Shown here: positions 1-64,000 of the stretch, piece after piece
How the letters are laid out: each line of letters begins with the position of its first letter
How positions within the stretch are numbered: position 1 is the first letter of the stretch
Source of the DNA: a virus
Lineage: Duplodnaviria; Caudoviricetes
Direction: 5' to 3' (one strand)
Virus record (IMG/VR): IMGVR_UViG_3300033463_000015
Length of the DNA stretch: 64,000 bases
Notes under the pieces: model-generated
Seen by the model: only the letters and a program-made list of their open reading frames with translations
What the model was told of the DNA's origin: nothing
Database searches by the model: none
Position numbers and translations under genes: made by a program

Positions 1-1086
1 TATTATCAAAGAGTGTTAATTAATAGTCAAAACAGCCCAATTAATGGTAAAATTGTTAAAAAAGAATCATTAGTTTTAAGTGATACACAAATTGCTGGTT
101 TTAAATTACATCCATTATTTATTAATGAAGATGGCGAAGAAGTTGAGTATGTATTATTATCTGCTTATGACGGCTCAGTTTATGATACTTCAGCTTCTAC
201 ATATTTTCAACACGATGAAAGTGGAGTAGATTTTAACGCCGATAAATTAAGTTCTATTGCTGGTGTAAAACCTGTTAGTGGCGAAAATAAAGCGCTTACT
301 CCAGCAGCATCAGAGCACCTTGCAAATAATCGCGGTGAAGGATGGCATAGTTTTAATTCAAAAGTTGATAGTGCTAATTAGATGTTATTTATGACAGAGT
401 ATGGTACTCCAAATGGCCAAATAGCATTAGATCTTGGCGTTTGTATGATTAGTACTGTAGCCAATAAAAACTGTAGTAGTCTTACAGGTTCAACTTCTAA
501 TCTAGGCAATGCTTCTGGCACTGCTACTTCTACGATTAATGAAATTAATGGTACTTATAATACTTATAATGATTCTGGTAAAACAGCAGTATCTTATCGT
601 GGAGTAGAAAATCCTTGGGGCAATCTATGGCATATAGTAAGCGATGTTTTATTATATGGTAATTAGAATTTATAGGGTGGTATGCCTTATATTTGTAATG
701 ACTATAATTATAGTAATACTTTATAGGATAATTATGGAGCTCTTGGATTTGTATTGCCAGTATCGGAATCATTTATTTCTGCTTTTGGATATGGTAATCC
801 AAATTATGACTGGGTTTATATGCCAATTGAATGTTCTTCCAGTGCTAATAATATTTTACCAATAGGTGACTGCCTATGGAGTGTAGCAAAACTTAATGCT
901 ACTCATAGTTTATATAATGGCGGGCATTGCGGTTTCCAAGAAAAAGATGGTCTATTCTGCTATGCTGGTGACCTTTCACCTTCAGAATATGGTCGTTCTT
1001 ATGGCGCCAAATTAATGTTTGTGCCAACTAAAAATAATATTTATACGAATAATATTGCTGCTTGGACTACTAAAATGGGAGGTTGA
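1..1086 (+). CDS. Virion/tail protein, 5'-truncated, C-type-lectin/FGE-like C-terminal region; TAG=Gln
   Basis: ORFs 13-381, 382-666 and 754-1086 share one frame separated only by TAG; YRGVENPWGNLW motif typical of phage tail proteins. Confidence 0.65.
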
Positions 1087-1091
1087 TACTT

Positions 1092-1349
1092 ATGACTAAT
1101 TATGGACGCGTAAAAAGTACTCAACTACCTCCTTCTGTAGAAATAACTCCAAATTATGTATATATTGCTTCTAATATTGAAACTATTACAAATACAGTAG
1201 ATGATGTAGAAGAAATATTATACACCTATAATTATGTTGGATATACAAAAGACGAATATATTTCTACAATATCTGCCGCTAATGCACAAGCAATTGATGA
1301 TCTAGCGGATCAATTGGCTGCCACCAAGATATTATTGGGGGTGGAATAA
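1092..1349 (+). CDS. Small tail-module hypothetical protein
   Basis: ORF with RBS between tail-like genes. Confidence 0.6.
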   Translation: MTNYGRVKSTQLPPSVEITPNYVYIASNIETITNTVDDVEEILYTYNYVGYTKDEYISTISAANAQAIDDLADQLAATKILLGVE

Positions 1350-1352
1350 CAT

Positions 1353-1760
1353 ATGACACTATATGAATTAGCAATGAAATTGCGGCCTTACATTGAGAAG
1401 GCCGCACTTTCTCTTAATGATGAAGATGCACTTGAAGCAAAAGAACTTTATCCTCAATGGTCTGGCGATAGTGTAAATTATGTACCAGATATGAGAGTAC
1501 GTTATGATGGTATTTTGTATAAGGTATTACAAACTCACGTTTCATAGGAAGCTTGGACACCACCTGCTGCTCCAAGCTTATTTGCTAAAGTTCTAATACC
1601 GGACCCCGATGTTATTCCTGATTGGGAGCAACCCGACAGTACCAATCCGTACATGATGGGCGATAAAGTACGCTTTAATGGAAAAGTATATGAAAGCGTA
1701 ATCAATGGTAATGTTTGGTCACCCGCTGATTATCCGGCTGGTTGGCGCGAAGTACCTTAA
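1353..1760 (+). CDS. Carbohydrate-binding (CBM5/12-like) phage protein; TAG=Gln
   Basis: YKVLQTHVS[TAG]EAWTPPAAPSLFAKV...WEQPDSTNPYMMGDKV continues in frame to TAA at 1760. Confidence 0.75.
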
Positions 1761-1763
1761 TAT

Positions 1764-1791
1764 TTGACTTTTTTAAAAATAAGAGTATAAT
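1764..1791 (+). promoter_or_regulatory. Sigma-A/70-type promoter (one example of >20 copies)
   Basis: TTGACT-N16-TATAAT. Confidence 0.75.
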
Positions 1792-1874
1792 ATATATAGT
1801 AGATGAGGGAGAAATCCCTCTCTACTATAATAAAATGTGGGATAGGAACCACTAATATAAGGAGAGGAACTTGT

Positions 1875-2213
1875 ATGAAGATTTATTCTGAAAAGCTTAA
1901 TAAGCTATTCGATACTGTAGAAGCCTGCCAGAAGGCAGAGTTCGAGGTCAAAGAGGCCGAGAATCGTGAGAAGATCCGTAAGGAACGCGCCGAAGCAGAA
2001 GCTAAGGCCAAGAAGGAAAAGGAAGCCGCAGAGCGTAAAGCCGCAGCTGCTGAACTTGATGAAGCCCGCAAGGCAATGGTTGCCGCACAGAAGCATTATG
2101 CGGAACTACTCGACAATTTTATCAAAAAGTATAAGTCTTACCACTATACTACCAATTCAATTGCCGATATTCCAACCCTCTTTGATTCCCTAAATCTTTT
2201 CAATCTTCTATAA
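1875..2213 (+). CDS. Hypothetical coiled-coil protein
   Basis: RBS GGAGAGG, ATG 1875, Ala/Glu/Lys-rich. Confidence 0.7.
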   Translation: MKIYSEKLNKLFDTVEACQKAEFEVKEAENREKIRKERAEAEAKAKKEKEAAERKAAAAELDEARKAMVAAQKHYAELLDNFIKKYKSYHYTTNSIADIPTLFDSLNLFNLL

Positions 2214-2256
2214 TATAGGTTGACGGCTTGAAGGTTGAGCCGCAATCAACCTATTT

Positions 2257-2332
2257 GTGGTAATAACTCAAATGGTAGAGTACCACCTTGCCAAGGTGGA
2301 TGCTGTGAGTTCAAGTCTCATTTACCACTCCA
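2257..2332 (+). tRNA. tRNA-Gly(GCC)
   Basis: Cloverleaf, CCACC-TTGCCAA-GGTGG, CCA end. Confidence 0.9.
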
Positions 2333-2665
2333 GAGGTTTCTAGTGTCACCGGCTCCGCGGCAAAGAACACTAGCGTTTCTGTCGCTGACGTGAAAAGCAC
2401 CAGCCGCTTCGCAAGGCTGCAAAGGGAATCCGGATTACCAAGCGACGTGGTGGACAGCCAGCCATTGTTATTGAAATGGGTCGTGGAGAATACGGCATAG
2501 ATAATCCGCTCGGTTCATCTTCGACATAGATGTAACGCCGGCCGCGGCGTGACGCAAAATGGCGGCCGCCAGCACTACTACGCGAGTAGTGAAGGCACTT
2601 GCCTGTAATTTTGAACGCTAGTTTATACCCCAATATAACACCAGCTCAGTAAAAATTACAGGCAT
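2333..2665 (+). ncRNA. Unassigned GC-rich structured RNA
   Basis: Several long hairpins (CTAGTGT/ACACTAG, GTCGCT/AGCGAC, CACTACT/AGTAGTG, TGCCTGTAATTTT/AAAATTACAGGCA); no credible ORF. Confidence 0.5.
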
Positions 2666-2730
2666 TTCTTTCTTGACAATTTTCAAAATTATGTTATAAT
2701 ATAATTGTAGAAATGGAGGAGATAAGCATT

Positions 2731-2892
2731 ATGCCTGACTATCTTGATGACTTCGTGTGTGGCCGTACTTGTGAAGAGTACTACCCTGATGATGATGAAT
2801 ATTATGATTATCGTGGAGACCACGACTGGTATGATGTTGAAGCAGCCTTCTTTGAACAGATGGGTATTGAACCTGAAGTTTACGAAGATTAA
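2731..2892 (+). CDS. Small highly acidic protein (53 aa)
   Basis: Own promoter (2673-2700) and RBS; MPDYLDDFVCGRTCEEYYPDDDEYYD... Confidence 0.65.
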   Translation: MPDYLDDFVCGRTCEEYYPDDDEYYDYRGDHDWYDVEAAFFEQMGIEPEVYED

Positions 2893-3020
2893 TAATTGAC
2901 TTTTCTCAAAAATATGGTATAATATAAATATACCAAGGGGAAAGAGACACGGTCCCGCGGCGTGCATAATACGTGGGGTAGTGGTTCAGGCGCTGGGGTC
3001 GCCTTTAAAACCCCCAATAT

Positions 3021-3097
3021 GGCCTTGTAGCTCAGAAGAGTAGAGCGATAGCCTGTCACGCTATAGGTCGCGCGTTCAAGTCGCGTCAAGGTCGCCA
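3021..3097 (+). tRNA. tRNA-Asp(GTC)
   Basis: Cloverleaf with CTGTCAC loop, CCA. Confidence 0.9.
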
Positions 3098-3535
3098 TCG
3101 TCCAAGACAGTAAGGACATTAATCTACGCTGCGGCTATCCGTATGAACCAAGCTGATACGGTGCGTTACACTTTGGAAATGGAAAGTGGGGATAGGCAAA
3201 GACCAGACCCGAAAAGATAATGGGTGGCAGTAAGTGGAGTTCATATGAACATACCAGTAAGACCATACCAAAAGGAATAGGGACGCCGCTAACGGAATGT
3301 GAGGAAGGCCGTATAAAAGATTGCCTCACCGCGAAAGAGATTGTATGATGCACCCCTCACTTGGCCGCGAAGCGCTTAAAGAAAGTCGTGCATTACCGAA
3401 AGCAGATGAGCAACTGCGGGAACCATCCCAGATGGGATGCCGGTGCTCCAGTGAAAGTCTGGACGAGAACCAATAAAATGGCTCACAACGCGTTGGGGTT
3501 GTAGGTATATCCTCTCTATGGAGAAAAACCTTCTA
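3098..3535 (+). ncRNA. Unassigned ~440-nt noncoding RNA between tRNAs
   Basis: GC-enriched, no plus-strand ORF, bounded by tRNA-Asp and tRNA-Met. Confidence 0.45.
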
Positions 3536-3538
3536 TGA

Positions 3539-3613
3539 TGCGGCGAGGGCAAACGGTAAGCCAACTGGCTCATAACCAGTATATAGTGGGTTCAACTCCC
3601 ACCACCGCTACCA
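3539..3613 (+). tRNA. tRNA-Met(CAT), possibly initiator
   Basis: ACTGG-CTCATAA-CCAGT, 1:72 mismatch, CCA. Confidence 0.85.
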
Positions 3614-4510
3614 AAGCCTCAACCAACCGGCTTAGAATAGGTGGGTCGTGGATAAGCGCCGAATCGTAATTGGTGCTAGGGCGACAAGTAATCTTTAAAT
3701 GAGTGGTGCGAGTCCACAGCAATAGCAAAAGAGCGCGCTTTAAAGGTTATTGTTTCGACGGAAACTAGCCCCATAGTTAGTTCGTACACCTAACTATGTA
3801 TTTTAAGGGCAAAACAGGACTTCACGGCAAACTAAGCTCGTCAAAAAATGGGATGGACCGTGGCGCTGAAGAAAACTGCGTAACAAAAAGAGAAGGATGC
3901 CCGCTCAATAATAGGGTTCAAGGTGCCCAAATGCAAAGCAATGAGAAGGCTTTGAGGTGGGTCGTAACTAGCTAATACGATTTCATTGCTAAGAAGAATG
4001 GGTTAAATGGAGTTTGAAGAACAGCCAATGCGCAAACTGTATGGTTTAAGGGCATACACCAGATTGCTCGGCGCATTATAAAAGAAGAGCAAAGTAAGCA
4101 CACGGGATGGAAGGAAACGAGTTACGTCCTTACCGGCCCTGAGTAGTTGCGACGAAATGGGCGGGAGAAGCAGAAATAGTAACTGCACCCATAAATAGGC
4201 GAAAAACGAGAAAGAGAAGGAGAAGGCTCCGTTCAAACGGATTGATCACCGAAATTGAAGTAAGCGGAATAGGAAAGATGAAGTTCTACCGCCGACCGCT
4301 TCTCGTCACACAGTGTAGCCTATGTGCGTCCAAAGGCACATAAAAGAACGGCGGCGTAAATTACCGATGTTACAGGTAATCATATTGGAAAGCAGCAAGT
4401 TCGCCCAACAAGCGTGCGCACGCAAGATTGGGAACGGTCGGGACTGAGGATTGTGAGGATGCTGCTAGGCAATCTCACCCAGATGGGGTGGCTGGGTTAT
4501 CAAAACCCCT
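3614..4510 (+). ncRNA. Giant structured RNA, probable GOLLD
   Basis: ~900 nt purine-rich noncoding stretch between tRNAs; 3' part (GCCGACCGC...GGACTGAG...GGCAATCTCACCC) resembles the GOLLD 3' domain as recalled, not searched. Confidence 0.55.
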
Positions 4511-4515
4511 TTTAT

Positions 4516-4588
4516 GCCCTGCGTGGCAGCCGGTTTAAGCCGTTGGCCCTTCAAGCCAAAGTACCGAGTTCAACTCTCGGGCAGGGTA
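4516..4588 (+). tRNA. tRNA-Glu(TTC), atypical C33
   Basis: TTGGC-CCTTCAA-GCCAA. Confidence 0.75.
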
Positions 4589-4593
4589 CTTAT

Positions 4594-4665
4594 GTCCAGT
4601 TAGCATAATGGTTAGTGCGTCGCCCTCTCAAGGCGAGGATATGAGTTCGATTCTCGTACTGGGTA
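4594..4665 (+). tRNA. tRNA-Glu(CTC)
   Basis: TCGCC-CTCTCAA-GGCGA. Confidence 0.85.
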
Positions 4666-4748
4666 CTCTCACCTTAGCAAAAGCGGTGACTAAACCGATG
4701 TGCGGTTGGCTGACCTTAAAGCTATTTTTTATTATAGTGAGGGATTTT

Positions 4749-5732
4749 ATGCTAGATATTATCATTCCCGTCTACAATAATTAGCAAGGATTGACAGAAA
4801 CTTTATAGTCTATAAATCCCGCTATTATGAAGGATATTACAATTACAATTATAGATGATTGCTCTTCTGTACAATATGATGTAAAAACTATTCGTATGCC
4901 GCAGAATGGTGGCCCCGGAGCCGCACGCCAATATGGTATTAATCATACAATAGAACCATTTATTATGTTTGTAGATGCAGGAGATACTTTTGTTGATTTT
5001 GATTCGTAGTTAGAAATGATAGAAACAATAAAACATACAGATGCTTTATTTATTTCTTTTCTTCATAATACAATAAAAGAAGATGGTACAATTCGTCTTG
5101 AAAAGCATACTAACAATAGATTACACGGTAAAGTTTATCGTCGTAGCTTTTTAAATCAATATCACATAACATTTTGTTAGGGAAAAATTGGTTCATACGC
5201 CAATGAAGATATTGGCTTTAATTTTATATGTCATCATATATTAGAAGATAAAAATTTAGAAAATAAGTTTATATGTATAGATGTTCCATTAATTAATTGG
5301 ACTTATGATGAACAATCTCTTACTCATATAAATAATAATGCTTATGGATTTGTAAAATAGGTTCCTGGGCTTATTGAAAATACTCAACATATTGTAGAAG
5401 TATTAGAAGATAATGATTGTAATGCAGAAATAATTGCTAAAATATTATATAATATGCTAGGTAGATTATATACTGATTTTGTCAATGTTGCCGCATTTTG
5501 TCCAGAAAGAATTGATATTACTTGGAAACAATGTAGAACTTATTATCTCAATGATGTATTGCCCTACAAGGAATATAGAGACACTAATCTAAATAATATC
5601 TATATTGGCGGCTTTATGTATAGAGTAATGACTTGGAAGAAAAAAGTTCCAATAAATTATAATCGTTTTCTTCAAGAGTTAGAAAATTGTGAAAAAGCGC
5701 CAAAAAGATATTTTGAATTTTATCAATTATAA
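4749..5732 (+). CDS. Glycosyltransferase family 2; TAG=Gln
   Basis: MLDIIIPVYNN...IIDDCS...NGGPGAARQYG...FVDAGD motifs; fragments joined through TAG only. Confidence 0.85.
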
Positions 5733-5873
5733 TATTTGACTTTATTCAAAATTGTGATATAATATATATGAAAAGAGGGTAAGTTTTATGGAACTTACGG
5801 AGGATGAAAACCACTCCCGTCAAGATGTTGGCAGCAGCAAACACTTATGCGTAAGTAAAGGCAAACATCACAT

Positions 5874-5944
5874 AGCAGAGAGACGATTTGGTAATCGTGT
5901 GAGGGACGCCCACGTTGCGAGTTCAATTCTCGCCTCTGCTTTCA
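5874..5944 (+). ncRNA. tRNA-like RNA with truncated, non-canonical anticodon arm
   Basis: Acceptor AGCAGAG/CTCTGCT, D arm ACGA/TCGT, T arm GCGAG-TTCAATT-CTCGC; no 7-nt anticodon loop. Confidence 0.65.
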
Positions 5945-5960
5945 GCCATTTTGAGCATAT

Positions 5961-6034
5961 GCCCCGGTAGCTCAGTTGGTCAGAGCACGCGGCTGTTAAC
6001 CGCGGTGTCGTAGGTTCGAATCCTACCCGGGGCG
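5961..6034 (+). tRNA. tRNA-Asn(GTT)
   Basis: CGCGG-CTGTTAA-CCGCG. Confidence 0.9.
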
Positions 6035-6040
6035 CTTCAA

Positions 6041-6351
6041 CCACATAAAGCCTGAATTGACAGGATATGACTGGCCGGTTGAGGTCCGGCGGCAGTAATC
6101 GAATTAGAGAAGTCAATGTAAGTGACCCAATAAAATTACTGCGTCTCGTGAGCGACGACAGCTGTGGTGAGGTTCCGTATTGACCGAAAAGTATAAAATA
6201 ATAACATTGGTTAGGCTGGGCCAAGTAAAATAATTCGCACCGTTAACACGGATTTTGCGGTTAAACTACCACCGGCGCGAAACCCCCGCAGAGATAACTC
6301 TGCAATATGAGTATTCTTGAAACAAGAAGGCGGGTCAGTAGCGATATGTGG
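6041..6351 (+). ncRNA. Unassigned ~310-nt structured RNA
   Basis: Closing stem CCACATA/TATGTGG; internal hairpins GCAGTAAT/ATTACTGC and GCAGAG/CTCTGC. Confidence 0.5.
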
Positions 6352-6420
6352 CACGAAGGAGCGGAAAACGGTATACCCAAAGAAGCGAAGTAAACCGCAT
6401 TTCATTACAGGAGTGATACA

Positions 6421-7362
6421 ATGGGCGTATATACAGCAACTGATTTACGACAAATGTAGTCTTTACCATTAGAGGCTAAAATCGTAAAATCTCAAGAACG
6501 GATCAAAGAATATTATGATTACTTCAATGGTGAAGTATACGTATCATTTTCGGGCGGAAAGGACAGCACAGTTCTTCTTCATTTGGTAAGACAACTTTAT
6601 CCAGAAGTAAGAGCAATGTTTGTCGATACTGGACTTGAATACCCAGAAGTAAAAGAGTTCGTAAAGCAGCACGAAAATGTCAGTATTGTGCGGCCAGCAA
6701 AAACGTATAAGCAAGTTATTGAACGCTTTGGCTATCCAATGATTAGTAAAATGACTGCTAATTGTATCGCTACGGCTCGCCGCGATCCGAATTCAACTCG
6801 CGCAAAATATCTTACTGGAGAAATTCCAACAAAAGCATTTGGCTATGGCAATGGTCGATGGTGGCATATGGTAACAGATGCTCCATTCAACACAAGTGGT
6901 TATTGTTGTGAAGTAATGAAAAAACAACCTGCCCATAAATTCAATCGAGAAACTGGACTAGTTCCAATGATAGCTACATTGGCTGATGAATCAGTCAATC
7001 GGCGGCTGACTTGGTATAAAGAAGGTTGTAATAGTTTCAAAGGTAAGGATTCTCAAAGTAAGCCTTTATCATTCTGGACCGATCAGGATATATATCATTA
7101 TATAAAAGATAATAATATTCCTTATTGTCCTATATATGGTGATATTATAGAAAATGAAAAAGGCGAACTAGTAACAACTGGTGTTGAACGCACAGGTTGT
7201 ATCTTCTGCGGTTTCGGCGCGCATCTTGAAAAAGAACCTAATCGTTTCCAACAGCTAAAAGAAACCCATCCAAAATTGTGGGATTATTGTATGCGGCCAT
7301 TGGAAGAAAATGGATTAGGTATGCGTGAAGTTTGCGAATTTATGAAAATTCCAATTGAGTGA
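6421..7362 (+). CDS. PAPS-reductase family protein; TAG=Gln
   Basis: LRQM[TAG]SLPLEAKI, SFSGGKDS PP-loop, RTGCIFC. Confidence 0.85.
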
Positions 7363-7377
7363 GAAATCACTCTTTGA

Positions 7378-7451
7378 TGGCCCTTAGCTCATCAGGTTAG
7401 AGCAGCAGTCTTATAAACTGCAGGTGCTGGGTTCGACTCCCAGAGGGCCTA
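7378..7451 (+). tRNA. tRNA-Ile(TAT)
   Basis: GCAGT-CTTATAA-ACTGC. Confidence 0.85.
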
Positions 7452-7530
7452 CTATCAAATATTTGAAATATAGCAGTCAAATATTTGACTTTTCTCAAAA
7501 TTGTGCTATAATATATATGTAAACAAGGAA

Positions 7531-8117
7531 AGGAGATATTAGGTTAGTAAATTTTGAACCAAGTGAAGATGTGCTAACCACACAGCTTGGGCTATCCGTA
7601 TAGTAGCTGTCACTGCCCGAAGGATACTTTTGGTTAAACAGCCGCCAAAACAGCAATGTTAGGCGATAAAGGAGAAACTCCAAATACTAAGGATAGGCGC
7701 TTGGGTGTTCGCAATCAAAAGCACTTTTCCTCTCGGCTACATAATAGAAAGCTTGTTGAACAGACGAGCCGAATCCAGATAAGGCATTGGGGTGGTAGCC
7801 AATGCAAACTCTGGAAATACCATAAGTAGCTATCGGCGTTGATGAAAGCCGGAAACGGCATATAAGAGAGGTTTGTGGTGGGAGTAGGCCAAAGCGACGT
7901 ACAAGTAATATTGAATAAAAGAATTATTGAATATTGCTGAATGGTTTGGCTGAAACTTGAAGGTAGTCAATCCTTCCTACACACGGCGAAAGCGGATCGA
8001 AGAAGCTATGGGATCGCTACCTATGGCTCAGCCTTCGGTTCTGTAGTGGCTGAATATGATTGAAGAATTACTCGGGTACGGCGAAGGTCGCAACAGTTTA
8101 CTAACCTAATATCTCCT
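7531..8117 (+). ncRNA. ROOL-like large RNA
   Basis: 587 nt; long terminal stem AGGAGATATTAGGTTAGTAAA/TTTACTAACCTAATATCTCCT; own promoter 7485-7512; internal motifs (GAAGGTAGTCAATCCTT, GGATCGCTACC, GCTCAG, GTGGCTGAATA, GAAGGTCGC) match ROOL as recalled. Confidence 0.75.
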
Positions 8118-8142
8118 CTTTCTTTTTAACTAGGAGGCTTAT

Positions 8143-8604
8143 ATGAGACGAATTACTACAATTGTTCTTACGCTATGTTGCTTGCTAATGCCATTGGCCG
8201 CTCTGGGAGACAGTAGCCGTTCTCCTACATTAGATGCTTTATGGTACGCGGAACCAACACTACAGTTTCAGCTAATTAATAATATGGATGAATATGCTGA
8301 ATATCTAGAACTTATTTCAACCTATTATGACCTTGAGGGCTTCACAGAAATGGTTCTAGGAACAGATAAATTTCATATTGTTGATATGATTATCGTTACT
8401 TTAGACCAGACATATGGACGTGTTGTATGGCATACCCCCTATGGCTTTACAACTACTGATAATATCTGTGTCTTTATGATTTCTACGAATCTTTGGCAGG
8501 GATATGTAATGAATGCCAATGGTGATAGAAATGATAATCTAATTGTAAATTATAGTGAAGTGTCTCCGGGTACTTACTTTATGATTATCTATGCGGCTGA
8601 TTAA
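8143..8604 (+). CDS. Hypothetical secreted protein
   Basis: N-terminal signal-peptide-like segment, RBS. Confidence 0.65.
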   Translation: MRRITTIVLTLCCLLMPLAALGDSSRSPTLDALWYAEPTLQFQLINNMDEYAEYLELISTYYDLEGFTEMVLGTDKFHIVDMIIVTLDQTYGRVVWHTPYGFTTTDNICVFMISTNLWQGYVMNANGDRNDNLIVNYSEVSPGTYFMIIYAAD

Positions 8605-8636
8605 ATCAGTCGCGTTTTTTATTAGGAGTGAAAGAT

Positions 8637-9578
8637 ATGCCATTACCAGTATTATTTGCAGGAACAAGGCCACTTGGCAGAGCAGAAAATATTACCGCAT
8701 TATATGAGGCTTATTAGGGACTGAAAAAATATATTCAAGTTAGCGGAAGTAACGACCATCCAGAAATACGTTCTGGCAATTATAGAGTTTTAATTATTGA
8801 TGACTTTGGCTGTCGCAATCCTGGTAAATGTATTTTACTATGGCACGCTATTTAGGGCGGCAAATATATCGGTCTTAATTAGCCATTCCCTTATACTTCA
8901 TAGCAAAATATAAATAAAATTGATTATATTATTGCCGCAGGTGATGACGCTATTCCAATGTGGTAGCAATGTACTAATTTAGCCGCAGATAAAATTTTGC
9001 CGCTAGGAATGCCACGAACCGATTAGTTTATTGGCAAAACAAAAGGTGATGGGCATACATTATTGGCTAATAAAAAAGCTTATTTATATGCTCCTACTTT
9101 TAGACTTTCTAGTGAGCCATTATTCTTTTAGTTAGATTATGATTGGTTAGATAAACAATTAACTGATGATGAGATATTCGCAGTAAAAGCACATATGGTT
9201 GGAAAGAAAATTTTATCTAAAAAATATAATCATATTGTGGAAATCTCACAAAACGAGCCATCAACTCCATATTTATGTGATTGTGATGTTGTAATAACTG
9301 ATTATAGCAGCATTATATTTGATGGCTATTTACTAAATAAACCTGCTATTTTATTTGAAAAAAGTAGCGGTTATGCCGCTAGCCGTGGAATGTATATGAA
9401 TTATCCTAATGAGTATTGTTCTAAATATGCGACTAATGAATAGGAGTTATTAGATTTATTACGTTCTACTAATGAACTTACAGAAGTAGAAAGAAAATGT
9501 ATTCAACGAGTAGCGAATAAATGCGATGGAAATTCTTGCCAGCGCATTTGTGAACTAATTAAAAAGTTGAATTTTTAA
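8637..9578 (+). CDS. CDP-glycerol glycerophosphotransferase (TagF/TagB-like); TAG=Gln
   Basis: WHA, LGMPRTD, YLYAPTFR and DVVITDYSSIIFD motifs; open except for TAGs. Confidence 0.85.
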
Positions 9579-9678
9579 AATAATTTTACTTGACTTTTCC
9601 CAAAATTATAGTATAATATAATTGTACCAAAGGGAAATGGTGCCGATATAGCTCAGTAGGTAGGTGCGTCTCCTTGGT

Positions 9679-10163
9679 TTGAAAATCTGCTTTATTATGC
9701 TTCTTTTGGGAGGATGATAAAATGGAATTAAATACCAAACAAAAAGGTAATATTACTGAAATGCAATGTGCCGTTGCTTTTATGTAGCAAGGATACAAAG
9801 TTAGCTTTCCATATGGTGAAGATTGTAAATATGATATGATTGTAGATACTGGTAAACATTTATATCGAGTACAATGTAAAACTTCATCTAAATTACCAAA
9901 TTCAGAAGAAGGATTTAAATTTAAAACTAGATCAACTGTAATTACAACTCATGGAGTAAAAACATCTGGATATTCACAAGAAGAAATAGATGTATTTGCT
10001 ACAATGTACGAAGGTCAATGCTATGTAATATCTGTAAAAGATTGTGGCGTAAATGAAAAAATTTTACGTTTCCAATATCCTAAAAATGGTCAGCATAAAG
10101 GCATTACCTTAGCTGTAGATTACAAATTGGAGCAAACTAAAGCATTTGAGTGATTTTTAAACA
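9679..10163 (+). mobile_element. Endonuclease-carrying tRNA insert with no group I core
   Basis: Ends pair (TTGAAAATC/GATTTTTAA, TGCTTT/AAAGCA); only ~43 and ~10 nt flank the ORF. Confidence 0.7.
9722..10153 (+). CDS. PD-(D/E)XK homing endonuclease (I-Ssp6803I-like); TAG=Gln
   Basis: TKQKGNITE...PYGEDCKYDMIVD...RVQCKT motif. Confidence 0.85.
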
Positions 10164-10206
10164 AAGGAGAAGGTCCCCAGTTCAAATCTGGGTATCGGCT
10201 TCATAT

Positions 10207-10279
10207 GGGGCCATAGTGATAATGGTTAGCACTACTGCCTTGCAAGCAGTGAGTCGGGGTTCGATTCCCCGTGGCTCCA
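10207..10279 (+). tRNA. tRNA-Ala(TGC)
   Basis: Cloverleaf, G3:U70. Confidence 0.9.
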
Positions 10280-10283
10280 CTTT

Positions 10284-10357
10284 CGGGATGTAGCACAGTT
10301 GGTTAGTGCAGCGCTCTGATAAGGCGAAGACCGATGGTTCAAGTCCATCCATCCCGA
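10284..10357 (+). tRNA. tRNA-Ile(GAT)
   Basis: CTGATAA loop. Confidence 0.85.
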
Positions 10358-10363
10358 TTTTAT

Positions 10364-10439
10364 GCGAGGTTAGCTCAGTTGGGAGAGCATCACGTTTACA
10401 CCGTGAGGGTCGGCGGTTCGAGCCCGTCACTTCGCACCA
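10364..10439 (+). tRNA. tRNA-Val(TAC)
   Basis: TTTACAC loop, CCA. Confidence 0.9.
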
Positions 10440-10630
10440 GGCCAATGTAGCTACCGATAAGGAACTATGTCGAAAGAAAAGGCTCCGGAGATGTTCAGTA
10501 GGTTGAGCTCCAGAAATCAAACCTGCAGCCACAATAACCGTTGCTACGCGGGAAAATTGGACGCCCTTTAAAGTTGTTCGCGGTAGTGTGAATAACCTTC
10601 GCCACGGCGAAGTAAAATAGCCGTGGAAAT

Positions 10631-10705
10631 GCGCCATTAGTCTAAGGGATAGAACGAGTGGCTACGGACCACTAGATACGCGTTCGAGTCGTGTATGGCG
10701 TGCCA
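10631..10705 (+). tRNA. tRNA-Arg(ACG)
   Basis: CTACGGA loop, CCA. Confidence 0.9.
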
Positions 10706-10708
10706 TAT

Positions 10709-11061
10709 GGGGTAGTTTTGGTTTCGACAGGTTATGAATGGTATTGAAATCACGGGTAGGCGGCGCACCTTACGCAGCAAACAATTGAACTGACAACGAT
10801 TATTTCTATAGCGAACTAAAGGCTGCTTAATTGCAGTTTCGCGCCTAAACAACAAACCTGCTAATCGGTAAATGTTTGCGGTTCAGAGATAGATTAGTAG
10901 ATTGGCTTCGGGCCAGCTGGTCTTCTCTATTCACAGTCCAACGAATAGAGTGGTGGAAGGATCATTCCCAGTTTGTCAGAACTTAAAACTGACTATCGTG
11001 TAAGTAATTTTCAATATTGGTTGTAGCTTGGACAGGGGTTCAACTCCCCTCTACTCCACCA
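10709..11061 (+). ncRNA. ssrA: tmRNA; tag (A)DNDYFYSELKAA*
   Basis: GGGGTAG...GGTTTCGAC 5' end, T arm and CTACTCC-ACCA 3' end with G3:U; tag ORF 10792-10830 ends in AA. Confidence 0.92.
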
Positions 11062-11064
11062 TAT

Positions 11065-11150
11065 GCGTCGGTGTGTCCAGTGGCGAAGGCAGCGGACTGT
11101 AAATCCGTTACAAAGAAACATCGGTGGTTCGACTCCACCCCGGCGCACCA
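11065..11150 (+). tRNA. tRNA-Tyr(GTA)
   Basis: CTGTAAA loop, long variable arm, CCA. Confidence 0.9.
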
Positions 11151-11153
11151 TAT

Positions 11154-11226
11154 GCTCTGATAGCTCAGTTGGTAGAGCAGTAGACTGAAAATCTACGTGT
11201 GGGTAGTTCAATTCTACCTCAGAGCA
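11154..11226 (+). tRNA. tRNA-Phe(GAA)
   Basis: GTAGA-CTGAAAA-TCTAC. Confidence 0.9.
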
Positions 11227-11234
11227 TTATATAA

Positions 11235-11305
11235 GTTCCATTGGCCTATCGGTGGGGCACGACACTTTTAATGTCGGGAGACAGGTTCAACTCCTGTATG
11301 GGACA
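11235..11305 (+). tRNA. tRNA-Lys(TTT)
   Basis: CGACA-CTTTTAA-TGTCG. Confidence 0.85.
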
Positions 11306-11389
11306 CTTGAGGTAGCGTTGGAGTAATTAACCAACGAGATAATGCGCTCTCCCGCAAGCTCATATAAATTATCAGGAGAGTGATAATAT

Positions 11390-11818
11390 ATGGAGAATAC
11401 TAAAACAAAAGGACAAATTTCTGAAGCAAGAGTTTTATATGAATTTTAGAAGTATCATATACCAGTTTGTCTTCCTTGGGGAGATAATGAACGTTATGAT
11501 ATGGTTGCTGAATTTGATGGTAAATTTAATCGTATTCAAATAAAAACAGCTAATTAGGAAGAAAACGGTGCTGTATGCTGTTGGGCAAGAAGCTCAACAA
11601 ATCACACAACTAATAAAAAATTATCATCATATGAAAATGATGTTGATTACTTTGTCTTTGTTAATCAAACAAGGGACTGGCTAGCACTTGTGCCTATTGA
11701 AGAATTAAATGGGCAGAAAAGCATACGATTACGAATTAATCCACCATTAAATACTAATGGTAAAACTATAAGGTATTTTTCTGACTTCACATTTGATAAA
11801 AAATTTAATTCTCATTAA
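11390..11818 (+). CDS. Free-standing PD-(D/E)XK homing endonuclease; TAG=Gln (absent from ORF track)
   Basis: MENTKTKGQISE...PWGDNERYDMVAE...RIQIKT; paralogous to 9722-10153. Confidence 0.85.
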
Positions 11819-11837
11819 AATAAAAAGGAGAAAAAAT

Positions 11838-12005
11838 ATGCCAAAGGTAGGAGACAAAGTTCGTATTCTTTTTATGAGTGGTGAATCTCAGTATACTGGT
11901 CGTGTAGGTATCGTCAAATTCATTGATGATATGGGTTATATCCACGGAACTTGGGGCGGTTGTGCGCTAATTCCGGGAGAAGATGAATGGGAGATTATTG
12001 AATAA
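11838..12005 (+). CDS. Small protein (DUF4314-like)
   Basis: KVGDKVRI...G.V.FIDD.G.IH..W pattern. Confidence 0.6.
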   Translation: MPKVGDKVRILFMSGESQYTGRVGIVKFIDDMGYIHGTWGGCALIPGEDEWEIIE

Positions 12006-12016
12006 TCTCCCTATAT

Positions 12017-12090
12017 AGGGGTATCGTTCAACGGTAGGACTACTGACTCCAAATCAGCCAATCTGTGTTCAAATCGCAGTACCCCTGCCA
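12017..12090 (+). tRNA. tRNA-Trp(CCA)
   Basis: CTCCAAA loop, CCA. Confidence 0.9.
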
Positions 12091-12093
12091 TAT

Positions 12094-12168
12094 GCATATG
12101 ATGCTCGTCGGCCGGGTGGCGGCCTGCAAAGCCGCTGTTAGTAGGTTCAACTCCTACCATATGCTCCA
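12094..12168 (+). tRNA. tRNA-Cys(GCA)
   Basis: GCGGC-CTGCAAA-GCCGC, U73. Confidence 0.85.
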
Positions 12169-12267
12169 GATGGAGCCATTACGCTCAAGAGTTAGTATCA
12201 GCTGCTACGGCTCAAAGAGTAAAACAGATATTGCAAATAATGATGGTAAAGGCACTCCTCACCATAT

Positions 12268-12339
12268 GCCCCATTAGCTCAACGGACAGAGCCCGCGCCT
12301 TCTAAGCGCGTCATATATGTTCGACTCATATATGGGGTA
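12268..12339 (+). tRNA. tRNA-Arg(TCT)
   Basis: CGCGC-CTTCTAA-GCGCG. Confidence 0.9.
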
Positions 12340-12382
12340 CTAAGCCGCAAGGCTAAAAATAAAATAAAAGAGGTAAAAATAT

Positions 12383-12922
12383 ATGGCAGATACAAGACTA
12401 AAGATTCTACCACCTTGGACTATTGCTATTAGAAAGCTAGAAGCTCTATTTGATGGAGACCCACAGATTGCTTTTAATTGCGATTTCTCTGGTTCCCATC
12501 CAACTGTAGTTCTATCCTGTAATAATGGCGATAAGGTTACAGCACTACTTCAGATTCTTCCAGAAGAAATTAACTTTGGCAATGTTAGCCTAAAGGTTGT
12601 TGTTGATGGCACGCCAAGCAATCGTGCTTTCACCAGCAAGGTCGAGCTATTTGATGTAGCTTTCAAGGGCAATCCTTCTTATGCTTATTCCGTATGCCCT
12701 GTTGAGGAAGGCTATCAGTGGTTTGACACTACTTATGTAGTATTTAACAACTGTGTAGTACAGTTCGCGGCTGACAATCTAAACGATTGCCACGGCGTTA
12801 TCAGCACACTATATGAAACCATTGCTGATGAACTTCTAACTGGCCCCGCAACCGCTGGTGTATACTATAACACTAATGTTGAACGCGCCAATCTTGGCAT
12901 GCCTCTTGGCGAGTGGCCATAA
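12383..12922 (+). CDS. Hypothetical protein
   Basis: 179-aa ORF with RBS. Confidence 0.7.
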   Translation: MADTRLKILPPWTIAIRKLEALFDGDPQIAFNCDFSGSHPTVVLSCNNGDKVTALLQILPEEINFGNVSLKVVVDGTPSNRAFTSKVELFDVAFKGNPSYAYSVCPVEEGYQWFDTTYVVFNNCVVQFAADNLNDCHGVISTLYETIADELLTGPATAGVYYNTNVERANLGMPLGEWP

Positions 12923-12929
12923 TCCTTAA

Positions 12930-13056
12930 AATGCGGTGGCGGAATAGGTAGACGTCGTAGTTCCAAATCACAGGCTGAGTCGTAAAGGGACGAATAAAAC
13001 TGGCGAGCGAGAGCTGCCTGATCTCGTATGCGAGGTGCAAATCCTCGCCCGCATTA
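12930..13056 (+). ncRNA. tRNA-like RNA with an expanded domain replacing the anticodon arm
   Basis: Acceptor AATGCGG/CCGCATT, Leu-type D arm, GCGAGG-TGCAAAT-CCTCGC; ~75-nt branched central domain. Confidence 0.6.
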
Positions 13057-13057
13057 T

Positions 13058-13130
13058 GCCGAATTAGCTCAATTGGCTAGAGCCACCGCCTTGTAAGCGG
13101 TAGATACGGGTCCGAGTCCCGAATTCGGCT
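13058..13130 (+). tRNA. tRNA-Thr(TGT)
   Basis: ACCGC-CTTGTAA-GCGGT. Confidence 0.88.
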
Positions 13131-13151
13131 TTCAATTTTAGGAGGCATAAT

Positions 13152-13649
13152 ATGTTTGATATTGAAGAAAATAAGCGTCTCTGCGACACATATCCCTTCC
13201 TTATTCCCTTCAATCGCTTCAGCGGCAAGCGTATTAACTGTGGCGAAAAAGGTTACTGGCCCGGTAATCCTGATGAGTATCCGCCAGAATGGAACTATGA
13301 ATATACAGAACTTGATGATATGCCAGATGGATGGCGTGATGCTTTTGGTGAACAATTGTGCTTTGAAATTAAACAAGCTTTGCTTGATGAAGGTGGCGAA
13401 AAGCTTCTTGATGAGTATCGCGTTGACCAAATTAAAGAAAAATATGGCACTTTAAGATGGTATGATAATTTTAGCACCAAACGCATTCAAGATATTCTTG
13501 AAAAATATGAAAATTTAAGTGCTCGCACTTGTATTAAATGCGGCAAGCCTGCTACTAAATTAAGCCGCGGGTGGATTGCCCCTTGGTGTGATGAATGCGG
13601 CAATGATGAAGATGAAGCGTATATGAGTTTAGACAATGCTTTTATTTGA
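13152..13649 (+). CDS. Conserved phage hypothetical protein with C-terminal Zn ribbon
   Basis: QIKEKYGTLRWY...TCIKCG...WCDEC. Confidence 0.75.
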   Translation: MFDIEENKRLCDTYPFLIPFNRFSGKRINCGEKGYWPGNPDEYPPEWNYEYTELDDMPDGWRDAFGEQLCFEIKQALLDEGGEKLLDEYRVDQIKEKYGTLRWYDNFSTKRIQDILEKYENLSARTCIKCGKPATKLSRGWIAPWCDECGNDEDEAYMSLDNAFI

Positions 13650-13789
13650 CTTTTGATAAAAAATTTGATATAATATATATAGAAAGTAGGAAATCAGCGA
13701 GTTCTCCCACGAATAAAGTTAGCGCTGTAAAGGGTGGGAACGGTAGGCAGATAGAAGTTGTGAGGTCGCTGATAGGCAACAGATGAAAT

Positions 13790-14052
13790 AGCCCCGTAGT
13801 TGAATGGTACAACACCGGTCTCTAGCCTTAATTGGAGCCTTATATGGAGACGTATAAGTGAAAATGCCGCTAATTCGGTGAAAGCTTAACTGCTAACCCC
13901 GAGCAAGGAGAAATCCGTGTGTAGAGACTTTACACGGCACATCTAGAACAGATGAAGATAAAGTCCGGACCACGATGTGAAAACAATGTGGTGAAGAAAA
14001 CCGTAATATCCCTCTGACGGAGGTTGTCTGGGTTCGAATCCCAGCGGGGCCG
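13790..14052 (+). tRNA. Amber suppressor tRNA(CUA), intron-containing
   Basis: Exons 13790-13823 and 13997-14052 give CCGGT-CTCTAAA-ACCG; long variable arm. Confidence 0.85.
13824..13996 (+). mobile_element. Compact group I intron (173 nt)
   Basis: U.G pair at 5' splice site (CTCT/GGAG), P3 TGCCG/CGGCA, P4 TTCGG/CCGAG, P7 GACTTTA/TAAAGTC, terminal G. Confidence 0.88.
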
Positions 14053-14054
14053 TC

Positions 14055-14203
14055 GCGACACTGTAGGCTTAGAAGTAGCCATCAGCTAAAGAGTTTATAT
14101 GCCTCCATTCGTGCGAAATGTATTATGGGCTACAAAAATTGTCCTATAAGTATGATGTGCGGTGGACAAAAGGTAAAATAATTTGGTGTAATAACACAGT
14201 CGC
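14055..14203 (+). ncRNA. 23S rRNA H43/H44 (uL11-binding) mimic RNA
   Basis: TGTAGGCTTAGAAGTAGCCATCAGCTAAAGAGT...GTGTAATAAC closed by GCGAC/GTCGC. Confidence 0.7.
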
Positions 14204-14233
14204 ATTTTAGAAGCGTGAAAACGCTTCTTGTAT

Positions 14234-14367
14234 CTGGGTGTAGCGCAGTTTGGTAGCGCATCAGATTTGAAAATCTAGCATAACGGTAATGCTTTATATC
14301 AGAGTTCGATTCTCTGGATTTTCACGGGATCTGAGGGTCGTGAGTTCAAATCTCACCACCCAGACCA
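14234..14367 (+). tRNA. tRNA-Pro (TGG or CGG) with a 57-nt tRNA-like insert in the anticodon loop
   Basis: CTGGGTG/CACCCAG-ACCA, TCAGA/TCTGA anticodon stem; insert ~14269-14325. Confidence 0.85.
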
Positions 14368-14535
14368 ACAGGATGGCATGAAACCTGTCACAATCTGCAT
14401 AGCTGAGTGTAGATAAAAACATGCCTATCAGCATTTAGCGCCGTTGGGAACCTTATGGTGGAAGAGCCCTACAAGAAAGAGGCCGAGTAGTATCCGCAAC
14501 TCTTCCGGCGCATTTTTTTATTAAAAGGAGAAAAT

Positions 14536-14946
14536 ATGATAGCAAATATTTGTGAGCATTGCCAACACTTTTTAGAAGATCAAGCAGAATATCATTATTG
14601 CCATGTATGTAATATGGATCATAGTTGTTTTTTACTAAAAAACAAAGAAAAAGTTTTTTATCGTGTAATTACATTTTGTAATTTACCAAAAGAAGATGAC
14701 AATTTTCCACCAGACTATGACACACCAGCTTATTATGAAAATAAAGATGATGCTATTCAATGTGTAAAAGAAAATTGCTGTGATATTTATGAGGGTAGCT
14801 ATCCAGCCGCAATGGTAATTGAAACTGGATTTGGATGCTATCCATATTGCCCCAATCGTTGGTACTTTGAATGGGAAGGCGATTGGAGAACTGGTAAGTA
14901 TGTGCAAAAAGAAGAACCTAAATCATTGGAGCATTGGGGACTATGA
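14536..14946 (+). CDS. Cys-rich hypothetical protein
   Basis: ORF with RBS. Confidence 0.65.
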   Translation: MIANICEHCQHFLEDQAEYHYCHVCNMDHSCFLLKNKEKVFYRVITFCNLPKEDDNFPPDYDTPAYYENKDDAIQCVKENCCDIYEGSYPAAMVIETGFGCYPYCPNRWYFEWEGDWRTGKYVQKEEPKSLEHWGL

Positions 14947-14958
14947 AAGGAGATAATT

Positions 14959-15321
14959 ATGGGATACTATACTAGTTATAATCTTGATGTAAAAGGCGTT
15001 GAAAATAAAGAAAGATTTGAAGAATTGCAAAATGCACTAAAACAAATTGGCGTTATATACTATGCTTTAGATAGTGGTGAATATTTAGAGAAAATTAAAC
15101 TTGCTTCATTTTATACTTATGATTCTGCAAAATGGTATGAATATAATGATGATATGAAAAATCTTTCACTTATTTTTCCTAAATTTCTTTTCTGTCTCGA
15201 AGGAGTGGGAGAAGATTGGGATGATAGATGGCGTGCATATTATCATTATGGAGAAAGTGAATTTTGCCCTGCTCAAATTATATTTAAAGAACCAGAACGA
15301 ATTAAATGGAGCGAAGAATGA
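14959..15321 (+). CDS. Phage hypothetical protein
   Basis: MGYYT...KWYE...LEGVGED, RBS. Confidence 0.7.
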   Translation: MGYYTSYNLDVKGVENKERFEELQNALKQIGVIYYALDSGEYLEKIKLASFYTYDSAKWYEYNDDMKNLSLIFPKFLFCLEGVGEDWDDRWRAYYHYGESEFCPAQIIFKEPERIKWSEE

Positions 15322-15761
15322 AAATTTACACTTCTTATTGGGCTATGGTACGTCATTTTCCTACCAATCTTATTGGTTTAAATACTACAATTTGGCCTCC
15401 TAAATGGCGGCCACTAGGTAAAGACGCAAGAGGTGTCATTGTTATAGACTGCCCGCCCCTTAAACCCGGAGCCGCGTGTGAAGGTTTATGTAATGGAAAA
15501 TGTAGCCCTAAACATCCACAAGATTGTGAGTTTCTAAATGTATATCAGCGGCAACTAGATGAAATTGATTTTAATCAATTTATGAACTCATTACAAAAAT
15601 TACACGATAAGATTTGTGCTGAAGAAGGATTTGAGGATGTAGATTTTGCTCTCATTGTATATGAGACACCGCAGAATCATTGTAGCGAGCGTTTGCCACT
15701 ATGGATATGGCTTCAAATGAATGGTATTGAACCTCAGGAATTTAACAAAAGTAGTATTTGA
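15318..15761 (+). CDS. Hypothetical protein (DUF488-like)
   Basis: MKIYTSYW...YETP..HCSER. Confidence 0.55.
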   Translation: MKIYTSYWAMVRHFPTNLIGLNTTIWPPKWRPLGKDARGVIVIDCPPLKPGAACEGLCNGKCSPKHPQDCEFLNVYQRQLDEIDFNQFMNSLQKLHDKICAEEGFEDVDFALIVYETPQNHCSERLPLWIWLQMNGIEPQEFNKSSI

Positions 15762-15815
15762 CAATTATAAAAATTATGATATAATATAATTGAACAAAAG
15801 GAAAGGAGCATTTAT

Positions 15816-16399
15816 ATGAAGCCTAGGGTAATCAAGAATCGCATCGAGTTTAATCTGTATCCTGATGAGGATAGCTATCAGCAGGCTGTAAGTCTTGGTT
15901 TTGATGTAGATCAGGATATGCCGCTTGAAGCGCTTCATCGTATGTGCCGTTATTTTGCGCTATGTCTAGGTTTTGCAGAATCTAGCGTAGATGAGATGTT
16001 CGGTGAAGAAAGTTATAATGACCTCTGTTGATATTGACCGACTCTTTAAAGATTTAATTAATTATTGGGGTACAGCTCCATTTGGATTTGTACTCGCGGC
16101 AATCGCAGACGCAGAACAAGCGTGGGAAGAAGAAAACTACGATCGCATTGTAGAATGGGCAGTACAAGAAGGATTTAATTTGGAGGATTATTATGTTTAA
16201 GTATAAGGTTCATTACTGGGATGAAGTTGAAAATAAGAATCTTGATGATACTGGTCTTGTCGCCGCAAAGTCTTGGGGCAAAGCAGTCGAAAAGGTTCGG
16301 GAATATTATGGGCCTAAGAATGTATATAGTATTACCGTTGAGGAATGGGATGAAGTTGTATATGCTGAAGAGGTTCTTAATGGACTAACTGAAGAGTAA
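15816..16399 (+). CDS. Three small acidic hypothetical ORFs (15816-16031, ~16018-16200, 16193-16399)
   Basis: Overlapping ORFs after promoter 15758-15785. Confidence 0.6.
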
Positions 16400-16419
16400 T
16401 CGCGGCGAAAGCCGCATAT

Positions 16420-16705
16420 GCGGGTATGGCGGAATAGGCAGACGCCACAGACTTTAATAAAAAGAGCACTAGAATAGGAAACTTTCTGAGTGAATGCTGG
16501 CTAATTCGGTGAAAGTCCTTATGGGATAACGCCGAGCTAAATGGTTTAAAACCTAAATGTGTAGAGACTATATACCAGCCACCTAAATCATAAGATATGG
16601 TGAAGACATAGTCCAGACTACAACGTGTAAGCGGCCATAGTAATATGGAGTAGTAGGAAAATCTGTTGCCCTCTGGGCGTGCCGGTTCAAGTCCGGCTAC
16701 CCGTA
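16420..16705 (+). tRNA. tRNA-Leu(TAA), intron-containing
   Basis: Exons 16420-16454 and 16658-16705 give ACAGA-CTTAAAA-TCTGT. Confidence 0.9.
16455..16657 (+). mobile_element. Group I intron (203 nt)
   Basis: AATTCGGTGAAA, GTAGAGACTAT and ATAGTCC core; inserted after U34 as in cyanobacterial tRNA-Leu(UAA) introns. Confidence 0.9.
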
Positions 16706-16756
16706 CTTATAATCAAAACACCTCCCTTTCTCTACGCGGCGGAAACGCCGCATTAT

Positions 16757-16844
16757 GCCCTCGTGCCGCAGCTAGTGAGACGGGGTAGTCTCAAAAACTA
16801 CTACACAAGAAACATCGTGGGCGCACATCCCACCGAGGGTACCA
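16757..16844 (+). tRNA. tRNA-Leu(CAA), atypical T loop
   Basis: GTAGT-CTCAAAA-ACTAC, T loop CGCACAT, CCA. Confidence 0.75.
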
Positions 16845-16918
16845 GTGGCTTTTAGAACAAAAGAGGTTAGCCTGCGCAAGAACCCATATGTCGTTGCGGT
16901 GACGTGAAGCCGCACCAC

Positions 16919-16989
16919 GCACCATTAGTGTAATGGCAACATTCCTGCCTTCCAAGCAGTAGTTGGCGGTTCAAATCCGCTATGGTGCT
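16919..16989 (+). tRNA. tRNA-Gly(TCC)
   Basis: CTTCCAA loop. Confidence 0.88.
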
Positions 16990-16990
16990 T

Positions 16991-17250
16991 TGGGGAGGAG
17001 TTAAAAGCGTCCTCTCTCTGGTGCAATGCGGTAATACCTGTATACGGGTCCCAAAAGTTACCCTACCAGTAGTTAGAAGTCTGTAAAACTTCCATTGGGC
17101 TGGCTGAGAGGCCCGGGTCCACCTTGTAGGTTTCGCTTGACCGCAGGGGATGTATTCCCGAAACAAGCATTTAATATTATAAGCTGCCGACGCCTCTGCT
17201 GACGAGCAAGCGTACCACGGGGCAATGGGCTCGTTAATAACCTCCTCAAA
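16991..17250 (+). ncRNA. Unassigned ~260-nt structured RNA
   Basis: Closing stem TGGGGAGG/CCTCCTCA, GC-rich internal hairpins. Confidence 0.5.
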
Positions 17251-17366
17251 ACCGAGGAAGTAGGTACCTTGAGCCCTTCATTAATCAATAGGAGTCTTGA
17301 GCGGTTATTAGACTTAATACTCAACCGACCGATCGTACGCGGCAAAACAAATCCTATTGACGTTAT

Positions 17367-17453
17367 GCAGATGTGGCTGAGTGGTCTAAAGCAGCGGTTT
17401 GCTAAACCGTCGTACTTTCATCGGTACCGAAGGTTCAAATCCTTCCATCTGCG
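17367..17453 (+). tRNA. tRNA-Ser(GCT)
   Basis: TTGCTAA loop, long variable arm. Confidence 0.9.
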
Positions 17454-17471
17454 CTTTAAGGAGATGATTCT

Positions 17472-17735
17472 ATGGAAAATAAAGAAAATACTTCGATGTT
17501 AGAGGGATGGCGTTGCCCTTAGTGTGGAGCAGTAATGTCTCCATTTGTACGTAGCTGTGTAAATTGTGTTGGTAAATCTTCGCCTACAGTTGTTCAACCA
17601 AATACGACTACTCCATTAACTGAGCCATATCCATCTACAACTACACCTATATATGAAGAAGTTCCTTGGTGGATAACATACAATAGACCAATTACTATTA
17701 CTTGTGAAACAAAACCAGTTCAATGCTGGTTGTAA
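17472..17735 (+). CDS. Small Zn-ribbon protein; TAG=Gln
   Basis: GWRCP[TAG]CGAVMSP...CVNC. Confidence 0.7.
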
Positions 17736-17741
17736 AGGAGA

Positions 17742-17984
17742 ATGATTATGGATAGATTACGTATTCGTATTTTAAGCCAGAATGATGTAGTCTCGCTAGT
17801 AAATAGTCTAAATACTTGGACTGATAAGTTTATTCTTGAAAGTGAAGATGGCACTTATAGAGTAAATGCCAAGAGCGTTCTTGGTGTTCTTTACTTTGTG
17901 TCTGAACACCCAATGGATACTTATCTTATAAATATGACTAGCGGCGGCTACTACCCTGATGGTGCTATGCGTTTTCGCTTTTGA
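17742..17984 (+). CDS. HPr-like protein
   Basis: RVNAKSVLGV (Ser46 region); no His15 equivalent. Confidence 0.7.
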   Translation: MIMDRLRIRILSQNDVVSLVNSLNTWTDKFILESEDGTYRVNAKSVLGVLYFVSEHPMDTYLINMTSGGYYPDGAMRFRF

Positions 17985-17997
17985 AAGCGCAATTTAA

Positions 17998-18069
17998 TGA
18001 GGATTCGTATAACGGCGAGTACACACGGCTTTGACCCGGGTAGCGATGGTTCGATTCCATCATCCTCAG
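17998..18069 (+). tRNA. tRNA-Gln(TTG)
   Basis: CTTTGAC loop, U1:A72. Confidence 0.88.
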
Positions 18070-18074
18070 CTTAT

Positions 18075-18163
18075 GGGCATGTGGCCGAGTGGTTTAAGGC
18101 GGCGGTCTTGAAAACCGTTGATGTGATGAACATCCGTGGGTTCAAATCCTACCGTGCCCGTCA
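18075..18163 (+). tRNA. tRNA-Ser(TGA)
   Basis: CTTGAAA loop, long variable arm. Confidence 0.9.
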
Positions 18164-18184
18164 ATCTTATAAGGTGGTGATACT

Positions 18185-18451
18185 ATGCGCGAAACAGCTG
18201 AACGACGTCATAATGATTGGACAAAGGCTATTCGTAAGCGTAATTTATATCCCGATTATTATGATAATCTGCACCAATATAGTAAAAATAAAATTCATTG
18301 CTCTTGTCCAATGTGCGCGAGAAAATCTAACAATAAAGGCATATACGCCTTCTATCATGGATCGCATAATTTAACCATTGCGGACCGCCGCAGACAAGAA
18401 GAAATGGATGACCAACTTGAAGATTTGACTTTTGACGAAATTGATGTATAA
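18185..18451 (+). CDS. Hypothetical protein
   Basis: HCSCPMC motif. Confidence 0.6.
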   Translation: MRETAERRHNDWTKAIRKRNLYPDYYDNLHQYSKNKIHCSCPMCARKSNNKGIYAFYHGSHNLTIADRRRQEEMDDQLEDLTFDEIDV

Positions 18452-18475
18452 TATAATTGTAGAAAGGAGATAAGT

Positions 18476-18961
18476 ATGCCTACATTGTATATTATGTGCG
18501 GTATTCCGGGGTCTGGTAAAACTTATTTTGCACGGAATTTTCTTCGTGCAGATGTAACAGTATCTCGTGATAATATTCGTTTCATGATGCTGGATGATAA
18601 TGAACAGTATTTTGACCATGAGGCTGAAGTATTTAACGAATTTGTAAAAACTCTTGTGCATCATCTTCATCATTTTGAAACAGTGGTAGCGGATGCGACT
18701 CATCTCAACATCTGGTCACGTAAAAAGCTTACAAATGCTATTGACAAATATATTACGGATTATCGCATCGTATATGTGGTATGCGCTCCTTCACTACAGG
18801 TATGCCTCTATCGTAACAGCAAGCGCACTGGCCGTTCTCGAGTACCAGACGAAATCGTAAAAGAAATGGCCGACAAATTTCATCCGCCCGTAACTGACGC
18901 TTATAAATTGGAAGATGAGCGAGCAGTAGGAGTTTGGTGGATTAATGGCGAACCAAAATGA
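18476..18961 (+). CDS. Polynucleotide-kinase-like P-loop protein (AAA_33)
   Basis: CGIPGSGKT, SRDNIR, VADATHL. Confidence 0.85.
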   Translation: MPTLYIMCGIPGSGKTYFARNFLRADVTVSRDNIRFMMLDDNEQYFDHEAEVFNEFVKTLVHHLHHFETVVADATHLNIWSRKKLTNAIDKYITDYRIVYVVCAPSLQVCLYRNSKRTGRSRVPDEIVKEMADKFHPPVTDAYKLEDERAVGVWWINGEPK

Positions 18962-19572
18962 ATAACATTTGGTTTACAAGCGATACACATTTCTTTCACG
19001 AGCAATCATTCATTTACGAACCTCGCGGTTTTACTACCACTATGGAAATGAATGAAGCGATAGTAGAACGATGGAACGAGGTAGTCCAAGAAGAAGATAC
19101 TGTCTATCATCTCGGCGATGTATTAATGGGACATTATGATGTTAATATCCTAAAAAGACTAAACGGTAATATATTTTTAATTCGCGGCAATCACGATACA
19201 TTGCAGAAAATTAGCGACATCTACGAAACTGGCAAGGTAACTAATATTATACACACTAGCGAACTTTTAAAGTTCGGCAAACTAAATTTCTTTTGTTGCC
19301 ATTATCCAGTTCTTACTGCTAATTTTGATGATAAGCATTTTTCGCAGCATATTATTTCCCTACATGGTCATTCACATCAAACTTCTAACTGGCTATTTCC
19401 TGAAAACCCATTTATTTATCATGTTGGACTTGATTCGCACGATTGTAAGCCTGTTCATCTAGACGAAATTACTACGGATATACGAAATAGATGGAATCAA
19501 TTAGGCTAGCTTCCAATCATGTTAAATAAAGATTATCATAAAAATTTCACCTCCGAAGAAAGTCAAGATTAA
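18958..19572 (+). CDS. Calcineurin-like metallophosphoesterase; TAG read through to TAA 19572
   Basis: SDTH, HLGD, RGNHD, LHGHSH. Confidence 0.85.
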
Positions 19573-19636
19573 TTTCTTGACTTTTTTTAAATTTATAGTA
19601 TAATATAAATGTAAAGAGGAAAGGGGAGATTATAGG

Positions 19637-20488
19637 ATGGCAGTCGCTAAATCTTATGAGAATATGGAAATTATGGGCGAGCCTTATGCGCATGATGGCG
19701 ATGCTAAAAAGCTTTATGTGCGGGTGAAAGGTCCGTGCCATCGGTGTGGCGGCTCCGGCCAGTATTCCTATAATCCTATGGATGGCACTCGTTGTCTTGC
19801 TTGCCGCGGTTGTGGCTATGAAATCAAGGAAGTCCGCTGGTATACTGACAAACAGCGTGAAGCTCTTGACCGCGCGGCTGAAAAGCGTGCTGCGGCCAAA
19901 GCTGTGAAGGTTGAAGAGCGGCGTGTGAAGTTCGCGGCTCGTAATGCCTTTGGCTTTGGTGAAGCTGGTTTCATCACTCTTTTCAAGGGTGATAACACCA
20001 TTCTTAATGATTGGGCTCATGAAACCAATCCCTGCCGTGCTCGGTTTAATCTCCTGTTCGGCTGGTTCTGCCCTTCTAAGCTTGAGATTGTTAATCTTCC
20101 CGCTGAAATTACTCCTGTTGTCCTCAAGTGGGAGGATGTTCACAATCCCGATGATCCGGAAGACCTGACTATGCGCGATGAAGCCGAAGTCCGCAAGCTC
20201 ATTCACGAACTACTTGATGATCAGAGCAAGAGTGAATATCAGGGTGAAGTCGGTGATTGGCTTGAGCGCGAAGTTACCATTAAGAAGAATGTTCCTGTTA
20301 ATGGCCGCTTTGGTGAAAGCCGCGTCCATATTATGGAAGATACTGATGGCAACGAATATGTTTGGATTACTGCTTCCAAAAACCTTGAAGTTGGCTTTAA
20401 GTGCGTGATGCGCATGAAGGTCAAGGAGCACAAGGAATATAATGATGTGAAGCAGACTGTCGTTTACTACTGCAAAATGAAAGGATGA
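19637..20488 (+). CDS. Hypothetical protein with CxxCGGSG Zn finger and OB-like C-terminus
   Basis: CHRCGGSG...CLACRG; own promoter. Confidence 0.7.
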   Translation: MAVAKSYENMEIMGEPYAHDGDAKKLYVRVKGPCHRCGGSGQYSYNPMDGTRCLACRGCGYEIKEVRWYTDKQREALDRAAEKRAAAKAVKVEERRVKFAARNAFGFGEAGFITLFKGDNTILNDWAHETNPCRARFNLLFGWFCPSKLEIVNLPAEITPVVLKWEDVHNPDDPEDLTMRDEAEVRKLIHELLDDQSKSEYQGEVGDWLEREVTIKKNVPVNGRFGESRVHIMEDTDGNEYVWITASKNLEVGFKCVMRMKVKEHKEYNDVKQTVVYYCKMKG

Positions 20489-20980
20489 TGAATATGACTC
20501 TGTATTTTGAGAATAGTCACGGTGTATGGCGCCCTATTGCGGAATGCGCTAACAAGGTTGATGTTGCTATTGCTATCAAGAGATTTCTCGATGAGCATAA
20601 TTACAAGAGCTATTATACTCGCATTTGGGATGAAGATGGCTGGCGGCATTATGATGTTGGCAGCTGGAGCGAGTTCTTTCATTGGCAGATGAGTTCGGAG
20701 GCTAAGATTCCTAATGGTAACGAGAGCAGCAGTTAAAATCTTTGATAATAAACAACAAAAAGAAATTATTATTCCATGCCATCGACATTGCGATGCTTTT
20801 CAGATTTTACATAATTTTGGATATACTATTAGAGATTTTAAAGAATTAGGACAGGGTTTCTTAAATGAGCATGATGAATATATGAGCCGTTTAGAAGCCA
20901 TGAAAGAAGCTAAACGATGCCGTCAAGTGTCAGATTTTAAATTAGTGACTAGTGAATTATATAGTGAAGATTTGTGGTAA
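20485..20980 (+). CDS. Two small hypothetical ORFs (20485-20736, 20714-20980)
   Basis: Overlapping ORFs; RHCDA...GFL pattern in the second. Confidence 0.6.
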
Positions 20981-20991
20981 GGAGTTAAAAT

Positions 20992-22212
20992 ATGTTAAAT
21001 TCAAAACAGGAACGCGAATTAGCTTATGTAGGAATTATTGATGGTATTGAACCCATCCTCGGATATGACCGTGTTGAACACGCTATTGTTGGCGGCTGGC
21101 GTGTTATTGTTCAGAAGGGTCAATTTAATGTAGGTGATCCGGCTATCTACTTTGAAATTGATTCCCGCGTGCCTTCTGATAAAGAATGCTTTGCTTTCCT
21201 TGAGAAGCGGCATTATAAGGTAAAAACGCTGAAGATGTGTAAGACTCTTTCACAAGGTTTGCTTATGCACGCCGAAGATTTTGGTTGGCACATAGGACTA
21301 AATTGTGGAGTGATGATGATTTATGATGGAGAAGAATGGCATAATCCTCTTGATGAATCCCGCTTCCTGACTAAACAACTTGGCGTAACTTACGCCGATG
21401 AAGAAGACAATCAGCGTAAGGCTCCTACTGTAGATAAGTATAAGAAAATGGCCGCTCGTCATCCCGAAATTTTCAAGAAATCTTGGGCTAAGTGGATGAT
21501 GAAACATAATTTTGGCCGCAAAGTGATGTTTTTCTTCTTTGGTAAAAAGAAAGATAAGAAGAATGGTTGGCCTTCTTGGGTTCAAAAGACCGATGAAGAG
21601 CGAGTGCAAAATATGCCTTGGATTCTAAATGATGATGGTGATTGGATTGCCACTGAGAAGATTGATGGAACTAGCACTACTTTCTCTATGAAGCGTGGTA
21701 AATTTAGACATAAATCTTTCTATGTCTGTTCCCGCAATGTATGCTTTGGAGAAGAAAGTAAAGAATGCTATTATGATACCAATGTATACTGGGAAATGGC
21801 TAAGCAATATGATATGTTCAAGGTACTATCTAATTTGTTGGCCGCTTATCCTAATGAAGAATGGATTACCATTCAAGGTGAAACTTTTGGTGATGGTATC
21901 CAGCGGCGAGATTACTCTCTCTGCGGTGAACACGATTTTCTAGCATTTAATCTAATTTTCTCATCTCGCGGTCGTGTAGGAACTCTTGAAATGATTGATA
22001 TTCTCGATCCATATGGAATTGAATGCGTGCCTGTGCTTAATTGTAAGATGAAAATTAATCAATTTGAAAATGTAGATGCTATTCTTACTTATGCAGAAGG
22101 TAAATCTTGTCTGGATAATTTACCTCGCGAAGGTATCGTATTCCGTTCTACTGATGGCTCTAAATCTTTTAAAGCTGTAAGTAATAGTTTTCTTCTAAAG
22201 TATCACTCTTAA
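20992..22212 (+). CDS. ATP-dependent RNA ligase (DRB0094/Rnl2-like, N-terminal OB domain)
   Basis: YFEIDS N-terminal module; motifs TEKIDG, SRN, QGE, EGIV, FKAVS. Confidence 0.88.
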   Translation: MLNSKQERELAYVGIIDGIEPILGYDRVEHAIVGGWRVIVQKGQFNVGDPAIYFEIDSRVPSDKECFAFLEKRHYKVKTLKMCKTLSQGLLMHAEDFGWHIGLNCGVMMIYDGEEWHNPLDESRFLTKQLGVTYADEEDNQRKAPTVDKYKKMAARHPEIFKKSWAKWMMKHNFGRKVMFFFFGKKKDKKNGWPSWVQKTDEERVQNMPWILNDDGDWIATEKIDGTSTTFSMKRGKFRHKSFYVCSRNVCFGEESKECYYDTNVYWEMAKQYDMFKVLSNLLAAYPNEEWITIQGETFGDGIQRRDYSLCGEHDFLAFNLIFSSRGRVGTLEMIDILDPYGIECVPVLNCKMKINQFENVDAILTYAEGKSCLDNLPREGIVFRSTDGSKSFKAVSNSFLLKYHS

Positions 22213-22500
22213 TTTGTAAGTCAAGGATAAAACCTTGACTTTTTTCTAATTCATGTTATAATAATTATAGAATAAAGAAAGGAGAAAATCTATGACACAA
22301 GCACCAGTAGATACACTTCACGAAAAGCATAAGCAATATCTTTTTGAACATTCACCCGCCGATCGTATTATTGAAGATCGCGGCATTTATAGAGGTCGTG
22401 GTGAGCCAACTAGTGAGTTTGTTATTAGTGCTGGCGGTGATGTAAGTGTGTATCGTGTAGTTGGTCGTGGCCCTAATTTTAGACTATATGAGAGGTAATT

Positions 22501-22911
22501 ATGAGACTTTGGCATACTAAACTAATTTCTGTCCTACCGCGAGAACAGCTTGTAGCGCAATGGCGCGAACTTAGTAGCATCGCGGGCGCCATCCAGAAAA
22601 ATGGCACTCCTAATCATGTACTTGTTAATTTCGTAATGGATTATAGTTATGACCATTTTATCTCATATGCTTACTACGTGCGACAAGAAATGTCTCGTCG
22701 TGGTTATCGTACTATGAATAGCGTTTGGGATAAGATTTGTTCTCTAGAGCCTAATTGGAAATGTCTACTTCTAGATGAAGTTTATCAGCCTAAAATGGAT
22801 AAATTTTATCTTACTGTATGCTATTATAATCTATACGAAAAATATGATTGCGGTATGTTCAAAGATTTTGATGCAATTCAAGATGTATGGAGGAAAGAAA
22901 TTGCCGATTGA
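22501..22911 (+). CDS. Pyrimidine-dimer DNA glycosylase/endonuclease V family
   Basis: MRLWHTKLISVLPREQLVAQWRE...EMSRRGY. Confidence 0.8.
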   Translation: MRLWHTKLISVLPREQLVAQWRELSSIAGAIQKNGTPNHVLVNFVMDYSYDHFISYAYYVRQEMSRRGYRTMNSVWDKICSLEPNWKCLLLDEVYQPKMDKFYLTVCYYNLYEKYDCGMFKDFDAIQDVWRKEIAD

Positions 22912-23182
22912 TTATGATGCCTTATGGGATGAGGCGTATGAAATGGCTTGCCAACGTGGCCACGAAGAAGGTACTTATGGAATTGATTATGAGGAAGAAG
23001 ATGTTGAACGTTGGGCGGAGGACTATTACTATTATCTAAAGGACTTAAAAGAGGTAGAAAGTGATGAATAAAGAACTATTAAGGCTCAAGTATGAATATA
23101 GAATTAAGTTACTAATGGCTCGCAATGAAGTTGGTAATATGGGAATTATCAATAAGTTGAAGAGAAAATTGAGAAATCTTGA

Positions 23183-23210
23183 AGCCCGCTAAAAAGCGGG
23201 TTTCTTTTTA
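23183..23210 (+). terminator. Intrinsic terminator
   Basis: AGCCCGCT-AAAA-AGCGGGTT followed by a T-rich tail. Confidence 0.7.
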
Positions 23211-23226
23211 TTTGCGGGGTGAAGAA

Positions 23227-25602
23227 ATGAGTAAAGAAGACTTTTCATGGCTAAGTTAGGGCAGATATATTTTTTTTAGTAGCTTATATAATAAAAATAG
23301 AGAAATTTATGATATAGGTCAATCACGTTTAAGTAATTTTAAAACTAATCATACGTTAAATTCAAACGATACAAATGGTGACGAATATGAAAATTTTACG
23401 CAACAAATTGATGCGTATCTTAATATGCTACAATCTTGGCACTAGATGCTGTTAAATTCAGAAAGAATGTTTTTAAAATCTAATTTAAGTATTCTAAAAG
23501 AAAACAATTAGTTTAATAATATTACAAGTATCTTAGAAAAAATGCAAGATGGGACTTCTATTACTGAAGATGATTATAGCAATATTATTGCTTTTATAAA
23601 CTTTATTCAAAATCACGGAGACTTAACTACCATGCAAGAAAATATTAAAACTTCTTTAAATAATATCTCCCATTTAAATAAAAATTTCTTATCTTTAACA
23701 AAAGAAGAAAAATAGAGTGTTATTCATAATTATATTACGTCTCCTAAAAATTATAATATAAATGCTGGAAAACTAATGCGTACTATTCGTATAGATGATA
23801 CTTTTATTAGTGCTTATATTAAATCAAATAGCCAATATTATGCAGAACGTGTTAATAAATTATTATCATCTTTAAGTGATTCAGAATAGTTTAAACAATT
23901 AGTGTATCGACAGTACGAAAAATATAAAAATGATAAAACTATTACTGTTGTAGGCTCTAATTTAACTAAATTAATTTTAAATATTGTTAGTGATACTATT
24001 ACAAAAGATCAAGGTCATCATAAAGGTGAACATACGAATAAATTAACAGAATTAGTAATACAAAGACTAGAAGACGCATTAAAAATTACTAATTTACATA
24101 AAGATATTATTACTCCTGCAAGTGGCGCTTTTACTCATGGAGGGAAACGTGAGTCTTTTGAAGAAATCGCAATGCTACATGTTAGAGAAAATTTAAGTCA
24201 ATTATTAGAAACTGCAACGAATGCTGAACAAATAATAAATAAATATGATAAAAATCAAGAGTTATTAAACAAATGGAAAAATTTAAAAAGATTAATTGCT
24301 CAAGGAACTGCAAAGGAGGAAACAATTGCTAAAAAAAGAAGAGAATTTAATGCAAGTTTACGAGAAAATATCAAAAATGCTTTTTCTAATAGAGAAGTTA
24401 ATGGTCAAATTTATAGTGAATTAACAGAAAATACAGATAAAATAAAATTTTTTTCTAATAGACAAATACAAAAAACTTTATCTTTCATGGAGAACCCTTT
24501 AGAGGCTATATTGCCTGAATTTGCTAATGGATGTAAATTAACTATTAGTAAAAACACTATGGCTGAGTTATTGGCGGCTAACCATATTGAAGAAAATATT
24601 CCAGGAATGATTACTGGTAAACTACCTGGTAGTTTAAATATGAAAGATGACGTTACTTTTATTTTAGATACTCAAACAGATATTTAGACCTTATTAGAAA
24701 AAGAAACTGAAGCTTCTATAAAACCCTTAATTACAGATATAAATAATACAATAAATTAGTATCTTGAACAAACGTTAGGTAATTTTGTTAAACATTATCA
24801 TGATGCAGGCGGCGGTGCTACAGACGTAGAATTAGCAGAAAAAACATATATAGAAGATATGAAGACGTTAATTGACCTTATTGAAAAATATTTATCTGAC
24901 ATCAATGCAGATGAAGATATTAGAGCAGCTGTATTAAATAAATTAAATAATACGTTAGTTGGCGGTATTAGTGTTAAAGATTATTCATTATATAATAATG
25001 AAATCGGATACCATGGCGGTTCTTTAGGCGGCAGCGGAGCTCCTGAAGCCGTTGTAAATAATATTACAAAAATGTACGAACTTGGCGGAATATCTCCATA
25101 TGATAAAGATGCTTTATTATTTGCAATTTTAAATTGTGCCCCTAGTGCTATCGGATCTCATTTAAAAGATTCATTAGAAGCATATTTACTAGGAGGCGCA
25201 GCAATGATCATGTTTGATGAAGGATTTTCAATAGGTAAAAAATATTTATAGGATATGAAAGAACAGGTAAATATAGAAAATTTTAGTGGCCCAAAAACTC
25301 TGGGATTATATTATTTAAATTTAACATATGTACCATCTTCTTATATTCTATATAATATTTATCAAAGCTTATTACAATTTTATCATAAGTTACCATCAGA
25401 TATTCATACTGTAAAAGTACGTAATCGTGTAGTAATTAATAATAACGCTTCAGAAAGTTTAATTCCTGATTCAGGGTCGTTACCAGAAAGATTCAAAGCC
25501 GCTGCTACCGCGGCAGAGAAACAAATTACTATTCAATTCTTATTTATGGCCGGAATGTTAGATATTCTTAATAATTTATAGAATAGTTTTAATATAAAAT
25601 AA
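23227..25602 (+). CDS. Large hypothetical protein (~790 aa), TAG-rich
   Basis: Single frame interrupted only by TAG codons; ends at TAA 25602. Confidence 0.75.
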
Positions 25603-25660
25603 TATTTTCTACTTTTCTCTACATATATATCGGGGATAAGCCCCACGGAGGTGAAATCTT

Positions 25661-26098
25661 ATGAATGAGAATGAAATTCTCAACTGGCTATCTTCCAATA
25701 TAGTACAAGTAATTATTATTCTATCCATTTTCATCCAAATATCCCCGATAAAATGGAACCCAATTACTTCTCTCTTCAACTGGTTAGGGAAAATTATTAC
25801 GAAAGATGTATCTAAACAAGTTGAAGATATGAATAAAACTATTGACGATATCCAAAAACAAATTTATACAAATGAAAAAGACCGCATCCGTTGGGAGGTC
25901 CTTGATTTTGCTAGATCTTGTCGCAATGGACAAGAACATACATTTGACGAATTTCGTCATATTATCAAACTAAATGATAAATATGAGGATCTACTTGCAA
26001 AAACTAAAGAAAAGAATGGTGTATTTAAGCTGGAAATAGAGTACATTAATGATCTTTTCGATAAATATAAAAAGGAGAACAAAATCTCCGAAGAATAA
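25661..26098 (+). CDS. Membrane-anchored, possibly lysis-associated hypothetical protein
   Basis: N-terminal TM segment; adjacent to holin. Confidence 0.6.
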   Translation: MNENEILNWLSSNIVQVIIILSIFIQISPIKWNPITSLFNWLGKIITKDVSKQVEDMNKTIDDIQKQIYTNEKDRIRWEVLDFARSCRNGQEHTFDEFRHIIKLNDKYEDLLAKTKEKNGVFKLEIEYINDLFDKYKKENKISEE

Positions 26099-26116
26099 TA
26101 TAAAGGAGTGATTCAT

Positions 26117-26371
26117 ATGAATTTTAAGAAATGGTTAATCGCAGCCGGTATTCGTGCAATTAAGACCGTAGCACAAACTGCTATTGCTACTATCGGCACT
26201 ACCGCAGTTCTAGATCAGGTTAATTGGGTAATGGTAGCTTCCGCTTCTGCTTTAGCAGGTATTTTAAGTCTTCTAACTAGCATTGGCGGCTTACCTGAAT
26301 TAGAGCTAGAAAAGAAACTTGAAGAGGTTAAGGAAGAACCTGAAGAGGTTAAGGAAGAACCTGAAGCCTAA
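26117..26371 (+). CDS. Holin (phage r1t family)
   Basis: AAGIRAIKTVAQTA...VNW...LLTSIGGLPE. Confidence 0.85.
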   Translation: MNFKKWLIAAGIRAIKTVAQTAIATIGTTAVLDQVNWVMVASASALAGILSLLTSIGGLPELELEKKLEEVKEEPEEVKEEPEA

Positions 26372-26430
26372 TATTTGCCTTTTTTCATATTTTATGCTAT
26401 AATAAATTATATGAAGAAAGGAGAAAAATT

Positions 26431-26928
26431 ATGGATAGACGAAGCAAAGAGCGAGTAATTCCACTGGAAATTTACACTGACGGTTCTTGTAAGAAAATAG
26501 CTAATAAGAATTTTGGTGGATGGGCTTACATCGCTGTTGAAGATAGTCAGCAAGTCTATTATAAAACTGGCGGAGAACTTGATACAACCAATCAACGAAT
26601 GGAACTTCAAGCTATCCGCCAGGCTCTCATTTATGCGGCAGAACATCGTAAAGAAAGTCAAGCTGTAATTATTTACAGTGATTCAGCATACGCTATCAAT
26701 TGCTATTCGCAGCGCTGGTATGAAAATTGGCGGCGAAATGGTTGGCGCAATGCGGCTAAAAAAGAAGTCGCCAATCAAGATCTATGGATTGATATTATTC
26801 CATATTTTGAAAATGTGTGGTTCTACTTCAAAAAAGTAGAAGGGCACAATGGCGTTTTCTGGAATGAAAAATGCGATGAACTAGCGCAAAACGAAGCACA
26901 AGAACTAAAAATAAATTGGCGAGGATAA
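26431..26928 (+). CDS. rnhA: Ribonuclease HI
   Basis: YTDGS, TNQRMEL, YSDSAY, VANQDLW, VEGH. Confidence 0.92.
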   Translation: MDRRSKERVIPLEIYTDGSCKKIANKNFGGWAYIAVEDSQQVYYKTGGELDTTNQRMELQAIRQALIYAAEHRKESQAVIIYSDSAYAINCYSQRWYENWRRNGWRNAAKKEVANQDLWIDIIPYFENVWFYFKKVEGHNGVFWNEKCDELAQNEAQELKINWRG

Positions 26929-26931
26929 GAT

Positions 26932-27252
26932 ATGAGAGAAGAATTATATAGTGTAACCCGGGATGAGTATGTAGGTTTTGTCAAGTAGCTTATCCCGCAA
27001 AATATGCACACAGAGCATATTGAAAATGATGATGAAACAGCAAGTCTTAAAATTTATGCTAATCGAGATGGTATGCTAATCGCCGAGCAATATCTAAATG
27101 CAGATGGCATTTATGAATATTATGTTTATAATATGCCAGCCAATGAAGATAGACGTGCAGCAAAACCCGTTCAAAAAATTGTTCTTGAAACACAAGAAGA
27201 AGTTCAAACATTTTTTAATATTCTACAAAAGGCGATAGGTAAAAAGAAATGA
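26932..27252 (+). CDS. Hypothetical protein; TAG=Gln
   Basis: ATG 26932 in frame with ORF 27004 through one TAG. Confidence 0.65.
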
Positions 27253-27438
27253 CTGAATTATTTACAGATATTTCAGATTTTGATAAACATATTACAAGAC
27301 TTGCTATTGATACTGCATTTATGCTAAATGATGTTCCAAAAACTATCAAGCGCATTGAAGAATATAGAGCAGCATGTTCCCCTGCTGTATAGGAGTTTGT
27401 AGATTTTTATGTACAACTCAAATTGGAGGAAATGAAGA

Positions 27439-27999
27439 ATGAAGAAGATAATTCTAATTAGCGGTAAAAGTGGATCCGGCAAGGATACATTTGCAAAATT
27501 TTTACAGGAAGTATTAGAGGCAGATGGCCAGCGTATTTTAGTTATTCATTTTGCCGATATGGTAAAAGAATATGCCAAGCTATATTATAAATGGAATGGC
27601 GAAAAGGATATTAGCGGCCGCCAGCTACTTCAACAGATGGGCACGAATGAAGTGCGCTCTGTGTTTAAAAACTATTGGGCTGATTTGGTAGCGCAATTCA
27701 TTAAAGCAACAGAGAACGATTGGGATTACGCTTTAATTCCAGACCTTCGTTTCTTAAATGAATTAAAAAGAGTAAAGAAGTTTAATAAAGGTAAGTGCGT
27801 ATCTGTTGGTATTCGCCGTTACACAGATGATGGCGAAATATGGGAAAATCCATTGCTAACAGAAGAACAGCGTAATCATCCTTCAGAAGTTGATCTAGAT
27901 GATTATTGTCTTGATTGGTATGTCGATAATATTGGCCCATTCGCTGGTATGAAAGATTCAGCTATTGAATTTTTAGAGAAGATAGGAGAAAGAGAATGA
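27439..27999 (+). CDS. Deoxynucleoside monophosphate kinase-like
   Basis: SGKSGSGKD, FAD, RQLLQQMGT, DLRFLNE, HPSE. Confidence 0.8.
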   Translation: MKKIILISGKSGSGKDTFAKFLQEVLEADGQRILVIHFADMVKEYAKLYYKWNGEKDISGRQLLQQMGTNEVRSVFKNYWADLVAQFIKATENDWDYALIPDLRFLNELKRVKKFNKGKCVSVGIRRYTDDGEIWENPLLTEEQRNHPSEVDLDDYCLDWYVDNIGPFAGMKDSAIEFLEKIGERE

Positions 28000-29120
28000 C
28001 AAATTGGTTTGAACTTGGAGTAATGAAGTATTGGGCTCCAACTAGCGCTATGTCTCCTGAAGTGCGGCAACAGCATCTTGAAGATATGGCGGCTAGTGGT
28101 AAATATCTATGGAGCGAGAAGTTTGATGGCAATTTTAGTCGTGCGGTTATTACGCCAGACAGAAATGCGCTTCAAACTCGTGGTATTAGTAAAGTTACTG
28201 GAACTTATTCAGAGCTGCAAGATAAAGTATTTTTCTGGGATAATGTATTAAACGCCTTCCAAAATACAACTGTAATCCTTGGAGAAATATATTTACCCGG
28301 CGGCATTGATAAGGATGTTGGTAGCATTACTAGATGTCTAGTTGATAAGGCTCGCGCTCGTCAAAAGGACGTAAAGCTGGAATGGCGCATCTTTGATGTG
28401 CTGGCGCTAGATGGCGAAGAGTTTCTAGACAAACCTATTGAATATCGTGTTCAGTTTATTCCTGATGTTGTAAAACGTATTAATTCTCCACTTGTAAAAG
28501 GCATTACTTATCATCAAATGGATGAAACATTCTTTGATGAAATTCTAAAAATTTTTGAACGCGGCGGTGAAGGAGCTGTATGCTATAAGAAAGGCATCCT
28601 ATATACCCCCGATAAGCGTTCAAGTGCTTGGACTACTTGTAAGGTAAAACAAGAAATTTCATCTGATATTGATTGCTTCATTACAGATGTTGAAAAGCCA
28701 ACTAAACTTTATACTGGTAAGGAACTTACTTCTTGGCCATTCTGGGAAGAAGCTAGAACGAGTAAACTAGTATATGGTGAATATTTTGGTGAATATAGAA
28801 CCGGCGGCGCTTACACTCCAGTTACTAAAAATTATTATTATAATTATCCCGGAGCTATTTATGTAAGCGTTTTTAACCGTAAAGGTGACCCAATTCAGCT
28901 CTGTAAAGTAGCTGGCCTAACAGATGAACTTAAAGCAGAACTACGAGATAATTTTGAAAATTGGTATATGTGCCCGCTAACTATTGGTGGTATGATGGTT
29001 TCAACCGCAAATGCCGCTAAAGATGGCACTGGTATTTCCATTCGTCATCCTTATATTAAACGTATTCGTAAGGATGATTTGAACCCGGAAGATTGTACTC
29101 TTGAAAAAATTATTTCTTAA
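27996..29120 (+). CDS. ATP-dependent DNA ligase
   Basis: SEKFDG, LGE, FDVL, EGAV, SIRHP. Confidence 0.85.
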   Translation: MTNWFELGVMKYWAPTSAMSPEVRQQHLEDMAASGKYLWSEKFDGNFSRAVITPDRNALQTRGISKVTGTYSELQDKVFFWDNVLNAFQNTTVILGEIYLPGGIDKDVGSITRCLVDKARARQKDVKLEWRIFDVLALDGEEFLDKPIEYRVQFIPDVVKRINSPLVKGITYHQMDETFFDEILKIFERGGEGAVCYKKGILYTPDKRSSAWTTCKVKQEISSDIDCFITDVEKPTKLYTGKELTSWPFWEEARTSKLVYGEYFGEYRTGGAYTPVTKNYYYNYPGAIYVSVFNRKGDPIQLCKVAGLTDELKAELRDNFENWYMCPLTIGGMMVSTANAAKDGTGISIRHPYIKRIRKDDLNPEDCTLEKIIS

Positions 29121-29161
29121 TTATTATAAAACTGTCTCATTGAGATGGGAGGAGGGCAAAT

Positions 29162-29770
29162 ATGGACCCAGATTTCAATTTCCTAGTCCAAGATGATACA
29201 TCTGGATTAGACCCTGTAATGTATCAGTATTATCATCAAATGAATGATAATCGAACCCTTATTCTCAATACAGAAATTGATGAACGTATTGTAGAGATGA
29301 TTTATCTACCAATGAGAGATTGGGAAAATGACAGTGATACGCGCCCTGTGACGCTTATATTAAATTCACAAGGAGGTTGTGTATCAGACGGATTTTTCCT
29401 CGCTTAGTATATTAGCCAGTATAAGAAGCCGCTACATATTATTGTTCCTGGTTATGCTGCGTCTATGGCGGCTGTAATTCTAGCTGGCGGCGGCAATAAC
29501 GAAAATGTAACTCGTTTCTGCTTCCCAAGCACTTATGCGTTAATTCACGATGGATATGTGGCATTAAGCGCCAGTGAGGCTAAAACCGCTAATGATATTA
29601 TGGCTTTTAATAACAAGGTAGATGAAGACATTCGTAAATTCATCATTGATAATACTAACATTACCGCAGAAGAATATGATACCCACGCTAGGCACCAATG
29701 GTTTTTATCCGCTGATGAGATGAAGAAGTATAATCTCGTGGATAAAATTTATGGTGTTGATGCTGAATGA
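29162..29770 (+). CDS. clpP: ClpP-family protease; TAG=Gln
   Basis: LNSQGG, AASMAA, IHD, WFLSADE...LVDKI. Confidence 0.8.
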
Positions 29771-31005
29771 ATATAAACTTTTTAGATACTTCTGCGGTGC
29801 TCAATGGGGCTTATAAGAGATTTGAAAACGTATATATTAGTCCTATTGTATTAATGGAACTTGAAAATATAAAAACTTCACAAAAAGATGAGAAAACTAA
29901 GTATCTCGCACGGCAAGCTGTGCGAGATCTTATTACATCAAAAGATATACATTTTATTACTGCTGATATTAATTGTAAAAAGAAATTTAAAAAATATCCA
30001 TTTTTACAAGATATACACGATCATTGGCTAATAGCAGAGGCCGCGGCATTAAAGAATCATAAAGATGAAGTATTTTTTATGACCGCCGATGGCGCTTAGT
30101 TTTTGATTGCTAAATAGGTGCCGGAAATACAAGCTATTTATTTAGGAGAAATTGAACAACCACATATTGAGCATACTGAATATTGTGGATGGGGAAAATA
30201 TTATCCAACTACTTAGCAAATGGCGCAACTATATTAGTGCCCAACAATGAATACATTAAAATGTCCAACAAATTCTTTTGCTGAAATTTTTGTAGGAGAA
30301 GAATTAAAAGATGTATTATTCTGGAACGGACACGAATACACACCATTAAATTGTAAAGATATTAAAAATGTATATACTGGCGAAGTAATTAAACCTAGGA
30401 ATTTAGAGCAAAAAATGGCAATACATTTGCTACAAAACCAAGACATAAAAGTAAAGCTACTTACTTCTGCTTGGGGTAGCGGTAAAACATTATTGGCTTT
30501 AAATTACGCATTAGAACAAGTAGCCCGCGGCCGCTAGCCTAAAATTACTTTTATTCGTAATAATATTATTGTTGCTGATACAAAGGACATTGGCTTTGTG
30601 CCAGGAGATGTGCGGCAAAAGATGAGTATGTGGGGTGGAGTAATAGCTGACCATTTAGGCGGTCAAATGATGCTGGACCAACTTATTGATGATGGCATTA
30701 TTGAAATATTCCCTATTTCTCATATTAGAGGTCGTTCTATAAAAGGTATCATCTTTTGTGATGAATGTGAAAATTTAAATGATAAATTAGTAACATTATT
30801 ACTTAGCCGCGTTGAAGATGGCGGCGAAATTATATTCTGTGGCGATGTTGCACAAATTGATAGCCCACGATTTGAATAGAATAATGGTATTAGAGCTATG
30901 CTAGATAATTTAGTCGGCGACCCATTATTTGGAACTGTAAAATTATTAAAATCAGAGCGTGGCCCAATTCCACAATTGTGCGATAAAATTATTCCGCCAA
31001 GATAA
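29767..31005 (+). CDS. phoH: PIN-PhoH family protein; several TAG=Gln
   Basis: FLDTS PIN start, PRNLEQ, GSGKT, IRGRS, DECEN, GDVAQID. Confidence 0.85.
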
Positions 31006-31063
31006 CTAAATGGGGTAAGTCTAATGACTTACCCCGCATATTTTCGTTTATAGGAGAGATTAT

Positions 31064-31738
31064 ATGAAAGTATTAGTAGCTTGCGAAGAGTCTTAGAGAA
31101 TAACTATTGAAATGCGTAAATTAGGAAATGAATGTTATTCTTGTGATATTGATGAGCCATCTGGCGAGCATCCTGAATGGCATATACTTGGAGATGTACT
31201 GCCATATATAAATGGTAATTGTACTTTTAAAACTATGGATGGCACCGAGCATACCATATACGGTCAGTGGGATTTACTTATTGCCCACCCGCCCTGTACT
31301 TATCTCACAGTATCTGGTAATAGATGGTTCAATGTAGAAAAGTATGGTGAAAAAGCATTAGAGAGAATTAAACAGCGCGAAGATGCTGTAGAATTTTTTC
31401 TTAAATTTATTAACGCTAAGTGTGACCGCATATGTGTCGAGAATCCAGTAGGATATATGAATACACATTATCGCAAACCGGATCAAATTATTCAACCATT
31501 CTGGTTTGGTGATCCAGAGCGCAAAACTACTTGCTTGTGGCTAAAAAATTTACCCGCGCTAAAACCAACTGATATGGTAGACCCAGATATTACAGATAGT
31601 TCTACTGGCCATAGCGGCTATAGTTCTTGGCATATGGATATGCAATTTATTGGTAAGTCTAAAAAAGAAAGAAGTAAATGGCGCAGTAAAACATTCCCGG
31701 GAATAGCAAAAGCTATCGCAGAATAGTGGGGACAATAA
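31064..31738 (+). CDS. Phage DNA (cytosine) methyltransferase-like; TAG=Gln
   Basis: MKVLVACEES[TAG]R, HPPCT, ENPVG, RSKTFPGIAKAIAE[TAG]WG. Confidence 0.8.
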
Positions 31739-31795
31739 TATTTGACAAGATTGGAAAATTATGTTATAATAAAGAAAAAACGAGGTATTTTTAAT

Positions 31796-32422
31796 ATGGA
31801 ACAAAATAAGCCACTCGGTTATCTCGGCGGCGATATTATGACTTTTGGTTCTAATTTAGCGCGCCAGTATGAGTATGATAAGTTTAAAGAAGCGGGTATC
31901 CCCGGTTCTGTATATAGTCCTGTAATGAACAAGTCTATTAATGACAAATCTAATATGACAGAAGAAGAAAATAATCATCTAGCAGAAAAGATTTGTGAAG
32001 CCGATATTGAGCGGCTTTGGAATAGCGATTATACCGTGCTTTGTCCAGAACAGTCAGCTATTGGCACAATGTGCGAAATGGGCGTTCTTTATGGATGGAA
32101 GTATATGTGCGAAAAATTACTTGACGTTTTTATAACCGCAATGGATAATGATGAGCCAGATTGGAAAAAAATTTTGAATCAAATGATGAATGAAATCTTA
32201 CGAATTGATAGAAAGGCTAATTATGCTCATTATTTTGACATCCGTACAAATCATCTTAATGAGAAAGATTGGCGGCGAAGCTTCTCAATTAATCAAATGC
32301 TTTATGGTATGATTTTGTATGCCACGCAAGATCATACACTACATAATTCATTTGATGAAATCATTCCTCTCTTAAAAGAACAATATGGAAGTGAGGCGAA
32401 TGAATCATCCGGTTCTAATTAA
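31796..32422 (+). CDS. Nucleoside 2-deoxyribosyltransferase-like
   Basis: YLGG, YSP, ADIERL, GTMCEMG. Confidence 0.7.
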   Translation: MEQNKPLGYLGGDIMTFGSNLARQYEYDKFKEAGIPGSVYSPVMNKSINDKSNMTEEENNHLAEKICEADIERLWNSDYTVLCPEQSAIGTMCEMGVLYGWKYMCEKLLDVFITAMDNDEPDWKKILNQMMNEILRIDRKANYAHYFDIRTNHLNEKDWRRSFSINQMLYGMILYATQDHTLHNSFDEIIPLLKEQYGSEANESSGSN

Positions 32423-32936
32423 TCATAATACACACACTTTAATCGCAACAAAAATTGAACCTATATTAGACCAATATGACAAACCTTCACCATATCATAT
32501 TCGCCAGCTAACTTGGAGATATTGGACAAAAGACCAGAAACAGCATTACGATAAAATTGAAATTCAAGTTCTTTCAGACAGAGAAGAATACTTTACATTT
32601 GCTCGTAATTGCCCAGATACCCCTCCTCTTTTGTATGTAAAACAATATAATGAAGAATTTATTGTCACATCTGGCGATTATCAATGTATATCAATTTACA
32701 ATTTAACTCGTCGTGAATTTAAAGAATATGTATATCCCAGAGATGACGTATTAATTCATTATAGAGGTTTTTGCCCTAAAGAATATGAATGGAGAGACTT
32801 TGATGATACATTAACAATTACAGGACAAGTTCCATATGGGCCTATGGAAATTATGCTTATACATCATATAGATTTAAATAATATAACATTTCAAGAAATT
32901 GATTGGGATGATTATTATGAGGATAAAGGAGAATAA
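32400..32936 (+). CDS. Hypothetical protein
   Basis: ORF within the operon. Confidence 0.6.
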   Translation: MNHPVLINHNTHTLIATKIEPILDQYDKPSPYHIRQLTWRYWTKDQKQHYDKIEIQVLSDREEYFTFARNCPDTPPLLYVKQYNEEFIVTSGDYQCISIYNLTRREFKEYVYPRDDVLIHYRGFCPKEYEWRDFDDTLTITGQVPYGPMEIMLIHHIDLNNITFQEIDWDDYYEDKGE

Positions 32937-32938
32937 AT

Positions 32939-34207
32939 ATGCTTTATGATATTAATGATAGACTACCCATTCGGCGACTAATTGTTGCCGCATTCCAGCA
33001 AGTAATTGCTTGCTTTGTTGCTACAGTACTAATTCCTTCTATCTGCGGAGTGCCTATTGCTCCAGCAATGGTAGGTGCGGCAATTGGTACTCTTATTTAT
33101 CAGTTATGCACTCGTGGCCAAAGCCCTATGTTTATTAGTTCCTCTGGCGGTTTCGTGGCAGCCGTCATTGGCGCTTTAACACTAGGCACTGCACCTAATT
33201 TCACTGCTGTTCTAATTGGCGGCGTTATTGTATGTCTAATCTACTGTATTGTAGGTTTAGTAATTAATAAGTGCGGAACAGCTTGGATTAATAAGTTGCT
33301 ACCACCATACGTTATTGGTCCTGTCGTTATGGTAATTGGTCTAAACCTTGCTACATTCCTACCAACTTACTTCCAAGTAAATGGTGAATATAGTCTCATT
33401 GGTTTTGGACTTGGTATGCTAACTTTAGCTGTAACTGCTCTCATTTCACATTATGGAAAAGGTTTTATTAAAAACTTACCATTCCTATTTTCAATTTTTA
33501 TTGTATATGGTATTTCTGTAATTCTTACACTATGCGGCATTCCAATTGTCAATTTTGAACCTTTCCATAATTTACAGATTTTCCAGATGCCAGATTTTGC
33601 ATTCTTCCATCTTGATTTTGCTAACTTTGATTGGAGTACAATGCCACAGATTCTCTTACTATTTGCACCACTCTCATTGGTTTGCCTATGTGAGCATATT
33701 TCAGACCATAAGGCACTTAGTGCAGTTATTGGTACTGATCTAACCCAAAATCCCGGTGTTGGCCATACTCTAATTGGTGATGGTATTGCTACCGCTTTTG
33801 GTACTCTAATTGGCTCTATTCCTAACACTTCTTACGGTGAAAGTGTAGGCACAACTGGCTTTAGTAAGATTTGCTCTAAGTATGTAATTACACTTGCCGC
33901 AATTATTATGGGCGTAGCAGCCTTCTTTGGCCCGCTACAGGCACTACTTGTATCACTACCATCCGCTATTTTTGGTGGTTGCGCGGCTATTTTATATGGC
34001 TATATTACCCTTTCTGGTGTTCGTACTATTAAAGACAATAATCTTGACCTAAACGATAATAAGGTTGTGACAATTATTGCCTCAATTTTAACCATTGGCG
34101 TCTCTGGTGTTGTATGTAATTTTGGCGTAGTAAGTATTGGGACCACAGCACTTGCTATGTTTGTAGGTATCATTTTAAATCTAATTTTAAGAAATAAGGA
34201 GCATTAA
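32939..34207 (+). CDS. Uracil/xanthine permease (NCS2, UraA/PyrP-like)
   Basis: Many TM segments, PNTSYGE signature. Confidence 0.9.
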   Translation: MLYDINDRLPIRRLIVAAFQQVIACFVATVLIPSICGVPIAPAMVGAAIGTLIYQLCTRGQSPMFISSSGGFVAAVIGALTLGTAPNFTAVLIGGVIVCLIYCIVGLVINKCGTAWINKLLPPYVIGPVVMVIGLNLATFLPTYFQVNGEYSLIGFGLGMLTLAVTALISHYGKGFIKNLPFLFSIFIVYGISVILTLCGIPIVNFEPFHNLQIFQMPDFAFFHLDFANFDWSTMPQILLLFAPLSLVCLCEHISDHKALSAVIGTDLTQNPGVGHTLIGDGIATAFGTLIGSIPNTSYGESVGTTGFSKICSKYVITLAAIIMGVAAFFGPLQALLVSLPSAIFGGCAAILYGYITLSGVRTIKDNNLDLNDNKVVTIIASILTIGVSGVVCNFGVVSIGTTALAMFVGIILNLILRNKEH

Positions 34208-34211
34208 TTTT

Positions 34212-35525
34212 ATGACAGCATTTCTAGATAAGCATTTTCATATCACTGAACGCGGTTCTACAATTGGCCGCGAAATTATTGGCGGCCTTGTAACCTTTAT
34301 GGCTATGGCCTATATTATCTTTGTAAATCCCTCCATTCTAGGCGCAACTGGAATGGATTATACTGCGCTAACATTAGCTACTTGTATTAGTGCCGCAGTA
34401 GGCACACTACTCACAGCCTTTATGGCTAATGTGCCGTTCGCGCAGGCTCCGGGTCTAGGTATTAATGCGCTATTCACATATACTCTATGTATGAAGATTG
34501 GTTATACTTGGCAGCAGTGCCTAGCTATTACCTTTATTAGTGGTCTAATCTTCCTAGGTATTACTCTATCTCCACTACGTAACAAGATTATTGAGGCAAT
34601 TCCAGCGCAGCTCAAGCGCGCAATTAGCGTAGGTATTGGTCTCTTTATTGCTCTAATTGGTTTAATTAATGCAGGTATTGTAACTGCTAATAACAATCTA
34701 CTTGACCTTGGCGCAATTACAAGTGGCGCTCCACTATTAGCCCTAATTGGTCTAGCAATTACAGCTATTTTACTTGTATTTAAGATTCGTGGTGCAATTC
34801 TATATTCCATTATTGCAACTACAGTTATCGGTATTCCTCTTGGCGTCACTAGTACAGCTGTAACTTTCAATTTTGAAAATCTCTCACTCGCACCAACATT
34901 CTTCCAACTCTCATTTACTGGCCTAACCGCCCTAGGCATCTTCCCGCTAATTACATCCATTCTAACTCTATGTATGTGTGACTGCTTTGATACTGTTGGT
35001 ACTCTTACTGGATGCGCGGCCGGTTGCGATATGCTAGATGAAGATGGTAATATGAAGAGCAAAGATATGTCTCGCGCCCTAACTGCTGATGCTATTGCTA
35101 CTTGTACCGGATCTCTATTAGGCACTAGCACTGTAACTACATTCGTTGAGAGTTCTACTGGTGTCGCGACCGGCGCTCGTACGGGTCTAGCCTCTATTGT
35201 AACAGGTGTTCTATTTGCGCTAGCTTGCTTATTTGCGCCAATTGCTGGTATTGTACCTTCCGCCGCAACCGCTCCCGCTCTAATTATCGTTGGTATCTTT
35301 ATGATGAAGAATGTAATTCATATTGATTGGAGCGATATGGAAATTGCTATTCCCGCTTTCTTAACAATTACAATGATGCCATTCTCTTATTCAATTAGTG
35401 ATGGTATTGGATTTGGTCTAATTTCTTATGTTCTACTAAAGGTCATTCGCGGCAAGTTTAAGGAAATCCCAATTTTGATGTATTTCTTGGCGGCATTGTT
35501 CGTTGTAATGTATATTGTAGCATAA
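34212..35525 (+). CDS. Guanine/hypoxanthine permease (AzgA/PbuG-like NCS2)
   Basis: TFMAMAYIIFVNP, APGLG, FDTVGT, ESSTGV..GARTG. Confidence 0.9.
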   Translation: MTAFLDKHFHITERGSTIGREIIGGLVTFMAMAYIIFVNPSILGATGMDYTALTLATCISAAVGTLLTAFMANVPFAQAPGLGINALFTYTLCMKIGYTWQQCLAITFISGLIFLGITLSPLRNKIIEAIPAQLKRAISVGIGLFIALIGLINAGIVTANNNLLDLGAITSGAPLLALIGLAITAILLVFKIRGAILYSIIATTVIGIPLGVTSTAVTFNFENLSLAPTFFQLSFTGLTALGIFPLITSILTLCMCDCFDTVGTLTGCAAGCDMLDEDGNMKSKDMSRALTADAIATCTGSLLGTSTVTTFVESSTGVATGARTGLASIVTGVLFALACLFAPIAGIVPSAATAPALIIVGIFMMKNVIHIDWSDMEIAIPAFLTITMMPFSYSISDGIGFGLISYVLLKVIRGKFKEIPILMYFLAALFVVMYIVA

Positions 35526-35529
35526 TTTC

Positions 35530-35556
35530 AAGGAGCCAAAATTTGGCTCCTTTTTA
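35530..35556 (+). terminator. Intrinsic terminator abutting the next promoter
   Basis: AAGGAGCCAAA/TTTGGCTCCTT then T run. Confidence 0.7.
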
Positions 35557-35617
35557 TTTGACTTTTTTTAAAATTAGTGTATAATATAATTGAAGAAAAG
35601 GAAAGGAAGTGCTGAGT

Positions 35618-35992
35618 ATGGGTATGGATATGAATATGTGGCGTGCGCGGCGGGCCGAGGATATCAACGCTTACTACCACGGGGATTTCGGTTTTACCGA
35701 ATACGATTACTACAACGATGGTGATGAGGAAGACACCGCTCCAGTCGTAGAGATCTATTATTCTCGCAAGTTTTGGGATCTCTACAATGCTATGTCTTTT
35801 ACTCACGATTATGAATGCGGTGAATATATTCGTCTTACCAAGGCCGAAGTAAAGGAAATGCTTGACTTTTCTATTGCCAACCCTGACTATTTTGATGACT
35901 TTGGAACTGTTCAGTCTCTTTGCCGCATTTATTATAAGTTTGATGAATGGGAAGCTCGTGGGCTTCACGTATTCTTTGAATGCGATTGGTAA
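35618..35992 (+). CDS. Acidic hypothetical protein
   Basis: Promoter 35558-35585 and RBS. Confidence 0.65.
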   Translation: MGMDMNMWRARRAEDINAYYHGDFGFTEYDYYNDGDEEDTAPVVEIYYSRKFWDLYNAMSFTHDYECGEYIRLTKAEVKEMLDFSIANPDYFDDFGTVQSLCRIYYKFDEWEARGLHVFFECDW

Positions 35993-36076
35993 AGAATTTA
36001 TTATAGATTTACTTTAAATATATTACCTATCTATTATAGATAGGTAATATTGTTTTTACTGGAGGTGTGTGATTGA

Positions 36077-36271
36077 ATGACACAAACACATAATAATGTA
36101 AAAGAAATATGTGATCACTTTATTGATTGGATGTGGAAAAATGGATATACACAACAAGAAGTCGCAAAAATATTAGAAGTCTCACGCTCACATTTCAATA
36201 AAGTTATTAATGGAAGAACTAATCCATCTATTTATTTATTAGAAAAAATAGAAAAACTAATGGAGGAGTAA
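36077..36271 (+). CDS. XRE-family HTH regulator
   Basis: YTQQEVAKILEVSRSHFNKVINGRTNPS. Confidence 0.85.
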   Translation: MTQTHNNVKEICDHFIDWMWKNGYTQQEVAKILEVSRSHFNKVINGRTNPSIYLLEKIEKLMEE

Positions 36272-36273
36272 TT

Positions 36274-36447
36274 ATGGCGCTTTATGCTGTATTTAATATG
36301 AAAGTAGCAAATGAATTAGAAAAGCAAGGATTTAAAGTTGTAAAAATGGATAAAAATCATAAAGATCCACGATATATGGTATATTATTTTGAAGATAGTG
36401 TAGAATTTAGAGAAGCATTACGTCCACTAATTACAAAAAAGAAATAA
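36274..36447 (+). CDS. Small hypothetical protein
   Basis: MALYAVFNMKVANELEKQGF...VYYFED; RBS GGAGG. Confidence 0.6.
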   Translation: MALYAVFNMKVANELEKQGFKVVKMDKNHKDPRYMVYYFEDSVEFREALRPLITKKK

Positions 36448-36482
36448 CCTAAACATATAAACAAATAAACGAGGTGTATAAT

Positions 36483-36875
36483 ATGAATTATGCCAACCAA
36501 TTAAAATTGGTTTTAACCAATTTAGAACAAATACTTCATAAAGCAGGAAGTAAAAATAGATTTATTCAGCCTATTGATTTCAAATATGAAGCCGCCGCAA
36601 TGCGTAATCTCAACGGCAATACTTTTAAGGTATGGAGATATTTACTTCGTTGGTACGGTAAGCCAACACAGTTTTACTATTCTCCTGCGGCAATTCGTAA
36701 GGAATTAGGCTTAGGAGAAAATGGTGCTACTTCTGCGCGAAAAGAATTAGAGTTAAAAGGATATATTCAACCAGTAGATGGCAAACCTAATGTATATACT
36801 TTTACTCCAGTTCTTCCTATTGATTATGAAACATTAAAAAATAAGAATGATTGGGATGAAGGTGAAGACGAATGA
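36483..36875 (+). CDS. Winged-HTH protein, candidate replication initiator
   Basis: IRKELGL...ARKELELKGYI; directly upstream of iterons. Confidence 0.6.
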   Translation: MNYANQLKLVLTNLEQILHKAGSKNRFIQPIDFKYEAAAMRNLNGNTFKVWRYLLRWYGKPTQFYYSPAAIRKELGLGENGATSARKELELKGYIQPVDGKPNVYTFTPVLPIDYETLKNKNDWDEGEDE

Positions 36876-36877
36876 TG

Positions 36878-37066
36878 CCACGAAAAAAGTGGTATTGATG
36901 GACACGAAAATCGTGGCAATATTCCACGAAAATCGTGCCATTCATAGGGACAAAAATCGTGGATATGCCACAAAAATCGTGGAACATTCCACGAAAATTG
37001 TGTAAGTAATATAAATATAATATAAATATAAATAATAATATAAAATATAAATATCAAATAAAAATA
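36878..37066. repeat. Six palindromic iteron-like repeats plus AT-rich tract (putative origin)
   Basis: CCACGAAAATCGTGG-like units at 36878, 36902, 36924, 36948, 36968 and 36989, then ~60 nt almost entirely A/T. Confidence 0.75.
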
Positions 37067-37146
37067 TGGTTGGCGGCCGCCAACATAATAAAAATTTGAC
37101 AATTTTCAAAAACTATGATATAATAGAAGAAAAAGGAGAAATTATT

Positions 37147-38304
37147 ATGTAGATATTAGATAGTTATCCTTCAATGTCTCCATCGTTCTGGTTTATATTA
37201 TCATTAATTGGTATTGTTGGCGGTGTAGCTGGAGTAGTTATATTAATGATGGATAATAAAGAAATTCCTGCTGTCATATGCTCAATTATAGTACTTATAA
37301 GTATAGTTTGTTCTGTTATACTTCCAGAAGATGTTCCTAACGGAAAAACAACTTATGTTATACAAGTAGATGATACTATAAACTTTAATGAATTTTATAG
37401 ACAATATGATATTTTAAGTAAGGAACCATACACAAATATTTATAGAGTTGAGGAGAGAGAAAACAATGATTAAACTAATTGGCGCCCGCAATACAGGTAA
37501 GACAAAACTACTACTTGAGGCCGCGAATAAGGTTCAAGGCACTGTACTTGCGGAAAATAAGGAAGCACTAAAAGTAAAGGCAAATGCTTATGGCTTCTAT
37601 GATGTGCATATTATTAATTATCAAGACCTAATTGACGGTAATTACTATTTCGGCGAACCTTTTTACATCCAGAAGGCAGAATTATTCCTCGATGCTCTAT
37701 CTAAAGAACACGGACTTGACCTTCAAGGAATTACATTTACGGAGGATTAAAATGAAGAAGTACGATTATTATGATGCTATGTATGGCGATATTGATGATT
37801 ACATAGCAACTAATAGCATTGATCTACATAGCTATGGTGATGATATAGAAGAAGTTGCTGAAAAATTAGAAGAAGAACTATGGGGCGAAGATGTAATAAC
37901 CGGAAACGGCGGCTTCGGTTATGATAGTAATTCTAATTGTGAAGAATATTTGTGCCATAATTTAGACATTCTATTTGAAGCAATTTATGATTTTGATTTT
38001 GACACTAATTATCATCATTTAGATAAAGACAATTTGCCAAAAACACTTGATAGCCTAATTCGTTGCTATCTACTAAATAGCGTATTGTATGCTTATGTAA
38101 AAGATAATTGGAGGGATGATGAAAATGGCTGAATATCCATACATTAAAATTAGTTATACCATTGATATAGATGCTATTGAAAAAGATGTAAAAACGCTTA
38201 AAGAAATTCTAATGCGGCTATCTACTGGACTTAATCAAGAAATTATTCTTATTATGGGCGATGAAGTTATTAGAATTGATGAAAGTAATAAGTCAAGTAA
38301 TTAA
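37147..38304 (+). CDS. Four small hypothetical ORFs (membrane protein with TAGs, P-loop-like, acidic, small)
   Basis: Contiguous ORFs with RBSs after a promoter at ~37096. Confidence 0.55.
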
Positions 38305-38364
38305 AACTTGACTTTTTTCTAACTTATGGTATAATATTATTATAAGGAAAAGGAGGCTGATAAA

Positions 38365-40224
38365 GTGGCTTACGATATTAACTCAATTGAAAGTCTTACT
38401 TTTAAAGAAGGTGTAAGACAGCGTATTCAGATGTATTTGGGATCAGATGATATTGAAGGCACGTATCAGGCCCTTAAAGAAATCATCAATAATAGTACTG
38501 ATGAAGCTCTTGCTGGTTATGGTAAGAAGATTGAAATTACTCTTTATCCAACTACTAATGGTATTCGTGTTCGTGACTATGGCCGTGGAGTTCCATTCGG
38601 TATTAGAGAAAATGGTGAAAATGTACTCGTATCTATTTTTACTAAATCTCATACTGGTGGAAAATTTGACCACGATGCCTATAAGAATGCCTCAGGATTA
38701 AATGGTATTGGCGGAAGTTGTGTATGTCTTTCTTCTTATTATTTTGAAGTTACCAGTTATAGAGATGGGAAAAAAGCAATCGCAACCTTTTCTAAAGGAG
38801 AATTAAATACCTATAAAGAATCTTCTGCCAAGAATGAAAAATCTGGTACTGATATTTATTTTGTACCAGATTGGGAAGTATTCTCTAATGGTAAAATTGG
38901 TTATGACTTTACACGCATTTGTAAAGACATCCAAGATATTTCGTATCTCTATCCAGGAATTGAATTTGTAGTTTCTAATGGAAATGATACAAAAACATAT
39001 TGTGCTAAAAACGGTATTGTAGATTTTGTAGCTGAGCAAGTTACAAAACCTCTTCAAAAGCATATTATTACCGGCTCAGCAACTGATGGTACTGACCAAG
39101 TAGAAATTGCTTTTCAATGGGGTAGCCGCCGCGAGATGCCGTATGTCTTCGTAAATGGTCTTCGTTGCCCAGAACTTGGAACTCCAGTAACTGGCGCCCG
39201 AAGTGCCATCACAAAAACCTTTAATACTCTATCTGGTCAAGATTTTGAAGGCGAATATATTCGTAATAATCTATTTTATGTAATTAATTGTAAAGTAGAA
39301 AATCCTTCATTTGCTAACCAGACTAAGACAAAGATCAACAATCCATCACTTCGTACTCTTGCGACTACTGCTTTCACTAATGCTCTAAAGGATATGTATG
39401 TAAAATATCCTTCAGAATTTACTACTATTGTAGAAATGCTGAAGAAAGTAGAGAAAGCAGAAGCCGCGGCAGAACGTGCCCGCAATGCAGTTCTTAATCT
39501 TGAAAAAAAAGAAACTGAACAAAAGAAGCAGAAGATTACTTCTTCTGACAAATTCAAAGATTGCGAGAAACACGGCCAAGACTCAATGCTAATTATCTGC
39601 GAGGGTAATTCAGCACTTGGCGGTCTAATGCCTGCACGTGATGTTAATAAGGAAGCGCTTTATGCCGTGCGCGGTAAAGTAAAGAATCTTTTAAAGCATC
39701 CGCTTGATGAATGTCTTGAGAACCAAGAAATTAGTGACATCATTATGGCGCTTGGTTGCGGCATTCAGGAACGCTACAATGGCCGCAAACTTAATTATGG
39801 TAAAGTAGCTATCGCAACCGATGGTGACGTTGATGGCTATTCTATTATGTGTCTAATCTCTACAATGTTTTATGTCCTTATGCCAAAGTTTATTCTTGAA
39901 AATAGACTTTGTTGGCTCCGGGCTCCTCTTTATAAGATTGAAAAAGGCAATAGTAAGTTATTTGCTTATAATGATGAAGAGCTTGCGAAAATTAGAAAAG
40001 GACGCGAGAATTGGGAAATTACGAGGGCCAAAGGCTTGGGCGAGTTGAGCAGCGATGATATGGAGCGTTCGATGCTTCATCCTACTGAACGGCGCCTTGA
40101 GGTTCTTTCAATTCACGATGTAGAACTAGCGGCTGAAAGTATTCAAATGCTTATGGGTCCGGAAGTTGAAGGTAGAAGACAGTTCTTGTTTGACAATGTT
40201 GATTTTAGTATAATCAACAGATAA
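38365..40224 (+). CDS. gyrB: Type IIA topoisomerase subunit B (GyrB/ParE-like)
   Basis: EIINNSTDE, DYGRGVP, HTGGKF, EGNSA, RGKVKN, DGDVDG, KGLGE. Confidence 0.9.
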   Translation: MAYDINSIESLTFKEGVRQRIQMYLGSDDIEGTYQALKEIINNSTDEALAGYGKKIEITLYPTTNGIRVRDYGRGVPFGIRENGENVLVSIFTKSHTGGKFDHDAYKNASGLNGIGGSCVCLSSYYFEVTSYRDGKKAIATFSKGELNTYKESSAKNEKSGTDIYFVPDWEVFSNGKIGYDFTRICKDIQDISYLYPGIEFVVSNGNDTKTYCAKNGIVDFVAEQVTKPLQKHIITGSATDGTDQVEIAFQWGSRREMPYVFVNGLRCPELGTPVTGARSAITKTFNTLSGQDFEGEYIRNNLFYVINCKVENPSFANQTKTKINNPSLRTLATTAFTNALKDMYVKYPSEFTTIVEMLKKVEKAEAAAERARNAVLNLEKKETEQKKQKITSSDKFKDCEKHGQDSMLIICEGNSALGGLMPARDVNKEALYAVRGKVKNLLKHPLDECLENQEISDIIMALGCGIQERYNGRKLNYGKVAIATDGDVDGYSIMCLISTMFYVLMPKFILENRLCWLRAPLYKIEKGNSKLFAYNDEELAKIRKGRENWEITRAKGLGELSSDDMERSMLHPTERRLEVLSIHDVELAAESIQMLMGPEVEGRRQFLFDNVDFSIINR

Positions 40225-40276
40225 TTGACTTATTTCAAATTTATGATATAATATATAAAAAGGAGGATGATGAGAA

Positions 40277-42652
40277 TTGATTTATGAAACCGACTTTCAA
40301 AAATCAATTGAGGATGCTTTTCTTGCCTATGGCGCATCTGTAGCACAGGAAAGAGCTATCCCCGACGTGCGTGATATGATAAAAATCGGCCTGCGGCAAG
40401 GGCTATATGCACAATATAGCAATAAGCTAACTTATAAGGATAAGTACCAGAAGGCGCAGAAGTCTGTAGCCGCCGCAATGAGCCAGTCATATGTTCATGG
40501 CGATGCCGCAATGTATGATACCTTTATTCGAGCCGCACGTCCTTGGTCTTATCGTTATCCTCTTGAAGCAGTTCAGGGTAACTTTGGTAACCCAACTTCT
40601 CCTGATAGTCACGCTGCCGCTCGTTATGTAGAAATGAAAGCGGCAGAAATTAGTAATGTGCTATTTGATGGACTAAAGAAGAACGCAATTGGAGACCAGT
40701 ATTATAACAACTACGATGATACTGAACTTATTCCTTCTGTGTTCCCATCCATTGGCTTCTGGAATATTGTGAATGGATGCTCCGGTATTGCGGTTGCATT
40801 AGCCACCAGTGTTCCAACATTCAATCTAAAGGAAGTCAATCAGGCTCTTATCACTCTTATTAGAAATCCAAACGCAACATTTGATGAAATCTATTGTGCT
40901 CCGGATTTTCCGTGCGGTGGAACGATTACAAATGCGGCCGCAGTTAAAGAGTCTCTAAGAGCAGGAAAGGGAGAGTCCGCTCGTATTCGTGCTCATTTGG
41001 AATATATTCCGGATCAAAATATGATTCGAGCGACTGAACTGCCATACAGTGTTTTTACTAATACAGTAATTGACCAACTTGCTGAAATTACTTCAGAGCA
41101 TCCAGACTACGGAATTGAACGCGTAGTAGACCATACAAAGAAAGAAGCAGACATTAGGATTTATCTCACAAAAGGGATTAATCCTAATCGTATGATGGAG
41201 AAGCTATATAAAGACACTTCTCTTGAAAACTGGTTCTCAATTAATATGGTCTTACTAGATCAGGGTCGCTTTCCAAAGGTATTTGGATGGAGAGCAGCCT
41301 GTGAAGCGTATATTACTCACATCAGGCAGTGTAAGCGCAATATTATCCAATATGATTTGGATAAAGCATTAGCGCGAAAAAATATCGTAGATGGTTTAAT
41401 TAAGGCGTACTCAATTATTGACGAGATTGTCGCGCTTATTAGGTCTTCTGCTAATCCTGCTGAAGCTTCAGAAAAACTCATTTCAGTATATGAATTCAAT
41501 GAAGAACAAGCTAAGGCAATTCTAGCGATGAAACTATCTTCGCTTACTCGACTGGATATTGTAAAATTAACTAATGAGCAGGCGCAACTTGTACAAGATA
41601 TTGAGAAGTATCAACACTTATTAAATACCCCCTCTGCACTTGATGAAGAACTCATTAAGTCACTTGAGGCGGTTTCCATCCAATACGGCGACCCCCGCCG
41701 TACATCACTCCAGAACACGCTCGCCGCCGATGCTGAAGTAGAATTGCCCCAAGAGAAGGAAGTCGGTATTATGCTCTTTGATAACGACGTTCTTCGTATC
41801 GTCGAAAAAGACGAACTTCAGGGCGGCAAGCGTGGTCGTAAAGGCGTAAATATCAAGCCACCAAAGAATGCTAATCTTATGAATACTCTTTATACTACTA
41901 ATCTTGGTAGCGTATTGGCATTCACTACGAGCGGTAGAATGTATAGTTTCTCAATTAGCGATCTAAATCTAAATAAGGACTATTCAATCTACGAGATGAT
42001 TACGCCGCAGGATAATGAAAAGGTTATTCTTCTAATTGATGGCACCTCTTTCTACGCATACCATCATTTAGTTACTATTAGTAAAAATGGTTACATCAAA
42101 AAGAGCCATACAGAAGAATATCGCGTGCGCGCAAAGAGGGGCACTCCCGCAGTGAAGTTGGAAGATGGCGATAAACTAATTGGCGCTTATCTATCTATGG
42201 ATGATAGCGATAAGATGTTTATTGTATCCAGTAGCGGTAATTACAATTTCTACGATTTAACAGAAGTAAGTTCTACTGGCCGGACAACAAAGGGAGTTCG
42301 CGCAATTAAGTTGGATAAAAATGAAAGCATCCAGACCGCAACAATTATTAGAAATGGGACTACTTATAAAGGTATTCTTTCCATCACTAATAATGGCAAG
42401 GGCAAGATTACTTCAATTGCTGACTTTCCAATAACTTCAAAAGGCATCAAAGGTAATCAGGTAATGTCTCTAAAAAATGAGACTTTGGCCCTCGTATATG
42501 CGGTTCCGGATGACCAAGAAAAGTTATTCATTTCAGCGAATAACAAAGCAGTAGTAATTGATGTAAGCACTATTCCTATTCAAAACCGAATGACTAGCGG
42601 CTTACTCATTATTGATGCTCGCAACTCAAATACTACAATTGAAATTATGTGA
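40277..42652 (+). CDS. gyrA: Type IIA topoisomerase subunit A (GyrA/ParC-like)
   Basis: ERAIPDVRD, HGD, AAARYVE, beta-pinwheel repeats. Confidence 0.9.
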   Translation: MIYETDFQKSIEDAFLAYGASVAQERAIPDVRDMIKIGLRQGLYAQYSNKLTYKDKYQKAQKSVAAAMSQSYVHGDAAMYDTFIRAARPWSYRYPLEAVQGNFGNPTSPDSHAAARYVEMKAAEISNVLFDGLKKNAIGDQYYNNYDDTELIPSVFPSIGFWNIVNGCSGIAVALATSVPTFNLKEVNQALITLIRNPNATFDEIYCAPDFPCGGTITNAAAVKESLRAGKGESARIRAHLEYIPDQNMIRATELPYSVFTNTVIDQLAEITSEHPDYGIERVVDHTKKEADIRIYLTKGINPNRMMEKLYKDTSLENWFSINMVLLDQGRFPKVFGWRAACEAYITHIRQCKRNIIQYDLDKALARKNIVDGLIKAYSIIDEIVALIRSSANPAEASEKLISVYEFNEEQAKAILAMKLSSLTRLDIVKLTNEQAQLVQDIEKYQHLLNTPSALDEELIKSLEAVSIQYGDPRRTSLQNTLAADAEVELPQEKEVGIMLFDNDVLRIVEKDELQGGKRGRKGVNIKPPKNANLMNTLYTTNLGSVLAFTTSGRMYSFSISDLNLNKDYSIYEMITPQDNEKVILLIDGTSFYAYHHLVTISKNGYIKKSHTEEYRVRAKRGTPAVKLEDGDKLIGAYLSMDDSDKMFIVSSSGNYNFYDLTEVSSTGRTTKGVRAIKLDKNESIQTATIIRNGTTYKGILSITNNGKGKITSIADFPITSKGIKGNQVMSLKNETLALVYAVPDDQEKLFISANNKAVVIDVSTIPIQNRMTSGLLIIDARNSNTTIEIM

Positions 42653-42661
42653 GGAATGGTT

Positions 42662-43036
42662 ATGAATAAGGAATATTAGAACCTATTTAAGGAACTCGCT
42701 CACGCGGTTGAACTACTCGCTGAGCAGGTTATGGAATATGACCATAACCATAACGATGATGAAGGCGAAAAGACTGCGCAAATTATGCGAGATGACTTTG
42801 CCGCCCTCACAGAAAAGTTCAACGCAGAGGAAGTTGCGCTTGAGCGCAATGATTATATCAAGCTACTAACTGGCGTCTATATTATTGTCAATAACCTTCA
42901 AGATAAGATTACCAATCTAAAGAAGACTATTGATGGTTACCAGACAAATGTTAGCGCCAAGCTACAGCGAATTATGAACGAGACCAAGACAGACGAAGAA
43001 GCAAATACATTAGCAAACGAATTGTTTAGTATTTGA
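42662..43036 (+). CDS. Hypothetical protein
   Basis: ORF from upstream ATG. Confidence 0.6.
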
Positions 43037-43235
43037 CTTTTATAAAAAATATGTTATAATATAATTGTCAAAGGGAAAAGGGCTCTAAAAATTATTGAGC
43101 ATTTGATGGAGATAAATATTTGACAAATATAAAAATATCTGGTATAATAAATACATAAAGAGGAAGAGGAAAAGGAAACCCTTACCGCTTTACAAAATAA
43201 AATAATAAAAAACAAAACAAAGGAGATTGATCATT

Positions 43236-43601
43236 ATGACCGTAAATAGTGAACTAGTACTAAATTTTCTAAAGAAGAACTATGGTAAGGAATTTAGCAA
43301 GGCTGAGATTGCTGAGGCTCTAGGCATTTCTATCCCCGCCGTAACTGGCACTATGAATGCTCTAGTTAAGAATAAGCTAGCTGAGAATACCCGTGAGGAA
43401 ACCGTTGAGGTGACCCCCGCTACTGAGACCCGTAAGGCCGTAACCAAGGTTGTGAAGTATCACACCCTAACTGAGGCCGGTCTAGCCTATGATCCTGTTG
43501 CCGCAGAAGCTGAGAAGCTAGCCGCGAAGGAAGCCGCAAAGGCTGAGCGCGCTGCTGCTCGTGCCGCTGCTAAGGCCGCAAAGGAAGCCGCTGGCGAGTA
43601 A
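43236..43601 (+). CDS. Winged-HTH DNA-binding protein with Ala/Lys-rich tail
   Basis: SKAEIAEALGISIPAVTGTMNALVK; tandem promoters upstream. Confidence 0.75.
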   Translation: MTVNSELVLNFLKKNYGKEFSKAEIAEALGISIPAVTGTMNALVKNKLAENTREETVEVTPATETRKAVTKVVKYHTLTEAGLAYDPVAAEAEKLAAKEAAKAERAAARAAAKAAKEAAGE

Positions 43602-43729
43602 TCTTGAGATAAAGGCGGCGGTTCCTAAAATTGGAACCGTCGTTTTTATATCTTGACTTTTTGTCAAATTTATAATATAATAAAGTTGTAAAGAAAAAAT
43701 ACACATTAAAAAGAAAGAGGTAAAAGTTT

Positions 43730-44620
43730 ATGAGTAAGAACATTATGACAGAAGCTAACAACAAGGTAAATATCGTCGGTAAGCTAATGGATGTTACGCT
43801 AGGTAGCGGAACTCTTAGTGATGGCCGCAAGTATGAGCGCGCATCTCTAACCGTTCGTGTGAACCAGACTTTTGGTGGTCGTGAGGAAGTTAGCGAGATT
43901 CCGCTAAGTATGTTTGCGACCCAGTATACCAAGACTAATAAGGTAAATCCTGCGTTTGAGCAGATCCAGAATCTCAAGAAGATGAAGACTGCGCAGAATG
44001 TAGGTATTGATGATGCGGATACTGTTCGTGTCAGCGGAGCAACTCTTCGTGAGAACAATTTCGTATCTAAGAGCGGCCAGCTAATCAATGGTTGGCAGAT
44101 TAACACTTCTTTCATTGGAACTACTAGCGCAAGCGATGTAGCTACTTTCCAGGAAGAGATTTTCATTATGGATATGCACGATGAGGTTGATCGTGAGGGT
44201 GATCCAACTGGTCGTCTTGTAATCAAGGGTGGCCTTGTACAGTATGGTGGCAAGCTTGATGTACTTGAGTTCATCGTTGAGCAGCCTGAAGCGGTTGAAT
44301 TTATTAGCCGCAATTGGAATGTCAATGATACAATTGGCACCGTTGGCCGCATTCGTGTAACCTCTCAGGAGGAGAAGTCTAGCGGTAAGACTAGTTCTTG
44401 GGGTGAGGATATTCCCGAGACTACCACTCGTTTTGTCCGCGAACTTATTATCACCAAGGGTGATGATGAGGGACATGAGGAAGAGTTCGCATATGATCCT
44501 ACTGATATTAAGAAGGCATTTAATGTGCGTAAGGCTCTTATTGAGCAGATGCAGACTGAGGCTACTCAGCCGAAGCCCGCGGCAGCTGCTACATCCGCTT
44601 CTAAGTATAGTTGGGAGTAA
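43730..44620 (+). CDS. Single-stranded DNA-binding protein (phage type)
   Basis: NKVNIVGKL OB start; replication module context. Confidence 0.65.
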   Translation: MSKNIMTEANNKVNIVGKLMDVTLGSGTLSDGRKYERASLTVRVNQTFGGREEVSEIPLSMFATQYTKTNKVNPAFEQIQNLKKMKTAQNVGIDDADTVRVSGATLRENNFVSKSGQLINGWQINTSFIGTTSASDVATFQEEIFIMDMHDEVDREGDPTGRLVIKGGLVQYGGKLDVLEFIVEQPEAVEFISRNWNVNDTIGTVGRIRVTSQEEKSSGKTSSWGEDIPETTTRFVRELIITKGDDEGHEEEFAYDPTDIKKAFNVRKALIEQMQTEATQPKPAAAATSASKYSWE

Positions 44621-44653
44621 TCCTAACTATACTTTCACAGGAGTGTGATGATT

Positions 44654-45649
44654 ATGGATTTGGATATTTTCTCTCTTGAACCATCTAAAATTTCTCGTGA
44701 TTTAAAGGGTAAATACATCCTGATTTATGGCCAGCCTAAAACTGGTAAATCTACGTTCGGTAGTCAGCTACCACGTGGATTGTTCCTAAACTTTGAGTAG
44801 GGCACTAATGCGCTCGCAGGTATCCGCAGCGTACCAATCCTACGGTGGTCTGATTTTAAGAAGGTTCTTTCGCAGCTGCGTAAGCCGCAGGCTCGTGAAA
44901 TGTATGACACTATTGTTGTTGATACTGCGTCTATCGCGTGGCAGCTTTGTGAAAAGTATGTATGCCAGCGTGAAGGCGTAGAGTCAATTAGAGATATTCC
45001 TTGGGGACAAGGTTGGGGTATGTTAAGAAATGAGTTCGCAGAATGCTGGCGTGAAATTACTCTTCTTGGCTTTGGCATTCTTTTCATCGCCCATAGTAAA
45101 GAAAAGCCTACAGAAATGCAGGACGAGGAAGGAAATACAATTACCGCAGTTGCGCCTGACCTACCCAATCAGTGCTATACAATTATCAACTCTATTGTTG
45201 ATATTATTGGATACTTACAGGTTCAAATGAACAACGATGGAACCTCAGAGCGCTTTCTATATACTCGTTCAACTCCAACCGTATTTGCGGGCAGCCGCTA
45301 TCAGTATCTCGCTCCAAAAATTAAGTTTGGTTATCAGGAGCTTGTAGATGCTATTGGCTCCGCGATTGATATGGCGGTTGAACGCGATGGCGCGCAGGTA
45401 ACAGACCACACCGAGTTCGCCCAGATTAAGGACCGCCCATTCCCAGAAATTATGGAAGAAGCGAAGGCTATCTGGATGAAGTATCTTAATGATACTACTA
45501 CTGATGAAGAGAAAGATCAGCATCTCAACATTATGCGTGATATTATCCGCAAGGTGTTTGGCACCGAGGACTTCAAGTTAAGTCAGGCAGTGCCTTCACA
45601 GGCAGATTTGCTTGAACTCTTCATTTCAGAAATGAAAGACCTGATCTAA
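44654..45649 (+). CDS. AAA_24/Sak4-like ATPase; TAG=Gln
   Basis: YGQPKTGKST, IVVDT, FIAH. Confidence 0.8.
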
Positions 45650-45736
45650 CAATTAAGACCCGTAAGGGTCTTTTTATTTGACAAAATATGAATTTTATGT
45701 TATAATAATTATAGACTATTAGAAGGAGATGTTCGT

Positions 45737-46228
45737 ATGGCGGGTAGAGCTATAAAGAAATGTTATGGTTGTAAGCAAGAATTTAGAAGTGAAGAACTTG
45801 TATATTATGCGTCTCCAACCGCAAACACAGGCTATAATTATTGTCCTAAATGTTTAGCTGAAAAGCAGGCGCGTGAGCGTTTTAGTTATAAGGTATGTTC
45901 CATTTTTGGATTGAAGGCGCCAGGACCTCGTATTTGGGCTGAGCGTAAACGACTACAAGAGAATTATGGATATACAGATGATGTAATTGTAGATTGTTTA
46001 GATTATATTTATAATGTAGAACACAAGAAGAAATTGTCTGAATCTCTTTATCTTGTTAATCCAACTATGGTTGAAAGAATGAAAAGACATAAGTCTGCAG
46101 AAGAATATAACGCACAGAAAATCATTGATGCTATGAGCCAGAAGATTCAAAAATATGTAGTGCCAGTAAGAGAAAATAAAAAAGAAGATAAAAACGCTAT
46201 TAATCTTGATGAATGGTTAGAAGATTAA
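45737..46228 (+). CDS. Zn-binding replication-associated hypothetical protein
   Basis: CYGC...CPKC; upstream of helicase. Confidence 0.65.
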   Translation: MAGRAIKKCYGCKQEFRSEELVYYASPTANTGYNYCPKCLAEKQARERFSYKVCSIFGLKAPGPRIWAERKRLQENYGYTDDVIVDCLDYIYNVEHKKKLSESLYLVNPTMVERMKRHKSAEEYNAQKIIDAMSQKIQKYVVPVRENKKEDKNAINLDEWLED

Positions 46229-46241
46229 GGCGGTGAGATGA

Positions 46242-47840
46242 GTGGTTCTATCAGATAAAAGAGCGTATCAAAATGTGATAGGCTGTTTGATGCTGAATCC
46301 GTCGCTTTTGTTGGAATATACAGATATTAATGCGAAAGATTTTGACGTAAAGTGTGCAAGATATAGTTTTGCGATTATAAAACTATTGTATGAAGCCGGC
46401 GCACAGGTGCTTACTCCAATGGATGTAGATATGGAAATGGAGAAGCATAGCGCAAGTTATATTACATATCAAAAGGAACACGGATTAGACTTTCTTAAAG
46501 AAAGTTATGAAAATGCTCAACCGAGCAACTTTAAGTCATCATACAACAGTCTAAAAAAGTATTCATTGTTGCGGCGACTTCGTGAAGAAAAATATGATAT
46601 TAGTGAATATTATTTGGAGGATAAGGATATACAAAATCCTATCCAAGAAATTGAAGTCCAGCAGCATTTTGATGAATCAAGTTTGGAGGATATTCTAAAC
46701 ACAATTGAAAGTAAATATAATGTCATTAGAAATGATTATCTAAATGGCGGACATTTAAAAGGAGATCCGGCGGAAGGATTGGCAGAACTAATTGATGAAT
46801 TAAAGACAAGTCCAAGTATTGGACCCAGTTTAGAGGGTTCAATTTTTAGTACTGTTTGCCGTGGTGCGCGTGAAGGATGTTTTTATTTGAAGTCAAGTTC
46901 AAGTGGTTCTGGTAAAACGAGAACATCGGTATTTGATGCGTGTCATATCGCGTTTCCAGAACGATGGTCTTTTGAAGAAGAGTGTTTTGTTGAAGAAGTT
47001 GATTATAATGGTGAATTTAGAAAGCCACGAAAGACATTATTCATCGTAACTGAGATGGATAAAGAGGAACTTCAAACAATTATGTTGGCATACTTGTCTG
47101 GAGTAAATGAAGACCATATTCTTACTGGTAAATATGACTGGGATGAAGAAAGAAGAGTAAGGTATGCGGCAAAAATTATTGATAAATATCGTGAGTATTT
47201 TATCATTGAAGAAATAAGCGAACCGAACCTGGTAAATGTTCAAGTGACAATTAAAAAGTATGCGACATTAGAGCATATTAAGTATTGTTTCTTTGACTAC
47301 ATTCATTCAACTTCAAGTATGGTAGCACAGTTTGCTCATAATAATCTACGTGAAGATAGTATTCTAATGATGATGGCTAATCAGCTAAAGCAGCTCGCAA
47401 AAGATTATCATCTATTTATCTTTTCAGCAACTCAGGTAAATATGAGTGCGATGGATGATGATGGCGAGTTTAAGAATGAAATGAGTATTCGTGGCGCGAA
47501 AAGTATAGCTGATAAAGCGGATATGGCATATGTAATGACAAAGATTGGGCCGAAGACTTGGAACAGTTTAGTTCCAACTTTAAAGTCAGCAGTGCGTCAA
47601 GGATATATTGCCGCAGAATATGTAGATGACGAGACACAAAAGCCAACTCATATTCTTGATATTTACAAAATGAGACGCGGACGTTATAAGAATGTTCGTA
47701 TCTGGATTAATCTTAATCTAGGCACCGGCCGGAGAAAGGATTTGTTTATTACTTCTGCAGATAATCAGCCATTAGGAAATGTAATTGACATATTTGAAGA
47801 TTGTAAGTTTATTAAAATAGAAGATTGGCGGGGAAAATAA
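46242..47840 (+). CDS. DnaB-like replicative helicase
   Basis: SGSGKT, TEM, FDYIH, SATQVN, IADKAD. Confidence 0.85.
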   Translation: MVLSDKRAYQNVIGCLMLNPSLLLEYTDINAKDFDVKCARYSFAIIKLLYEAGAQVLTPMDVDMEMEKHSASYITYQKEHGLDFLKESYENAQPSNFKSSYNSLKKYSLLRRLREEKYDISEYYLEDKDIQNPIQEIEVQQHFDESSLEDILNTIESKYNVIRNDYLNGGHLKGDPAEGLAELIDELKTSPSIGPSLEGSIFSTVCRGAREGCFYLKSSSSGSGKTRTSVFDACHIAFPERWSFEEECFVEEVDYNGEFRKPRKTLFIVTEMDKEELQTIMLAYLSGVNEDHILTGKYDWDEERRVRYAAKIIDKYREYFIIEEISEPNLVNVQVTIKKYATLEHIKYCFFDYIHSTSSMVAQFAHNNLREDSILMMMANQLKQLAKDYHLFIFSATQVNMSAMDDDGEFKNEMSIRGAKSIADKADMAYVMTKIGPKTWNSLVPTLKSAVRQGYIAAEYVDDETQKPTHILDIYKMRRGRYKNVRIWINLNLGTGRRKDLFITSADNQPLGNVIDIFEDCKFIKIEDWRGK

Positions 47841-48968
47841 ATGATTACAACATTACGCAATTTGGATACAGAGTTAGATAAAATAAATCTAACTACATTT
47901 GATATTATTAATTCTCTTACATTAAAAGATGTAGAGTATTTTTTAACGAGTTTGGGCGTGGATCAAATTGTTGTTAATCAAGAACGTGAATATATTATTT
48001 GTCCAACTATTTGTCATAATCCATTACACGAAACTGCGAGTATGAAATTGTATTGGTATCACGATCATAAAATTTTTAGATGTTATACCGAGTGTAATGA
48101 AGCGATGTCTATCTTTAGGCTCTATCAAAAGTTCTGCGCGTTGAACTTTAATAGAGAAGTAAATGATGTAGAAGCAAAAGAATATGTGTTGTCGTGTATT
48201 AAGCACGATATAGTCCATATTGATTATGATGAAAGCGAATATACATTAGATTTAGATAAATATAAATATACAAATAATATTCCAGAACTACCAGAATATC
48301 CAGCGGGAACAATTAATTATTTTATAAAATATTATCATCCCAGCTGGCTGGCAGATGGCATTTTGCCGCAAGCTATGGATAAGTTCAATATTCGCTTCTC
48401 AATTGGACAAAATAAAATTATTATCCCCCATTATGATATAAATGGACGATTGATCGGCATTCGCGGCCGAGCCCTAGAACGAGCAGAAATAGAAAACTAT
48501 GGTAAATATCGTCCAGTTCAAATTGGTAAAACAATGTATTCTCATCAGCTTCAATTTAATTTGTATGGTATTTATGAACATAAAGAAGCAATAAAGAAGC
48601 GGCGAGTAGCTGTCATTGCGGAAGCAGAAAAGTCTGTATTGTTGGATGACGGTTATTATGGTGAATGGAGCAATTGTGTTGCGTGTTGTGGCTCCAATAT
48701 AAATAAATATCATATTAGTTTATTAACAAATCAATTGGGAGTAAATGAAATTATTATCGCTCTTGATAAAGAATATACAGAAAGCTATGATGAAAAAGGT
48801 AAGGCTTATCGCCGCAAGTTAGAAGAAATTTGTAAGAAATATAACACGCAAGCATCTTTTTCATATATATGGGATTATGAAAATTTATTAGAGGAGAAAG
48901 ATTCTCCATTTGATAAGGGCCGAGATATATATGAATATTTATTAAAGAATAGAGTAAAGGTAAGGTAA
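47841..48968 (+). CDS. DNA primase
   Basis: CPTICHN...CYTEC Zn domain, IRGR, AEAEKS TOPRIM, ALDKE. Confidence 0.85.
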   Translation: MITTLRNLDTELDKINLTTFDIINSLTLKDVEYFLTSLGVDQIVVNQEREYIICPTICHNPLHETASMKLYWYHDHKIFRCYTECNEAMSIFRLYQKFCALNFNREVNDVEAKEYVLSCIKHDIVHIDYDESEYTLDLDKYKYTNNIPELPEYPAGTINYFIKYYHPSWLADGILPQAMDKFNIRFSIGQNKIIIPHYDINGRLIGIRGRALERAEIENYGKYRPVQIGKTMYSHQLQFNLYGIYEHKEAIKKRRVAVIAEAEKSVLLDDGYYGEWSNCVACCGSNINKYHISLLTNQLGVNEIIIALDKEYTESYDEKGKAYRRKLEEICKKYNTQASFSYIWDYENLLEEKDSPFDKGRDIYEYLLKNRVKVR

Positions 48969-50755
48969 TGCGTATGAGATATAAACTAAGAAGTCATTTT
49001 ACAACAGACCCAAATCATGCCCTAGAAGCAATTCTCCGTAATAGAGGAGTAGAAGATATTGCTGACTTTGTGGCACCAACTTTTTCCTGTGAATTGAACC
49101 CATATGATTTAGAAAATATTGAAGCCGGTGCTGAAATGCTGCTAAAACACTTGCGAGCGGATCATAATATTCTCTTTATTGTAGACCAAGACGCTGATGG
49201 ATTTACAAGTTCTAGTATCCTATGGCTCTATATTAAAAAGGTTTTCCCAGATGCTAAACTCAATTTTATGATTCACGAACATAAGCAGCACGGTTTAAGT
49301 GATGTAATTGATAAGATTGAAATTAATCCTATTTATGATTTAGTTATTTGTCCTGATTCTGCTAGTTATGATGTAGAAGAGCATCGCCGTTTAAAGGAAC
49401 TAAATATGGATTGTTTGATTCTAGACCATCACGAACAGCTTTATAATGATAGCGGCGAACCTATTATCAGCAAGGAACCGAATACAATTATAATTAATAA
49501 TCAGTTGTCTCCTAAATATGCAAATAAGTCATTGTGTGGAGCCGGTGTAGTATATAAGTTTTGTGAAGTATTAGATGATACGCTAGAGCTTGTTGAACCG
49601 CTAGCTACAAATTATTTAGATTTAGTAGCACTTGGTGAAATTGCTGATGTTATGGATAGAACTAATGTTGAGACTAATTATCTAATGCTTACTGGTTTAG
49701 CTAATATTAAAAACAAGGGCATTAGCACATTAGTAGAATCACAGTCATTCTCATTAAAGGATAAAGCAGTATATCCATATGTAGGTTTAACTCCTATTGA
49801 TATTGCTTTCTATATTGCTCCACTAATTAATGCTATTACTCGCGTAGGCAGTATGGCAGAAAAAGAAACAATGTTCTATTGTTTTATTGAACCAGATAGA
49901 CCCTGCCAAAGTACAAAGCGTGGCGCGAAGGCTGGTGAAATTGAGACAGCCGCAGAGCAGACAGCTCGCGTTGGCAAAAATGCTAAGTCGCGACAAGATA
50001 AGTTGAAGGAGAAAGCAATTGAATTAATTGATTTTAAGATTCAAAAGAATGATTTACTTTCTAATAACATCATTATTGTGGAAGTTGATGAAGAAGATAA
50101 TATTCCACAGGAACTAACCGGTCTAATTGCGATGGCAATTGTATCTAAGTATCATAAACCTTGTATGATTGGCCGCCGCAATGAGTTAAATAAAGTCCAG
50201 GGAAGTATTAGAAGTGATAGCAACTTTAATGGTCTTCCAAGTTTTAAGGCATTCCTAGAGCAGAGCAGTCTAATTGATTATGCGGCCGGCCACGATAATG
50301 CTTGCGGCTTCGGCATCAATGGTAATAGAATTGAGCAACTTCTACAGTATGCTAATTCAAATCTAAAAGCTGAGGATTTTGAAAACTGTTATATAGTCGA
50401 TTATATTCTAAATGCTAATGACCCCAATAATGCTGATTTGATGGCCACACTAGCTTCACACCCAGAGTTCTTCGGCAACCATATTGATGAGGTAAAATTT
50501 GTAGTAGAAGGCATTCCACTCGGTTCTCCGTTCCTAATGGGACAGAATAAAGATAGCACAAAGATTTCCTATAATGGAATTGATTATGTGCGTTTTAAGG
50601 ATCCGGACTTTGCTATGGAAGTATTAGAAGATAAAACTAAACTACTTACAGCATATGGTCGCGCCAATCTTAATAGTTGGGGCGGCCGCACCACAGTTCA
50701 GCTATTTATTGATGATTATGAATTAAAGGATGATAGTCATAAATATGATTTTTGA
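48968..50755 (+). CDS. recJ: RecJ-like DHH exonuclease
   Basis: DQDADG, LDHH, GSIRS, AGHDNACG. Confidence 0.88.
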   Translation: MRMRYKLRSHFTTDPNHALEAILRNRGVEDIADFVAPTFSCELNPYDLENIEAGAEMLLKHLRADHNILFIVDQDADGFTSSSILWLYIKKVFPDAKLNFMIHEHKQHGLSDVIDKIEINPIYDLVICPDSASYDVEEHRRLKELNMDCLILDHHEQLYNDSGEPIISKEPNTIIINNQLSPKYANKSLCGAGVVYKFCEVLDDTLELVEPLATNYLDLVALGEIADVMDRTNVETNYLMLTGLANIKNKGISTLVESQSFSLKDKAVYPYVGLTPIDIAFYIAPLINAITRVGSMAEKETMFYCFIEPDRPCQSTKRGAKAGEIETAAEQTARVGKNAKSRQDKLKEKAIELIDFKIQKNDLLSNNIIIVEVDEEDNIPQELTGLIAMAIVSKYHKPCMIGRRNELNKVQGSIRSDSNFNGLPSFKAFLEQSSLIDYAAGHDNACGFGINGNRIEQLLQYANSNLKAEDFENCYIVDYILNANDPNNADLMATLASHPEFFGNHIDEVKFVVEGIPLGSPFLMGQNKDSTKISYNGIDYVRFKDPDFAMEVLEDKTKLLTAYGRANLNSWGGRTTVQLFIDDYELKDDSHKYDF

Positions 50756-50873
50756 AATAATAGTGCTAGCAATTGCTATTTATCTTATATGTTTAATATT
50801 AGAAGAGCAAGAAAATAATATTGACAAAAAATAAAAATTGTATTATAATATAATTAGAAGGAGGAGTGGTAGA

Positions 50874-53800
50874 GTGAGTTTATATCCTATGAGTCTGCAT
50901 AATCACACTGATTATAGCAATGAAACTTTACGTGATTGTATTAATACTGTACAAGGTCTTATAGATTTAGCAGTAGAATTAGGCCACGAAGGCGTAGCAA
51001 TTACAGACCACGAAACTATTTCTAGTTATATTAAAGCTGAACAATATTATAAGAAAGTCAAAGAAAAGCATCCAGATTTCAAACTTATCCGTGGTAATGA
51101 GATTTATCTTACACGAAATGGTTTGAACGCAAAGAACTTTGATAGAACAAAGGATAGATATTTTCACTTTATTCTTCTTTGTAAGGATTTAGTTGGCTAT
51201 CATCAAATCTGCGAACTATCAACTCGTGCGTGGATGCGTTCGTATATGAGCCGCAGACTTCGTAGGCGGCCAACCTACTATCAAGATTTAAAAGAAATTG
51301 TAAAGCCAAATCAAGGTCATTTGATTGCATCAAGTGCTTGTCTTGGTTCGCAGCTTGATAGATTTTTGCTTCAATATATGGAAACCGGTGATGAAGAATT
51401 TTATACAACGGCTAAGCGTTGGTGTTTATATATTGAAGATATTTTTGGAAGGGGCAATTTCTATCTTGAGATGCAGCCTTCTAACAATAAAGAGCAGATT
51501 TTTGTTAATAAGCAACTTTTAAAGATTGCAGAAGAACTAAAACTTCCATATATTATTACAACAGATAGTCATTATGGAAGGCCAGAAGATGCGCCAATCC
51601 ACGAAGCTTTTCTAAATGCGCAGGAAGGCGAACGTGAGGTTAGAAGTTTCTATGCAACTACTTATATGATGAAGGATGAGGAAATTAGAAGTTTCTTCCC
51701 ATATTTAAGTGAAGAAGAGATTGAGACTGCTTATTATTGGATTCGTCATATTAAGGATGAATGCGAAGATTTTAGTATCTTGCGGCCGCTAGAGATTCCT
51801 CAGCTTCCTTGGCGAACTTATTATGACCCAGGTGATGAAAAGATTGTTGATGCAATTAGTAAGATGCCAGCAATCAAAAAGTTTATTTATTCACCACATA
51901 GTTCTGATAATATCTTGGTGTATGCAATAATTGATGGTATTGAACGACATCAAGATTTACAAAATGAAAAAGCATATCAAGCAATTAATGAATGTCTTGA
52001 AATGACTTGGGAGTCTAGTGAAGTAAATAATGCTAGATGGTCAGCATATTTTTTGAACCTTCAAAAGATTATAGATGAATGTTGGAATGCGGGAACATTA
52101 GTTCTTCCGGCGCGTGGTTCCGGTATGGGATTTGTTCTTCTGTATGTATTGGACATTATTCAAATTAATTGTCTAAGAGAAAACACAAAGACTTATCCTT
52201 GGAGATTCTTGAACCCAGCTCGTGTATCAGTTCTTGATATTGATGTAGATATTGAGGGCTCAAAGCGTGATCAGGTATTAGCGCATTTAAGAAAAGTATA
52301 TGGCGCAAATCGTGTATCAAATGTAGCAACGTTTAGAGTTGAAAAATCTAAGTCAGCTGTCCAGACCGCAGCACGCGGTTTAGGTATTGATGTTGATGAA
52401 GCGCAATATGTATCAAATCTTATTAGCGCAGAACGTGGAGCAACTTATACATTATCTCAAATGTATTATGGAGACCCAGAAAATGGGATTGAGCCCAACC
52501 AGACATTTATTAATGAAATTAATAAATATGATAGATGGTGGGAAGTTGCCAGCAAAATTGAAGGATTGATTTGTGGTGTCGGCATTCACGCTGGTGGTGT
52601 AGTATTCAAAGATAAGAACTTTACAGAAGCTAGCGCATTAATGAGAGCGCCTGATGGAACTGTTATTACACAGTTTGAGCTTCATAATTTGGAAGCAGTT
52701 TCAGAGATTAAAATGGACTTGCTTTCAGTTGAAGCCGCGGATAAAATTCATACTTGTTTGGATTTGCTGGTAGAGCAAGGATACGTTCAAGCGGGTAAGA
52801 ATTTGCGCGAAACATACATGAATGCACTGAATGTATATAAAATTGAACGAACTGATGATAAGATGTGGGATATGGTTCAAAACCACGAAATTGTATCGTT
52901 GTTCCAGATGGAACAGCAGAGCGGTGTCCGTGGTATTGCTCTTACTCATCCAAGAACGGTTGATGAATTAGCCATCTTAAACTCGGTTATTCGTCTAATG
53001 GCGACTGAAAAAGGAGCTGAGTCTCCGCTAGATAAATATACGCGATTCAGGAATGTTCCTGATGCGTGGGATAGAGAAATGAAGATGTATGGTTTGACTG
53101 ATGAAGAACGAGCAATTCTTCATAGAGAACTAGACATCTCAAATGGTTTGTCTATTACCCAAGAGCAATTTATGCAGTTAGTTCAGTTGCCAGAATGCGG
53201 TGGTTGGGACTTACAGTTTGCCGATAAACTTCGTAAGTCAATTGCAAAAAAGAACCCAAAGGAATATGAGGAACTTGAAGTTAAGTTTTTTGAAAGAGTA
53301 AAAGAAAAGAAGTTAAGTGAAAAGTTCTGTAATTATGTATGGAAAGTAGAAATCGCGTTAAGCCGTGGATATGGATTTAATGCAGCCCATACGTATTCAT
53401 ATTCTATGATTGCTCTACAAGAAATGAATTTGGCATATAAATATCCAACAATCTTCTGGAACACTGCAAACTTGATTGTAGATAGCGGCGGAGCCACTGA
53501 AGTTGAATATGATGACGATGGAGAAGCATCGTTAATTGTAGAAAATGAAGCAGACGAGGATGAGGATGAAGAAGAACTGGAAGAATGGGAAGAAGAAAAT
53601 GATATTGACGAGGATGTAAAAGAAGAAAAGAAGAAAGAAAAGACAAGGACAGTAGATTATGGTAAAGTTGCGGCGGCCATTGGTAAATTTGGAAACTATG
53701 GTATTAAGGTAGCTGCACCGAATATCAATTCTTCTTCATTTACTTTTACACCAGTTGTAAAAGATAACACCATTCTTTATGGATTGCGCGGCATCACGCG

Positions 53801-54833
53801 TTTGTCAGCATCTACAATTAAAGATATAATGGCAAACCGTCCATATAGTTCAATGGAAGATTTCTTATCAAAGGTAAAAGTTAATAAGGTTCAAATGATT
53901 AATCTTATTAAGTGCGGAGCATTTGATACATTAGAAAATCTTCCAAGAGAAGAAATTATGAAAAAGTATCTTGAAAGTATTGCTGATAAGAAGCAGCGGC
54001 TAACACTTCAAAATATGCAGATGTTGATTACAAAAGAACTTATTCCAGATGAGATGAGTTATTATGCGAAGTTGTTCTTGTTTAATAAGTTCTTAAAATC
54101 TCAAAAGGCAAAAGTTGAGTATCAATTAAATGAGAGTGCAATCAACTTTATCTCCAATCATTTCTCCGCCGATTACATTGATAATGGTGTAAGCATTGGA
54201 GTAAAGACTTGGGATAATCTGTATAGTCGTGGAATGGAACCAATGAGAGTATATTTGAAAGAGCATAAAGATGAAATGTTAAAAGCTCTTAATGATTCTT
54301 TGTATAAAGAAGTAGAAGACAAATATGCACAAGGTAATATTGGTCATTGGGAGATGGAATCAGTTTCATTCTATTCTCACGAACATGAACTCGCGGCCGC
54401 TAGTAAGTATTATGATGATTTCTTTGAACTTCCAGAGGAACCAGAAATTGATAATGTTTTCACTAGTAAAACTGGTGATGAAATTAAAACTTATAAGTTA
54501 GCGAGAATTGTTGGAACTGTAATTGATAAGAGTAAGATGAAGAATACGGTTACACTTTTAACTCCAAGCGGAGTAGTAAGTGTAAAGGTATATAAGAACC
54601 AGTTTGCTCTATATGATAAACAGATTTCTCAAATTGGAGAAGATGGCAAAAAGCACGTTGTTGAACCTTCGTGGTTCAAGCGTGGAACACTTCTAATGAT
54701 TCAGGGAATTAGACGTGGCGCGGACTTCATTCCAAAGAAATATCGTTCATCTTCATTCCCAGTAATCTCAAAGATTACAGAAGTTTCAAAGGATGGACAA
54801 TTAAAGTTCCAATTTGACCGCAAGGAGGGATAA
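50874..54833 (+). CDS. dnaE: DNA polymerase III alpha subunit
   Basis: PHP HNHTDYS/TDHE, RGSG, LDIDVD, GIHAGG, YGFNAAH. Confidence 0.92.
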   Translation: MSLYPMSLHNHTDYSNETLRDCINTVQGLIDLAVELGHEGVAITDHETISSYIKAEQYYKKVKEKHPDFKLIRGNEIYLTRNGLNAKNFDRTKDRYFHFILLCKDLVGYHQICELSTRAWMRSYMSRRLRRRPTYYQDLKEIVKPNQGHLIASSACLGSQLDRFLLQYMETGDEEFYTTAKRWCLYIEDIFGRGNFYLEMQPSNNKEQIFVNKQLLKIAEELKLPYIITTDSHYGRPEDAPIHEAFLNAQEGEREVRSFYATTYMMKDEEIRSFFPYLSEEEIETAYYWIRHIKDECEDFSILRPLEIPQLPWRTYYDPGDEKIVDAISKMPAIKKFIYSPHSSDNILVYAIIDGIERHQDLQNEKAYQAINECLEMTWESSEVNNARWSAYFLNLQKIIDECWNAGTLVLPARGSGMGFVLLYVLDIIQINCLRENTKTYPWRFLNPARVSVLDIDVDIEGSKRDQVLAHLRKVYGANRVSNVATFRVEKSKSAVQTAARGLGIDVDEAQYVSNLISAERGATYTLSQMYYGDPENGIEPNQTFINEINKYDRWWEVASKIEGLICGVGIHAGGVVFKDKNFTEASALMRAPDGTVITQFELHNLEAVSEIKMDLLSVEAADKIHTCLDLLVEQGYVQAGKNLRETYMNALNVYKIERTDDKMWDMVQNHEIVSLFQMEQQSGVRGIALTHPRTVDELAILNSVIRLMATEKGAESPLDKYTRFRNVPDAWDREMKMYGLTDEERAILHRELDISNGLSITQEQFMQLVQLPECGGWDLQFADKLRKSIAKKNPKEYEELEVKFFERVKEKKLSEKFCNYVWKVEIALSRGYGFNAAHTYSYSMIALQEMNLAYKYPTIFWNTANLIVDSGGATEVEYDDDGEASLIVENEADEDEDEEELEEWEEENDIDEDVKEEKKKEKTRTVDYGKVAAAIGKFGNYGIKVAAPNINSSSFTFTPVVKDNTILYGLRGITRLSASTIKDIMANRPYSSMEDFLSKVKVNKVQMINLIKCGAFDTLENLPREEIMKKYLESIADKKQRLTLQNMQMLITKELIPDEMSYYAKLFLFNKFLKSQKAKVEYQLNESAINFISNHFSADYIDNGVSIGVKTWDNLYSRGMEPMRVYLKEHKDEMLKALNDSLYKEVEDKYAQGNIGHWEMESVSFYSHEHELAAASKYYDDFFELPEEPEIDNVFTSKTGDEIKTYKLARIVGTVIDKSKMKNTVTLLTPSGVVSVKVYKNQFALYDKQISQIGEDGKKHVVEPSWFKRGTLLMIQGIRRGADFIPKKYRSSSFPVISKITEVSKDGQLKFQFDRKEG

Positions 54834-54834
54834 T

Positions 54835-55896
54835 ATGATAGGTTTAATAGATTTAGATTTATAGACTGAAAAGTCTATAAATCTATGCCCTCCTAATTTA
54901 GAAATAATGAAATTAGCCACTTATTACAGAACAGAAGAAAATCTGTTCTGTAATCTTATATCTTTAAAAGACCCCATAATGGAAGGCTATGATGTAATAT
55001 ATTGTTTTAGTGAATAGTTTGACCCAATTATTCCAGATGTATTAAAGCGCTAGCCCAATGTTGTTTATGGCGGCACAGGATTTACGAATGGAGAATATAT
55101 TCCATTTCAAAATTCAATTATTGATTTTACATTACCTAAAACTTGGATTTATAAGAATTTCTTAAAAGAGAAATACGATGATGGCATTAAAACGGCGGTT
55201 ATCAATTAGCTATTAGATAGCACATATTATCGCCGCTATGCTGGTGAAGAAAAGCTTCCAATGCCTTCAATAAAATCAAATAAATTATTATATTTATATG
55301 ATGTTGATTTCTTCTCATATGATTGGGAAGATACAATACAAGAGGCAACAAATAGAAAAGTAAGAGGCATCCATAGTATTCATCCTATTGTTTGTAAAAC
55401 ATTATCATAGTATTTTAAATTACGAAACTATTCCAAAATTACTCGCTCTAATGATATTCTATTAGACACAGAGGTGCCGCTAAACGAAGTAGGATATATG
55501 TTAAAAAAATATTAGAATATGTTTTTAGCTGATATAAATAAAAGCACAGCAGTCTATATTCCTATTGGCGGCACGTTCCAAACTAATTTACAATATTATA
55601 AAGATTTAATTTACAAATTAAATCTCTTATACTCATTCTGGGCGTGTAAGATACCAATTAAATTGAAATATATCCCCCCTAAAATAGGAACTACAACAAG
55701 TATTATAAATCTATTACAACTTGTGGCATATTGGAGCCACTTAACAAATCCAAATAGTAGTATAAATGATAGATTATTACGCAAAATGGCGGTAATGGAC
55801 GAGAAAAAAATATTACTCAAACTTCATCCTTCTGCCGCCGACTTATTTACACAAACTTATAACGACTTATCAAAGCGAGGAGTGTGGAGAGTATGA
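54835..55896 (+). CDS. Hypothetical protein (degenerate radical-SAM-associated-like); TAG-rich
   Basis: MIGLIDLD...PNLEIMKL...YGGTGF; frame broken only by TAG. Confidence 0.6.
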
Positions 55897-56105
55897 CGAT
55901 GGATGAAATTATTTCAAAGCACGAAAGTTTGAATTAGCGGCTAAAGGTAGCAGCGTCAAATATGGTGCTAAATGAAGATGTGAGAAATATTTTTAATGAG
56001 CTAAAAGATTTGCAAGAACAGTGCCCGCATTTTAGCACTAAACATAATTTTGTAATGGTAGATAATAAATGCCCCTACTGTGGGAAGAATTTGGAGTGAT
56101 ATTAT

Positions 56106-56321
56106 ATGATAAAGTTATATACTAGCCCTACTTGCGGGACGTGTAAAATGATTAAAATGAAGTTAAGCAAGAAAAATATTCCTTATGATGAAACGCACGA
56201 CATTAAGCCGCTAATGGAAAAGGGGATTCAGCGGCTACCCGTAATGGTGCTAGAGGATGGAACAACTTTTACTTCTCCAACCGAAATGAACGATTGGATT
56301 AAAGCTCAACCGGAGGGATAA
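56106..56321 (+). CDS. Glutaredoxin/NrdH-like
   Basis: CGTC, LPV. Confidence 0.8.
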   Translation: MIKLYTSPTCGTCKMIKMKLSKKNIPYDETHDIKPLMEKGIQRLPVMVLEDGTTFTSPTEMNDWIKAQPEG

Positions 56322-56323
56322 GT

Positions 56324-58249
56324 ATGGATATTAAAGTTAGATTAAATAAGAATTTCCAAACTGCCTATAACCGGATGAGCGAAAAGTATGGAGAAGAAAT
56401 GGCTTATCTAAATGGCTTTGGTGATAAGCAGTTATCATATACCGATTTTATTGATAATTTTATTGATAAGGATACAGTTGCTGATGTTTCTGTTGATGGC
56501 AACTCAAATGTTGGCAATAAAGATATGCGGACACTAATGAATGAAATGCCAAAGCCGCATCGTAAGCTATTAGCTTTTAATAAGATTTATTATGAAATGA
56601 ATAAGCGTTATGGCTTTCAGGCCGCGAATGAATGGCTTGAAAAAGAATGGACTAAGGCACTATATATGCACGACGCCGATACTTCAACATATATTCATTA
56701 CTGCTTTGCTTACGATTTGAAGGATGTAGCAGAAAAGGGCTTGTTCTTCCTAAATAATTTCAACGCGGAGCCTCCAAAGCATTTATCTACCTTTGTAGAT
56801 TTTGTAAAAGAATTTATTAGCTTTGCGGCAAACCGCAGCTCCGGTGCTGTTGGACTACCCAATCTTATTCCATATATGTATTATTTCTGGAAGAAAGATT
56901 GTGAGAATGGCTATGCTACAAAGTCTCCTGAATATTATGCCCGTCAGCAAATCCAGCGTTTTGTATATGCTGTAAATCAGCCCTATGTAAGAGATGGTAT
57001 GCAGAGCGCTTTTACAAACTGTTCTGTATTTGATATGGCTTATCTTGAGGCATTATTTGGAGGTTCAATGTTCCCGGATGAGACATTTATGATTGATGAA
57101 TTACAGGGCATCCAAGACTTCCAAAAGGTCTTTATGGAAACAATTGCTGAAATTAGAAAGCATAATATGTTTACATTCCCAGTATTAACAATCAGCCTTC
57201 TTCGTAAGGATGGCAAGTTCGCAGATATTGACTTCGCCCGCTGGGGCATTGAGCATAACCGTCTTTGGAGCGATAGTAATCTTTTCATTGACGATAGCGT
57301 CAATTCATTAAGTAATTGCTGCCGTTTAAAGAGTAACATTGAAGACCTTGGATACTTCAATAGTATTGGCGGCACGGCCCTTAAAGTTGGTTCTGTTAAA
57401 GTTTCAACAGTTAATCTTGCGCGCCTTGCACTTGAATATCCTGGTGATGAAGATGAATATCTTATTGCCTTAAAGGAATTAGTAGAACTTGATTGTAAAG
57501 CGCTTGATTGTGTTCGCAACATTATTGTCCGTAATGTAGAGAAAGGACTACTACCAAACTTCACAAAGGGCATCGTAGATTTTGACCATCTCTATAATAC
57601 CGTTGGTATCATTGGTGTCTATGAAACAATGAAGACCTTCGGCTATACAAGAACTGATGAACTAGGCAATACTTATTATACAGAAGCGGCCGACAAGTTT
57701 GGTAAACGCATTTTTGAAATGATTCACGCTGTAAAAGATAATTTCGCAGCAGATAAGGATTATAAGATTAACCTAGAGCAAATTCCCGGTGAGTCTGCAG
57801 CAGCTAAGATGCAATTAGCAGATGAGTTTTTATTCCCAGAAACGGTTGTAAAAGATTTGCCGCTATACGGCAATCAGTTTATCCCACTAGGCATTAAGAC
57901 TACGATGGCCGAACGTATCCGTATTGCTTCTCTATTTGACAGCTATTGTAATGGCGGTAGTATTGCTCATCTAAACATTGATGCTCCATTTGATAGTTTT
58001 GAGAAGGCTTGGGAAGCAGTAAATTATATTGCGGATCAGGGGCTAACATATTTCGCTTTTAATACTAAAATTCAGGCTTGCGCGCACAATCACGCTTTCT
58101 ACGGTACCAAGTGTCCTATTTGCGACGGAGACGTTGAGACCGAATACACAAGAATTGTAGGCTTCTACACACCTATTAAGTCTTGGTCTAAAGAAAGAAA
58201 AGCCGAATTTAAGATGCGGCAATGGGAGCATTTGAATGATAAGAATTGA
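56324..58249 (+). CDS. nrdD: Anaerobic ribonucleotide reductase
   Basis: YCF, SNCCRL, IPGES, TRIVGFY glycyl-radical motif. Confidence 0.92.
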   Translation: MDIKVRLNKNFQTAYNRMSEKYGEEMAYLNGFGDKQLSYTDFIDNFIDKDTVADVSVDGNSNVGNKDMRTLMNEMPKPHRKLLAFNKIYYEMNKRYGFQAANEWLEKEWTKALYMHDADTSTYIHYCFAYDLKDVAEKGLFFLNNFNAEPPKHLSTFVDFVKEFISFAANRSSGAVGLPNLIPYMYYFWKKDCENGYATKSPEYYARQQIQRFVYAVNQPYVRDGMQSAFTNCSVFDMAYLEALFGGSMFPDETFMIDELQGIQDFQKVFMETIAEIRKHNMFTFPVLTISLLRKDGKFADIDFARWGIEHNRLWSDSNLFIDDSVNSLSNCCRLKSNIEDLGYFNSIGGTALKVGSVKVSTVNLARLALEYPGDEDEYLIALKELVELDCKALDCVRNIIVRNVEKGLLPNFTKGIVDFDHLYNTVGIIGVYETMKTFGYTRTDELGNTYYTEAADKFGKRIFEMIHAVKDNFAADKDYKINLEQIPGESAAAKMQLADEFLFPETVVKDLPLYGNQFIPLGIKTTMAERIRIASLFDSYCNGGSIAHLNIDAPFDSFEKAWEAVNYIADQGLTYFAFNTKIQACAHNHAFYGTKCPICDGDVETEYTRIVGFYTPIKSWSKERKAEFKMRQWEHLNDKN

Positions 58250-58548
58250 ATATGATATAAAATTACCCAAAAATTGTTTTGATTGTCCATTATTGGATGA
58301 TGAATTCAATTATTGTCATGGTCATATAAAGGAAAACAAAGCTTGGGAATTAGATGATTATCAATATAGTGGAAAGCCAGATTGGTGCCCCTTAATAGAA
58401 GTAAGGAAAAGTTGTAATGAATGTATGTTGGGCGCGCCTTTTGAAACTTGCTGGCGAACTTAGTGCTCTAATTATACAATAAAAAAAGAAAAAGAAGAGC
58501 AATGGAAAAATCAAGTAAAAATATGTCTTGAACATATGGAGAAAAAAT

Positions 58549-59025
58549 ATGAAACTTAAAGGAATAATTGATTGTGATTTCACTAACTATAAAGAGCCAG
58601 TAATGACACTAGAATGTCCCACTTGTGATTTTAAGTGTGATAAATTAAATGGCTGCCAAGTTTGCCAAAATAGCAAACTTGCGGCTGAACCTGATATTAA
58701 CGTTAGTGAGCACACACTTTGGGATTTATATAAAAGCAATCCATTAACTAAGGGCTTCTGCCTACAAGGATTAGAGCCATTTGATAGTGAGCCGCAACTA
58801 TTAGATTTTATAGAATTTATTCGCTATGGTATGGATTGTAAAGATCCAATAATTATTTATACAGGTTATAACAAAAATGAAATTAAATGTCTTGATTTAC
58901 TTCAAGAGTATGGCAACATTATTATTAAGTATGGCCGCTATATAATGAACCAAGAGCCTCATTATGATGAAGTTTTAGGAGTAAATTTAGCATCTAGTAA
59001 TCAATACGCGGAGTTGATAGTATGA
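58549..59025 (+). CDS. nrdG: NrdG-like activase
   Basis: CDFKC...C, GLEP, YTGY, KYGRY, ASSNQ. Confidence 0.85.
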   Translation: MKLKGIIDCDFTNYKEPVMTLECPTCDFKCDKLNGCQVCQNSKLAAEPDINVSEHTLWDLYKSNPLTKGFCLQGLEPFDSEPQLLDFIEFIRYGMDCKDPIIIYTGYNKNEIKCLDLLQEYGNIIIKYGRYIMNQEPHYDEVLGVNLASSNQYAELIV

Positions 59026-59219
59026 AAATGCATGTTACACCAGATATTCAACTTGCTTATTTTATTCGCGAAGGATTAAAAATGAATGAAGGCTATTGTC
59101 CCTGTGTTTTAGACAGTAAAGGTAAAGAAGAATATAGATGCATTTGTAAAGAAATGCGCGAACAGATAAAAGTAGGCTAGTCTTGTCATTGTGGATTATA
59201 CATAAAAGATGAAATGTAA
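59022..59219 (+). CDS. Ferredoxin-thioredoxin reductase catalytic-chain-like; TAG=Gln
   Basis: GYCPC...CIC...CHCGLY. Confidence 0.8.
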
Positions 59220-59285
59220 AATATTTGACTTTTATGAAACTTTATGTTATAATAAAGTATAAAGAAAAGAGGTGGCGAATGTGTA

Positions 59286-60281
59286 GTGCTGTATGGCATA
59301 ATTGGAGCGTTGTGTGTTGTAATTATTATTCTAATTATTAGACTTAATCATAAAGTTAAAAGTGATAGAGCTAATATAGAATAGGAAAGAAAAGAATTAC
59401 AAGAAATAGGCACACAATTATATAGTGCAAAATTATAGTGTAGTAAATTAGAGCAAGAAGTTAATATGCGCGAATAGCAACTTAATAAACTTCAAACCGA
59501 TACTGCCGCAGCATAGGATTAGTATCGTGAAGCTCTCTATCAAAGCACTACAGAAATAACTGATTATATAGAGACACAACGAGCCACACGGCTAAATGCT
59601 TTAGAGTATGAACTTAATAATAAAAAAGAAGTTTATGAAAAGGCATTGCAAGAGGTTCTGAAAAACTGTGAAGAATAGTCAGAATTAGCTAAATAGGCTA
59701 CTGCAGAAGTTGTAAAAGAATTACAAGATAAGATAAAATCTTGTGAAAATGCGGCCGCGTATGAGTAGCAAAAATATGAAGCACTATTAGAGCCACTAAA
59801 ACAGTATGAAAAAGATAAATAGTAGAAATTATTCTATACGATTTATCTTCCAGAAGAATTTAGAGATGATATTGATTTCTTACTTAATACAGTTGCCAAA
59901 AAGGTTCAACATCCAGACATTATTAGTAAATTAGTTTGGGCTGAATATGTTAAGCCGTATTTAGATGAAACACTTAAACGAGTAGGAATTAAAGCAGAAC
60001 CCGGTATTTATAAATTAACTAATATAGATAGCGGGAAAGCCTATATAGGAAAAAGTACAGATATTAAGAAACGTATTCAAGACCACTTTAAATCAAGCAT
60101 AGGAATTAAATCAATAGCAGATTAGTTCGTTCATCACGAGATATTACGCACTGGTTTCTGGAATTGGTCTATTGAATATATAATATATTGCGATAAAGAT
60201 GATTTGAGTGATTTAGAGAAATATTATATAGACTTCTTTAAGACACAAGAATTTGGATACAATCGCAAAGAGGGCGGTTAA
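59286..60281 (+). CDS. TM + coiled-coil + C-terminal GIY-YIG protein; very TAG-rich (absent from ORF track)
   Basis: GIYKLTNIDSGKAYIGKSTDIKKR; frame broken only by TAG. Confidence 0.75.
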
Positions 60282-60538
60282 AATGGCAGAAGAAAAAGAT
60301 TTACTTATAGATGAAGCAGTAGTAGATGATAAAAATGCTATTGATAATCTAAAAGATTTCCTTGGAGAAAAGATGGGAATTAAGTTGAATAGAAAGTAGC
60401 GGCGCAAGCTAGCTAAAAAGGGCGGTAAGAAAGGCCGCTAGCAACTTAGTTCAATCACAGATACAGCAAAGAAATTAAATTATATTGACTTAATTGAAAA
60501 ACTAAGAATATTAAATGAGAAAAAGGAGCACGAAAATT

Positions 60539-60745
60539 ATGAAGATGCTGATGAAGACAACTGATGTTTATAGGGTAAATGATGAAGATGAAGCTATGCG
60601 GCTGATTGATGAGTTTAAGAGTAGCCAGAATGCAGAAGGCTACACGCTTACAAAGTCTGGCTACGTGCTAAAGACCAAGAAGTCTAAGGGCGAGATTATT
60701 GATAGCTGGGCTGTTGTAACAATTGAGAAGACTTTTGATGAGTGA
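60539..60745 (+). CDS. Small conserved phage hypothetical protein
   Basis: KTKKSKGEIID motif. Confidence 0.6.
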   Translation: MKMLMKTTDVYRVNDEDEAMRLIDEFKSSQNAEGYTLTKSGYVLKTKKSKGEIIDSWAVVTIEKTFDE

Positions 60746-60755
60746 GGGGAGAATT

Positions 60756-61565
60756 ATGAGTGAAGTAAATCTATTCCAAGATTGGACACAAACTTCCTAG
60801 GAACTTGATCCAATTGTAGAATTAATAAATCAAATTATGGCGCTTCCAGAAGATGGATTAAATGATCAAAATGTTGACATCATTCGAGGAATGCTTGAAG
60901 GTGCAATTACTCCTAATATTAAAGAGAATGTAATTAATGAAACATTAACTTTATTTAGTTCTCAAAATTATACTCGCAGTTATGTTGAAACCTTGATTAA
61001 GTCAGGGCGCACAGCATTAACTGATTATATTGATGAGCTTCAGCCCAGCGAGCATAAGAGAACACTCTTAAAGGTCATTTCAAATTTTATGAATGATATA
61101 TTTAATGCTATTGATGAGCATTATAATTCACACGATTTTGTTCTTCCTGTAAAGCTAGAAGAAGACGCGCATATTCCAACTTATGCACATAGTACCGATG
61201 CTGCGGCCGATATTTATGCTCTAGAAGATATGACATTGCCGCCTCATTCATTATCTAATGTAGTTCATACTGGATTAAGAATTGCTCTACCAGAAGGTTG
61301 GGCTGCTTATATTCTACCACGTTCTAGCATTGGTATGAGAACTGGTTTGCGGCTAAGCAATAGTGTTGGTGTTATTGATAGCGAGTATCGCGGTGAAATT
61401 GGCGTAATGTATGATAACCATTCTGATTCTGATTATAGAATTCATAAGGGCGATCGTATCGCACAAATGATTGTGATGCCAGTTCATCAGTTTAAGCCTC
61501 AAGTAGTTGATACTTTGGATGAAACTTCACGAGGCGAGGGTGGATTCGGTTCCACTGGTAAGTAA
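60756..61565 (+). CDS. dut: dUTPase with N-terminal extension; TAG=Gln
   Basis: AAADI, PRSS, GVIDSEYRGE, RIAQ, RGEGGFGSTG. Confidence 0.9.
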
Positions 61566-62311
61566 TGCCAATAAATATATATACTGTAAAAAATCATTTA
61601 GAATCAGAACATTGGGTTTTAGTCTCTGATACATATAAGAATTTAAATACAGAACTTGAAATGATTTGCCCACAAGGTCATCGTTAGCTACAAACTTATG
61701 CTAACTGGCGCAAGCATATGCTATGTGAATAGTGCTTTGCGGGCGACCCTTTCAAGGGCAAAAAAAATAAAGTGCCCGCCAAAGAAGCGAACACGCAAAG
61801 AATATTAGCATTAGATGCTGCCACCAATATAACTGGCTATGCTATTTATGATAACAAAGTGTTAGTTAGTTATGGTACTTTTAAGACAAAAGCTGAAGAT
61901 AACGCTACTAGCCGCATTAATGAAGTAAAACATTGGCTTTTAGCCGCTATTGATGAATGGGAGCCAGATTTTGTAGGAATAGAACATATATAGCTGCAAA
62001 CTTATGGCGGCAATTCATCTTTCTAGGTTGAAACTTATCGTGTGCTTGCTAATTTACAAGGTGTAATAATGGATACATTATTTGAAAAATCCATTGATAG
62101 CGATTTAGTTTATCCTAGTGAATGGCGTAAGTACTGCGGTATAAGTAGCGGTGACGCGCATCGTGAAAACAAAAAGAAAGCTGCGCAAGAAAAAGTTATG
62201 GTGTGGTATGGGTAGAGCTGTACATAGGATGAAGCTGATGCTATATGTATTGGAAAATATTGGTGCGGCAAATTGAAAAATAATAAGTTACAATGGGGAG
62301 AAGATATATGA
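61565..62311 (+). CDS. RuvC-like Holliday junction resolvase; several TAG=Gln
   Basis: ILALDAATNITGYA, IEHI, PSEWRK, DEADAICIG. Confidence 0.8.
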
Positions 62312-62691
62312 TTGAATTAACTGTTCAGGAAATGATTGATAGCATTCCTACTCTAAGAGATTTAGCAAGTAAGCAGCTAAAAAGCAAGGTAGCATTTAGA
62401 GTCGCAAGATTGCTTCGTGAAGTACAAGCAGAAAGTGAGACTTTTGAAACCGCGCGAATTAATCTCGTAAAACTATACGCCGCGAAGGATGAAAATGGCG
62501 AGATTAAGACTGACGAAAATGGTAATACTTATATTGAGCAGGATAAGATTGAAGAATTTAATAGTGAATTAAAGGATTTACTTGAAAACACTATTACTAT
62601 TAATGGCGATAAACTAAAGTTATATGATTTAGATGATATAATGTTTACACCACAGCAAATGGTTAGCTTTGGAGCCTTTATTGAGGAATAA
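62308..62691 (+). CDS. Hypothetical protein
   Basis: ORF with RBS. Confidence 0.65.
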   Translation: MIELTVQEMIDSIPTLRDLASKQLKSKVAFRVARLLREVQAESETFETARINLVKLYAAKDENGEIKTDENGNTYIEQDKIEEFNSELKDLLENTITINGDKLKLYDLDDIMFTPQQMVSFGAFIEE

Positions 62692-62731
62692 AAATAAGAG
62701 CCCCTCCCAGTAATGGGAGGGGCTTATTTTT
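62692..62731. terminator. Bidirectional intrinsic terminator
   Basis: AAATAAG-A-GCCCCTCCCA-GTAA-TGGGAGGGGC-TTATTTT between convergent genes. Confidence 0.85.
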
Positions 62732-64000
62732 TATGTATAATAATATACATCACATACTGTTCTACCATCGGTGCCTTGTGCATATCCTGTTAATGTTAAA
62801 TCTGTAATTTTACATCTATGTGTAGATATCGTTCCTCCGCCTCCAACCGTAATTGCAGCATTTAAAGTCCAATTAATTGTAGTTTCATTAACAAAAATAT
62901 GTTTATCACTTGAGGCTATACTTATAGTTATTTCTTTACTCGCTCCATTTACACCCCAATTAATTGTAGATGAAGGCATACCAAATGTAATTGTATTTTG
63001 ATTAGAAGCATTAGTAAAACTCATTGAAAAACTAGTTAACTAAGAATAGCCCGCTGTAGAAGCTCTTACAGGGCCTTGCATATAAAAATGTAATACATAT
63101 CTATAACCAGAAGAACTATTTCCTAAACCATTAGTCATATAAAAATTACCACTAGTATTAATAGAATCACTGTTTCCAGAGCTAGTAGCAGAAATAGGCG
63201 TATCATTACTAATATTAGCATTATAATTAGGAACAATTAAAATCCAGTCGCTACTATTTGCCATATGAGTTTCTATGGAAGCAATTGATTTACGCCATCC
63301 ATTATTTGGATCATCTGAAGAAACATTTGGATTCATAATAACAATATTTTCATGACTCCATATTGGTCTATCATTAATTTTAATATTATTACCAGATAAT
63401 GAAAGACCAGCTTCATCCATAATAATACTTGCCGTACTATTATAAGTTCCGTTTTCAGTATTAGAAGTAGAATAATTTAATGATAATCCATTTTCATTTA
63501 AATTAAATTCTTCTTTTGCCCATTTATTAGTTGTAGTATCCTAATGTAACTCATTTAATGCAATGCTGCCGCCACTAAGAGCAATATTACCACCTGCTAA
63601 ATTTATATTACCACTACTTAAAGAAATACCAGCATTTGAAGCTAATGTAATACCAGCAGTTCCTAACGCTAAAACATTTTCATTATTAGAAGTGTTTAAC
63701 GAAATAGTAGCTCCTCGTAATCCTATACCAGATGAATTTAGTACTACTGCTGCGTTTCCACTACTATTAGTTCCAGTATAATTAGGTTTAACGCTAGCGA
63801 TTGTAATTCCACTATTAGAACCAATTAATAATGGATAATTTGAATTATTACCAAGAATTAAACCATATGATGTACTATTCCATATTGGCCATCCATTTGC
63901 ATCTTTATTTGTCCAAACAGTTGAATTTCGTCCAACAATACCATATGCCGACATTCCTTCATTCGCAGAAGCGGCACTCGCCGCTGTTTGACTTGCATCT
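62731..64000 (-). CDS. Tail/virion protein C-terminus (starts outside window); TAG=Gln
   Basis: Minus-strand ORFs 63541-63954, 63040-63420 and 62731-63024 share one frame separated by TAG; Ser/Gly/Asn-rich beta-repeat composition. Confidence 0.7.

Follow-up and report, generated by a model that had tools for sequence, protein, structure and literature searches.

In the 64,000-nt stretch of phage DNA analyzed here (the window), a tRNA-Thr(GGU) gene and a tRNA-Pro gene were found to be interrupted in their anticodon loops by inserts in which no ribozyme core was recognized. With moderate confidence, we regard both inserts as RNA-level introns of a phage-borne class without catalytic RNA, which would be cut out by RNase P together with a 3' nuclease and sealed by an Rnl5-type RNA ligase. 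Judged from the sequences, excision by proteins followed by ligation would be the most economical route for both. The features concerned are summarized in Table 1.

Table 1. Features of the interrupted tRNA genes and candidate processing genes in the window
Feature	Position	Strand	Basis
Sigma-70-type promoter, TTGACT / 16-nt spacer / TATAAT	9590-9617	+	11/12 consensus matches; start of tRNA operon, tRNA-Thr first
tRNA-Thr(GGU) 5' exon, nt 1-36	9642-9678	+	Intronless allele aligned
Thr intron, 485 nt, without ribozyme	9679-10163	+	Fold, covariation, no Rfam match
Homing-endonuclease ORF, 143 aa, PD-(D/E)XK family PF11645	9722-10153	+	Profile and structure matches
tRNA-Thr(GGU) 3' exon, nt 37 to discriminator	10164-10200	+	Intronless allele aligned
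tRNA-Pro 5' exon, ending at U34	14234-14268	+	Body homologous to Pro(UGG) genes lacking an intron
Pro intron, tRNA-shaped, 57 nt	14269-14325	+	Rfam tRNA match, fold, kept in G001
tRNA-Pro 3' exon, G35 to encoded CCA	14326-14367 (CCA after 14364)	+	Fold
P-loop kinase (AAA_33), candidate 5'-end healing	18476-18961	+	PF13671, E 2.6e-20
Calcineurin-like phosphoesterase, candidate 3'-end healing	18958-19572	+	PF00149, E 1.3e-7
ATP-dependent RNA ligase, Naegleria gruberi (Rnl5) type	20992-22212	+	OB and nucleotidyltransferase domains

Anatomy of the two interrupted tRNA genes

The anticodon-loop interruptions of tRNA-Thr(GGU) (gene at 9642-10200) and tRNA-Pro (14234-14367) lie where the original prediction had placed them. 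The Thr split site was set between nucleotides 36 and 37 by the intronless tRNA-Thr(GGU) allele of the complete relative G003 (L054:14680-14755, minus strand). In the fold of the Thr insert, the two ends pair in helix 1 (9679-9687 with 10152-10160) and helix 2 (9688-9695 with 10137-10144), and the 3' tail ACA (10161-10163) follows, two nucleotides of which pair with G35 and U36. The long insert was indeed the endonuclease-carrying one: its ORF was intact, matched the PF11645 profile over its full length (97.2 bits, profile positions 2-137 of 138) as well as PDB 2OST (E 1.6e-4), and left only about 53 nt of non-coding sequence (43 nt on its 5' side and 10 nt on its 3' side). The phage is a stop-codon-recoding (TAG) one, and the single in-frame TAG of the ORF (9785-9787) stands opposite Gln in four of the seven homologues. 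Synonymous sites vary along the entire ORF, with no suppression of synonymous change. The coexistence of Thr alleles with the intron (G000) and without it (G003) is consistent with homing, although it is not proof of it.

The Pro insert is a tRNA mimic made up of acceptor, D, and T arms, and is not a decoding tRNA. When searched alone, it matched the Rfam tRNA model (RF00005) from end to end over 14269-14324 with 42.5 bits (E 1.2e-8; gathering score, 29 bits), the anticodon arm being absent, with 3 nt standing in for 18 positions of the model. Its acceptor stem (14269-14275 with 14317-14323) encloses a D arm (14278-14292), a linker (14293-14299), and a T arm (14300-14316), and is followed by the discriminator A14324 and then C14325. 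The register is ambiguous by 1 nt, the anticodon being UGG, or CGG with both cuts placed one position to the left, in which case the insert ends in A14324. The tRNA character of this insert was overlooked in the original reading of the sequence.

The predicted common elements were all found. The 11-mer UUUGAAAAUCU is exact at both 5' junctions (9678 and 14266), which account for two of its three copies in the window, 0.16 copies being expected by chance. In both folds, the anticodon stem is prolonged by a GAAAAUC/GAUUUUY helix formed by the insert ends, and UGCUUUAU occurs at 9688-9695 (Thr) and 14290-14297 (Pro), albeit in differing roles: in Thr it forms one strand of helix 2, and in Pro it makes up a D-stem strand and linker sequence. 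Meanwhile, the idea of one family with a mobile and a minimal form was only partly supported. The architecture is common to both, consisting of a helix and a short 3' tail (AC in Pro, ACA in Thr), and in this genome the inserts also share the sequence of the helix 5' strand. However, the Pro insert, as a complete tRNA mimic, is more than a minimal version of the Thr insert. The insertion sites also differ (36/37 in Thr versus 34/35, or 33/34, in Pro), so that derivation of one insert directly from the other was not demonstrated.

Ribozyme searches and conservation in relatives

Neither insert was found to contain a group I core, unlike the two adjoining tRNA introns, as had been claimed. At E values up to 10, the group I model (RF00028) gave no match in either 9642-10214 or 14266-14328, whereas the same search recovered the positive controls at 16445-16630 (65.5 bits) and 13812-13990 (40.7 bits). 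Among 4227 Rfam families searched against both inserts, none but tRNA (with the Pro insert) matched; the Thr insert gave nothing at E values up to 10, and group II introns and the known small self-cleaving ribozymes in Rfam gave nothing in the inserts at E values up to 5-10. The terminal omega-G of group I introns was also absent, the Thr intron ending in A (10163) in all eight variants and the Pro intron in C (or A). Taking about 150 nt or more of non-coding RNA as the room for a group I catalytic core, the non-coding RNA of Thr and the 57 nt in total of Pro are too short.

Features of the archaeal/eukaryotic splicing system were likewise missing. A bulge-helix-bulge (two 3-nt bulges on opposite strands with a 4-bp helix between them) was not present in either fold, the Pro fold having one bulge of 3 nt, confined to the 3' strand, and the Thr fold just a 1x1 G/A mismatch. 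The splicing endonuclease domain PF01974 was not detected in the 101-kb record and, among the control genomes, was detected in archaea only; in the phage DNA searched, neither an archaeal-type splicing endonuclease nor RtcB was found. The tmRNA and ROOL RNA present in the window indicate that the host is bacterial.

The Thr insert belongs to a conserved family of homologous inserts with conserved ends, identified as eight diverged variants at the same site of tRNA-Thr(GGU), and the tRNA halves have not decayed: across these intron-bearing variants, pairing in the exon stems is kept at 97%, and 15 pairs are compensatory, both sides having changed. In addition, helix 1 showed two compensatory pairs and a switch from G.U to A.C at one position, and helix 2 one compensatory pair, this covariation indicating that the ends of the intron RNA are under selection. 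The compensatory exon pairs, the covarying end helix, and the intronless allele together indicate that the tRNA is under selection and that the insert must therefore leave the RNA. As for Pro, the intron of G001 carries three substitutions, which are confined to D- and T-loop positions that vary among tRNAs, and the T stem of tRNA-Pro shows a compensatory change between G000 and G001 with the intron retained in both.

Related phages were shown to carry more tRNA-shaped inserts. The tRNA bodies around G007 i49 and G002 i135 identify Asn(GUU) and Ile(GAU), respectively, and this identity places the cuts exactly before the inner +1 and after a 4-nt inner tail (GCAA and ACCA); the identity of the outer body was not decisive for G006 i44 and i76. 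Inside G006 i76 lies a full tRNA, scoring 47.8 bits and terminating in ACCA, and the inner tRNA of G006 bears an amber-suppressor anticodon. Furthermore, all endonuclease-bearing introns encountered in this analysis fit 36/37, whereas those shaped like a tRNA are not uniform in site (34/35 or 35/36), a difference that hints at two mechanisms.

A possible excision pathway and its alternatives

The design shared by the two inserts may be that of an acceptor-stem mimic, in which the intron start pairs near the 3' end and leaves a short unpaired-type tail. The Pro intron would represent the whole top half of a tRNA (acceptor, D, and T arms), and the Thr intron would retain only the helix, the tail, and the second helix, its endonuclease gene providing mobility at the DNA level. 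In the pathway that we favor, the operon would be transcribed from the putative promoter, itself a consensus match only; the cut at the presumed 5' splice site, the helix base, would be made by RNase P; and an RNase Z-type or unrecognized endonuclease would cleave after the tail, the presumed 3' splice site, this being the weakest step, especially for Thr. The tRNA body would keep both halves together, and the Rnl5-type ligase would then join the 3'-OH and 5'-phosphate ends at the anticodon-loop nick. If cyclic-phosphate/5'-OH ends arose instead, the adjoining kinase and phosphoesterase would permit the same sealing.

The ligase gene, situated 6.6 kb downstream of tRNA-Pro, encodes an N-terminal OB domain (PF21189) and a nucleotidyltransferase domain (PF09414), and its product matched PDB 5cot (E 1.5e-28). 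G000, G001, and G006 each encode an ATP-dependent RNA ligase; the ligase found in G007 is of the T4 Rnl1 type. The ligase was also present in G003, despite no such intron in the regions of that genome examined, and could not be clearly recognized in G002 with its three such introns; it would thus be a general repair enzyme at best.

Some details speak against cleavage by RNase P and RNase Z. If, in Pro, RNase P cut canonically before G+1 and RNase Z canonically behind the discriminator, the loop would have 8 nt, so that one cut must shift by 1 nt. The Thr intron lacks a T arm and hence offers no obvious handle to RNase Z, and it would demand that RNase P accept a hairpin-type substrate. Besides, the tail is complementary to the anticodon in the endonuclease-bearing forms, which could equally suit a ruler-type nuclease measuring from the tRNA body.

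We therefore weighed, as a rather doubtful alternative, a dedicated and not yet recognized nuclease of phage or host that would cut the extended anticodon helix on both of its strands at body-measured positions, like the eukaryotic splicing endonuclease, and generate 2',3'-cyclic phosphate and 5'-OH termini to be healed by the kinase and phosphoesterase before ligation. The pairing of the 3' tail with the anticodon and the missing T arm of Thr fit such an enzyme, as does the position of all endonuclease-bearing introns at 36/37 regardless of helix sequence. The clustering of kinase, phosphoesterase, and ligase genes at 18476-22212 fits as well, but such heal-and-seal clusters are unspecific, being common in phages as repair systems against anticodon nucleases. 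Moreover, no such nuclease was identified, PF01974 being absent from the phage DNA searched, and the folds lack the bulge-helix-bulge motif. The archaeal splicing endonuclease has a fold related to PD-(D/E)XK, and the intron-encoded PD-(D/E)XK protein is one candidate; however, no PF11645 gene was found in the examined parts of G001, G006, and G007, all of which have tRNA-shaped introns.

It is highly improbable that the inserts stay in the RNA, that is, that two dispensable tRNA genes were inactivated by a selfish endonuclease gene and by an element resembling a tRNA, or that the inner tRNA-like RNA alone is functional. At least one relative can do without Thr(GGU), since G001 has no gene for it (the same promoter lies there directly 5' of tRNA-Ala); a second Thr tRNA (UGU) is encoded at 13058-13130, and other phages contain tRNA-like elements that stand alone and lack an anticodon arm. 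Nevertheless, the pairing and compensatory changes of the Thr exons would be unexpected for dead genes, and the intron-end helix covaries too. GGU also decodes the commonest Thr codons of the phage (ACU and ACC, 60% of the total), and the interrupted tRNA-Pro is the sole tRNA-Pro in both G000 and G001. Self-splicing by a small unrecognized ribozyme, or trans-splicing by the neighboring group I ribozymes, is the least probable explanation: two active-looking group I introns do lie in the same tRNA array and a conserved G.U/A.C wobble is seen within the Thr intron, 3 nt from its 5' splice site, but against it stand the Rfam results, the missing terminal G, the short non-coding part of Thr and tiny single-stranded junctions of Pro, the unsuppressed synonymous change in the ORF, and the unrelated sequences of the introns found in several tRNAs of G006 and G007.

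Extending the favored pathway of acceptor-stem mimicry, we tentatively propose a third tRNA-splicing route in phages of bacteria, in which an intron mimicking an acceptor end (a miniature tRNA, or a helix plus tail) would be cut by the RNase P and a 3'-end endonuclease of the cell, the phage ligase would rebuild the loop, homing forms would spread the design between tRNA genes, and the excised intron would be a working tRNA in some relatives. If this is true, one gene would yield two tRNAs where the inner element works, as may be the case for the amber-suppressor inner tRNA of G006, and maturation of the outer tRNA would depend on expression of the phage ligase.

Comparison with known systems

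The original claim that no intron class like this had been described needs qualification, since "enigmatic" introns in tRNA genes of TAG-recoding phages, the Lak megaphages, have been published (Devoto et al., 2019, Nat Microbiol, PMC6784885); these were the only published counterparts found, and no mechanism was given for them there. In the Lak phages, one intron, that of tRNA-Thr(UGU), has been predicted to contain a tRNA gene of its own, intron-bearing and intronless alleles coexist, and no Rfam class was assigned (PMC6784885). The present inserts resemble them as phage tRNA introns without an Rfam intron class, one of which folds as a tRNA, a likeness that rests on the description of the Lak introns in that paper. 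The phage lineage and the sequences are different, and the Lak paper contains no endonuclease-bearing form, end-helix analysis, or covariation. Introns of this apparently protein-dependent, cut-and-rejoin kind have been described for viruses of bacteria only as "enigmatic" so far.

The Synechocystis tRNA-fMet intron (I-Ssp6803I, PF11645, PDB 2OST) is similarly mobile, lies in the anticodon loop of a bacterial-type tRNA, and encodes a PD-(D/E)XK enzyme of the same Pfam family; there, however, the endonuclease gene resides within a self-splicing group I intron, whereas the Thr intron has neither a core nor a terminal G. The protein-spliced introns of archaea and eukaryotes also occupy the anticodon loop, pair with the anticodon, extend the anticodon stem, and contain no catalytic RNA. 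They are removed by EndA/TSEN and joined by RtcB or Trl1, and removal here would likewise involve an endonuclease and then a ligase. The present introns differ from them in the lack of a bulge-helix-bulge, in the site (36/37 or 34/35 versus 37/38), in the lack of EndA in the phage DNA searched, and in the bacterial host.

In mascRNA from MALAT1 and in RNase P external guide sequences, a tRNA-like fold or an acceptor-like helix plus tail directs end-processing cuts. The flanks remain unjoined in those cases, whereas here ligation must rebuild the anticodon loop. Finally, T4-type repair (Pnkp and Rnl1) reseals an anticodon-loop break by a kinase/phosphatase and a ligase, similar genes being present at 18476-22212; while that system mends host tRNA after attack by an anticodon nuclease, the break in the present case would belong to the programmed maturation of tRNAs that the phage itself encodes.

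Splice junctions and setting of the interrupted tRNA genes

Upon removal of the 485-nt Thr insert (9679-10163) and of the 57-nt Pro insert, tRNA-Thr(GGU) and tRNA-Pro each folded into a normal cloverleaf, and the tRNA bodies were thus near-canonical, as the original prediction had held. The Thr splice site was fixed by G003, a complete related phage, since its intronless tRNA-Thr(GGU) aligned to both halves of the split gene, the 5′ half matching through nt 36 and the 3′ half from nt 37 onward (alignment A2). As for the Pro intron, the sequence comparison favours the register 14269-14325, which would yield the anticodon UGG, because intronless tRNA-Pro relatives have UGG and, in the phage, CCA and CCU codons far outnumber CCG; a register one nucleotide leftward may give CGG. 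The 11-mer common to both inserts was found in three copies in the window, where chance predicts 0.16, and two of the three sit at the Thr and Pro 5′ junctions. In the folds of both inserts, the 3′ ends were complementary to the 5′ strands, closing a 7-11 bp helix that extends the anticodon stem. The predicted 11-mer at the 5′ junctions and the pairing of the insert ends were thereby both verified. The remaining 11-mer copy, in a coding region far from the tRNAs, is a chance match by appearance.

The window corresponds to bases 25383-89382 of a 101,447-bp IMG/VR viral contig (57% complete by CheckV). About 25 tRNA genes are arrayed on the plus strand, and since this array holds a ROOL RNA and a tmRNA, the host was considered to be bacterial. 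ARAGORN, run with its intron option on, reported four interrupted tRNAs. TAG is a sense codon in many but not all genes of the phage, with 5 to 48 in-frame TAGs per long frame, while TGA and TAA remain stops; frames of about 1900 codons carry 36-48 TAGs, and the RNA ligase gene has none. The promoter region 5′ of tRNA-Thr is a repeated phage promoter element, with eight similar copies in the related phage G001. A second gene of the homing-endonuclease family PF11645 stands free between tRNA-Lys and tRNA-Trp, and free-standing homologues follow tRNA-Lys in locus L003 and tRNA-Thr in locus L004.

Coordinates of features in the window and in loci of other phages
Feature	Location	Strand	Remark
tRNA array	2257-18162	plus	
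ROOL RNA, full-length	7535-8110		inside tRNA array; 332 bits
TAG-recoded frame	8628-9578		in-frame TAGs
Promoter element	9584-9635		
tRNA-Thr(GGU)	9642-10200	plus	interrupted (ARAGORN)
tmRNA	10709-11061		inside tRNA array
Free-standing PF11645 gene	11390-11818		98 bits; two in-frame TAGs
Amber-suppressor tRNA (CUA)	13789-14054	plus	interrupted (ARAGORN)
tRNA-Pro	14234-14367	plus	interrupted (ARAGORN)
Interrupted tRNA	16420-16706	plus	ARAGORN
Kinase gene	18476-18961		
Phosphoesterase gene	18958-19572		
RNA ligase gene	20992-22212		
Third 11-mer copy	34872-34882		
TAG-recoded frames	62731-76064	minus	in-frame TAGs
Intronless suppressor tRNA, G001	L005:974-1064		
tRNA adjoining Thr intron	L017:2654-3402		
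i135, G002	G002:23854-24065 (L043:3854-4065)		Met(CAU) by ARAGORN default
Inner tRNA of i76, G006	L051:4039-4114		
i49, G007	L053:7749-7871		Thr(GGU) by ARAGORN default
Armless tRNA-like elements	L059:3000-3060; L060:355-410; L063:2553-2610		free-standing

Conservation of the Thr intron and absence of a group I core

A profile match identified the ORF of the Thr insert as a full-length PF11645 PD-(D/E)XK endonuclease, of the family of I-Ssp6803I. The one in-frame TAG of this gene lies opposite glutamine in four of seven homologues, which leaves the gene intact under the phage code. A protein search returned 65 close homologues (43-83% identity), and the DNA context was examined for eleven of them. 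Seven distinct homologues (63-83% identity) lie in tRNA-Thr(GGU) genes at a position identical to that of the Thr intron, within tRNA bodies that diverge widely; one at 51% identity splits tRNA-Arg(UCU), and one at 47% is free-standing; two relatives on viral contigs (41% identity) likewise stand free. Homologous inserts with conserved ends, on whose occurrence in relatives the original prediction depended, were therefore present as seven further Thr(GGU) variants at the same site. In locus L017 (also L018 and L019), another interrupted tRNA, Met(CAU) by ARAGORN, adjoins the Thr intron; the product of its 673-nt insert, a 202-aa protein, matched nothing in Pfam.

The window's copy and the seven variants were aligned (A1, eight sequences) and their pairs were counted, with shuffles and slid registers as controls. 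The four tRNA stems were 97% paired, with 15 pairs changed on both sides. Helix 1, comprising 11 pairs from exon G35 and U36 through the first nine intron nucleotides, showed two compensatory pairs and one position alternating between G.U and A.C, and helix 2, in which 9688-9695 pairs with the last ORF codons, showed one compensatory pair. These pairing values were not approached by any shuffle or slid register. Selection acts on the exons and on the helices of the intron ends, and decay of the tRNA halves was not seen among the eight sequences. Since dead genes would not keep such stem pairing, and since GGU reads 60% of the Thr codons of the phage, the Thr intron, as judged from these comparisons, must be removed at the RNA level.

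In focused Rfam searches, nothing relevant was obtained with the Thr insert, and tRNA was the sole match of the Pro insert. The same kind of search scored the intron of the Leu(UAA) tRNA at 65.5 bits and that of the amber-suppressor tRNA, searched as a region alone, at 40.7 bits against the group I model, which bore out the prediction that the two nearby group I introns are genuine and that neither insert has a group I core. The terminal nucleotide of both inserts is other than G. The non-coding part of the Thr insert comprises 43 nt before the ORF and 10 nt after it, and a ribozyme hidden within the ORF is unlikely because synonymous sites vary along its entire length among the eight homologues.

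tRNA-shaped introns and their relation to the Thr intron

Residues 14269-14324 alone matched the Rfam tRNA model over its full length (42.5 bits; cut-off 29), with the acceptor, D, and T arms all present and three nucleotides replacing the anticodon arm. G001, which came from another sample and whose neighbouring genes are 70-93% identical to those of the window at the protein level, has an intron of identical length in the same tRNA-Pro. The two introns differ by three substitutions, located in the D loop and, within the T loop, at positions 57 and 59, all of which are variable among real tRNAs, and the T stem of the outer tRNA-Pro carries one compensatory change; in more distant relatives, the tRNA-Pro genes are intronless. 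A pattern consisting of a D arm and a T loop without an anticodon arm, applied to viral contigs, retrieved mostly ordinary tRNAs and no new members of the Pro-intron family, together with three free-standing armless elements. The latter have acceptor, D, and T arms and lie on unrelated phage contigs, one of them within a tRNA array.

Further interrupted tRNAs were found in relatives retrieved via a neighbouring gene and via the endonuclease. The body of i49 in G007 matched tRNA-Asn(GUU) (score 44 vs 22 for the next best), and that of i135 in G002 matched tRNA-Ile(GAU). These identities were obtained solely with an intron that opens with the first pair of the inner acceptor helix and closes after a 4-nt tail (GCAA and ACCA, respectively), and the intron boundaries coincide with tRNA ends in these two relatives. 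Since the default placement of ARAGORN gave wrong anticodons for both, standard tools mis-assign phage tRNAs with tRNA-shaped introns. The 135-nt inner element of G002 gave no Rfam tRNA match, and was read by inspection as tRNA-like from its acceptor helix, T hairpin, and ACCA end. In G006, the 76-nt inner element of i76 scored 47.8 bits as a complete tRNA; its anticodon is CUA and its CCA end is encoded, and it is possibly a suppressor tRNA nested in the anticodon loop of another tRNA; the outer tRNA would be a candidate Ile(UAU) if the boundary rule of G007 and G002 applies. The endonuclease-bearing introns in G002 (Pro, Lys) and in locus L058 (Arg) all fit site 36/37, and in each the 3′ tail is complementary to the anticodon. 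The window's own amber suppressor, which has a long variable arm, is interrupted by a group I intron of 173 nt, so that the reading of TAG in this phage may depend on a splicing step; the homologous suppressor in G001 has no intron.

The original prediction had joined the Thr and Pro inserts as the mobile and minimal forms of one family. They have in common the end helix with its short 3′ tail, the 11-mer of the 5′ strand, and an octamer; the structural role of the octamer differs between them, however, and the shared 5′ strand compels the 3′ ends that pair with it to be similar. The two introns also occupy different sites (36/37 in Thr vs 34/35 in Pro). When the two 5′ ends were locally aligned and tested against shuffles, their similarity was only modestly significant (p ~0.003), several unrelated genome windows scored equally high, and it is only the position of the 11-mer that lends weight to one family. 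G001 keeps the Pro intron, yet is entirely without the Thr gene. We thus accept a shared architecture, with a helix sequence that was possibly shared or exchanged, and not a direct series from a full-length to a minimal form.

Proposed splicing route and comparison with known systems

From the form of the intron ends we infer a route in which RNase P would cut at the helix base, a 3′-end endonuclease would cut after the tail, and the phage ligase would seal the break. When directed by an external guide sequence, bacterial RNase P needs as substrate no more than an acceptor-like helix ending in a 3′ tail; cleavage of the Thr intron at its 5′ site could therefore proceed although a T arm is absent. 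The phage ligase belongs to the Naegleria gruberi Rnl5 type, a family that joins 3′-OH to 5′-phosphate ends in nicked duplexes. The route has weak points: the Pro 3′ cut would fall one nucleotide past the discriminator, or else the 5′ cut at position -1; no enzyme suggests itself for the 3′ cut in Thr; and the ligase is not confined to intron-bearing phages. Alternatively, an unknown nuclease may leave cyclic-phosphate ends that are then healed, with which the kinase and phosphoesterase genes adjoining the ligase are consistent. RNase III was rejected as the cutter, given that its products carry a 2-nt 3′ overhang and that the required cuts in the Thr-type introns are offset by 3-4 bp. The bulge-helix-bulge and EndA route was rejected, the motif being absent from both folds and an archaeal-type splicing endonuclease from the phage DNA searched; that DNA likewise contained no RtcB and no metallo-beta-lactamase nuclease.

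The exact pattern of the Pro insert on viral contigs, the Thr 3′ exon used as a pattern, and a megablast of 9000-15000 against GenBank phages returned no match, and a structure-anchored pattern gave just two chance matches in JGI metagenomes, both in a coding region. In the open literature, nothing closer was found than the "enigmatic" introns in tRNAs of Lak phages, one of which was predicted to encode a tRNA, described with no mechanism given (Devoto et al., 2019; PMC6784885). The claim that no such class had been described therefore holds in essence for the published record, and gives way to that paper as regards the introns themselves.

Taken together, the sequence evidence establishes that this bacterial virus has two real, well-supported tRNA introns devoid of a ribozyme, for which the splicing chemistry is only proposed. 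The window links the two intron designs, tRNA-shaped and endonuclease-bearing, and offers a handy test bed in having both, along with two group I introns as internal controls and candidate healing and sealing genes. If such a class is true, it would account for the many phage tRNAs mis-called or missed by standard tRNA finders, several anticodons having been mis-assigned here by the default placement of ARAGORN, and the enzymes of tRNA end processing and the RNA ligases of phages would gain a new, programmed function in addition to repair. In the prevailing view, the tRNA introns of bacteria and of their viruses are exclusively self-splicing, and protein-based splicing is characteristic of archaea and eukaryotes; a mobile class of ribozyme-less tRNA introns in phages, if true, would overturn this division.

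Follow-up and report, generated by a model that had tools for sequence, protein, structure and literature searches.

The tRNA-Thr(GGT) gene of this phage is split in its anticodon loop by a 485-nt insert that consists almost entirely of a gene for a homing endonuclease of the I-Ssp6803I family. The insert has no detectable group I ribozyme, and its two ends are base-paired, both mutually and to the anticodon of the tRNA that they interrupt. Related inserts are found in several other phage tRNAs, and this ribozyme-less family is widespread in phages. As for the fate of the insert, we incline, with reservations, to the reading in which it is not removed from the transcript and represents a selfish element on a tRNA-shaped handle; removal by proteins is the main alternative to be weighed against it.

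The split tRNA-Thr gene and its endonuclease

The window analysed here, a stretch of 64,000 nt, comes from a 101-kb IMG/VR phage record that is ~57% complete; all features given below with window coordinates lie on the + strand. The first 18 kb of the window are a tRNA array, and the presence within it of ROOL RNA and tmRNA points to a bacterial host. ARAGORN, run in a mode that permits introns, detects four split tRNA genes in the window, Thr(GGT), tRNA(CUA), Pro and Leu(TAA), of which the first (9642-10200) is reported as one tRNA with a 485-nt insert. ARAGORN labels its anticodon GGA/Ser because it sets the junction one base off. The correct boundaries are given by L145 (IMGVR_UViG_3300028888_000681), a fragment of a closely related phage whose tRNA array is syntenic with ours at 83-99% identity. 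It harbours an uninterrupted tRNA-Thr(GGT) (reverse complement, 7361-7435) whose halves align to 9641-9678 and 10164-10200, which places the insert exactly at 9679-10163, between T36 and A37, and makes the anticodon GGT. Exon 1 (9642-9678, nt 1-36, 94.7% identity to the L145 allele) ends in TTGGT (nt 32-36), with the anticodon last, and exon 2 (10164-10200, nt 37-73) begins AA-GGAGA. The earlier note had proposed comparing empty and occupied alleles in related phages; both exist, and the empty allele in a syntenic relative suggests that the insert is mobile. A sigma-70-like promoter, TTGACT-16-TATAAT (9590-9617; 11 of 12 consensus positions), lies 24 nt upstream of the tRNA, and the same promoter cassette is repeated across the array.

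The open reading frame (9722-10153) comprises 143 codons and a TGA stop, leaving 43 nt of non-coding sequence 5' of the ATG and 10 nt 3' of the stop, in agreement with the first reading of the sequence. It is preceded at 8 nt by a Shine-Dalgarno motif, GGGAGG (9708-9713), which is kept as GGAGG in the relatives L007, L010 and L013. The protein matches Pfam PF11645 (PDDEXK_5) with 97.2 bits (cut-off 26.1; E 1e-27) over residues 4-136 of 143, and the match therefore crosses an in-frame TAG at codon 22 (9785-9787). A phmmer search of PDB sequences returns 2OST, the structure of I-Ssp6803I (E 1.6e-4). The AlphaFold model of the protein (pLDDT 89.7) has the chains of 2OST as its top four Foldseek matches (TM 0.72, E 1e-9), followed by Hjc resolvases; EndA is absent among these structural matches. 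Across 20 homologues, the catalytic residues E13, D38, Q51 and K53 do not vary, and they align with the YD...VQVK residues of I-Ssp6803I. The assignment to the I-Ssp6803I family made in the earlier note is thus borne out by domain, sequence and fold, as is the location of the gene in a tRNA, the site being the anticodon loop. Given these matches, the intact reading frames of its relatives and the occurrence of TAG at an invariant Q, the enzyme is predicted to be active.

The in-frame TAG does not set this gene apart, as TAG is a normal sense codon throughout the phage genome. Pfam domains are read through two to eight TAGs in a glycerophosphotransferase, a PIN-PhoH protein, a glycosyltransferase and a free-standing paralogue of the endonuclease (11390-11818; 142 aa, two in-frame TAG) located between tRNA genes. 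Codon 22 of the ORF aligns with Q in its nearest homologues, one of the PhoH TAGs aligns with a Q of a solved homologue, and in other TAG-recoded phages TAG is found at the invariant Q51 and Q122 of the endonuclease. An amber suppressor is at hand in tRNA(CUA) (13789-14054), detected by ARAGORN, which contains a 173-nt group-I-like intron sharing core blocks with the group I intron of tRNA-Leu. Expression of the ORF depends on this phage tRNA, and hence on a gene that itself carries a group-I-like intron. Because TAG is sense genome-wide and the phage has its tRNA(CUA), the TAG of the ORF is neither a defect nor a special dependency. The dependence on amber read-through that had been proposed holds in that the suppressor is needed, but it is not specific to this gene, TAG being sense in at least four others.

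The insert belongs to a sizeable family. The close homologues examined (60-83% identity) all occupy the same tRNA-Thr(GGT) site, with inserts of 482-488 nt. More distant IMG/VR relatives lie inside tRNA genes of phage contigs in 35 of 40 cases, with inserts of 451-483 nt and one of 789 nt; a further member, L089, was met by chance. Occupied tRNAs across the family are Thr, Asn, Lys, Arg(TCT), Ile and Pro. The 42 occupied tRNAs all keep a full cloverleaf: their acceptor stems have 6-7 pairs and changes within stems are compensated. The ORF is intact in 33 of 33 distinct members. One carrier is in culture, Enterococcus phage EFP01 (KY549443), where a 463-nt insert interrupts the tRNA-Asn gene at ~105.2-105.8 kb. 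This gene has escaped annotation, an example of how standard annotation overlooks the family, and our literature search found no published description of ribozyme-less tRNA inserts of this kind. The T5-like phages Pectobacterium phage My1 and Vibrio phage Chester have a free-standing PDDEXK_5 gene that abuts an intact tRNA. ORF-less copies of the insert with its paired ends were not found in ~1 Mb of tRNA arrays.

Search for a ribozyme and pairing of the insert ends

The earlier note had argued that the insert leaves too little room for a group I ribozyme, and had named a covariance-model hit within the ORF as one of two findings that would speak against it. The group I model of Rfam (RF00028, Intron_gpI) has no match in the insert at E<=10, and none at E<=0.5 in 19 related loci. 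The same model recognizes the classic group I intron of tRNA-Leu(TAA) in the array (16420-16706) at 65 bits. Since the 173-nt group-I-like intron in tRNA(CUA) likewise escapes Rfam, further ribozyme tests were added. An nhmmer profile built from the two group I introns of this genome recovers just those two and nothing in the insert. When 30 diverged ORFs are compared in windows of 8 codons, the entropy of third codon positions is 1.0-1.5 bits throughout and in each window higher than that of positions 1 and 2; as third positions are the most variable everywhere, no conserved RNA core lies within the coding sequence. The non-coding part of the insert amounts to 53 nt here and shrinks to ~25 nt in relatives, whereas the Synechocystis prototype of I-Ssp6803I is a 655-nt intron with a 150-aa ORF and ~200 nt of ribozyme outside it (PMC1995217). 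The insert lacks a detectable P3-P9 catalytic core, as well as the terminal G and the U-G pair of group I introns: its last base is A here and A, T or C among relatives, in no case G, and the partner of T36 is A(-3), not G, in 29 of 29 sequences. Group II introns, the hammerhead and other Rfam ribozymes were likewise rejected, there being no GUGYG...AY ends and no Rfam match. The argument from lack of room therefore stands, and the element is, as far as sequence can tell, unable to splice itself.

A cryptic self-splicing RNA, that is, a much-reduced or novel ribozyme overlapping the ORF or acting with another phage RNA in trans, is in our view very unlikely. It could be invoked because the failure of Rfam on the local 173-nt intron makes a negative covariance-model result weak on its own, the 5' exon ends in U as for group I introns, and the phage has a large structured RNA (ROOL) and two group I introns nearby. 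Against this explanation speak the coding signal, beyond which the ORF has no nucleotide conservation, the negative result with the local intron profile, the small size of the non-coding part, the lack of a terminal G and the pairing of U36 with A. Furthermore, the 5' and 3' ends of the insert pair mutually and do not form P1 and P9/P10.

This mutual pairing extends the anticodon stem into a nearly continuous helix, as had been noticed from the outset, which we call the rod. Its 5' strand (9669-9694) runs through the anticodon stem (9669-9673), nt 32-36 (9674-9678) and insert positions +1 to +9 (9679-9687) into a second helix, helix 2 (9688-9694). The 3' strand (10138-10170) consists of the other half of helix 2 (10138-10144), a 7-nt bulge (10145-10151), insert positions -12 to -1 (10152-10163), A37 and A38 (10164-10165) and the anticodon stem (10166-10170). 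In the closing helix, GATTTTTAA (10152-10160) pairs with TTGAAAATC (9679-9687), and the GA of the TGA stop codon (10152-10153) is inside its 3' strand, so that the stop codon does overlap the closing stem, as the earlier note had it. Nucleotides 34-36 stand opposite 10161-10163, and nt 32-33 are paired with 10164-10165. In all, the anticodon stem is prolonged by 14 rungs, including one G.A mismatch and one G.U pair, followed by the bulge and the 7 bp of helix 2; the rod thus has 5+14 rungs and 7 bp, ~26 bp, and carries the ORF as a large loop. In a fold of the whole precursor, the tRNA body is intact and its anticodon stem is lengthened by the insert ends (z = -4.5).

Comparison of relatives confirms that this pairing is not due to chance. 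Taken over 29 distinct relatives, the helix is paired in 256 of its 290 cells, compared with a mean of 186 +/- 7.5 and a maximum of 212 in 5000 permutations of the 3' strand. The last three bases of the insert track the anticodon of the occupied tRNA, be it Thr, Asn, Lys, Arg, Ile or Pro (~30 distinct relatives): rung 34:-1 is paired in 24 of 29 sequences and rungs 35:-2 and 36:-3 in all 29, with six pair types at 35:-2. The exon bases T33, T36, A37 and A38 in the rod are constant in 29 of 29, while the insert rungs covary freely. All 32 distinct junctions share the same architecture, a prolonged anticodon stem, a small internal loop and a second helix, with a duplex dG of -19 to -41 kcal/mol; in the distal rod, length and internal loops vary between groups. 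An origin of the inverted ends at the DNA level, by target-site duplication or from a cruciform, was considered and rejected, as the geometry does not fit. In the Asn group (L038-L052 and EFP01), a TTGAC / CTGATGTG internal loop resembles a C/D-box or k-turn.

The least probable of all the explanations that we weighed is a functionless helix, in which a recent and purely destructive insertion has left pairing that is a by-product of the palindromic anticodon arm. The TT/AA pairs between nt 32-33 and 37-38 would indeed form in any such tRNA, and occupied and empty alleles are recent relatives. However, the rungs made by the insert alone are paired far above the permuted controls with many compensatory changes, such as A-U to G-C, C-G to U-A and G.U to A.C within the window's own group, and the second helix and the shared architecture recur at every one of the 32 distinct junctions. 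The counts of covariation thus already contradict this explanation.

Fate of the insert in the transcript

We rank the reading without splicing slightly above that of a protein-dependent intron; a smaller share of probability goes to mechanisms other than those weighed here. The element itself amounts to an endonuclease gene with a closing helix of ~50 nt. By analogy with its family, the enzyme would cut the uninterrupted anticodon-loop DNA of co-infecting relatives, for instance of the L145 type, and repair would then copy the element into the tRNA gene. In the transcript, the two exons would still fold as a tRNA body, kept together by the rod, and RNase P and RNase Z would trim this body as for any tRNA. 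The endonuclease mRNA would thereby come to sit on a compact, end-protected, tRNA-shaped handle, with the rod as a possible RNase III site. This copy of tRNA-Thr(GGT) would be lost to the phage, leaving ACY codons to the host tRNA and to the phage tRNA-Thr(UGU). The exons might be intact because occupied alleles are young as a result of repeated homing, or alternatively because the element needs the tRNA body. The earlier note had proposed instead that the endonuclease colonised a different, non-self-splicing intron. The lack of a ribozyme on which this proposal was built holds; the status of the insert as an intron, and the existence of an intron before the endonuclease arrived, were assumed.

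Several observations favour the absence of splicing. Both would-be splice sites are in a stably paired helix. A 7-nt loop would be restored by one pair of cuts alone, 3 bp apart within that helix, and we know of no bacterial or phage enzyme, RNases included, that cuts a perfect RNA helix with a 3-nt stagger. RNase III was rejected as the splicing nuclease, as its 2-nt stagger would yield an 8-nt loop or the loss of T36; nevertheless, the insert ends form about two turns of near-perfect duplex, as in RNase III-processed intervening sequences, and RNase III is a possible processing nuclease of the rod. Bulge-helix-bulge splicing was rejected as well: the insert pairs with the anticodon as in introns of that type, but where these have two 3-nt bulges 4 bp apart, the rod has both sites in a continuous helix. 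No homologue of EndA (PF01974) was found in the six phage records searched (G000-G005). The variation in length and loops of the distal rod is as expected of a generic stem, and the absence of ORF-less rods from the arrays fits an element that persists only through active homing. The relatives of the enzyme that are free-standing beside intact tRNAs also point in this direction.

A protein-dependent tRNA intron is a serious possibility that we nonetheless hold to be less probable. The rod would mark the sites, an endonuclease would cut after T36 and before A37, 3 bp apart, and an RNA ligase would reseal the loop, an OB-fold enzyme in this phage and RtcB in EFP01; the adjacent kinase and phosphoesterase would assist if the ends need healing. 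The state of the exons argues for this reading and against that without splicing, as they look functional, with full cloverleafs and the universal bases T33, T36, A37 and A38 always retained. So does the re-adaptation of the insert ends to each anticodon, with six pair types at 35:-2. Such adaptation of insert to anticodon is a hallmark of the protein-spliced tRNA introns of archaea and eukaryotes. The reading frames, which never degenerate in 33 distinct members, fit a protein that is required for splicing; ORF-less rod introns, on the other hand, should persist if host proteins sufficed, and the arrays yielded none.

The gene content of the carriers bears on the same question. Candidate RNA heal-and-seal genes (18476-22212) directly follow the tRNA array and encode a P-loop kinase (18476-18961), a metallophosphoesterase (18958-19509) and an OB-fold RNA ligase (20992-22212). 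Of the carriers checked, 8 of 8 have a gene for an RNA ligase, an OB-fold ATP ligase in seven of them including the phage of the window and RtcB in EFP01; the OB-fold ligase is found in 7 of 7 metagenomic carriers, compared with 6 of 24 other records. Yet RNA ligases are common in large tRNA-array phages and occur in 8 of 12 complete non-carrier genomes, so that co-occurrence, uncorrected for relatedness, was discarded as proof of splicing. As for the nuclease, the hosts of the carriers seem to include both users and non-users of Shine-Dalgarno sequences, apparently of several phyla. A splicing nuclease would thus have to be universal or encoded by the element, which again speaks against protein-dependent splicing. 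A special case would be that the nuclease is the PD-(D/E)XK enzyme of the insert, acting on RNA, which we consider improbable. I-Ssp6803I reportedly cleaves DNA with a 3-nt 3' stagger, equal to the stagger needed here. A mimic of the half-site of the enzyme by the distal helix, which would make the rod symmetric, was also considered. Identity amounts to 70 of 290 cells, the null being 55 +/- 5.7, but the excess comes from the window's own group and is not general; the mimic was rejected, which counts against a protein-dependent intron.

We saw no intact tRNA with the same anticodon in five of six carrier records read (G001, G003, G004, G005 and G012; whole records for the first four, ~7 kb of array for G012). 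In G004, which is 100% complete, the split gene is the sole Thr tRNA, and intact tRNAs exist for the other 19 amino acids. This can be counted against an unspliced insert and in favour of a protein-dependent intron. However, the split gene was resident before the insertion under either reading, and redundancy of isoacceptors therefore does not discriminate between them.

The arrays also hold ORF-less, tRNA-like inserts that have no selfish drive of their own. One, of ~57 nt, is in tRNA-Pro(TGG) (14234-14367); it shares TTTGAAAATCT...GATTTT(C/T)A with the Thr insert and folds as a tRNA without an anticodon arm. Homologous mini-inserts are found in six other places (L145 reverse complement 9633-9822, L073 9989-10179 and 639-761, L021 257-405, L168 12751-12884 and L100 5729-5920). 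All of them combine a 7-bp acceptor-like stem with a T-arm-like hairpin and a tail of N-CCA (or CAA), and the insertion site is after nt 34. A single removal rule, cuts 5' of the acceptor-like stem and after the tail, restores a 7-nt loop every time, which argues for some non-ribozyme tRNA splicing in these phages and lends weight to a protein-dependent intron. The mini-inserts look like substrates of RNase P. For the Thr insert, removal by RNase P together with RNase Z was considered, with cuts 5' of GAAAATC and behind the 'discriminator', and was rejected because a 13-nt loop would be left; the rules that fit the mini-inserts thus do not carry over, which counts against protein-dependent splicing of the Thr insert.

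In its full form, the alternative states that these phages have protein-dependent tRNA splicing, in which the rod is cut on both strands, possibly by the PD-(D/E)XK enzyme of the insert, and a phage ligase rejoins the exons, the element apparently having arisen from a group I intron by loss of the ribozyme. We regard this complete scenario as somewhat unlikely. Either outcome would matter. The family is large and evidently successful; it occupies the classic position of tRNA introns and pairs with the anticodon in the manner of protein-spliced introns, without a ribozyme. If the insert is spliced, it would represent a new RNA-processing pathway and a present-day case of the route that has been proposed to lead from group I to protein-dependent introns, and if proteins do so, a bacterial-virus counterpart of the tRNA introns of archaea and eukaryotes. 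If it is not, a selfish gene routinely destroys phage tRNA genes and uses the tRNA body as a handle for its mRNA. To our knowledge, all known tRNA introns of bacteria and their phages are self-splicing, and the splicing of tRNAs by proteins is regarded as a property of archaea and eukaryotes.

Comparison with known systems

The closest relative among characterized systems is the group I intron in the tRNA-fMet of Synechocystis PCC 6803, host of I-Ssp6803I (PMC1995217, PMC3384342), whose ORF is of similar size and of the same PF11645 family and whose target is likewise the tRNA anticodon loop just after the anticodon. That intron is self-splicing, with ~200 nt of ribozyme beyond its ORF. In the Thr insert, by contrast, the sequence beyond the ORF amounts to 53 nt, a core is not detectable, the terminal G is missing, and the ends pair mutually and with the anticodon.

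Archaeal bulge-helix-bulge introns, some of which carry LAGLIDADG homing endonuclease ORFs, are cut by EndA and sealed by RtcB, a protein nuclease and a ligase being needed for their removal (reviews: PMC4090602, PMC6125680). They resemble the Thr insert as non-self-splicing inserts in stable RNAs that are able to carry a homing endonuclease and that pair with exon bases beside the anticodon. They differ from it in that the Thr insert has no 3-nt bulges, is located at 36/37 and not 37/38, and resides in a phage with a bacterial host. Six phage records also yielded no EndA homologue, and splicing of the Thr insert is putative.

The intervening sequences of bacterial 23S rRNA are removed by RNase III without religation, and the fragmented rRNA still works. 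They share with the Thr insert a long imperfect helix of the ends in a stable RNA that a universal host double-strand RNase could cut. In contrast, a tRNA broken in the anticodon loop should fail, and the 2-nt stagger does not fit a 7-nt loop.

If the insert stays in place, other parallels come into view. Engineered tRNA scaffolds carry a foreign RNA on a lengthened anticodon stem, and this RNA then undergoes the processing of a tRNA and gains its stability. These scaffolds are man-made, and we know of no natural mRNA on a tRNA handle. In the Aeromonas phage Aeh1, nrdA is reportedly split by mobE into 'genes in pieces', the inserted homing endonuclease gene being tolerated. There, too, a homing endonuclease gene lies straight in a gene, with the difference that the protein pieces reassemble. 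Finally, free-standing homing endonucleases such as SegB of T4 and the F-Tfl enzymes of T5 are found in phage tRNA clusters and spread by DNA homing without an intron. These genes and those of My1 and Chester, which share the enzyme family, reside like ours in phage tRNA arrays. However, the free-standing genes lie between tRNAs and leave them whole, whereas the gene of the Thr insert is inside the anticodon loop, joined to the exons by a covarying helix.

The split tRNA-Thr(GGT) and the endonuclease family

The only defect seen in the split tRNA-Thr is a U12.U23 mismatch in the D stem of the occupied allele (window positions 9653 and 9664); at this place the empty allele of L145, a closely related syntenic phage fragment, has the pair A12-U23. 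A second PDDEXK_5 endonuclease gene, free-standing between tRNA-Lys and tRNA-Trp (11390-11818), is 27% identical and carries two in-frame TAGs. In the locus L025 of another phage record, and in the identical L028, L029 and L037, TAG occupies the position of the invariant Tyr37 of the endonuclease, and the loop of the split tRNA may be read as TTA or TTT; in these loci the code may differ, or the gene may not be intact.

TAG is a sense codon in the window, as Pfam domains span up to eight TAGs per gene (read-through genes at 4608-5732, 8628-9578, 23179-25602, 29767-31005 and 59286-60281). At ~32-54 kb, the long genes contain only one TAG, which lies in 44645-45649. The amber suppressor tRNA(CUA), which has a long variable arm, is itself split (13789-14054). 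Its 173-nt intron shares core blocks of 16 and 12 nt with the tRNA-Leu group I intron, and an Rfam search, even at E<=1, returned no match to it.

Inserts without an ORF and other RNAs of the array

The anticodon loops of phage tRNAs also harbour a family of tRNA-like inserts without an ORF, located after nt 34 in every case. Its members are found in the tRNA-Pro of the window (14234-14367), which is the sole Pro tRNA of that record, in L145 (reverse complement, 9633-9822) and in loci of other phage records: L073 (639-761 and 9989-10179), L021 (257-405), L168 (12751-12884) and L100 (5729-5920). Each insert comprises an acceptor-like stem of 7 bp, a T-arm-like hairpin and an N-CCA tail (or CAA, or C), and a 7-nt loop would be regained by excision with cuts 5' to the stem and 3' to the tail.

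The array itself contains a ROOL RNA (7535-8110, 332 bits) and a phage-borne tmRNA (10709-11061), both lying among the tRNA genes; a tmRNA also directly follows the split tRNA-Thr in the relatives L007, L008 and L010. Many array units are preceded by a repeated cassette of ~50 nt with the promoter TTGACT-16-TATAAT (9590-9617, with repeats near 1757, 2891, 5731, 7481, 13643, 15755, 18423 and 19577). The HDV-like ribozyme of F. prausnitzii has sub-threshold matches (27-33 bits) within phage tRNA arrays, at L004 546-600 and in the Asn-group locus L038 at 186-243.

Candidate RNA repair genes and the Asn group

Directly 3' of the tRNA array, an AAA_33 kinase, a metallophosphoesterase and an OB-fold RNA ligase (PHA02142 and PF09414) are encoded at 18476-22212. 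Together, these candidate genes constitute a full set for RNA healing and sealing.

An insert of the kind seen in tRNA-Thr(GGT) is present in a tRNA-Asn of the cultured Enterococcus phage EFP01 (KY549443; L176, 632-1167), whose GenBank record does not annotate the split tRNA. The EFP01 genome encodes RtcB, and no PF09414 ligase was found in it. The junctions of the Asn group, namely relatives L038-L052 and EFP01, share a conserved internal loop in which CTGATGTG faces TTGAC, and this loop resembles C/D-box or k-turn motifs.

What the first reader, a model, noticed from the sequence alone, without database searches (positions are those of the whole stretch)
13790..14052. Amber suppressor tRNA is gated by a group I intron splitting its CUA anticodon
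Seen: the anticodon is split CT|A by a group I intron, and splicing yields the loop CTCTAAA. It is the only CUA tRNA in the window and would probably be missed by standard scanners. Inference: read-through of every TAG-containing gene may depend on self-splicing, giving a possible timing switch and making the intron hard to lose imprecisely. The tRNA also has an A1.C72 mismatch and a long variable arm, unusual for a Gln acceptor.
Basis: partly seen in the sequence, partly recalled or inferred. Interest (0 to 1): 0.8.

Follow-up and report, generated by a model that had tools for sequence, protein, structure and literature searches.

The report
Intron-split amber suppressor tRNA in phage
A large gut or rumen phage that reads the stop codon TAG as glutamine has its only detectable TAG-reading tRNA gene cut inside the anticodon by a very small group I (self-splicing type) intron, which hides the gene from standard tools but looks like a sporadic passenger and not a purpose-built timer.

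Summary
Window 13790-14052 (+) is a tRNA(CUA) gene split between anticodon bases 35 and 36 by a 173-nt, ORF-less group I intron (13824-13996). U-1 is T13823 and omega-G is G13996; the joined exons give the loop CUCUAAA. Default ARAGORN, Rfam tRNA and Rfam Intron_gpI at gathering score all miss it. ARAGORN with introns finds it, and Intron_gpI scores 39.7 bits when the region is searched alone.

The splice junction is supported by 45 intron-less relatives in IMG/VR with the identical anticodon stem-loop. One has an identical 5' exon, and its alignment breaks exactly at 13823|13997. Six distinct intron-bearing relatives show compensatory changes in P2, P3, P6, P8, P9 and all tRNA arms.

TAG is a sense codon in about half the genes and aligns with Gln. 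No other suppressor, release factor or GlnRS lies in the 101-kb record, which is only about 57% complete.

The "timing switch" reading is not supported: the intron is rare and sporadic in this tRNA family, was gained at least twice, has no regulatory add-on, and other tRNAs here are split too.

The "long variable arm" is a conserved copy of the Gln anticodon loop. Earlier notes of this scan describe both features on other DNA. I found neither in the papers I could search.

The parts
13646..13674 (+). Sigma-70-type promoter (TTGACT, 17 nt, TG-TATAAT), about 115 nt upstream of the tRNA
   Evidence: 11 of 12 consensus matches with an extended -10. Conserved with the leader in L043 (85% identity over 13639-14052). 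Function is inferred.
13681..13789 (+). Structured 5' leader of the precursor
   Evidence: MFE -25.6 kcal/mol, z -2.45. No Rfam match. Role unknown.
13790..13823 (+). 5' exon: tRNA positions 1-35 (acceptor 5' strand, D arm, anticodon stem 5' strand, loop C32 U33 C34 U35)
   Evidence: ARAGORN -i. Identical over 37 nt to the intron-less allele in L075. Acceptor and D stems covary.
13820..13837 (+). P1: exon CUCU (13820-13823) pairs with the internal guide GGAG (13834-13837). U13823.G13834 is the wobble pair at the 5' splice site.
   Evidence: All four pairs are invariant in 6 homologues. Same register as the RF00028 alignment.
13824..13996 (+). 173-nt ORF-less group I intron. Helices: P2 13839-13846/13851-13858 (L2 GAGA); P3 13865-13869/13935-13939; P4 13875-13880/13897-13902; P5 13883-13885/13892-13894; P6 13903-13909/13914-13920; P7 13926-13932/13959-13965; P8 13940-13944/13950-13954; P9 13970-13978/13983-13991 (L9 GAAA); omega-G 13996.
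   Evidence: RF00028 39.7 bits over model positions 1-253. Covariation in P2, P3, P6, P8 and P9. P7 covaries against the Leu intron of this window, GACUUUA/UAAAGUC versus GACUAUA/AUAGUC. The MFE fold recovers P2, P4-P6, P8 and P9, z -2.94.
13997..14052 (+). 3' exon: A36, A37, A38, anticodon stem 3' strand, extra arm, T arm, acceptor 3' strand, G73. No encoded CCA.
   Evidence: 89-93% identical to intron-less alleles. The near-identical intron-less tRNA in L075 scores 56.9 bits on RF00005.
14005..14025 (+). Extra ('variable') arm: a 7-position stem closing a 7-nt loop CUCUGAC (14012-14018), which copies a Gln anticodon loop (CUG)
   Evidence: Stem covaries (C-G to G-C, A-U to U-A). Loop is YUYUGAM in nearly all long-arm relatives, with CUG or UUG at the anticodon-like positions. 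The phage's own tRNA-Gln(UUG) loop is CUUUGAC.
16420..16706 (+). Second intron-split tRNA of the array: tRNA-Leu(UAA) with a 203-nt group I intron (16455-16657) at the classical U34|A35 site
   Evidence: RF00028 65.5 bits. Aligned to the suppressor precursor. Its intron falls in a different clade from the suppressor intron.

Best explanation
This is a working amber-suppressor tRNA gene of a TAG-to-Gln recoded phage. A minimal (173-nt, ORF-less) IC3-like group I intron has colonised it between U35 and A36.

Proposed pathway:
1. Host RNA polymerase transcribes a leader-exon-intron-exon precursor from a consensus promoter (inferred).
2. The intron folds into P1-P9, with the exon's CUCU paired to the guide GGAG (shown by model match and covariation).
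3. Guanosine attacks after U13823, and the freed U35 then attacks after omega-G13996. This joins the exons into the loop CUCUAAA. The chemistry is inferred from the family; the junction is shown by intron-less alleles.
4. After end trimming and CCA addition, host enzymes charge the tRNA with glutamine. They would use G73, an unpaired A1.C72, G2:C71 and probably the extra arm, which displays a Gln anticodon loop (inferred).
5. The tRNA reads UAG in roughly half of the phage genes, while replication genes are TAG-free (shown).

Suppression therefore depends on splicing. The intron itself is most likely a tolerated, sporadically acquired passenger and not a regulatory device.
For: Gene anatomy and splice sites.

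Junction:
- 45 IMG/VR loci and phage phAss-1 carry the uninterrupted sequence CCGGTCTCTAAAACCGT.
- The L075 alignment breaks exactly at 13823|13997, and that allele is a good tRNA (56.9 bits).

Ribozyme fold under selection:
- 23 pairs with double changes, 95.7% paired, 0 of 500 shuffles.
- GNRA L2 and GAAA L9.
- z -2.94.

Recoding:
- Long ORFs appear only when TAG is read through.
- PolIII-alpha, gyrase, DnaB, RecJ, NrdD and the ligases have no TAG.

Glutamine:
- TAG swaps with CAA/CAG between orthologues.
- Q sits at 25% of TAG-aligned cells against 2.9% elsewhere.
- G73 in 30 of 32 relatives, and never a strong 1:72 pair in the long-arm forms.

Passenger status:
- The intron-bearing form is rare in the family.
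- A second, phylogenetically separate intron sits at the same site in L014.
- The relative L094 has a split suppressor but an unsplit Leu(UAA).
- There is no ORF or extra domain.
Against: - No RNA data: splicing, its rate and its independence from proteins are untested.
- RF00028 scores below its gathering threshold (39.7 against 50).
- P1 and P7 never vary within the suppressor set, so they carry no internal covariation.
- The intron is kept, with compensatory changes, across a clade of rumen phages in which it splits the only suppressor of the array. That also fits a retained function.
- About 43% of the genome is unseen.
- Glutamine charging and the role of the extra arm are inferences.
Confidence: 0.78

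Rival explanations
1. Splicing-gated code switch. The intron delays or conditions the appearance of the suppressor, so that TAG-containing late genes are translated only after the ribozyme step, for example in response to GTP or Mg2+ or through slow folding.
For: - The mature anticodon exists only after splicing.
- It is the only suppressor in the 101-kb record and in the tRNA arrays of relatives G001 and L094.
- The intron is conserved with compensatory changes in a clade.
- TAG is concentrated in structural and late genes.
- Borges et al. (10.1101/2021.08.26.457843) argue that recoding times late genes.
Against: - Most members of the same tRNA family lack the intron, so the code switch works without it.
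- Introns were gained independently at this site.
- Other non-suppressor tRNAs in the same array are split too.
- The intron is a bare catalytic core with no sensor-like addition.
- TAG-containing genes (glycosyltransferases at 4539-5732 and 8601-9578) lie inside the tRNA region itself.
- From background knowledge, group I tRNA introns splice fast and constitutively.
Confidence: 0.1
2. Dead gene. The intron cannot splice, the tRNA is a relic, and TAG is read by another suppressor in the unsequenced 43% of the genome or by a host factor.
For: - RF00028 is below its gathering score.
- The record is 57% complete.
- phAss-1-type phages carry two or three suppressors.
Against: - Exons and ribozyme helices are kept by compensatory changes across six diverged copies.
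- U-1.G, omega-G, the P7 core, the GNRA L2 and the GAAA L9 are all intact.
- The promoter is near-consensus.
- No other suppressor lies in the full tRNA arrays of relatives.
Confidence: 0.05
3. The tRNA is charged with serine or another class II amino acid, not glutamine, because of its long extra arm and G73. ARAGORN's 'Pyl' label could similarly be read as pyrrolysine.
For: - A long extra arm plus G73 and G2:C71 resemble E. coli tRNA-Ser identity elements (background knowledge).
- At one PhoH TAG column the homologues mostly have Ser.
Against: - TAG swaps mainly with CAA/CAG between orthologues.
- Q is enriched ninefold at TAG columns, whereas S is 10% against a 5% background.
- The D arm is type I (4-bp stem, 7-nt loop).
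- The extra-arm loop is sequence-conserved as a Gln anticodon loop, which SerRS does not read.
- 1:72 is weak or unpaired with G73, as in tRNA-Gln.
- No PylS in the record.
Confidence: 0.05

Closest known systems
Group I intron of tRNA-Leu(UAA), subgroup IC3 (cyanobacteria, plastids; class 'Leu.3Ug' of Williams 2020, bioRxiv 10.1101/2020.01.27.920355)
   Same: - A small ORF-less group I intron in a tRNA anticodon loop.
- U-1.G wobble in a short P1 built from the loop, and omega-G.
- P2 with a GNRA loop and P9 with GAAA.
- A copy sits in this same window (16455-16657, 65.5 bits). Its core aligns with the suppressor intron, and the two whole precursors average 74% column identity.
   Different: - The host tRNA is a stop-codon suppressor of a phage.
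- The insertion is one base further 3' (CUCU|AAA, i.e. 35|36; '4Ug' in Williams' numbering, against CUU|AAAA).
- 173 nt against 203 nt here.
- On a small tree it falls in a separate clade from the Leu introns (99/99).
Other bacterial tRNA group I introns (fMet.2Ug, Arg.5Ug, Ile2.5Ug and 17 further classes; Williams 2020). The 205-nt Azoarcus tRNA-Ile intron is cited from background knowledge.
   Same: Same kind of element and the same logic for mapping it from the exons. IC3-like architecture.
   Different: - That survey covered bacterial and archaeal genomes, not phages.
- Its text mentions no suppressor or CUA class; its table is an image I could not read.
- At 171-175 nt, these introns are shorter than the Azoarcus intron.
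Phage-encoded tRNA-Sup(CUA) of TAG-to-Gln ('code 15') phages, e.g. phAss-1 OQ749652 62445-62532 (PMC10607447); crAss-like and Lak phages (PMC7886860, PMC6784885, 10.1101/2021.08.26.457843)
   Same: - Same tRNA family: identical anticodon stem-loop, the same extra arm with the loop CUCUGAA, a weak 1:72 pair and G73.
- Same role in a phage whose late genes carry in-frame TAG.
   Different: - Those genes are uninterrupted.
- Those papers report that only about 40% of TAG-recoded phages have a detectable suppressor, and suggest non-canonical tRNAs as the reason. None describes an intron-split suppressor.
'Enigmatic' introns in Lak megaphage tRNAs (Devoto et al. 2019, PMC6784885)
   Same: Introns in the anticodon loops of phage tRNA genes, in a TAG-recoded phage.
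   Different: The paper reports testing the Lak inserts against Rfam but gives no class for them; one looks tRNA-like. The suppressor is not among the tRNAs it names as split. Here the intron is a recognisable ribozyme.
E. coli supE (tRNA-Gln with anticodon CUA); background knowledge
   Same: An amber suppressor inserting Gln, with a weak first pair and G73.
   Different: supE is a point mutant of a normal tRNA-Gln. It has no intron and no extra arm.

Membership tests
Group I intron (Rfam RF00028; IC3-like tRNA introns) | Match to the family covariance model at its curated threshold | tested here: inconclusive
   39.7 bits, E 3.6e-9, full model 1-253 when 191 nt are searched alone. The gathering score is 50, and larger scans do not report it. 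Williams 2020 accepted hits of 18-20 bits or more when they lay inside a split tRNA.
Group I intron (Rfam RF00028; IC3-like tRNA introns) | U at -1 forming a U.G wobble with the internal guide in P1 | tested here: met
   U13823.G13834, followed by C-G, U-A and C-G. Invariant in 6 homologues.
Group I intron (Rfam RF00028; IC3-like tRNA introns) | G at the last intron position (omega-G), giving a correct mature RNA | tested here: met
   G13996 is the only nearby G whose use gives a 7-nt loop. The product equals the intron-less alleles.
Group I intron (Rfam RF00028; IC3-like tRNA introns) | Conserved core helices P3-P8 with the P3/P7 pseudoknot, supported by covariation | tested here: met
   P3 has 2 pairs, P6 1 pair and P8 2 pairs with double changes. 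P4/P5 change on one side only. P7 is invariant within the set but covaries against the Leu intron.
Group I intron (Rfam RF00028; IC3-like tRNA introns) | Guanosine-dependent self-splicing | not testable with these tools
   Needs in-vitro transcription and a splicing assay, or RNA-seq junction reads.
tRNA (RF00005) | Cloverleaf recognised after in-silico splicing | tested here: met
   ARAGORN calls the spliced sequence a 93-base tRNA(cta). The intron-less allele L075, with an identical 5' exon, scores 56.9 bits against a cut-off of 29. All four arms covary.
Amber suppressor of a TAG-recoded (code 15) phage | In-frame TAG in conserved genes that end in TAA or TGA | tested here: met
   ORFs of 1,900 aa with 36-48 TAG; PhoH, RuvC, GIY-YIG and glycosyltransferases are restored by reading TAG.
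Amber suppressor of a TAG-recoded (code 15) phage | TAG stands for Gln | tested here: met
   TAG pairs with CAA or CAG in 20 of 34 non-identical codon pairs between orthologues; the two relatives used are near-duplicates, so the counts are roughly doubled. Q makes up 25.4% of TAG columns against 2.9% elsewhere. Caveat: database proteins of close relatives are themselves translated with TAG=Q.
tRNA-Gln identity (bacterial GlnRS set, background knowledge) | G73, a weak or open 1:72 pair, G2:C71, G3:C70, G10, and anticodon U35 and G36 | tested here: inconclusive
   - G73, A1.C72, G2:C71 and G10 are present.
- Position 3:70 is C:G here (G:C in L005, L060, L074).
- Position 36 is A by necessity.
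- A CUG/UUG loop is offered by the extra arm.
- Charging was not tested.
tRNA-Pyl (ARAGORN's label) | Pyl-type body (short D loop, 3-nt variable loop) and a PylRS partner | tested here: not met
   Normal D arm and a 21-nt extra arm. No PylS in the record. The label only reflects the CUA anticodon.

The most novel reading that the evidence does not exclude
The phage's switch from the standard code to the TAG=Gln code really is gated by a ribozyme. Splicing of the only suppressor would be rate-limiting or conditional (on GTP, Mg2+ or folding state), so it would set when late, TAG-rich genes can be translated. The clade-wide retention of the intron would then reflect that function and not mere tolerance.
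Probability: 0.1. Interest if true: 0.85.

Novelty: new variant of a known kind. Interest (0 to 1): 0.6.

Why it matters
[quoted passage not shown] This locus is a concrete case. The suppressor is there, but a group I intron inside the anticodon hides it from ARAGORN, from the Rfam tRNA model and from Intron_gpI at curated thresholds. Scanning with introns allowed, plus a lower Intron_gpI threshold inside split tRNAs, should recover such genes and improve code prediction and annotation.

It also makes a change of genetic code depend on an RNA-catalysed step, which can be tested directly. At 171-175 nt, these are candidate near-minimal natural group I ribozymes.

The same tRNA carries a conserved copy of the Gln anticodon loop in its extra arm. 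That suggests how a stop-codon reader is charged with the right amino acid.

Tried and rejected
1. P1 with GGAGAC (13846-13851) as the guide. Rejected: L034 has AGUAAU there, and the stretch is the tip of P2 with a GNRA loop. GGAG at 13834-13837 is invariant.
2. Rfam's alignment end at G13990 as omega-G. Rejected: only G13996 gives a 7-nt loop and matches the intron-less alleles.
3. An extra arm with a 5-bp stem and a 3-nt loop. Rejected in favour of a 7-position stem and 7-nt loop, because 221:231 and 216:236 covary.
4. ARAGORN's 8-bp acceptor and 'Pyl' drawing. Rejected: the family shows a 7-bp stem with a weak 1:72 pair and G73.
5. My first guess that this is a crAss-like phage. Not supported: the genes seen are PolIII-alpha, gyrase, DnaB and NrdD, and the nearest named relative of the tRNA is phAss-1, filed under 'Caudoviricetes code 15 clade'.
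6. Recent spread of the intron from the Leu intron of the same genome. Not supported by the small tree.
7. Using Q in close database homologues as evidence for Gln. Dropped, because those proteins are translated with TAG=Q. I used codon swaps and distant homologues instead.
8. The exact-match IMG/VR scan with this window's own junction found nothing.
9. The whole records behind the metagenome loci L044 and L042 could not be searched. I reached 20 kb of L044's contig through a protein look-up.
10. Six full-text literature searches found no description of an intron-split suppressor.

Full report
**What is there**

Window 13790-14052 on the + strand reads as a tRNA whose anticodon loop is interrupted.
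- The 5' part (13790-13823) gives acceptor strand AGCCCCG, D arm GTTG/CAAC, anticodon-stem strand CCGGT and the loop bases CUCU.
- The 3' part (13997-14052) gives AAA, the stem strand ACCGT, a 21-nt extra arm, the T arm CTGGG/CCCAG, the acceptor strand CGGGGCC and G73.
It also recognises the in-silico spliced sequence as a tRNA.

Standard scans miss it.
- Default ARAGORN lists 20 tRNAs without it.
- Rfam at gathering thresholds reports neither a tRNA nor an intron here.
- A 3.5-kb scan at E<=1 is also blank.
- Searched alone, the stretch matches Intron_gpI (RF00028) over the whole model at 39.7 bits, E 3.6e-9, below the curated 50 bits.

**The splice junction**

The intron must start after a U and end in G.
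- U13823 pairs as a wobble with G13834 of an invariant GGAG guide.
- G13996 is the only nearby G that leaves a 7-nt loop, CUCUAAA.

Direct support comes from intron-less relatives.
- Phage phAss-1 (OQ749652) and 45 IMG/VR loci carry the uninterrupted sequence CCGGTCTCTAAAACCGT in a tRNA with the same extra arm and T arm.
- One of them, L075, has a 5' exon identical to this window's. Its two BLAST segments abut at window 13823/13824 and 13997.
- That allele scores 56.9 bits as a tRNA.

**The ribozyme**

A junction pattern retrieved nine metagenome contigs, and an intron-core pattern one IMG/VR contig, with an intron-bearing suppressor. Six sequences are distinct and full-length.

I wrote a structure with the four tRNA arms, the extra arm and P1-P9, including the P3/P7 pseudoknot. 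On this structure:
- 95.7% of cells pair, against 33-44% when partners are slid.
- 23 pairs change on both sides.
- No shuffle out of 500 reaches the observed values.
- P2, P3, P6, P8 and P9 all show compensatory changes.
- P1 and P7 never vary within this set.

P7 does covary against the tRNA-Leu(UAA) intron of the same window, GACUUUA/UAAAGUC versus GACUAUA/AUAGUC. L2 is always a GNRA tetraloop and L9 is GAAA, as in small IC3 tRNA introns (background knowledge). The thermodynamic fold alone recovers P2, P4-P6, P8 and P9, with z -2.94. There is no ORF in the intron. Lengths in the clade are 171-192 nt.

**Is the suppressor needed?**

The window lies in a 101,447-bp linear IMG/VR record that CheckV rates 57% complete. 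Reading TAG through merges fragments into long ORFs. Two of about 1,900 aa carry 36 and 48 TAG codons, and a block of large genes of mostly unknown function (one with lectin-type domains) carries 5-10 each. PhoH, RuvC, GIY-YIG and glycosyltransferases are restored in this way. PolIII-alpha, gyrase B and A, DnaB, RecJ, NrdD, RNA ligase and DNA ligase have no TAG.

**Which residue does TAG encode?**

- Between orthologues of this record and a relative (L053/L054), TAG most often swaps with CAA or CAG: 20 of 34 non-identical pairs. The two relatives are near-duplicates, so the counts are roughly doubled.
- In 116 PhoH homologues under 70% identity, Q fills 25.4% of cells aligned to the six TAG codons, against 2.9% elsewhere.
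- Database proteins of close relatives are translated with TAG=Q, so I did not count them as evidence.

**Other suppressors and translation factors**

- No other CUA, UUA or UCA tRNA is in the record, with or without introns. The three extra tRNAs that Rfam finds carry other anticodons.
- No release factor, GlnRS/GluRS or PylS is present.
- In relatives, the split gene is again the only suppressor in the tRNA array: 30 tRNAs in G001, and 10 in 20 kb of a 177-kb contig.

**Gate or passenger?**

Dependence on splicing is real, but nothing points to regulation.
- Within this tRNA family, IMG/VR holds 45 uninterrupted loci. The intron-core scan found only one split gene, in G001, besides this record, which the scans leave out.
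- A human-gut phage (L014) has a different, short-armed suppressor split at the same 35|36 site by a 196-nt intron. That intron groups with tRNA-Leu introns, while this window's intron lies in another clade (99/99 support; small tree of 12 rows). So the site was invaded at least twice.
- In L094 the suppressor is split while Leu(UAA) is not. In the 166-kb phage of L074/L037 the reverse holds.
- This array also has split Leu, Pro and Thr tRNAs.
- The intron has no extra domain.
- The gene follows a near-consensus sigma-70 promoter: 11 of 12 matches with an extended -10.
- TAG-bearing genes sit inside the tRNA region itself.

I therefore read the intron as a tolerated mobile passenger. A timing role cannot be excluded without RNA data.

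**The odd tRNA body**

The A1.C72 mismatch is not an error. It recurs in many relatives, both with and without the intron. Across 32 distinct intron-less relatives, pair 1:72 is U-A, A.C, A-U or U.U in 27. It is G-C only in L072, whose extra arm is of a different kind. G73 is present in 30 of 32. This is the tRNA-Gln pattern (background knowledge).

The extra arm is a covarying stem closing a 7-nt loop. That loop is CUCUGAC here and CUCUGAA or CUUUGAA elsewhere, so CUG or UUG sits at the anticodon-like positions. The phage's own tRNA-Gln(UUG) loop is CUUUGAC. By chance I also met an opal suppressor (UCA) in L021 whose extra-arm loop is CUCCAAA, the Trp anticodon loop. The arm therefore looks like a spare cognate anticodon arm, possibly the element that lets host enzymes charge a stop-codon reader. 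Earlier AI notes of this scan reached the same reading on other genomes. I had formed it before that look-up.

**Comparison with what is known**

- Phage suppressor tRNAs and late-gene recoding are known.
- Introns in phage tRNAs were noted in Lak phages, without a named class.
- I found no paper describing a suppressor tRNA split by a group I intron, nor the spare anticodon arm, in six full-text searches.
- The scan itself has noted intron-split suppressors in at least 38 other genomes.

**Verdict**

This is a new variant of a known kind: a familiar ribozyme in a new and consequential host gene. It has practical value for finding the 'missing' suppressors of recoded phages.

Noticed in passing
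window 14005-14025 (loop 14012-14018); L021 about 737-832: The suppressor's extra arm ends in a conserved copy of the Gln anticodon loop (CUCUGAC here; CUG or UUG in relatives). An opal suppressor (UCA) in L021 carries the Trp loop CUCCAAA in the same place. This may be a spare cognate anticodon arm used as an identity element.
   Followed up: partly
window 16420-16706: tRNA-Leu(UAA) split at the classical U34|A35 site by a 203-nt group I intron (16455-16657; RF00028 65.5 bits). ARAGORN -i mislabels it Phe(gaa). Many IMG/VR phages carry relatives, some with large inserts.
   Followed up: partly
L014 759-1030 (- strand), IMGVR_UViG_3300045988_166972: A 92.7-kb phage contig (IMGVR_UViG_3300045988_166972) has a different, short-armed tRNA(CUA) split at the same 35|36 site by a 196-nt intron that groups with tRNA-Leu introns. 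This is an independent gain.
   Followed up: partly
window 13681-13789: A structured leader lies between the promoter and the tRNA, with a long stem AUCAGCGA/UCGCUGAU (z -2.45). It is conserved in L043 and matches no Rfam family.
   Followed up: partly
window 7535-8110 and 10709-11061: A ROOL RNA (332 bits) and a tmRNA (95 bits) lie inside the phage tRNA array.
   Followed up: no
window 14234-14364 and 9642-10200; L094 15151-15269: Other tRNAs of the array carry non-ribozyme inserts in the anticodon loop: a 55-59-nt insert (ARAGORN 55, Rfam 59) at 14234-14364 and a 485-nt insert at 9642-10200. A relative has a 47-nt insert in tRNA-Thr(GGU).
   Followed up: no
window 3539-3610, 4516-4588, 5874-5941: Rfam finds three tRNAs that default ARAGORN does not (anticodons CAU and UUC, and one weak hit at 31.7 bits). 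None is a suppressor.
   Followed up: partly
P0001-P0004; L053-L055: Proteins of close relatives in the protein collection are translated with TAG=Q. A Q at a TAG-aligned column in such hits is therefore circular evidence for the codon's meaning.
   Followed up: yes
window 14050-14055: This suppressor has no encoded CCA (GCCG then TCG), whereas most relatives encode GCCA. It therefore needs a CCA-adding enzyme.
   Followed up: no

Follow-up and report, generated by a model that had tools for sequence, protein, structure and literature searches.

An RNA element of 149 nt at positions 14055-14203, on the plus strand and amid the tRNA genes of a large uncultured phage, closely resembles the GTPase-associated centre of bacterial 23S rRNA. 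Comparison with genuine 23S rRNA and with a large set of viral relatives strongly supports the view that the phage element is a selected, free-standing mimic of the domain formed by the H42 tip, H43 and H44. The element belongs to a widespread phage family and is best explained as a non-coding RNA gene; we put at about even the chance that its product acts off the ribosome as a sponge or decoy of the stalk base and binds host uL11. The source, IMG/VR virus record IMGVR_UViG_3300033463_000015, is 101 kb long and has an estimated completeness of 57%; the window, that is, the whole stretch of DNA that was analysed, makes up 64 kb of it. As far as could be found, Rfam 15 holds no such family and a full-text literature search gave no description of such a phage RNA. 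Nor did we find any earlier description of a virus-encoded, free-standing and exactly conserved copy of a functional rRNA domain.

The element copies the 58-nt domain and interrupts it once

The element is numbered after E. coli 23S rRNA, with position 14055 of the window as 1051 and 14203 as 1108, and all of its parts lie on the plus strand. A closing stem of 5 bp joins 14055-14059 (1051-1055, the tip of H42) to 14199-14203 (1104-1108). Inside it stand an H43-like hairpin at 14061-14085 (1057-1081; loop 14070-14076, A1067 equivalent at 14071, U1072 at 14076) and a junction at 14086-14094 (1082-1090), which runs from C1082 to A1086 and continues with G1087, A1088, G1089 and U1090; the junction pair 1082/1086 reads C/A. 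The adjacency of 1090 and 1091 in 23S rRNA is not kept in the window, because an insert of 91 nt with no 23S counterpart (14095-14185) separates them. This insert consists of a long and irregular hairpin of 87 nt (14095-14181), which contains the internal-loop motif pair GUGCGAAAUG (14111-14120) and UGAUGUG (14153-14159), followed by a single-stranded UUUG linker (14182-14185) that lies between the insert helix and G1091 and is conserved in the family. The H44-like tip at 14186-14197 (1091-1102) carries a hexaloop at 14188-14193, with the A1095 equivalent at 14190 and the U1092-A1099 pair at 14187/14194. The extra helix turns the junction of the window element into a four-way junction. The preliminary description had read the layout as a GCGAC/GTCGC closing stem with an interruption of about 90 nt and with both loops retained; the 5-bp stem, the 91-nt insert and the A1067 and A1095 equivalents confirm that layout.

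For the comparison with genuine 23S rRNA, the stretch L275:51-108 of the Salmonella LT2 record served as reference, and the window core was joined after removal of the 91-nt insert. Results showed that 42 of the 58 bases of the uL11-binding domain (E. coli 1051-1108) are identical, with 27 of 34 identical over 1057-1090 and 9 of 12 over 1091-1102. Eleven of the 16 differences sit in compensatory sets, namely 1053/1106, 1055/1104, 1057/1081, 1090/1101 and the three-base set 1072/1092/1099. The H43 and H44 hairpins, the 1082-1090 junction and the H42-tip closure of the GTPase centre are present in the window, as are all the conserved 23S loop and junction bases (1066-1071, 1083-1085, A1088 and 1093-1098). 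Ribosomal C1072 forms a base triple by pairing with C1092 and contacting G1099, and G1071 forms an equivalent triple with G1091-C1100 (PMC2952862). The window has U1072 with U1092-A1099 and retains G1071 with G1091-C1100. A compensatory change in the H44 stem, already noticed in the preliminary description, proved to be one base pair, C1092-G1099 to U-A; the joint alteration of its base-triple partner, position 1072, had been missed. Eukaryotic rRNA carries G1067 together with the U1072/U-A version.

The likeness to the 23S GTPase-associated centre thus covers the same helices in the same order, the loop sequences, the junction bases and the tertiary triples. The phage element differs from it, however, in being a stand-alone gene of about 150 nt in a tRNA array, outside any rRNA; in closing after 5 bp where 23S continues into H42; in its obligatory helix and UUUG linker between 1090 and 1091; and in position 1067, which is free to vary in the phage family. 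No match to LSU rRNA was found in the 101-kb record, where tRNAs flank the element instead. BLAST of the 46-nt 5' module against E. coli genomes gave no match, and there was no 11-base word in common.

At least 143 viral elements share one architecture

The family was found by three 16-base pattern scans of viral contigs (IMG/VR), the loci from which were then sorted to non-redundant elements. The window's own H43 loop and stem gave 39 loci in viral contigs, the bacterial-type H43 (C1072) gave at least 119, and at least 120 came from the window-type H44 module taken with the linker upstream of it, many of them expected by chance. Nearly all occurrences of the bacterial H43 16-mer in IMG/VR are phage elements, not rRNA genes. 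After sorting, at least 143 non-redundant elements in viral contigs showed one shared order of parts: closing stem, H43, a junction ending in GAGU, insert, UUUG linker, H44 tip and closing stem. The closing stems are short and their sequence is free to vary. The preliminary description had tied its reading to structural conservation in other phages, and the fold is indeed kept in these relatives.

A covariance model, R1, was built from 36 other phage elements, with the window and its six nearest relatives excluded. On the 64-kb window it gave a single match (14052-14206, 83.8 bits, E ~6e-23), a value that excludes chance. The genuine Salmonella 23S domain scored 56.5 bits with the same model, and among 100 loci fetched via the 3' module only, 27 were strong members. 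No Rfam 15 family matches the element at gathering scores in the search of the whole window, and at E up to 10 none covers it in 13600-14500. Among 12 related loci, Rfam gave no family except a partial archaeal LSU match on the H43 module of one element, L011.

Hundreds of copies occur in IMG/VR, and the cultured carriers include jumbo and T4-like phages of Cronobacter, Pectobacterium, Serratia, Erwinia, Pseudomonas, Aeromonas, Acinetobacter, Xanthomonas, Ralstonia and Paenibacillus. Carriers identified in GenBank are GAP32, CBB, Serratia BF, several Erwinia jumbo phages, XbC2, XacN1, Vibrio 2.275.O and Yersinia fHe-Yen9-04, together with Acinetobacter ME3, Ralstonia RSP15, Pseudomonas pf16, Milchi, Astolliot, UNO-G1W1, Aeromonas 4_4572 and Paenibacillus Pd_22F. 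In GenBank the phage copies are unannotated or lie under a 'hypothetical protein'. R1 found exactly one copy apiece in the complete genomes of the cultured phages GAP32 (Cronobacter; 289514-289759), pf16 (P. putida; 29415-29605, minus strand) and Aeromonas 4_4572 (75080-75365), and the window's record likewise has a single copy. One contig, L099, holds three (2702-2892, 3893-4032 and 4762-5053). When one genome per prokaryotic species was scanned, the mimic-specific pattern occurred at 44 places, which is about the chance expectation; 27 of the 44 are full elements, on contigs of many phyla, and these elements probably belong to prophages or to phage contigs that were binned together with the genomes. 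So wide a distribution implies that the function is a general one, in taking over or protecting translation.

Two variations on the common plan were also seen. Two nearby copies each are present in L291 (4010 and 5218) and L211 (5138 and 5456). A second insertion, which resembles an rRNA expansion segment, lies in the H43 3' strand between A1077/U1078 and the junction in L008, L009, L023/L033 and L156, and also in L170, L178, L207, L230 and L246.

Core stems covary and a base triple switches as a unit

Alignment A1 comprised 86 elements with 20 core pairs, and it was compared with 500 shuffles and with a control in which partner columns were slid by 1-3. The core pairs are 95.1% paired in the alignment versus 72.4% in the shuffles. 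The covariation score is 0.58 versus 0.15, a value reached by 0 of the 500 shuffles, and the slid controls stay at or below 0.16. The stems are thus strongly covarying in the phage homologs, an analysis that had been proposed as a check on the reading of the sequence. Among the 86 elements, all eight closing-stem pairs show double changes (17 to 51 per pair for 14055-14059/14199-14203), and the pairs 1057/1081, 1058/1080 and 1082/1086 covary, the last being U-A in 46, C-G in 18 and A-U in 8. G1059-C1079 and G1091-C1100 are unchanged throughout. The upper H43 stem is constant in A1, which was partly selected on that stem, and covaries in the set found by the 3' module only. G-U pairs are tolerated in the core stems, which indicates that selection acts on RNA.

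The base triples gave a more specific signal. Across the family, the partners in G1071/(G1091-C1100) and 1072/(1092-1099) are either invariant or covary three ways. At 1072/(1092-1099), 90 elements have C/C-G, 51 have U/U-A and 2 are mixed, which makes 141 of 143 concordant; two of the sets were retrieved with the H43 16-mer only, and there the search did not depend on which H44 pair was present. The closest relative of the window element, L180, which is 80% identical and has the same insert class, carries C/C-G where the window carries U/U-A, so that all three bases have switched together within one sub-lineage.

A captured host 23S rRNA gene fragment, decaying and without function, might account for the high local identity to 23S and for the 32.6-bit match of the related element L011 to the Rfam archaeal LSU model. 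The copy ends exactly at the boundaries of the 58-nt domain, however, and has its own closing stem; its changes are compensatory, its insert site is common to hundreds of relatives, and the 101-kb record is without LSU rRNA. The covariation data refute a decaying fragment, an rRNA gene or pseudogene was rejected, and we regard such an origin as scarcely credible. That selection acts on structure and has not left a decayed rRNA, as the preliminary description had argued from the H44 stem, is borne out by the family-wide covariation, the three-way triple switch and a record without an rRNA gene.

Bases that build the fold are conserved and position 1067 varies

Base conservation was counted in 105 elements with the standard junction. 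Invariant or nearly so are G1059, U1060, G1071, A1073-A1077, C1079, U1083-A1085 and A1088 on the 5' side of the insert, and G1091, G1093, U1094, A1098 and C1100 on its 3' side; within the junction, U1083, A1085 and A1088 never vary, and 104 of 105 elements have A at 1084. As a guard against circularity, each loop was re-derived from elements found via the opposite module. In the 62 elements found independently of the H43 loop, U1066 and G1071 are each kept in 61; at position 1067, 41 elements have A and 21 have G, and 1068-1070 are variable too. The H44 loop reads GUA(A/G)NA in 81 of 89 elements, with A1095 constant. It is the most invariant loop of the family (G1093, U1094, A1095 and A1098 in 81-84 of 89), and the pair 1092/1099 next to it is C-G or U-A across the family. 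Across the family, the bases that build the fold are fixed while A1067 is not.

A1067 is the hallmark of the thiostrepton site and of the contacts with factors and tRNA, and uL11 recognises the folded domain, not A1067. Variation at 1067 together with invariant fold bases therefore favours recognition of the fold, as by uL11, over recognition of the A1067 loop, as by thiostrepton or in factor contacts. This bears on another explanation, direct binding of translational GTPases (EF-G, EF-Tu, IF2, RF3) or of thiopeptide antibiotics. An isolated rRNA fragment can bind GTPases and thiopeptides in vitro, and both factor-facing loops are in the window copy. Yet 1067 is G in a third of the family, 1068-1070 vary, and a sarcin-ricin-loop partner is lacking. 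A search with Rfam revealed no further rRNA-like piece, either in 13600-14500 or in 12 related loci. We consider direct binding of this kind very improbable.

The invariance of the H44 loop bears on the main rival explanation, in which the RNA, as a decoy substrate, would soak up effectors of the host or of a competitor with the GTPase-associated centre as their target (ADP-ribosyltransferases, methyltransferases or nucleases) and would spare the ribosomes during infection. A toxin of such a kind exists. The Rhs toxin Tre23 ADP-ribosylates 23S rRNA within 1095-1098 of H44 and blocks the EF-G GTPase (PMC8661411). The phage RNA holds exactly the H44 loop 1095-1098 invariant; this likeness bears only on the decoy-substrate explanation, and a Tre23-type enzyme meeting the phage RNA is a supposition. 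One idea about phage tRNA genes is that they replace or shield the targets of translation-directed defences, and a location in tRNA arrays would fit it. To our knowledge, however, no anti-phage defence system targets the GTPase-associated centre. In addition, one RNA per toxin turnover would be a poor defence unless the enzyme were bound tightly, and the invariant H44 loop bases are structural too, as in the A1070-A1096 contact described for the rRNA domain (PMC2952862). On balance, we judge a decoy substrate unlikely.

An insert helix and its linker accompany the core

The insert lies between 1090 and 1091 in 142 of 143 elements. Its median length is 138 nt, with a range of 40-349 nt in all but one variant, L166 (3707-3776), the sole element found without it, in which the H44 stem is different and longer. 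The insert starts with a helix directly after U1090, the first four base pairs of which form in 98, 97, 88 and 67% of 104 elements, and stops immediately ahead of the linker. About 120 of 143 elements have UUUG before G1091, as do 69 of the 89 found by a looser rule. At 87 nt, the hairpin of the window is among the shortest inserts; it folds on its own, and its helix is backed by compensatory changes in seven relatives. The internal-loop motif pair of the window recurs in 20 of 143 elements, with either core type.

These features would also be expected of a chassis, that is, a very stable and possibly uL11-coated fold that protects and presents a variable insert, the insert being the functional part. 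The insert is obligatory and opens with a covarying helix, the junction and the linker are conserved, and insert classes recur across both core types, the motif pair of the window among them. Inserts of 40-350 nt mostly have no shared sequence, however, while the core is conserved to the base, loops included, and a chassis would have no need of A1095 or of the 1066-1071 loop bases. We find a chassis role decidedly unlikely.

Several observations on the insert stand apart from these readings. Pairing of UUUG with 1083-1086, as proposed by RNAalifold, was unsupported, since 1086 covaries with 1082 and UUUG is constant. The internal loop of the window's insert was rejected as a kink-turn, since it lacks the 3-nt bulge and a second G-A step; the loop strands at 14111-14120 and 14153-14159 loosely resemble the strands around Kt-42 of H42 (L275:27-38 and 118-135). 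A different module, made up of a C-rich run, a GNRA-like hairpin and 'GGTAAGG', recurs in about a dozen elements and has no Rfam match. It occupies A1 columns ~277-342, for example in L011, L162, L165, L167, L176 and L213, with L218, L223, L255, L263 and L268 as further carriers, and it differs from the insert class of the window.

The element lies in a tRNA array

The window contains a long tRNA array with 20 tRNAs by ARAGORN, 7 of them within 3 kb of the element; the features named here are all on the plus strand. A promoter-like site at 13646-13674 (TTGACT, 17 nt, TATAAT, with TG before the second hexamer) agrees with the consensus in 11 of 12 positions and is a consensus match only. Downstream of it lies an intron-split tRNA of suppressor type (13790-14052), the discriminator base of which stands 2 nt before the element. 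A group I intron in its anticodon loop (13812-13990) matches Intron_gpI with 40.7 bits, below the gathering score of 50. The 3' half of this tRNA matches tRNA-TERM of Phage Phass-1, and its acceptor and T arm were read directly; judging from that match, the tRNA is probably an amber suppressor. The next tRNA (14234-14364) starts 30 nt after the element and has a 59-nt anticodon-loop insert without a ribozyme match. Between the element and this tRNA stands an 8-bp hairpin with a GAAA loop (14209-14228), possibly a 3' protective or processing hairpin. The same array holds a full-length ROOL RNA (7535-8110, 332 bits), a phage-encoded tmRNA with tRNAs on either side (10709-11061, 95 bits) and a second group I intron (16445-16630, 65.5 bits, above the gathering score). 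Elsewhere in the family, a tmRNA directly follows the mimic in L028 (2145-2297), and another tmRNA is present in the array of L016.

Across the family, 52 of 143 elements have a tRNA no more than 50 nt away by ARAGORN, and 91 have one at up to 1 kb, on the same strand in 91 of 91. ARAGORN misses intron-containing tRNAs such as the neighbours in the window, so that tRNA proximity is undercounted. For about a third of the elements this program detects no tRNA inside 1 kb, and the GAP32 copy lies between protein genes. A conserved protein neighbour was not found when 2,148 ORFs within 3 kb of the 143 elements were compared all-against-all: the largest cluster covered 10 loci, and the top two clusters gave weak HNH-endonuclease matches below Pfam cut-offs. 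A DUF2828/DUF7788 protein stands downstream of the mimic in 4 loci (L163:290-1414, minus strand, and three others), too few for an association. No homologue of uL11, bL12 or RelA/SpoT was found in the 101-kb record, and no uL11 in the complete cultured genomes of GAP32, Aeromonas 4_4572 and pf16, which suggests that the partner of the RNA would be host-encoded.

The constant tRNA strand, the 52 of 143 elements within 50 nt of a tRNA and, in the window, gaps of 2 nt and 30 nt to the two neighbouring tRNAs could reflect a cis-acting element of the tRNA-array transcript, serving as processing punctuation, stabiliser or protein-bound insulator that lacks any trans function. The third or so of the family without a nearby tRNA and the GAP32 copy between protein genes speak against such a role, and punctuation needs no exact copy of an rRNA tertiary domain. 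We hold a purely cis-acting element to be improbable.

Proposed function as a decoy of the stalk base

Transcription of the element would take in the neighbouring tRNAs and would probably start at the promoter-like site (13646-13674); tRNA-processing enzymes would then release the RNA, its 5' end arising by cleavage after the discriminator of the upstream tRNA and its 3' end by RNase P cleavage before the downstream tRNA. The predicted product is an RNA of about 150-180 nt. Its two ends would fold into the compact tertiary domain of 23S 1051-1108, with the variable helix projecting from the H44 5' strand. Off the ribosome, the folded domain most likely binds the fold-recognising host protein uL11. 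RelA activation needs uL11, and a plausible outcome would be uL11-depleted ribosomes unable to activate RelA; alternatively, the RNA may capture factors and toxins that need the uL11-RNA surface.

Several lines of evidence are consistent with a uL11 decoy. The core is identical to 23S at 42 of 58 positions with mostly compensatory differences, and the tertiary-contact bases of the domain are kept. Variation occurs at position 1067 (41 A, 21 G) but not at U1066 and G1071. The elements keep to the tRNA strand in 91 of 91 cases, with no conserved protein neighbour and no phage uL11 found. On the other side, the minimal 58-mer would suffice for uL11, yet all members but one carry a 40-350-nt insert and UUUG; cells contain little free uL11; and invariance extends to A1095 and the H44 loop, which are not obviously required for binding of the uL11 C-terminal domain. 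The preliminary description had proposed titration of uL11/uL10, of GTPases or of toxins. The uL10 site lower in H42 is absent from the phage element, and this absence, together with the variable A1067, narrows that functional claim.

A more far-reaching idea, which we advance tentatively and think doubtful, is that the replica of the stalk-base RNA, found in large phages of many lineages, captures host uL11, or readers of the uL11-RNA surface, and so blinds RelA and the stringent response or other translation-linked defences. If true, it would represent a new class of viral counter-measure made from a copied part of the ribosome, with the obligatory insert as a second functional arm. The family offers a testable idea of how phages handle the stringent response or attacks on ribosomes, and tractable model systems exist. 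It also provides a map of natural mutations across the uL11-binding domain, among them repeated three-way triple switches.

Relation to other RNAs and a further structured stretch

The rplJ leader, which binds L10(L12)4 and is represented in Rfam by L10_leader, is similar in being an off-ribosome RNA that imitates a protein-binding site of rRNA, in the same stalk-base region. Ribosomal-protein leader mimics, however, are cis-regulatory parts of mRNAs that imitate a few recognition features, whereas the phage element copies a whole tertiary domain. Unlike such leaders, it adjoins no ribosomal-protein gene; its downstream feature is a tRNA, and no L11 or L12 gene was found in the record. Neither L10_leader nor other ribosomal-protein leader models gave an Rfam match at E up to 10 in 13600-14500.

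ROOL, GOLLD, phage tmRNA and the T4 species 1 and 2 RNAs share a genomic niche, and probably a processing route, with the phage element, and they have no sequence or structural relation to it. The T4 species 1 and 2 RNAs (rnaC and rnaD) were rejected as relatives by direct reading and because R1 had no significant match in the T4 tRNA region that includes rnaC/rnaD (E 0.73). Further along the array, a stretch of about 150 nt without an Rfam match (14368-14519, plus strand) also appears structured; a GC-rich long-range stem and a T-run close it, and it directly precedes an ORF that starts at 14536.
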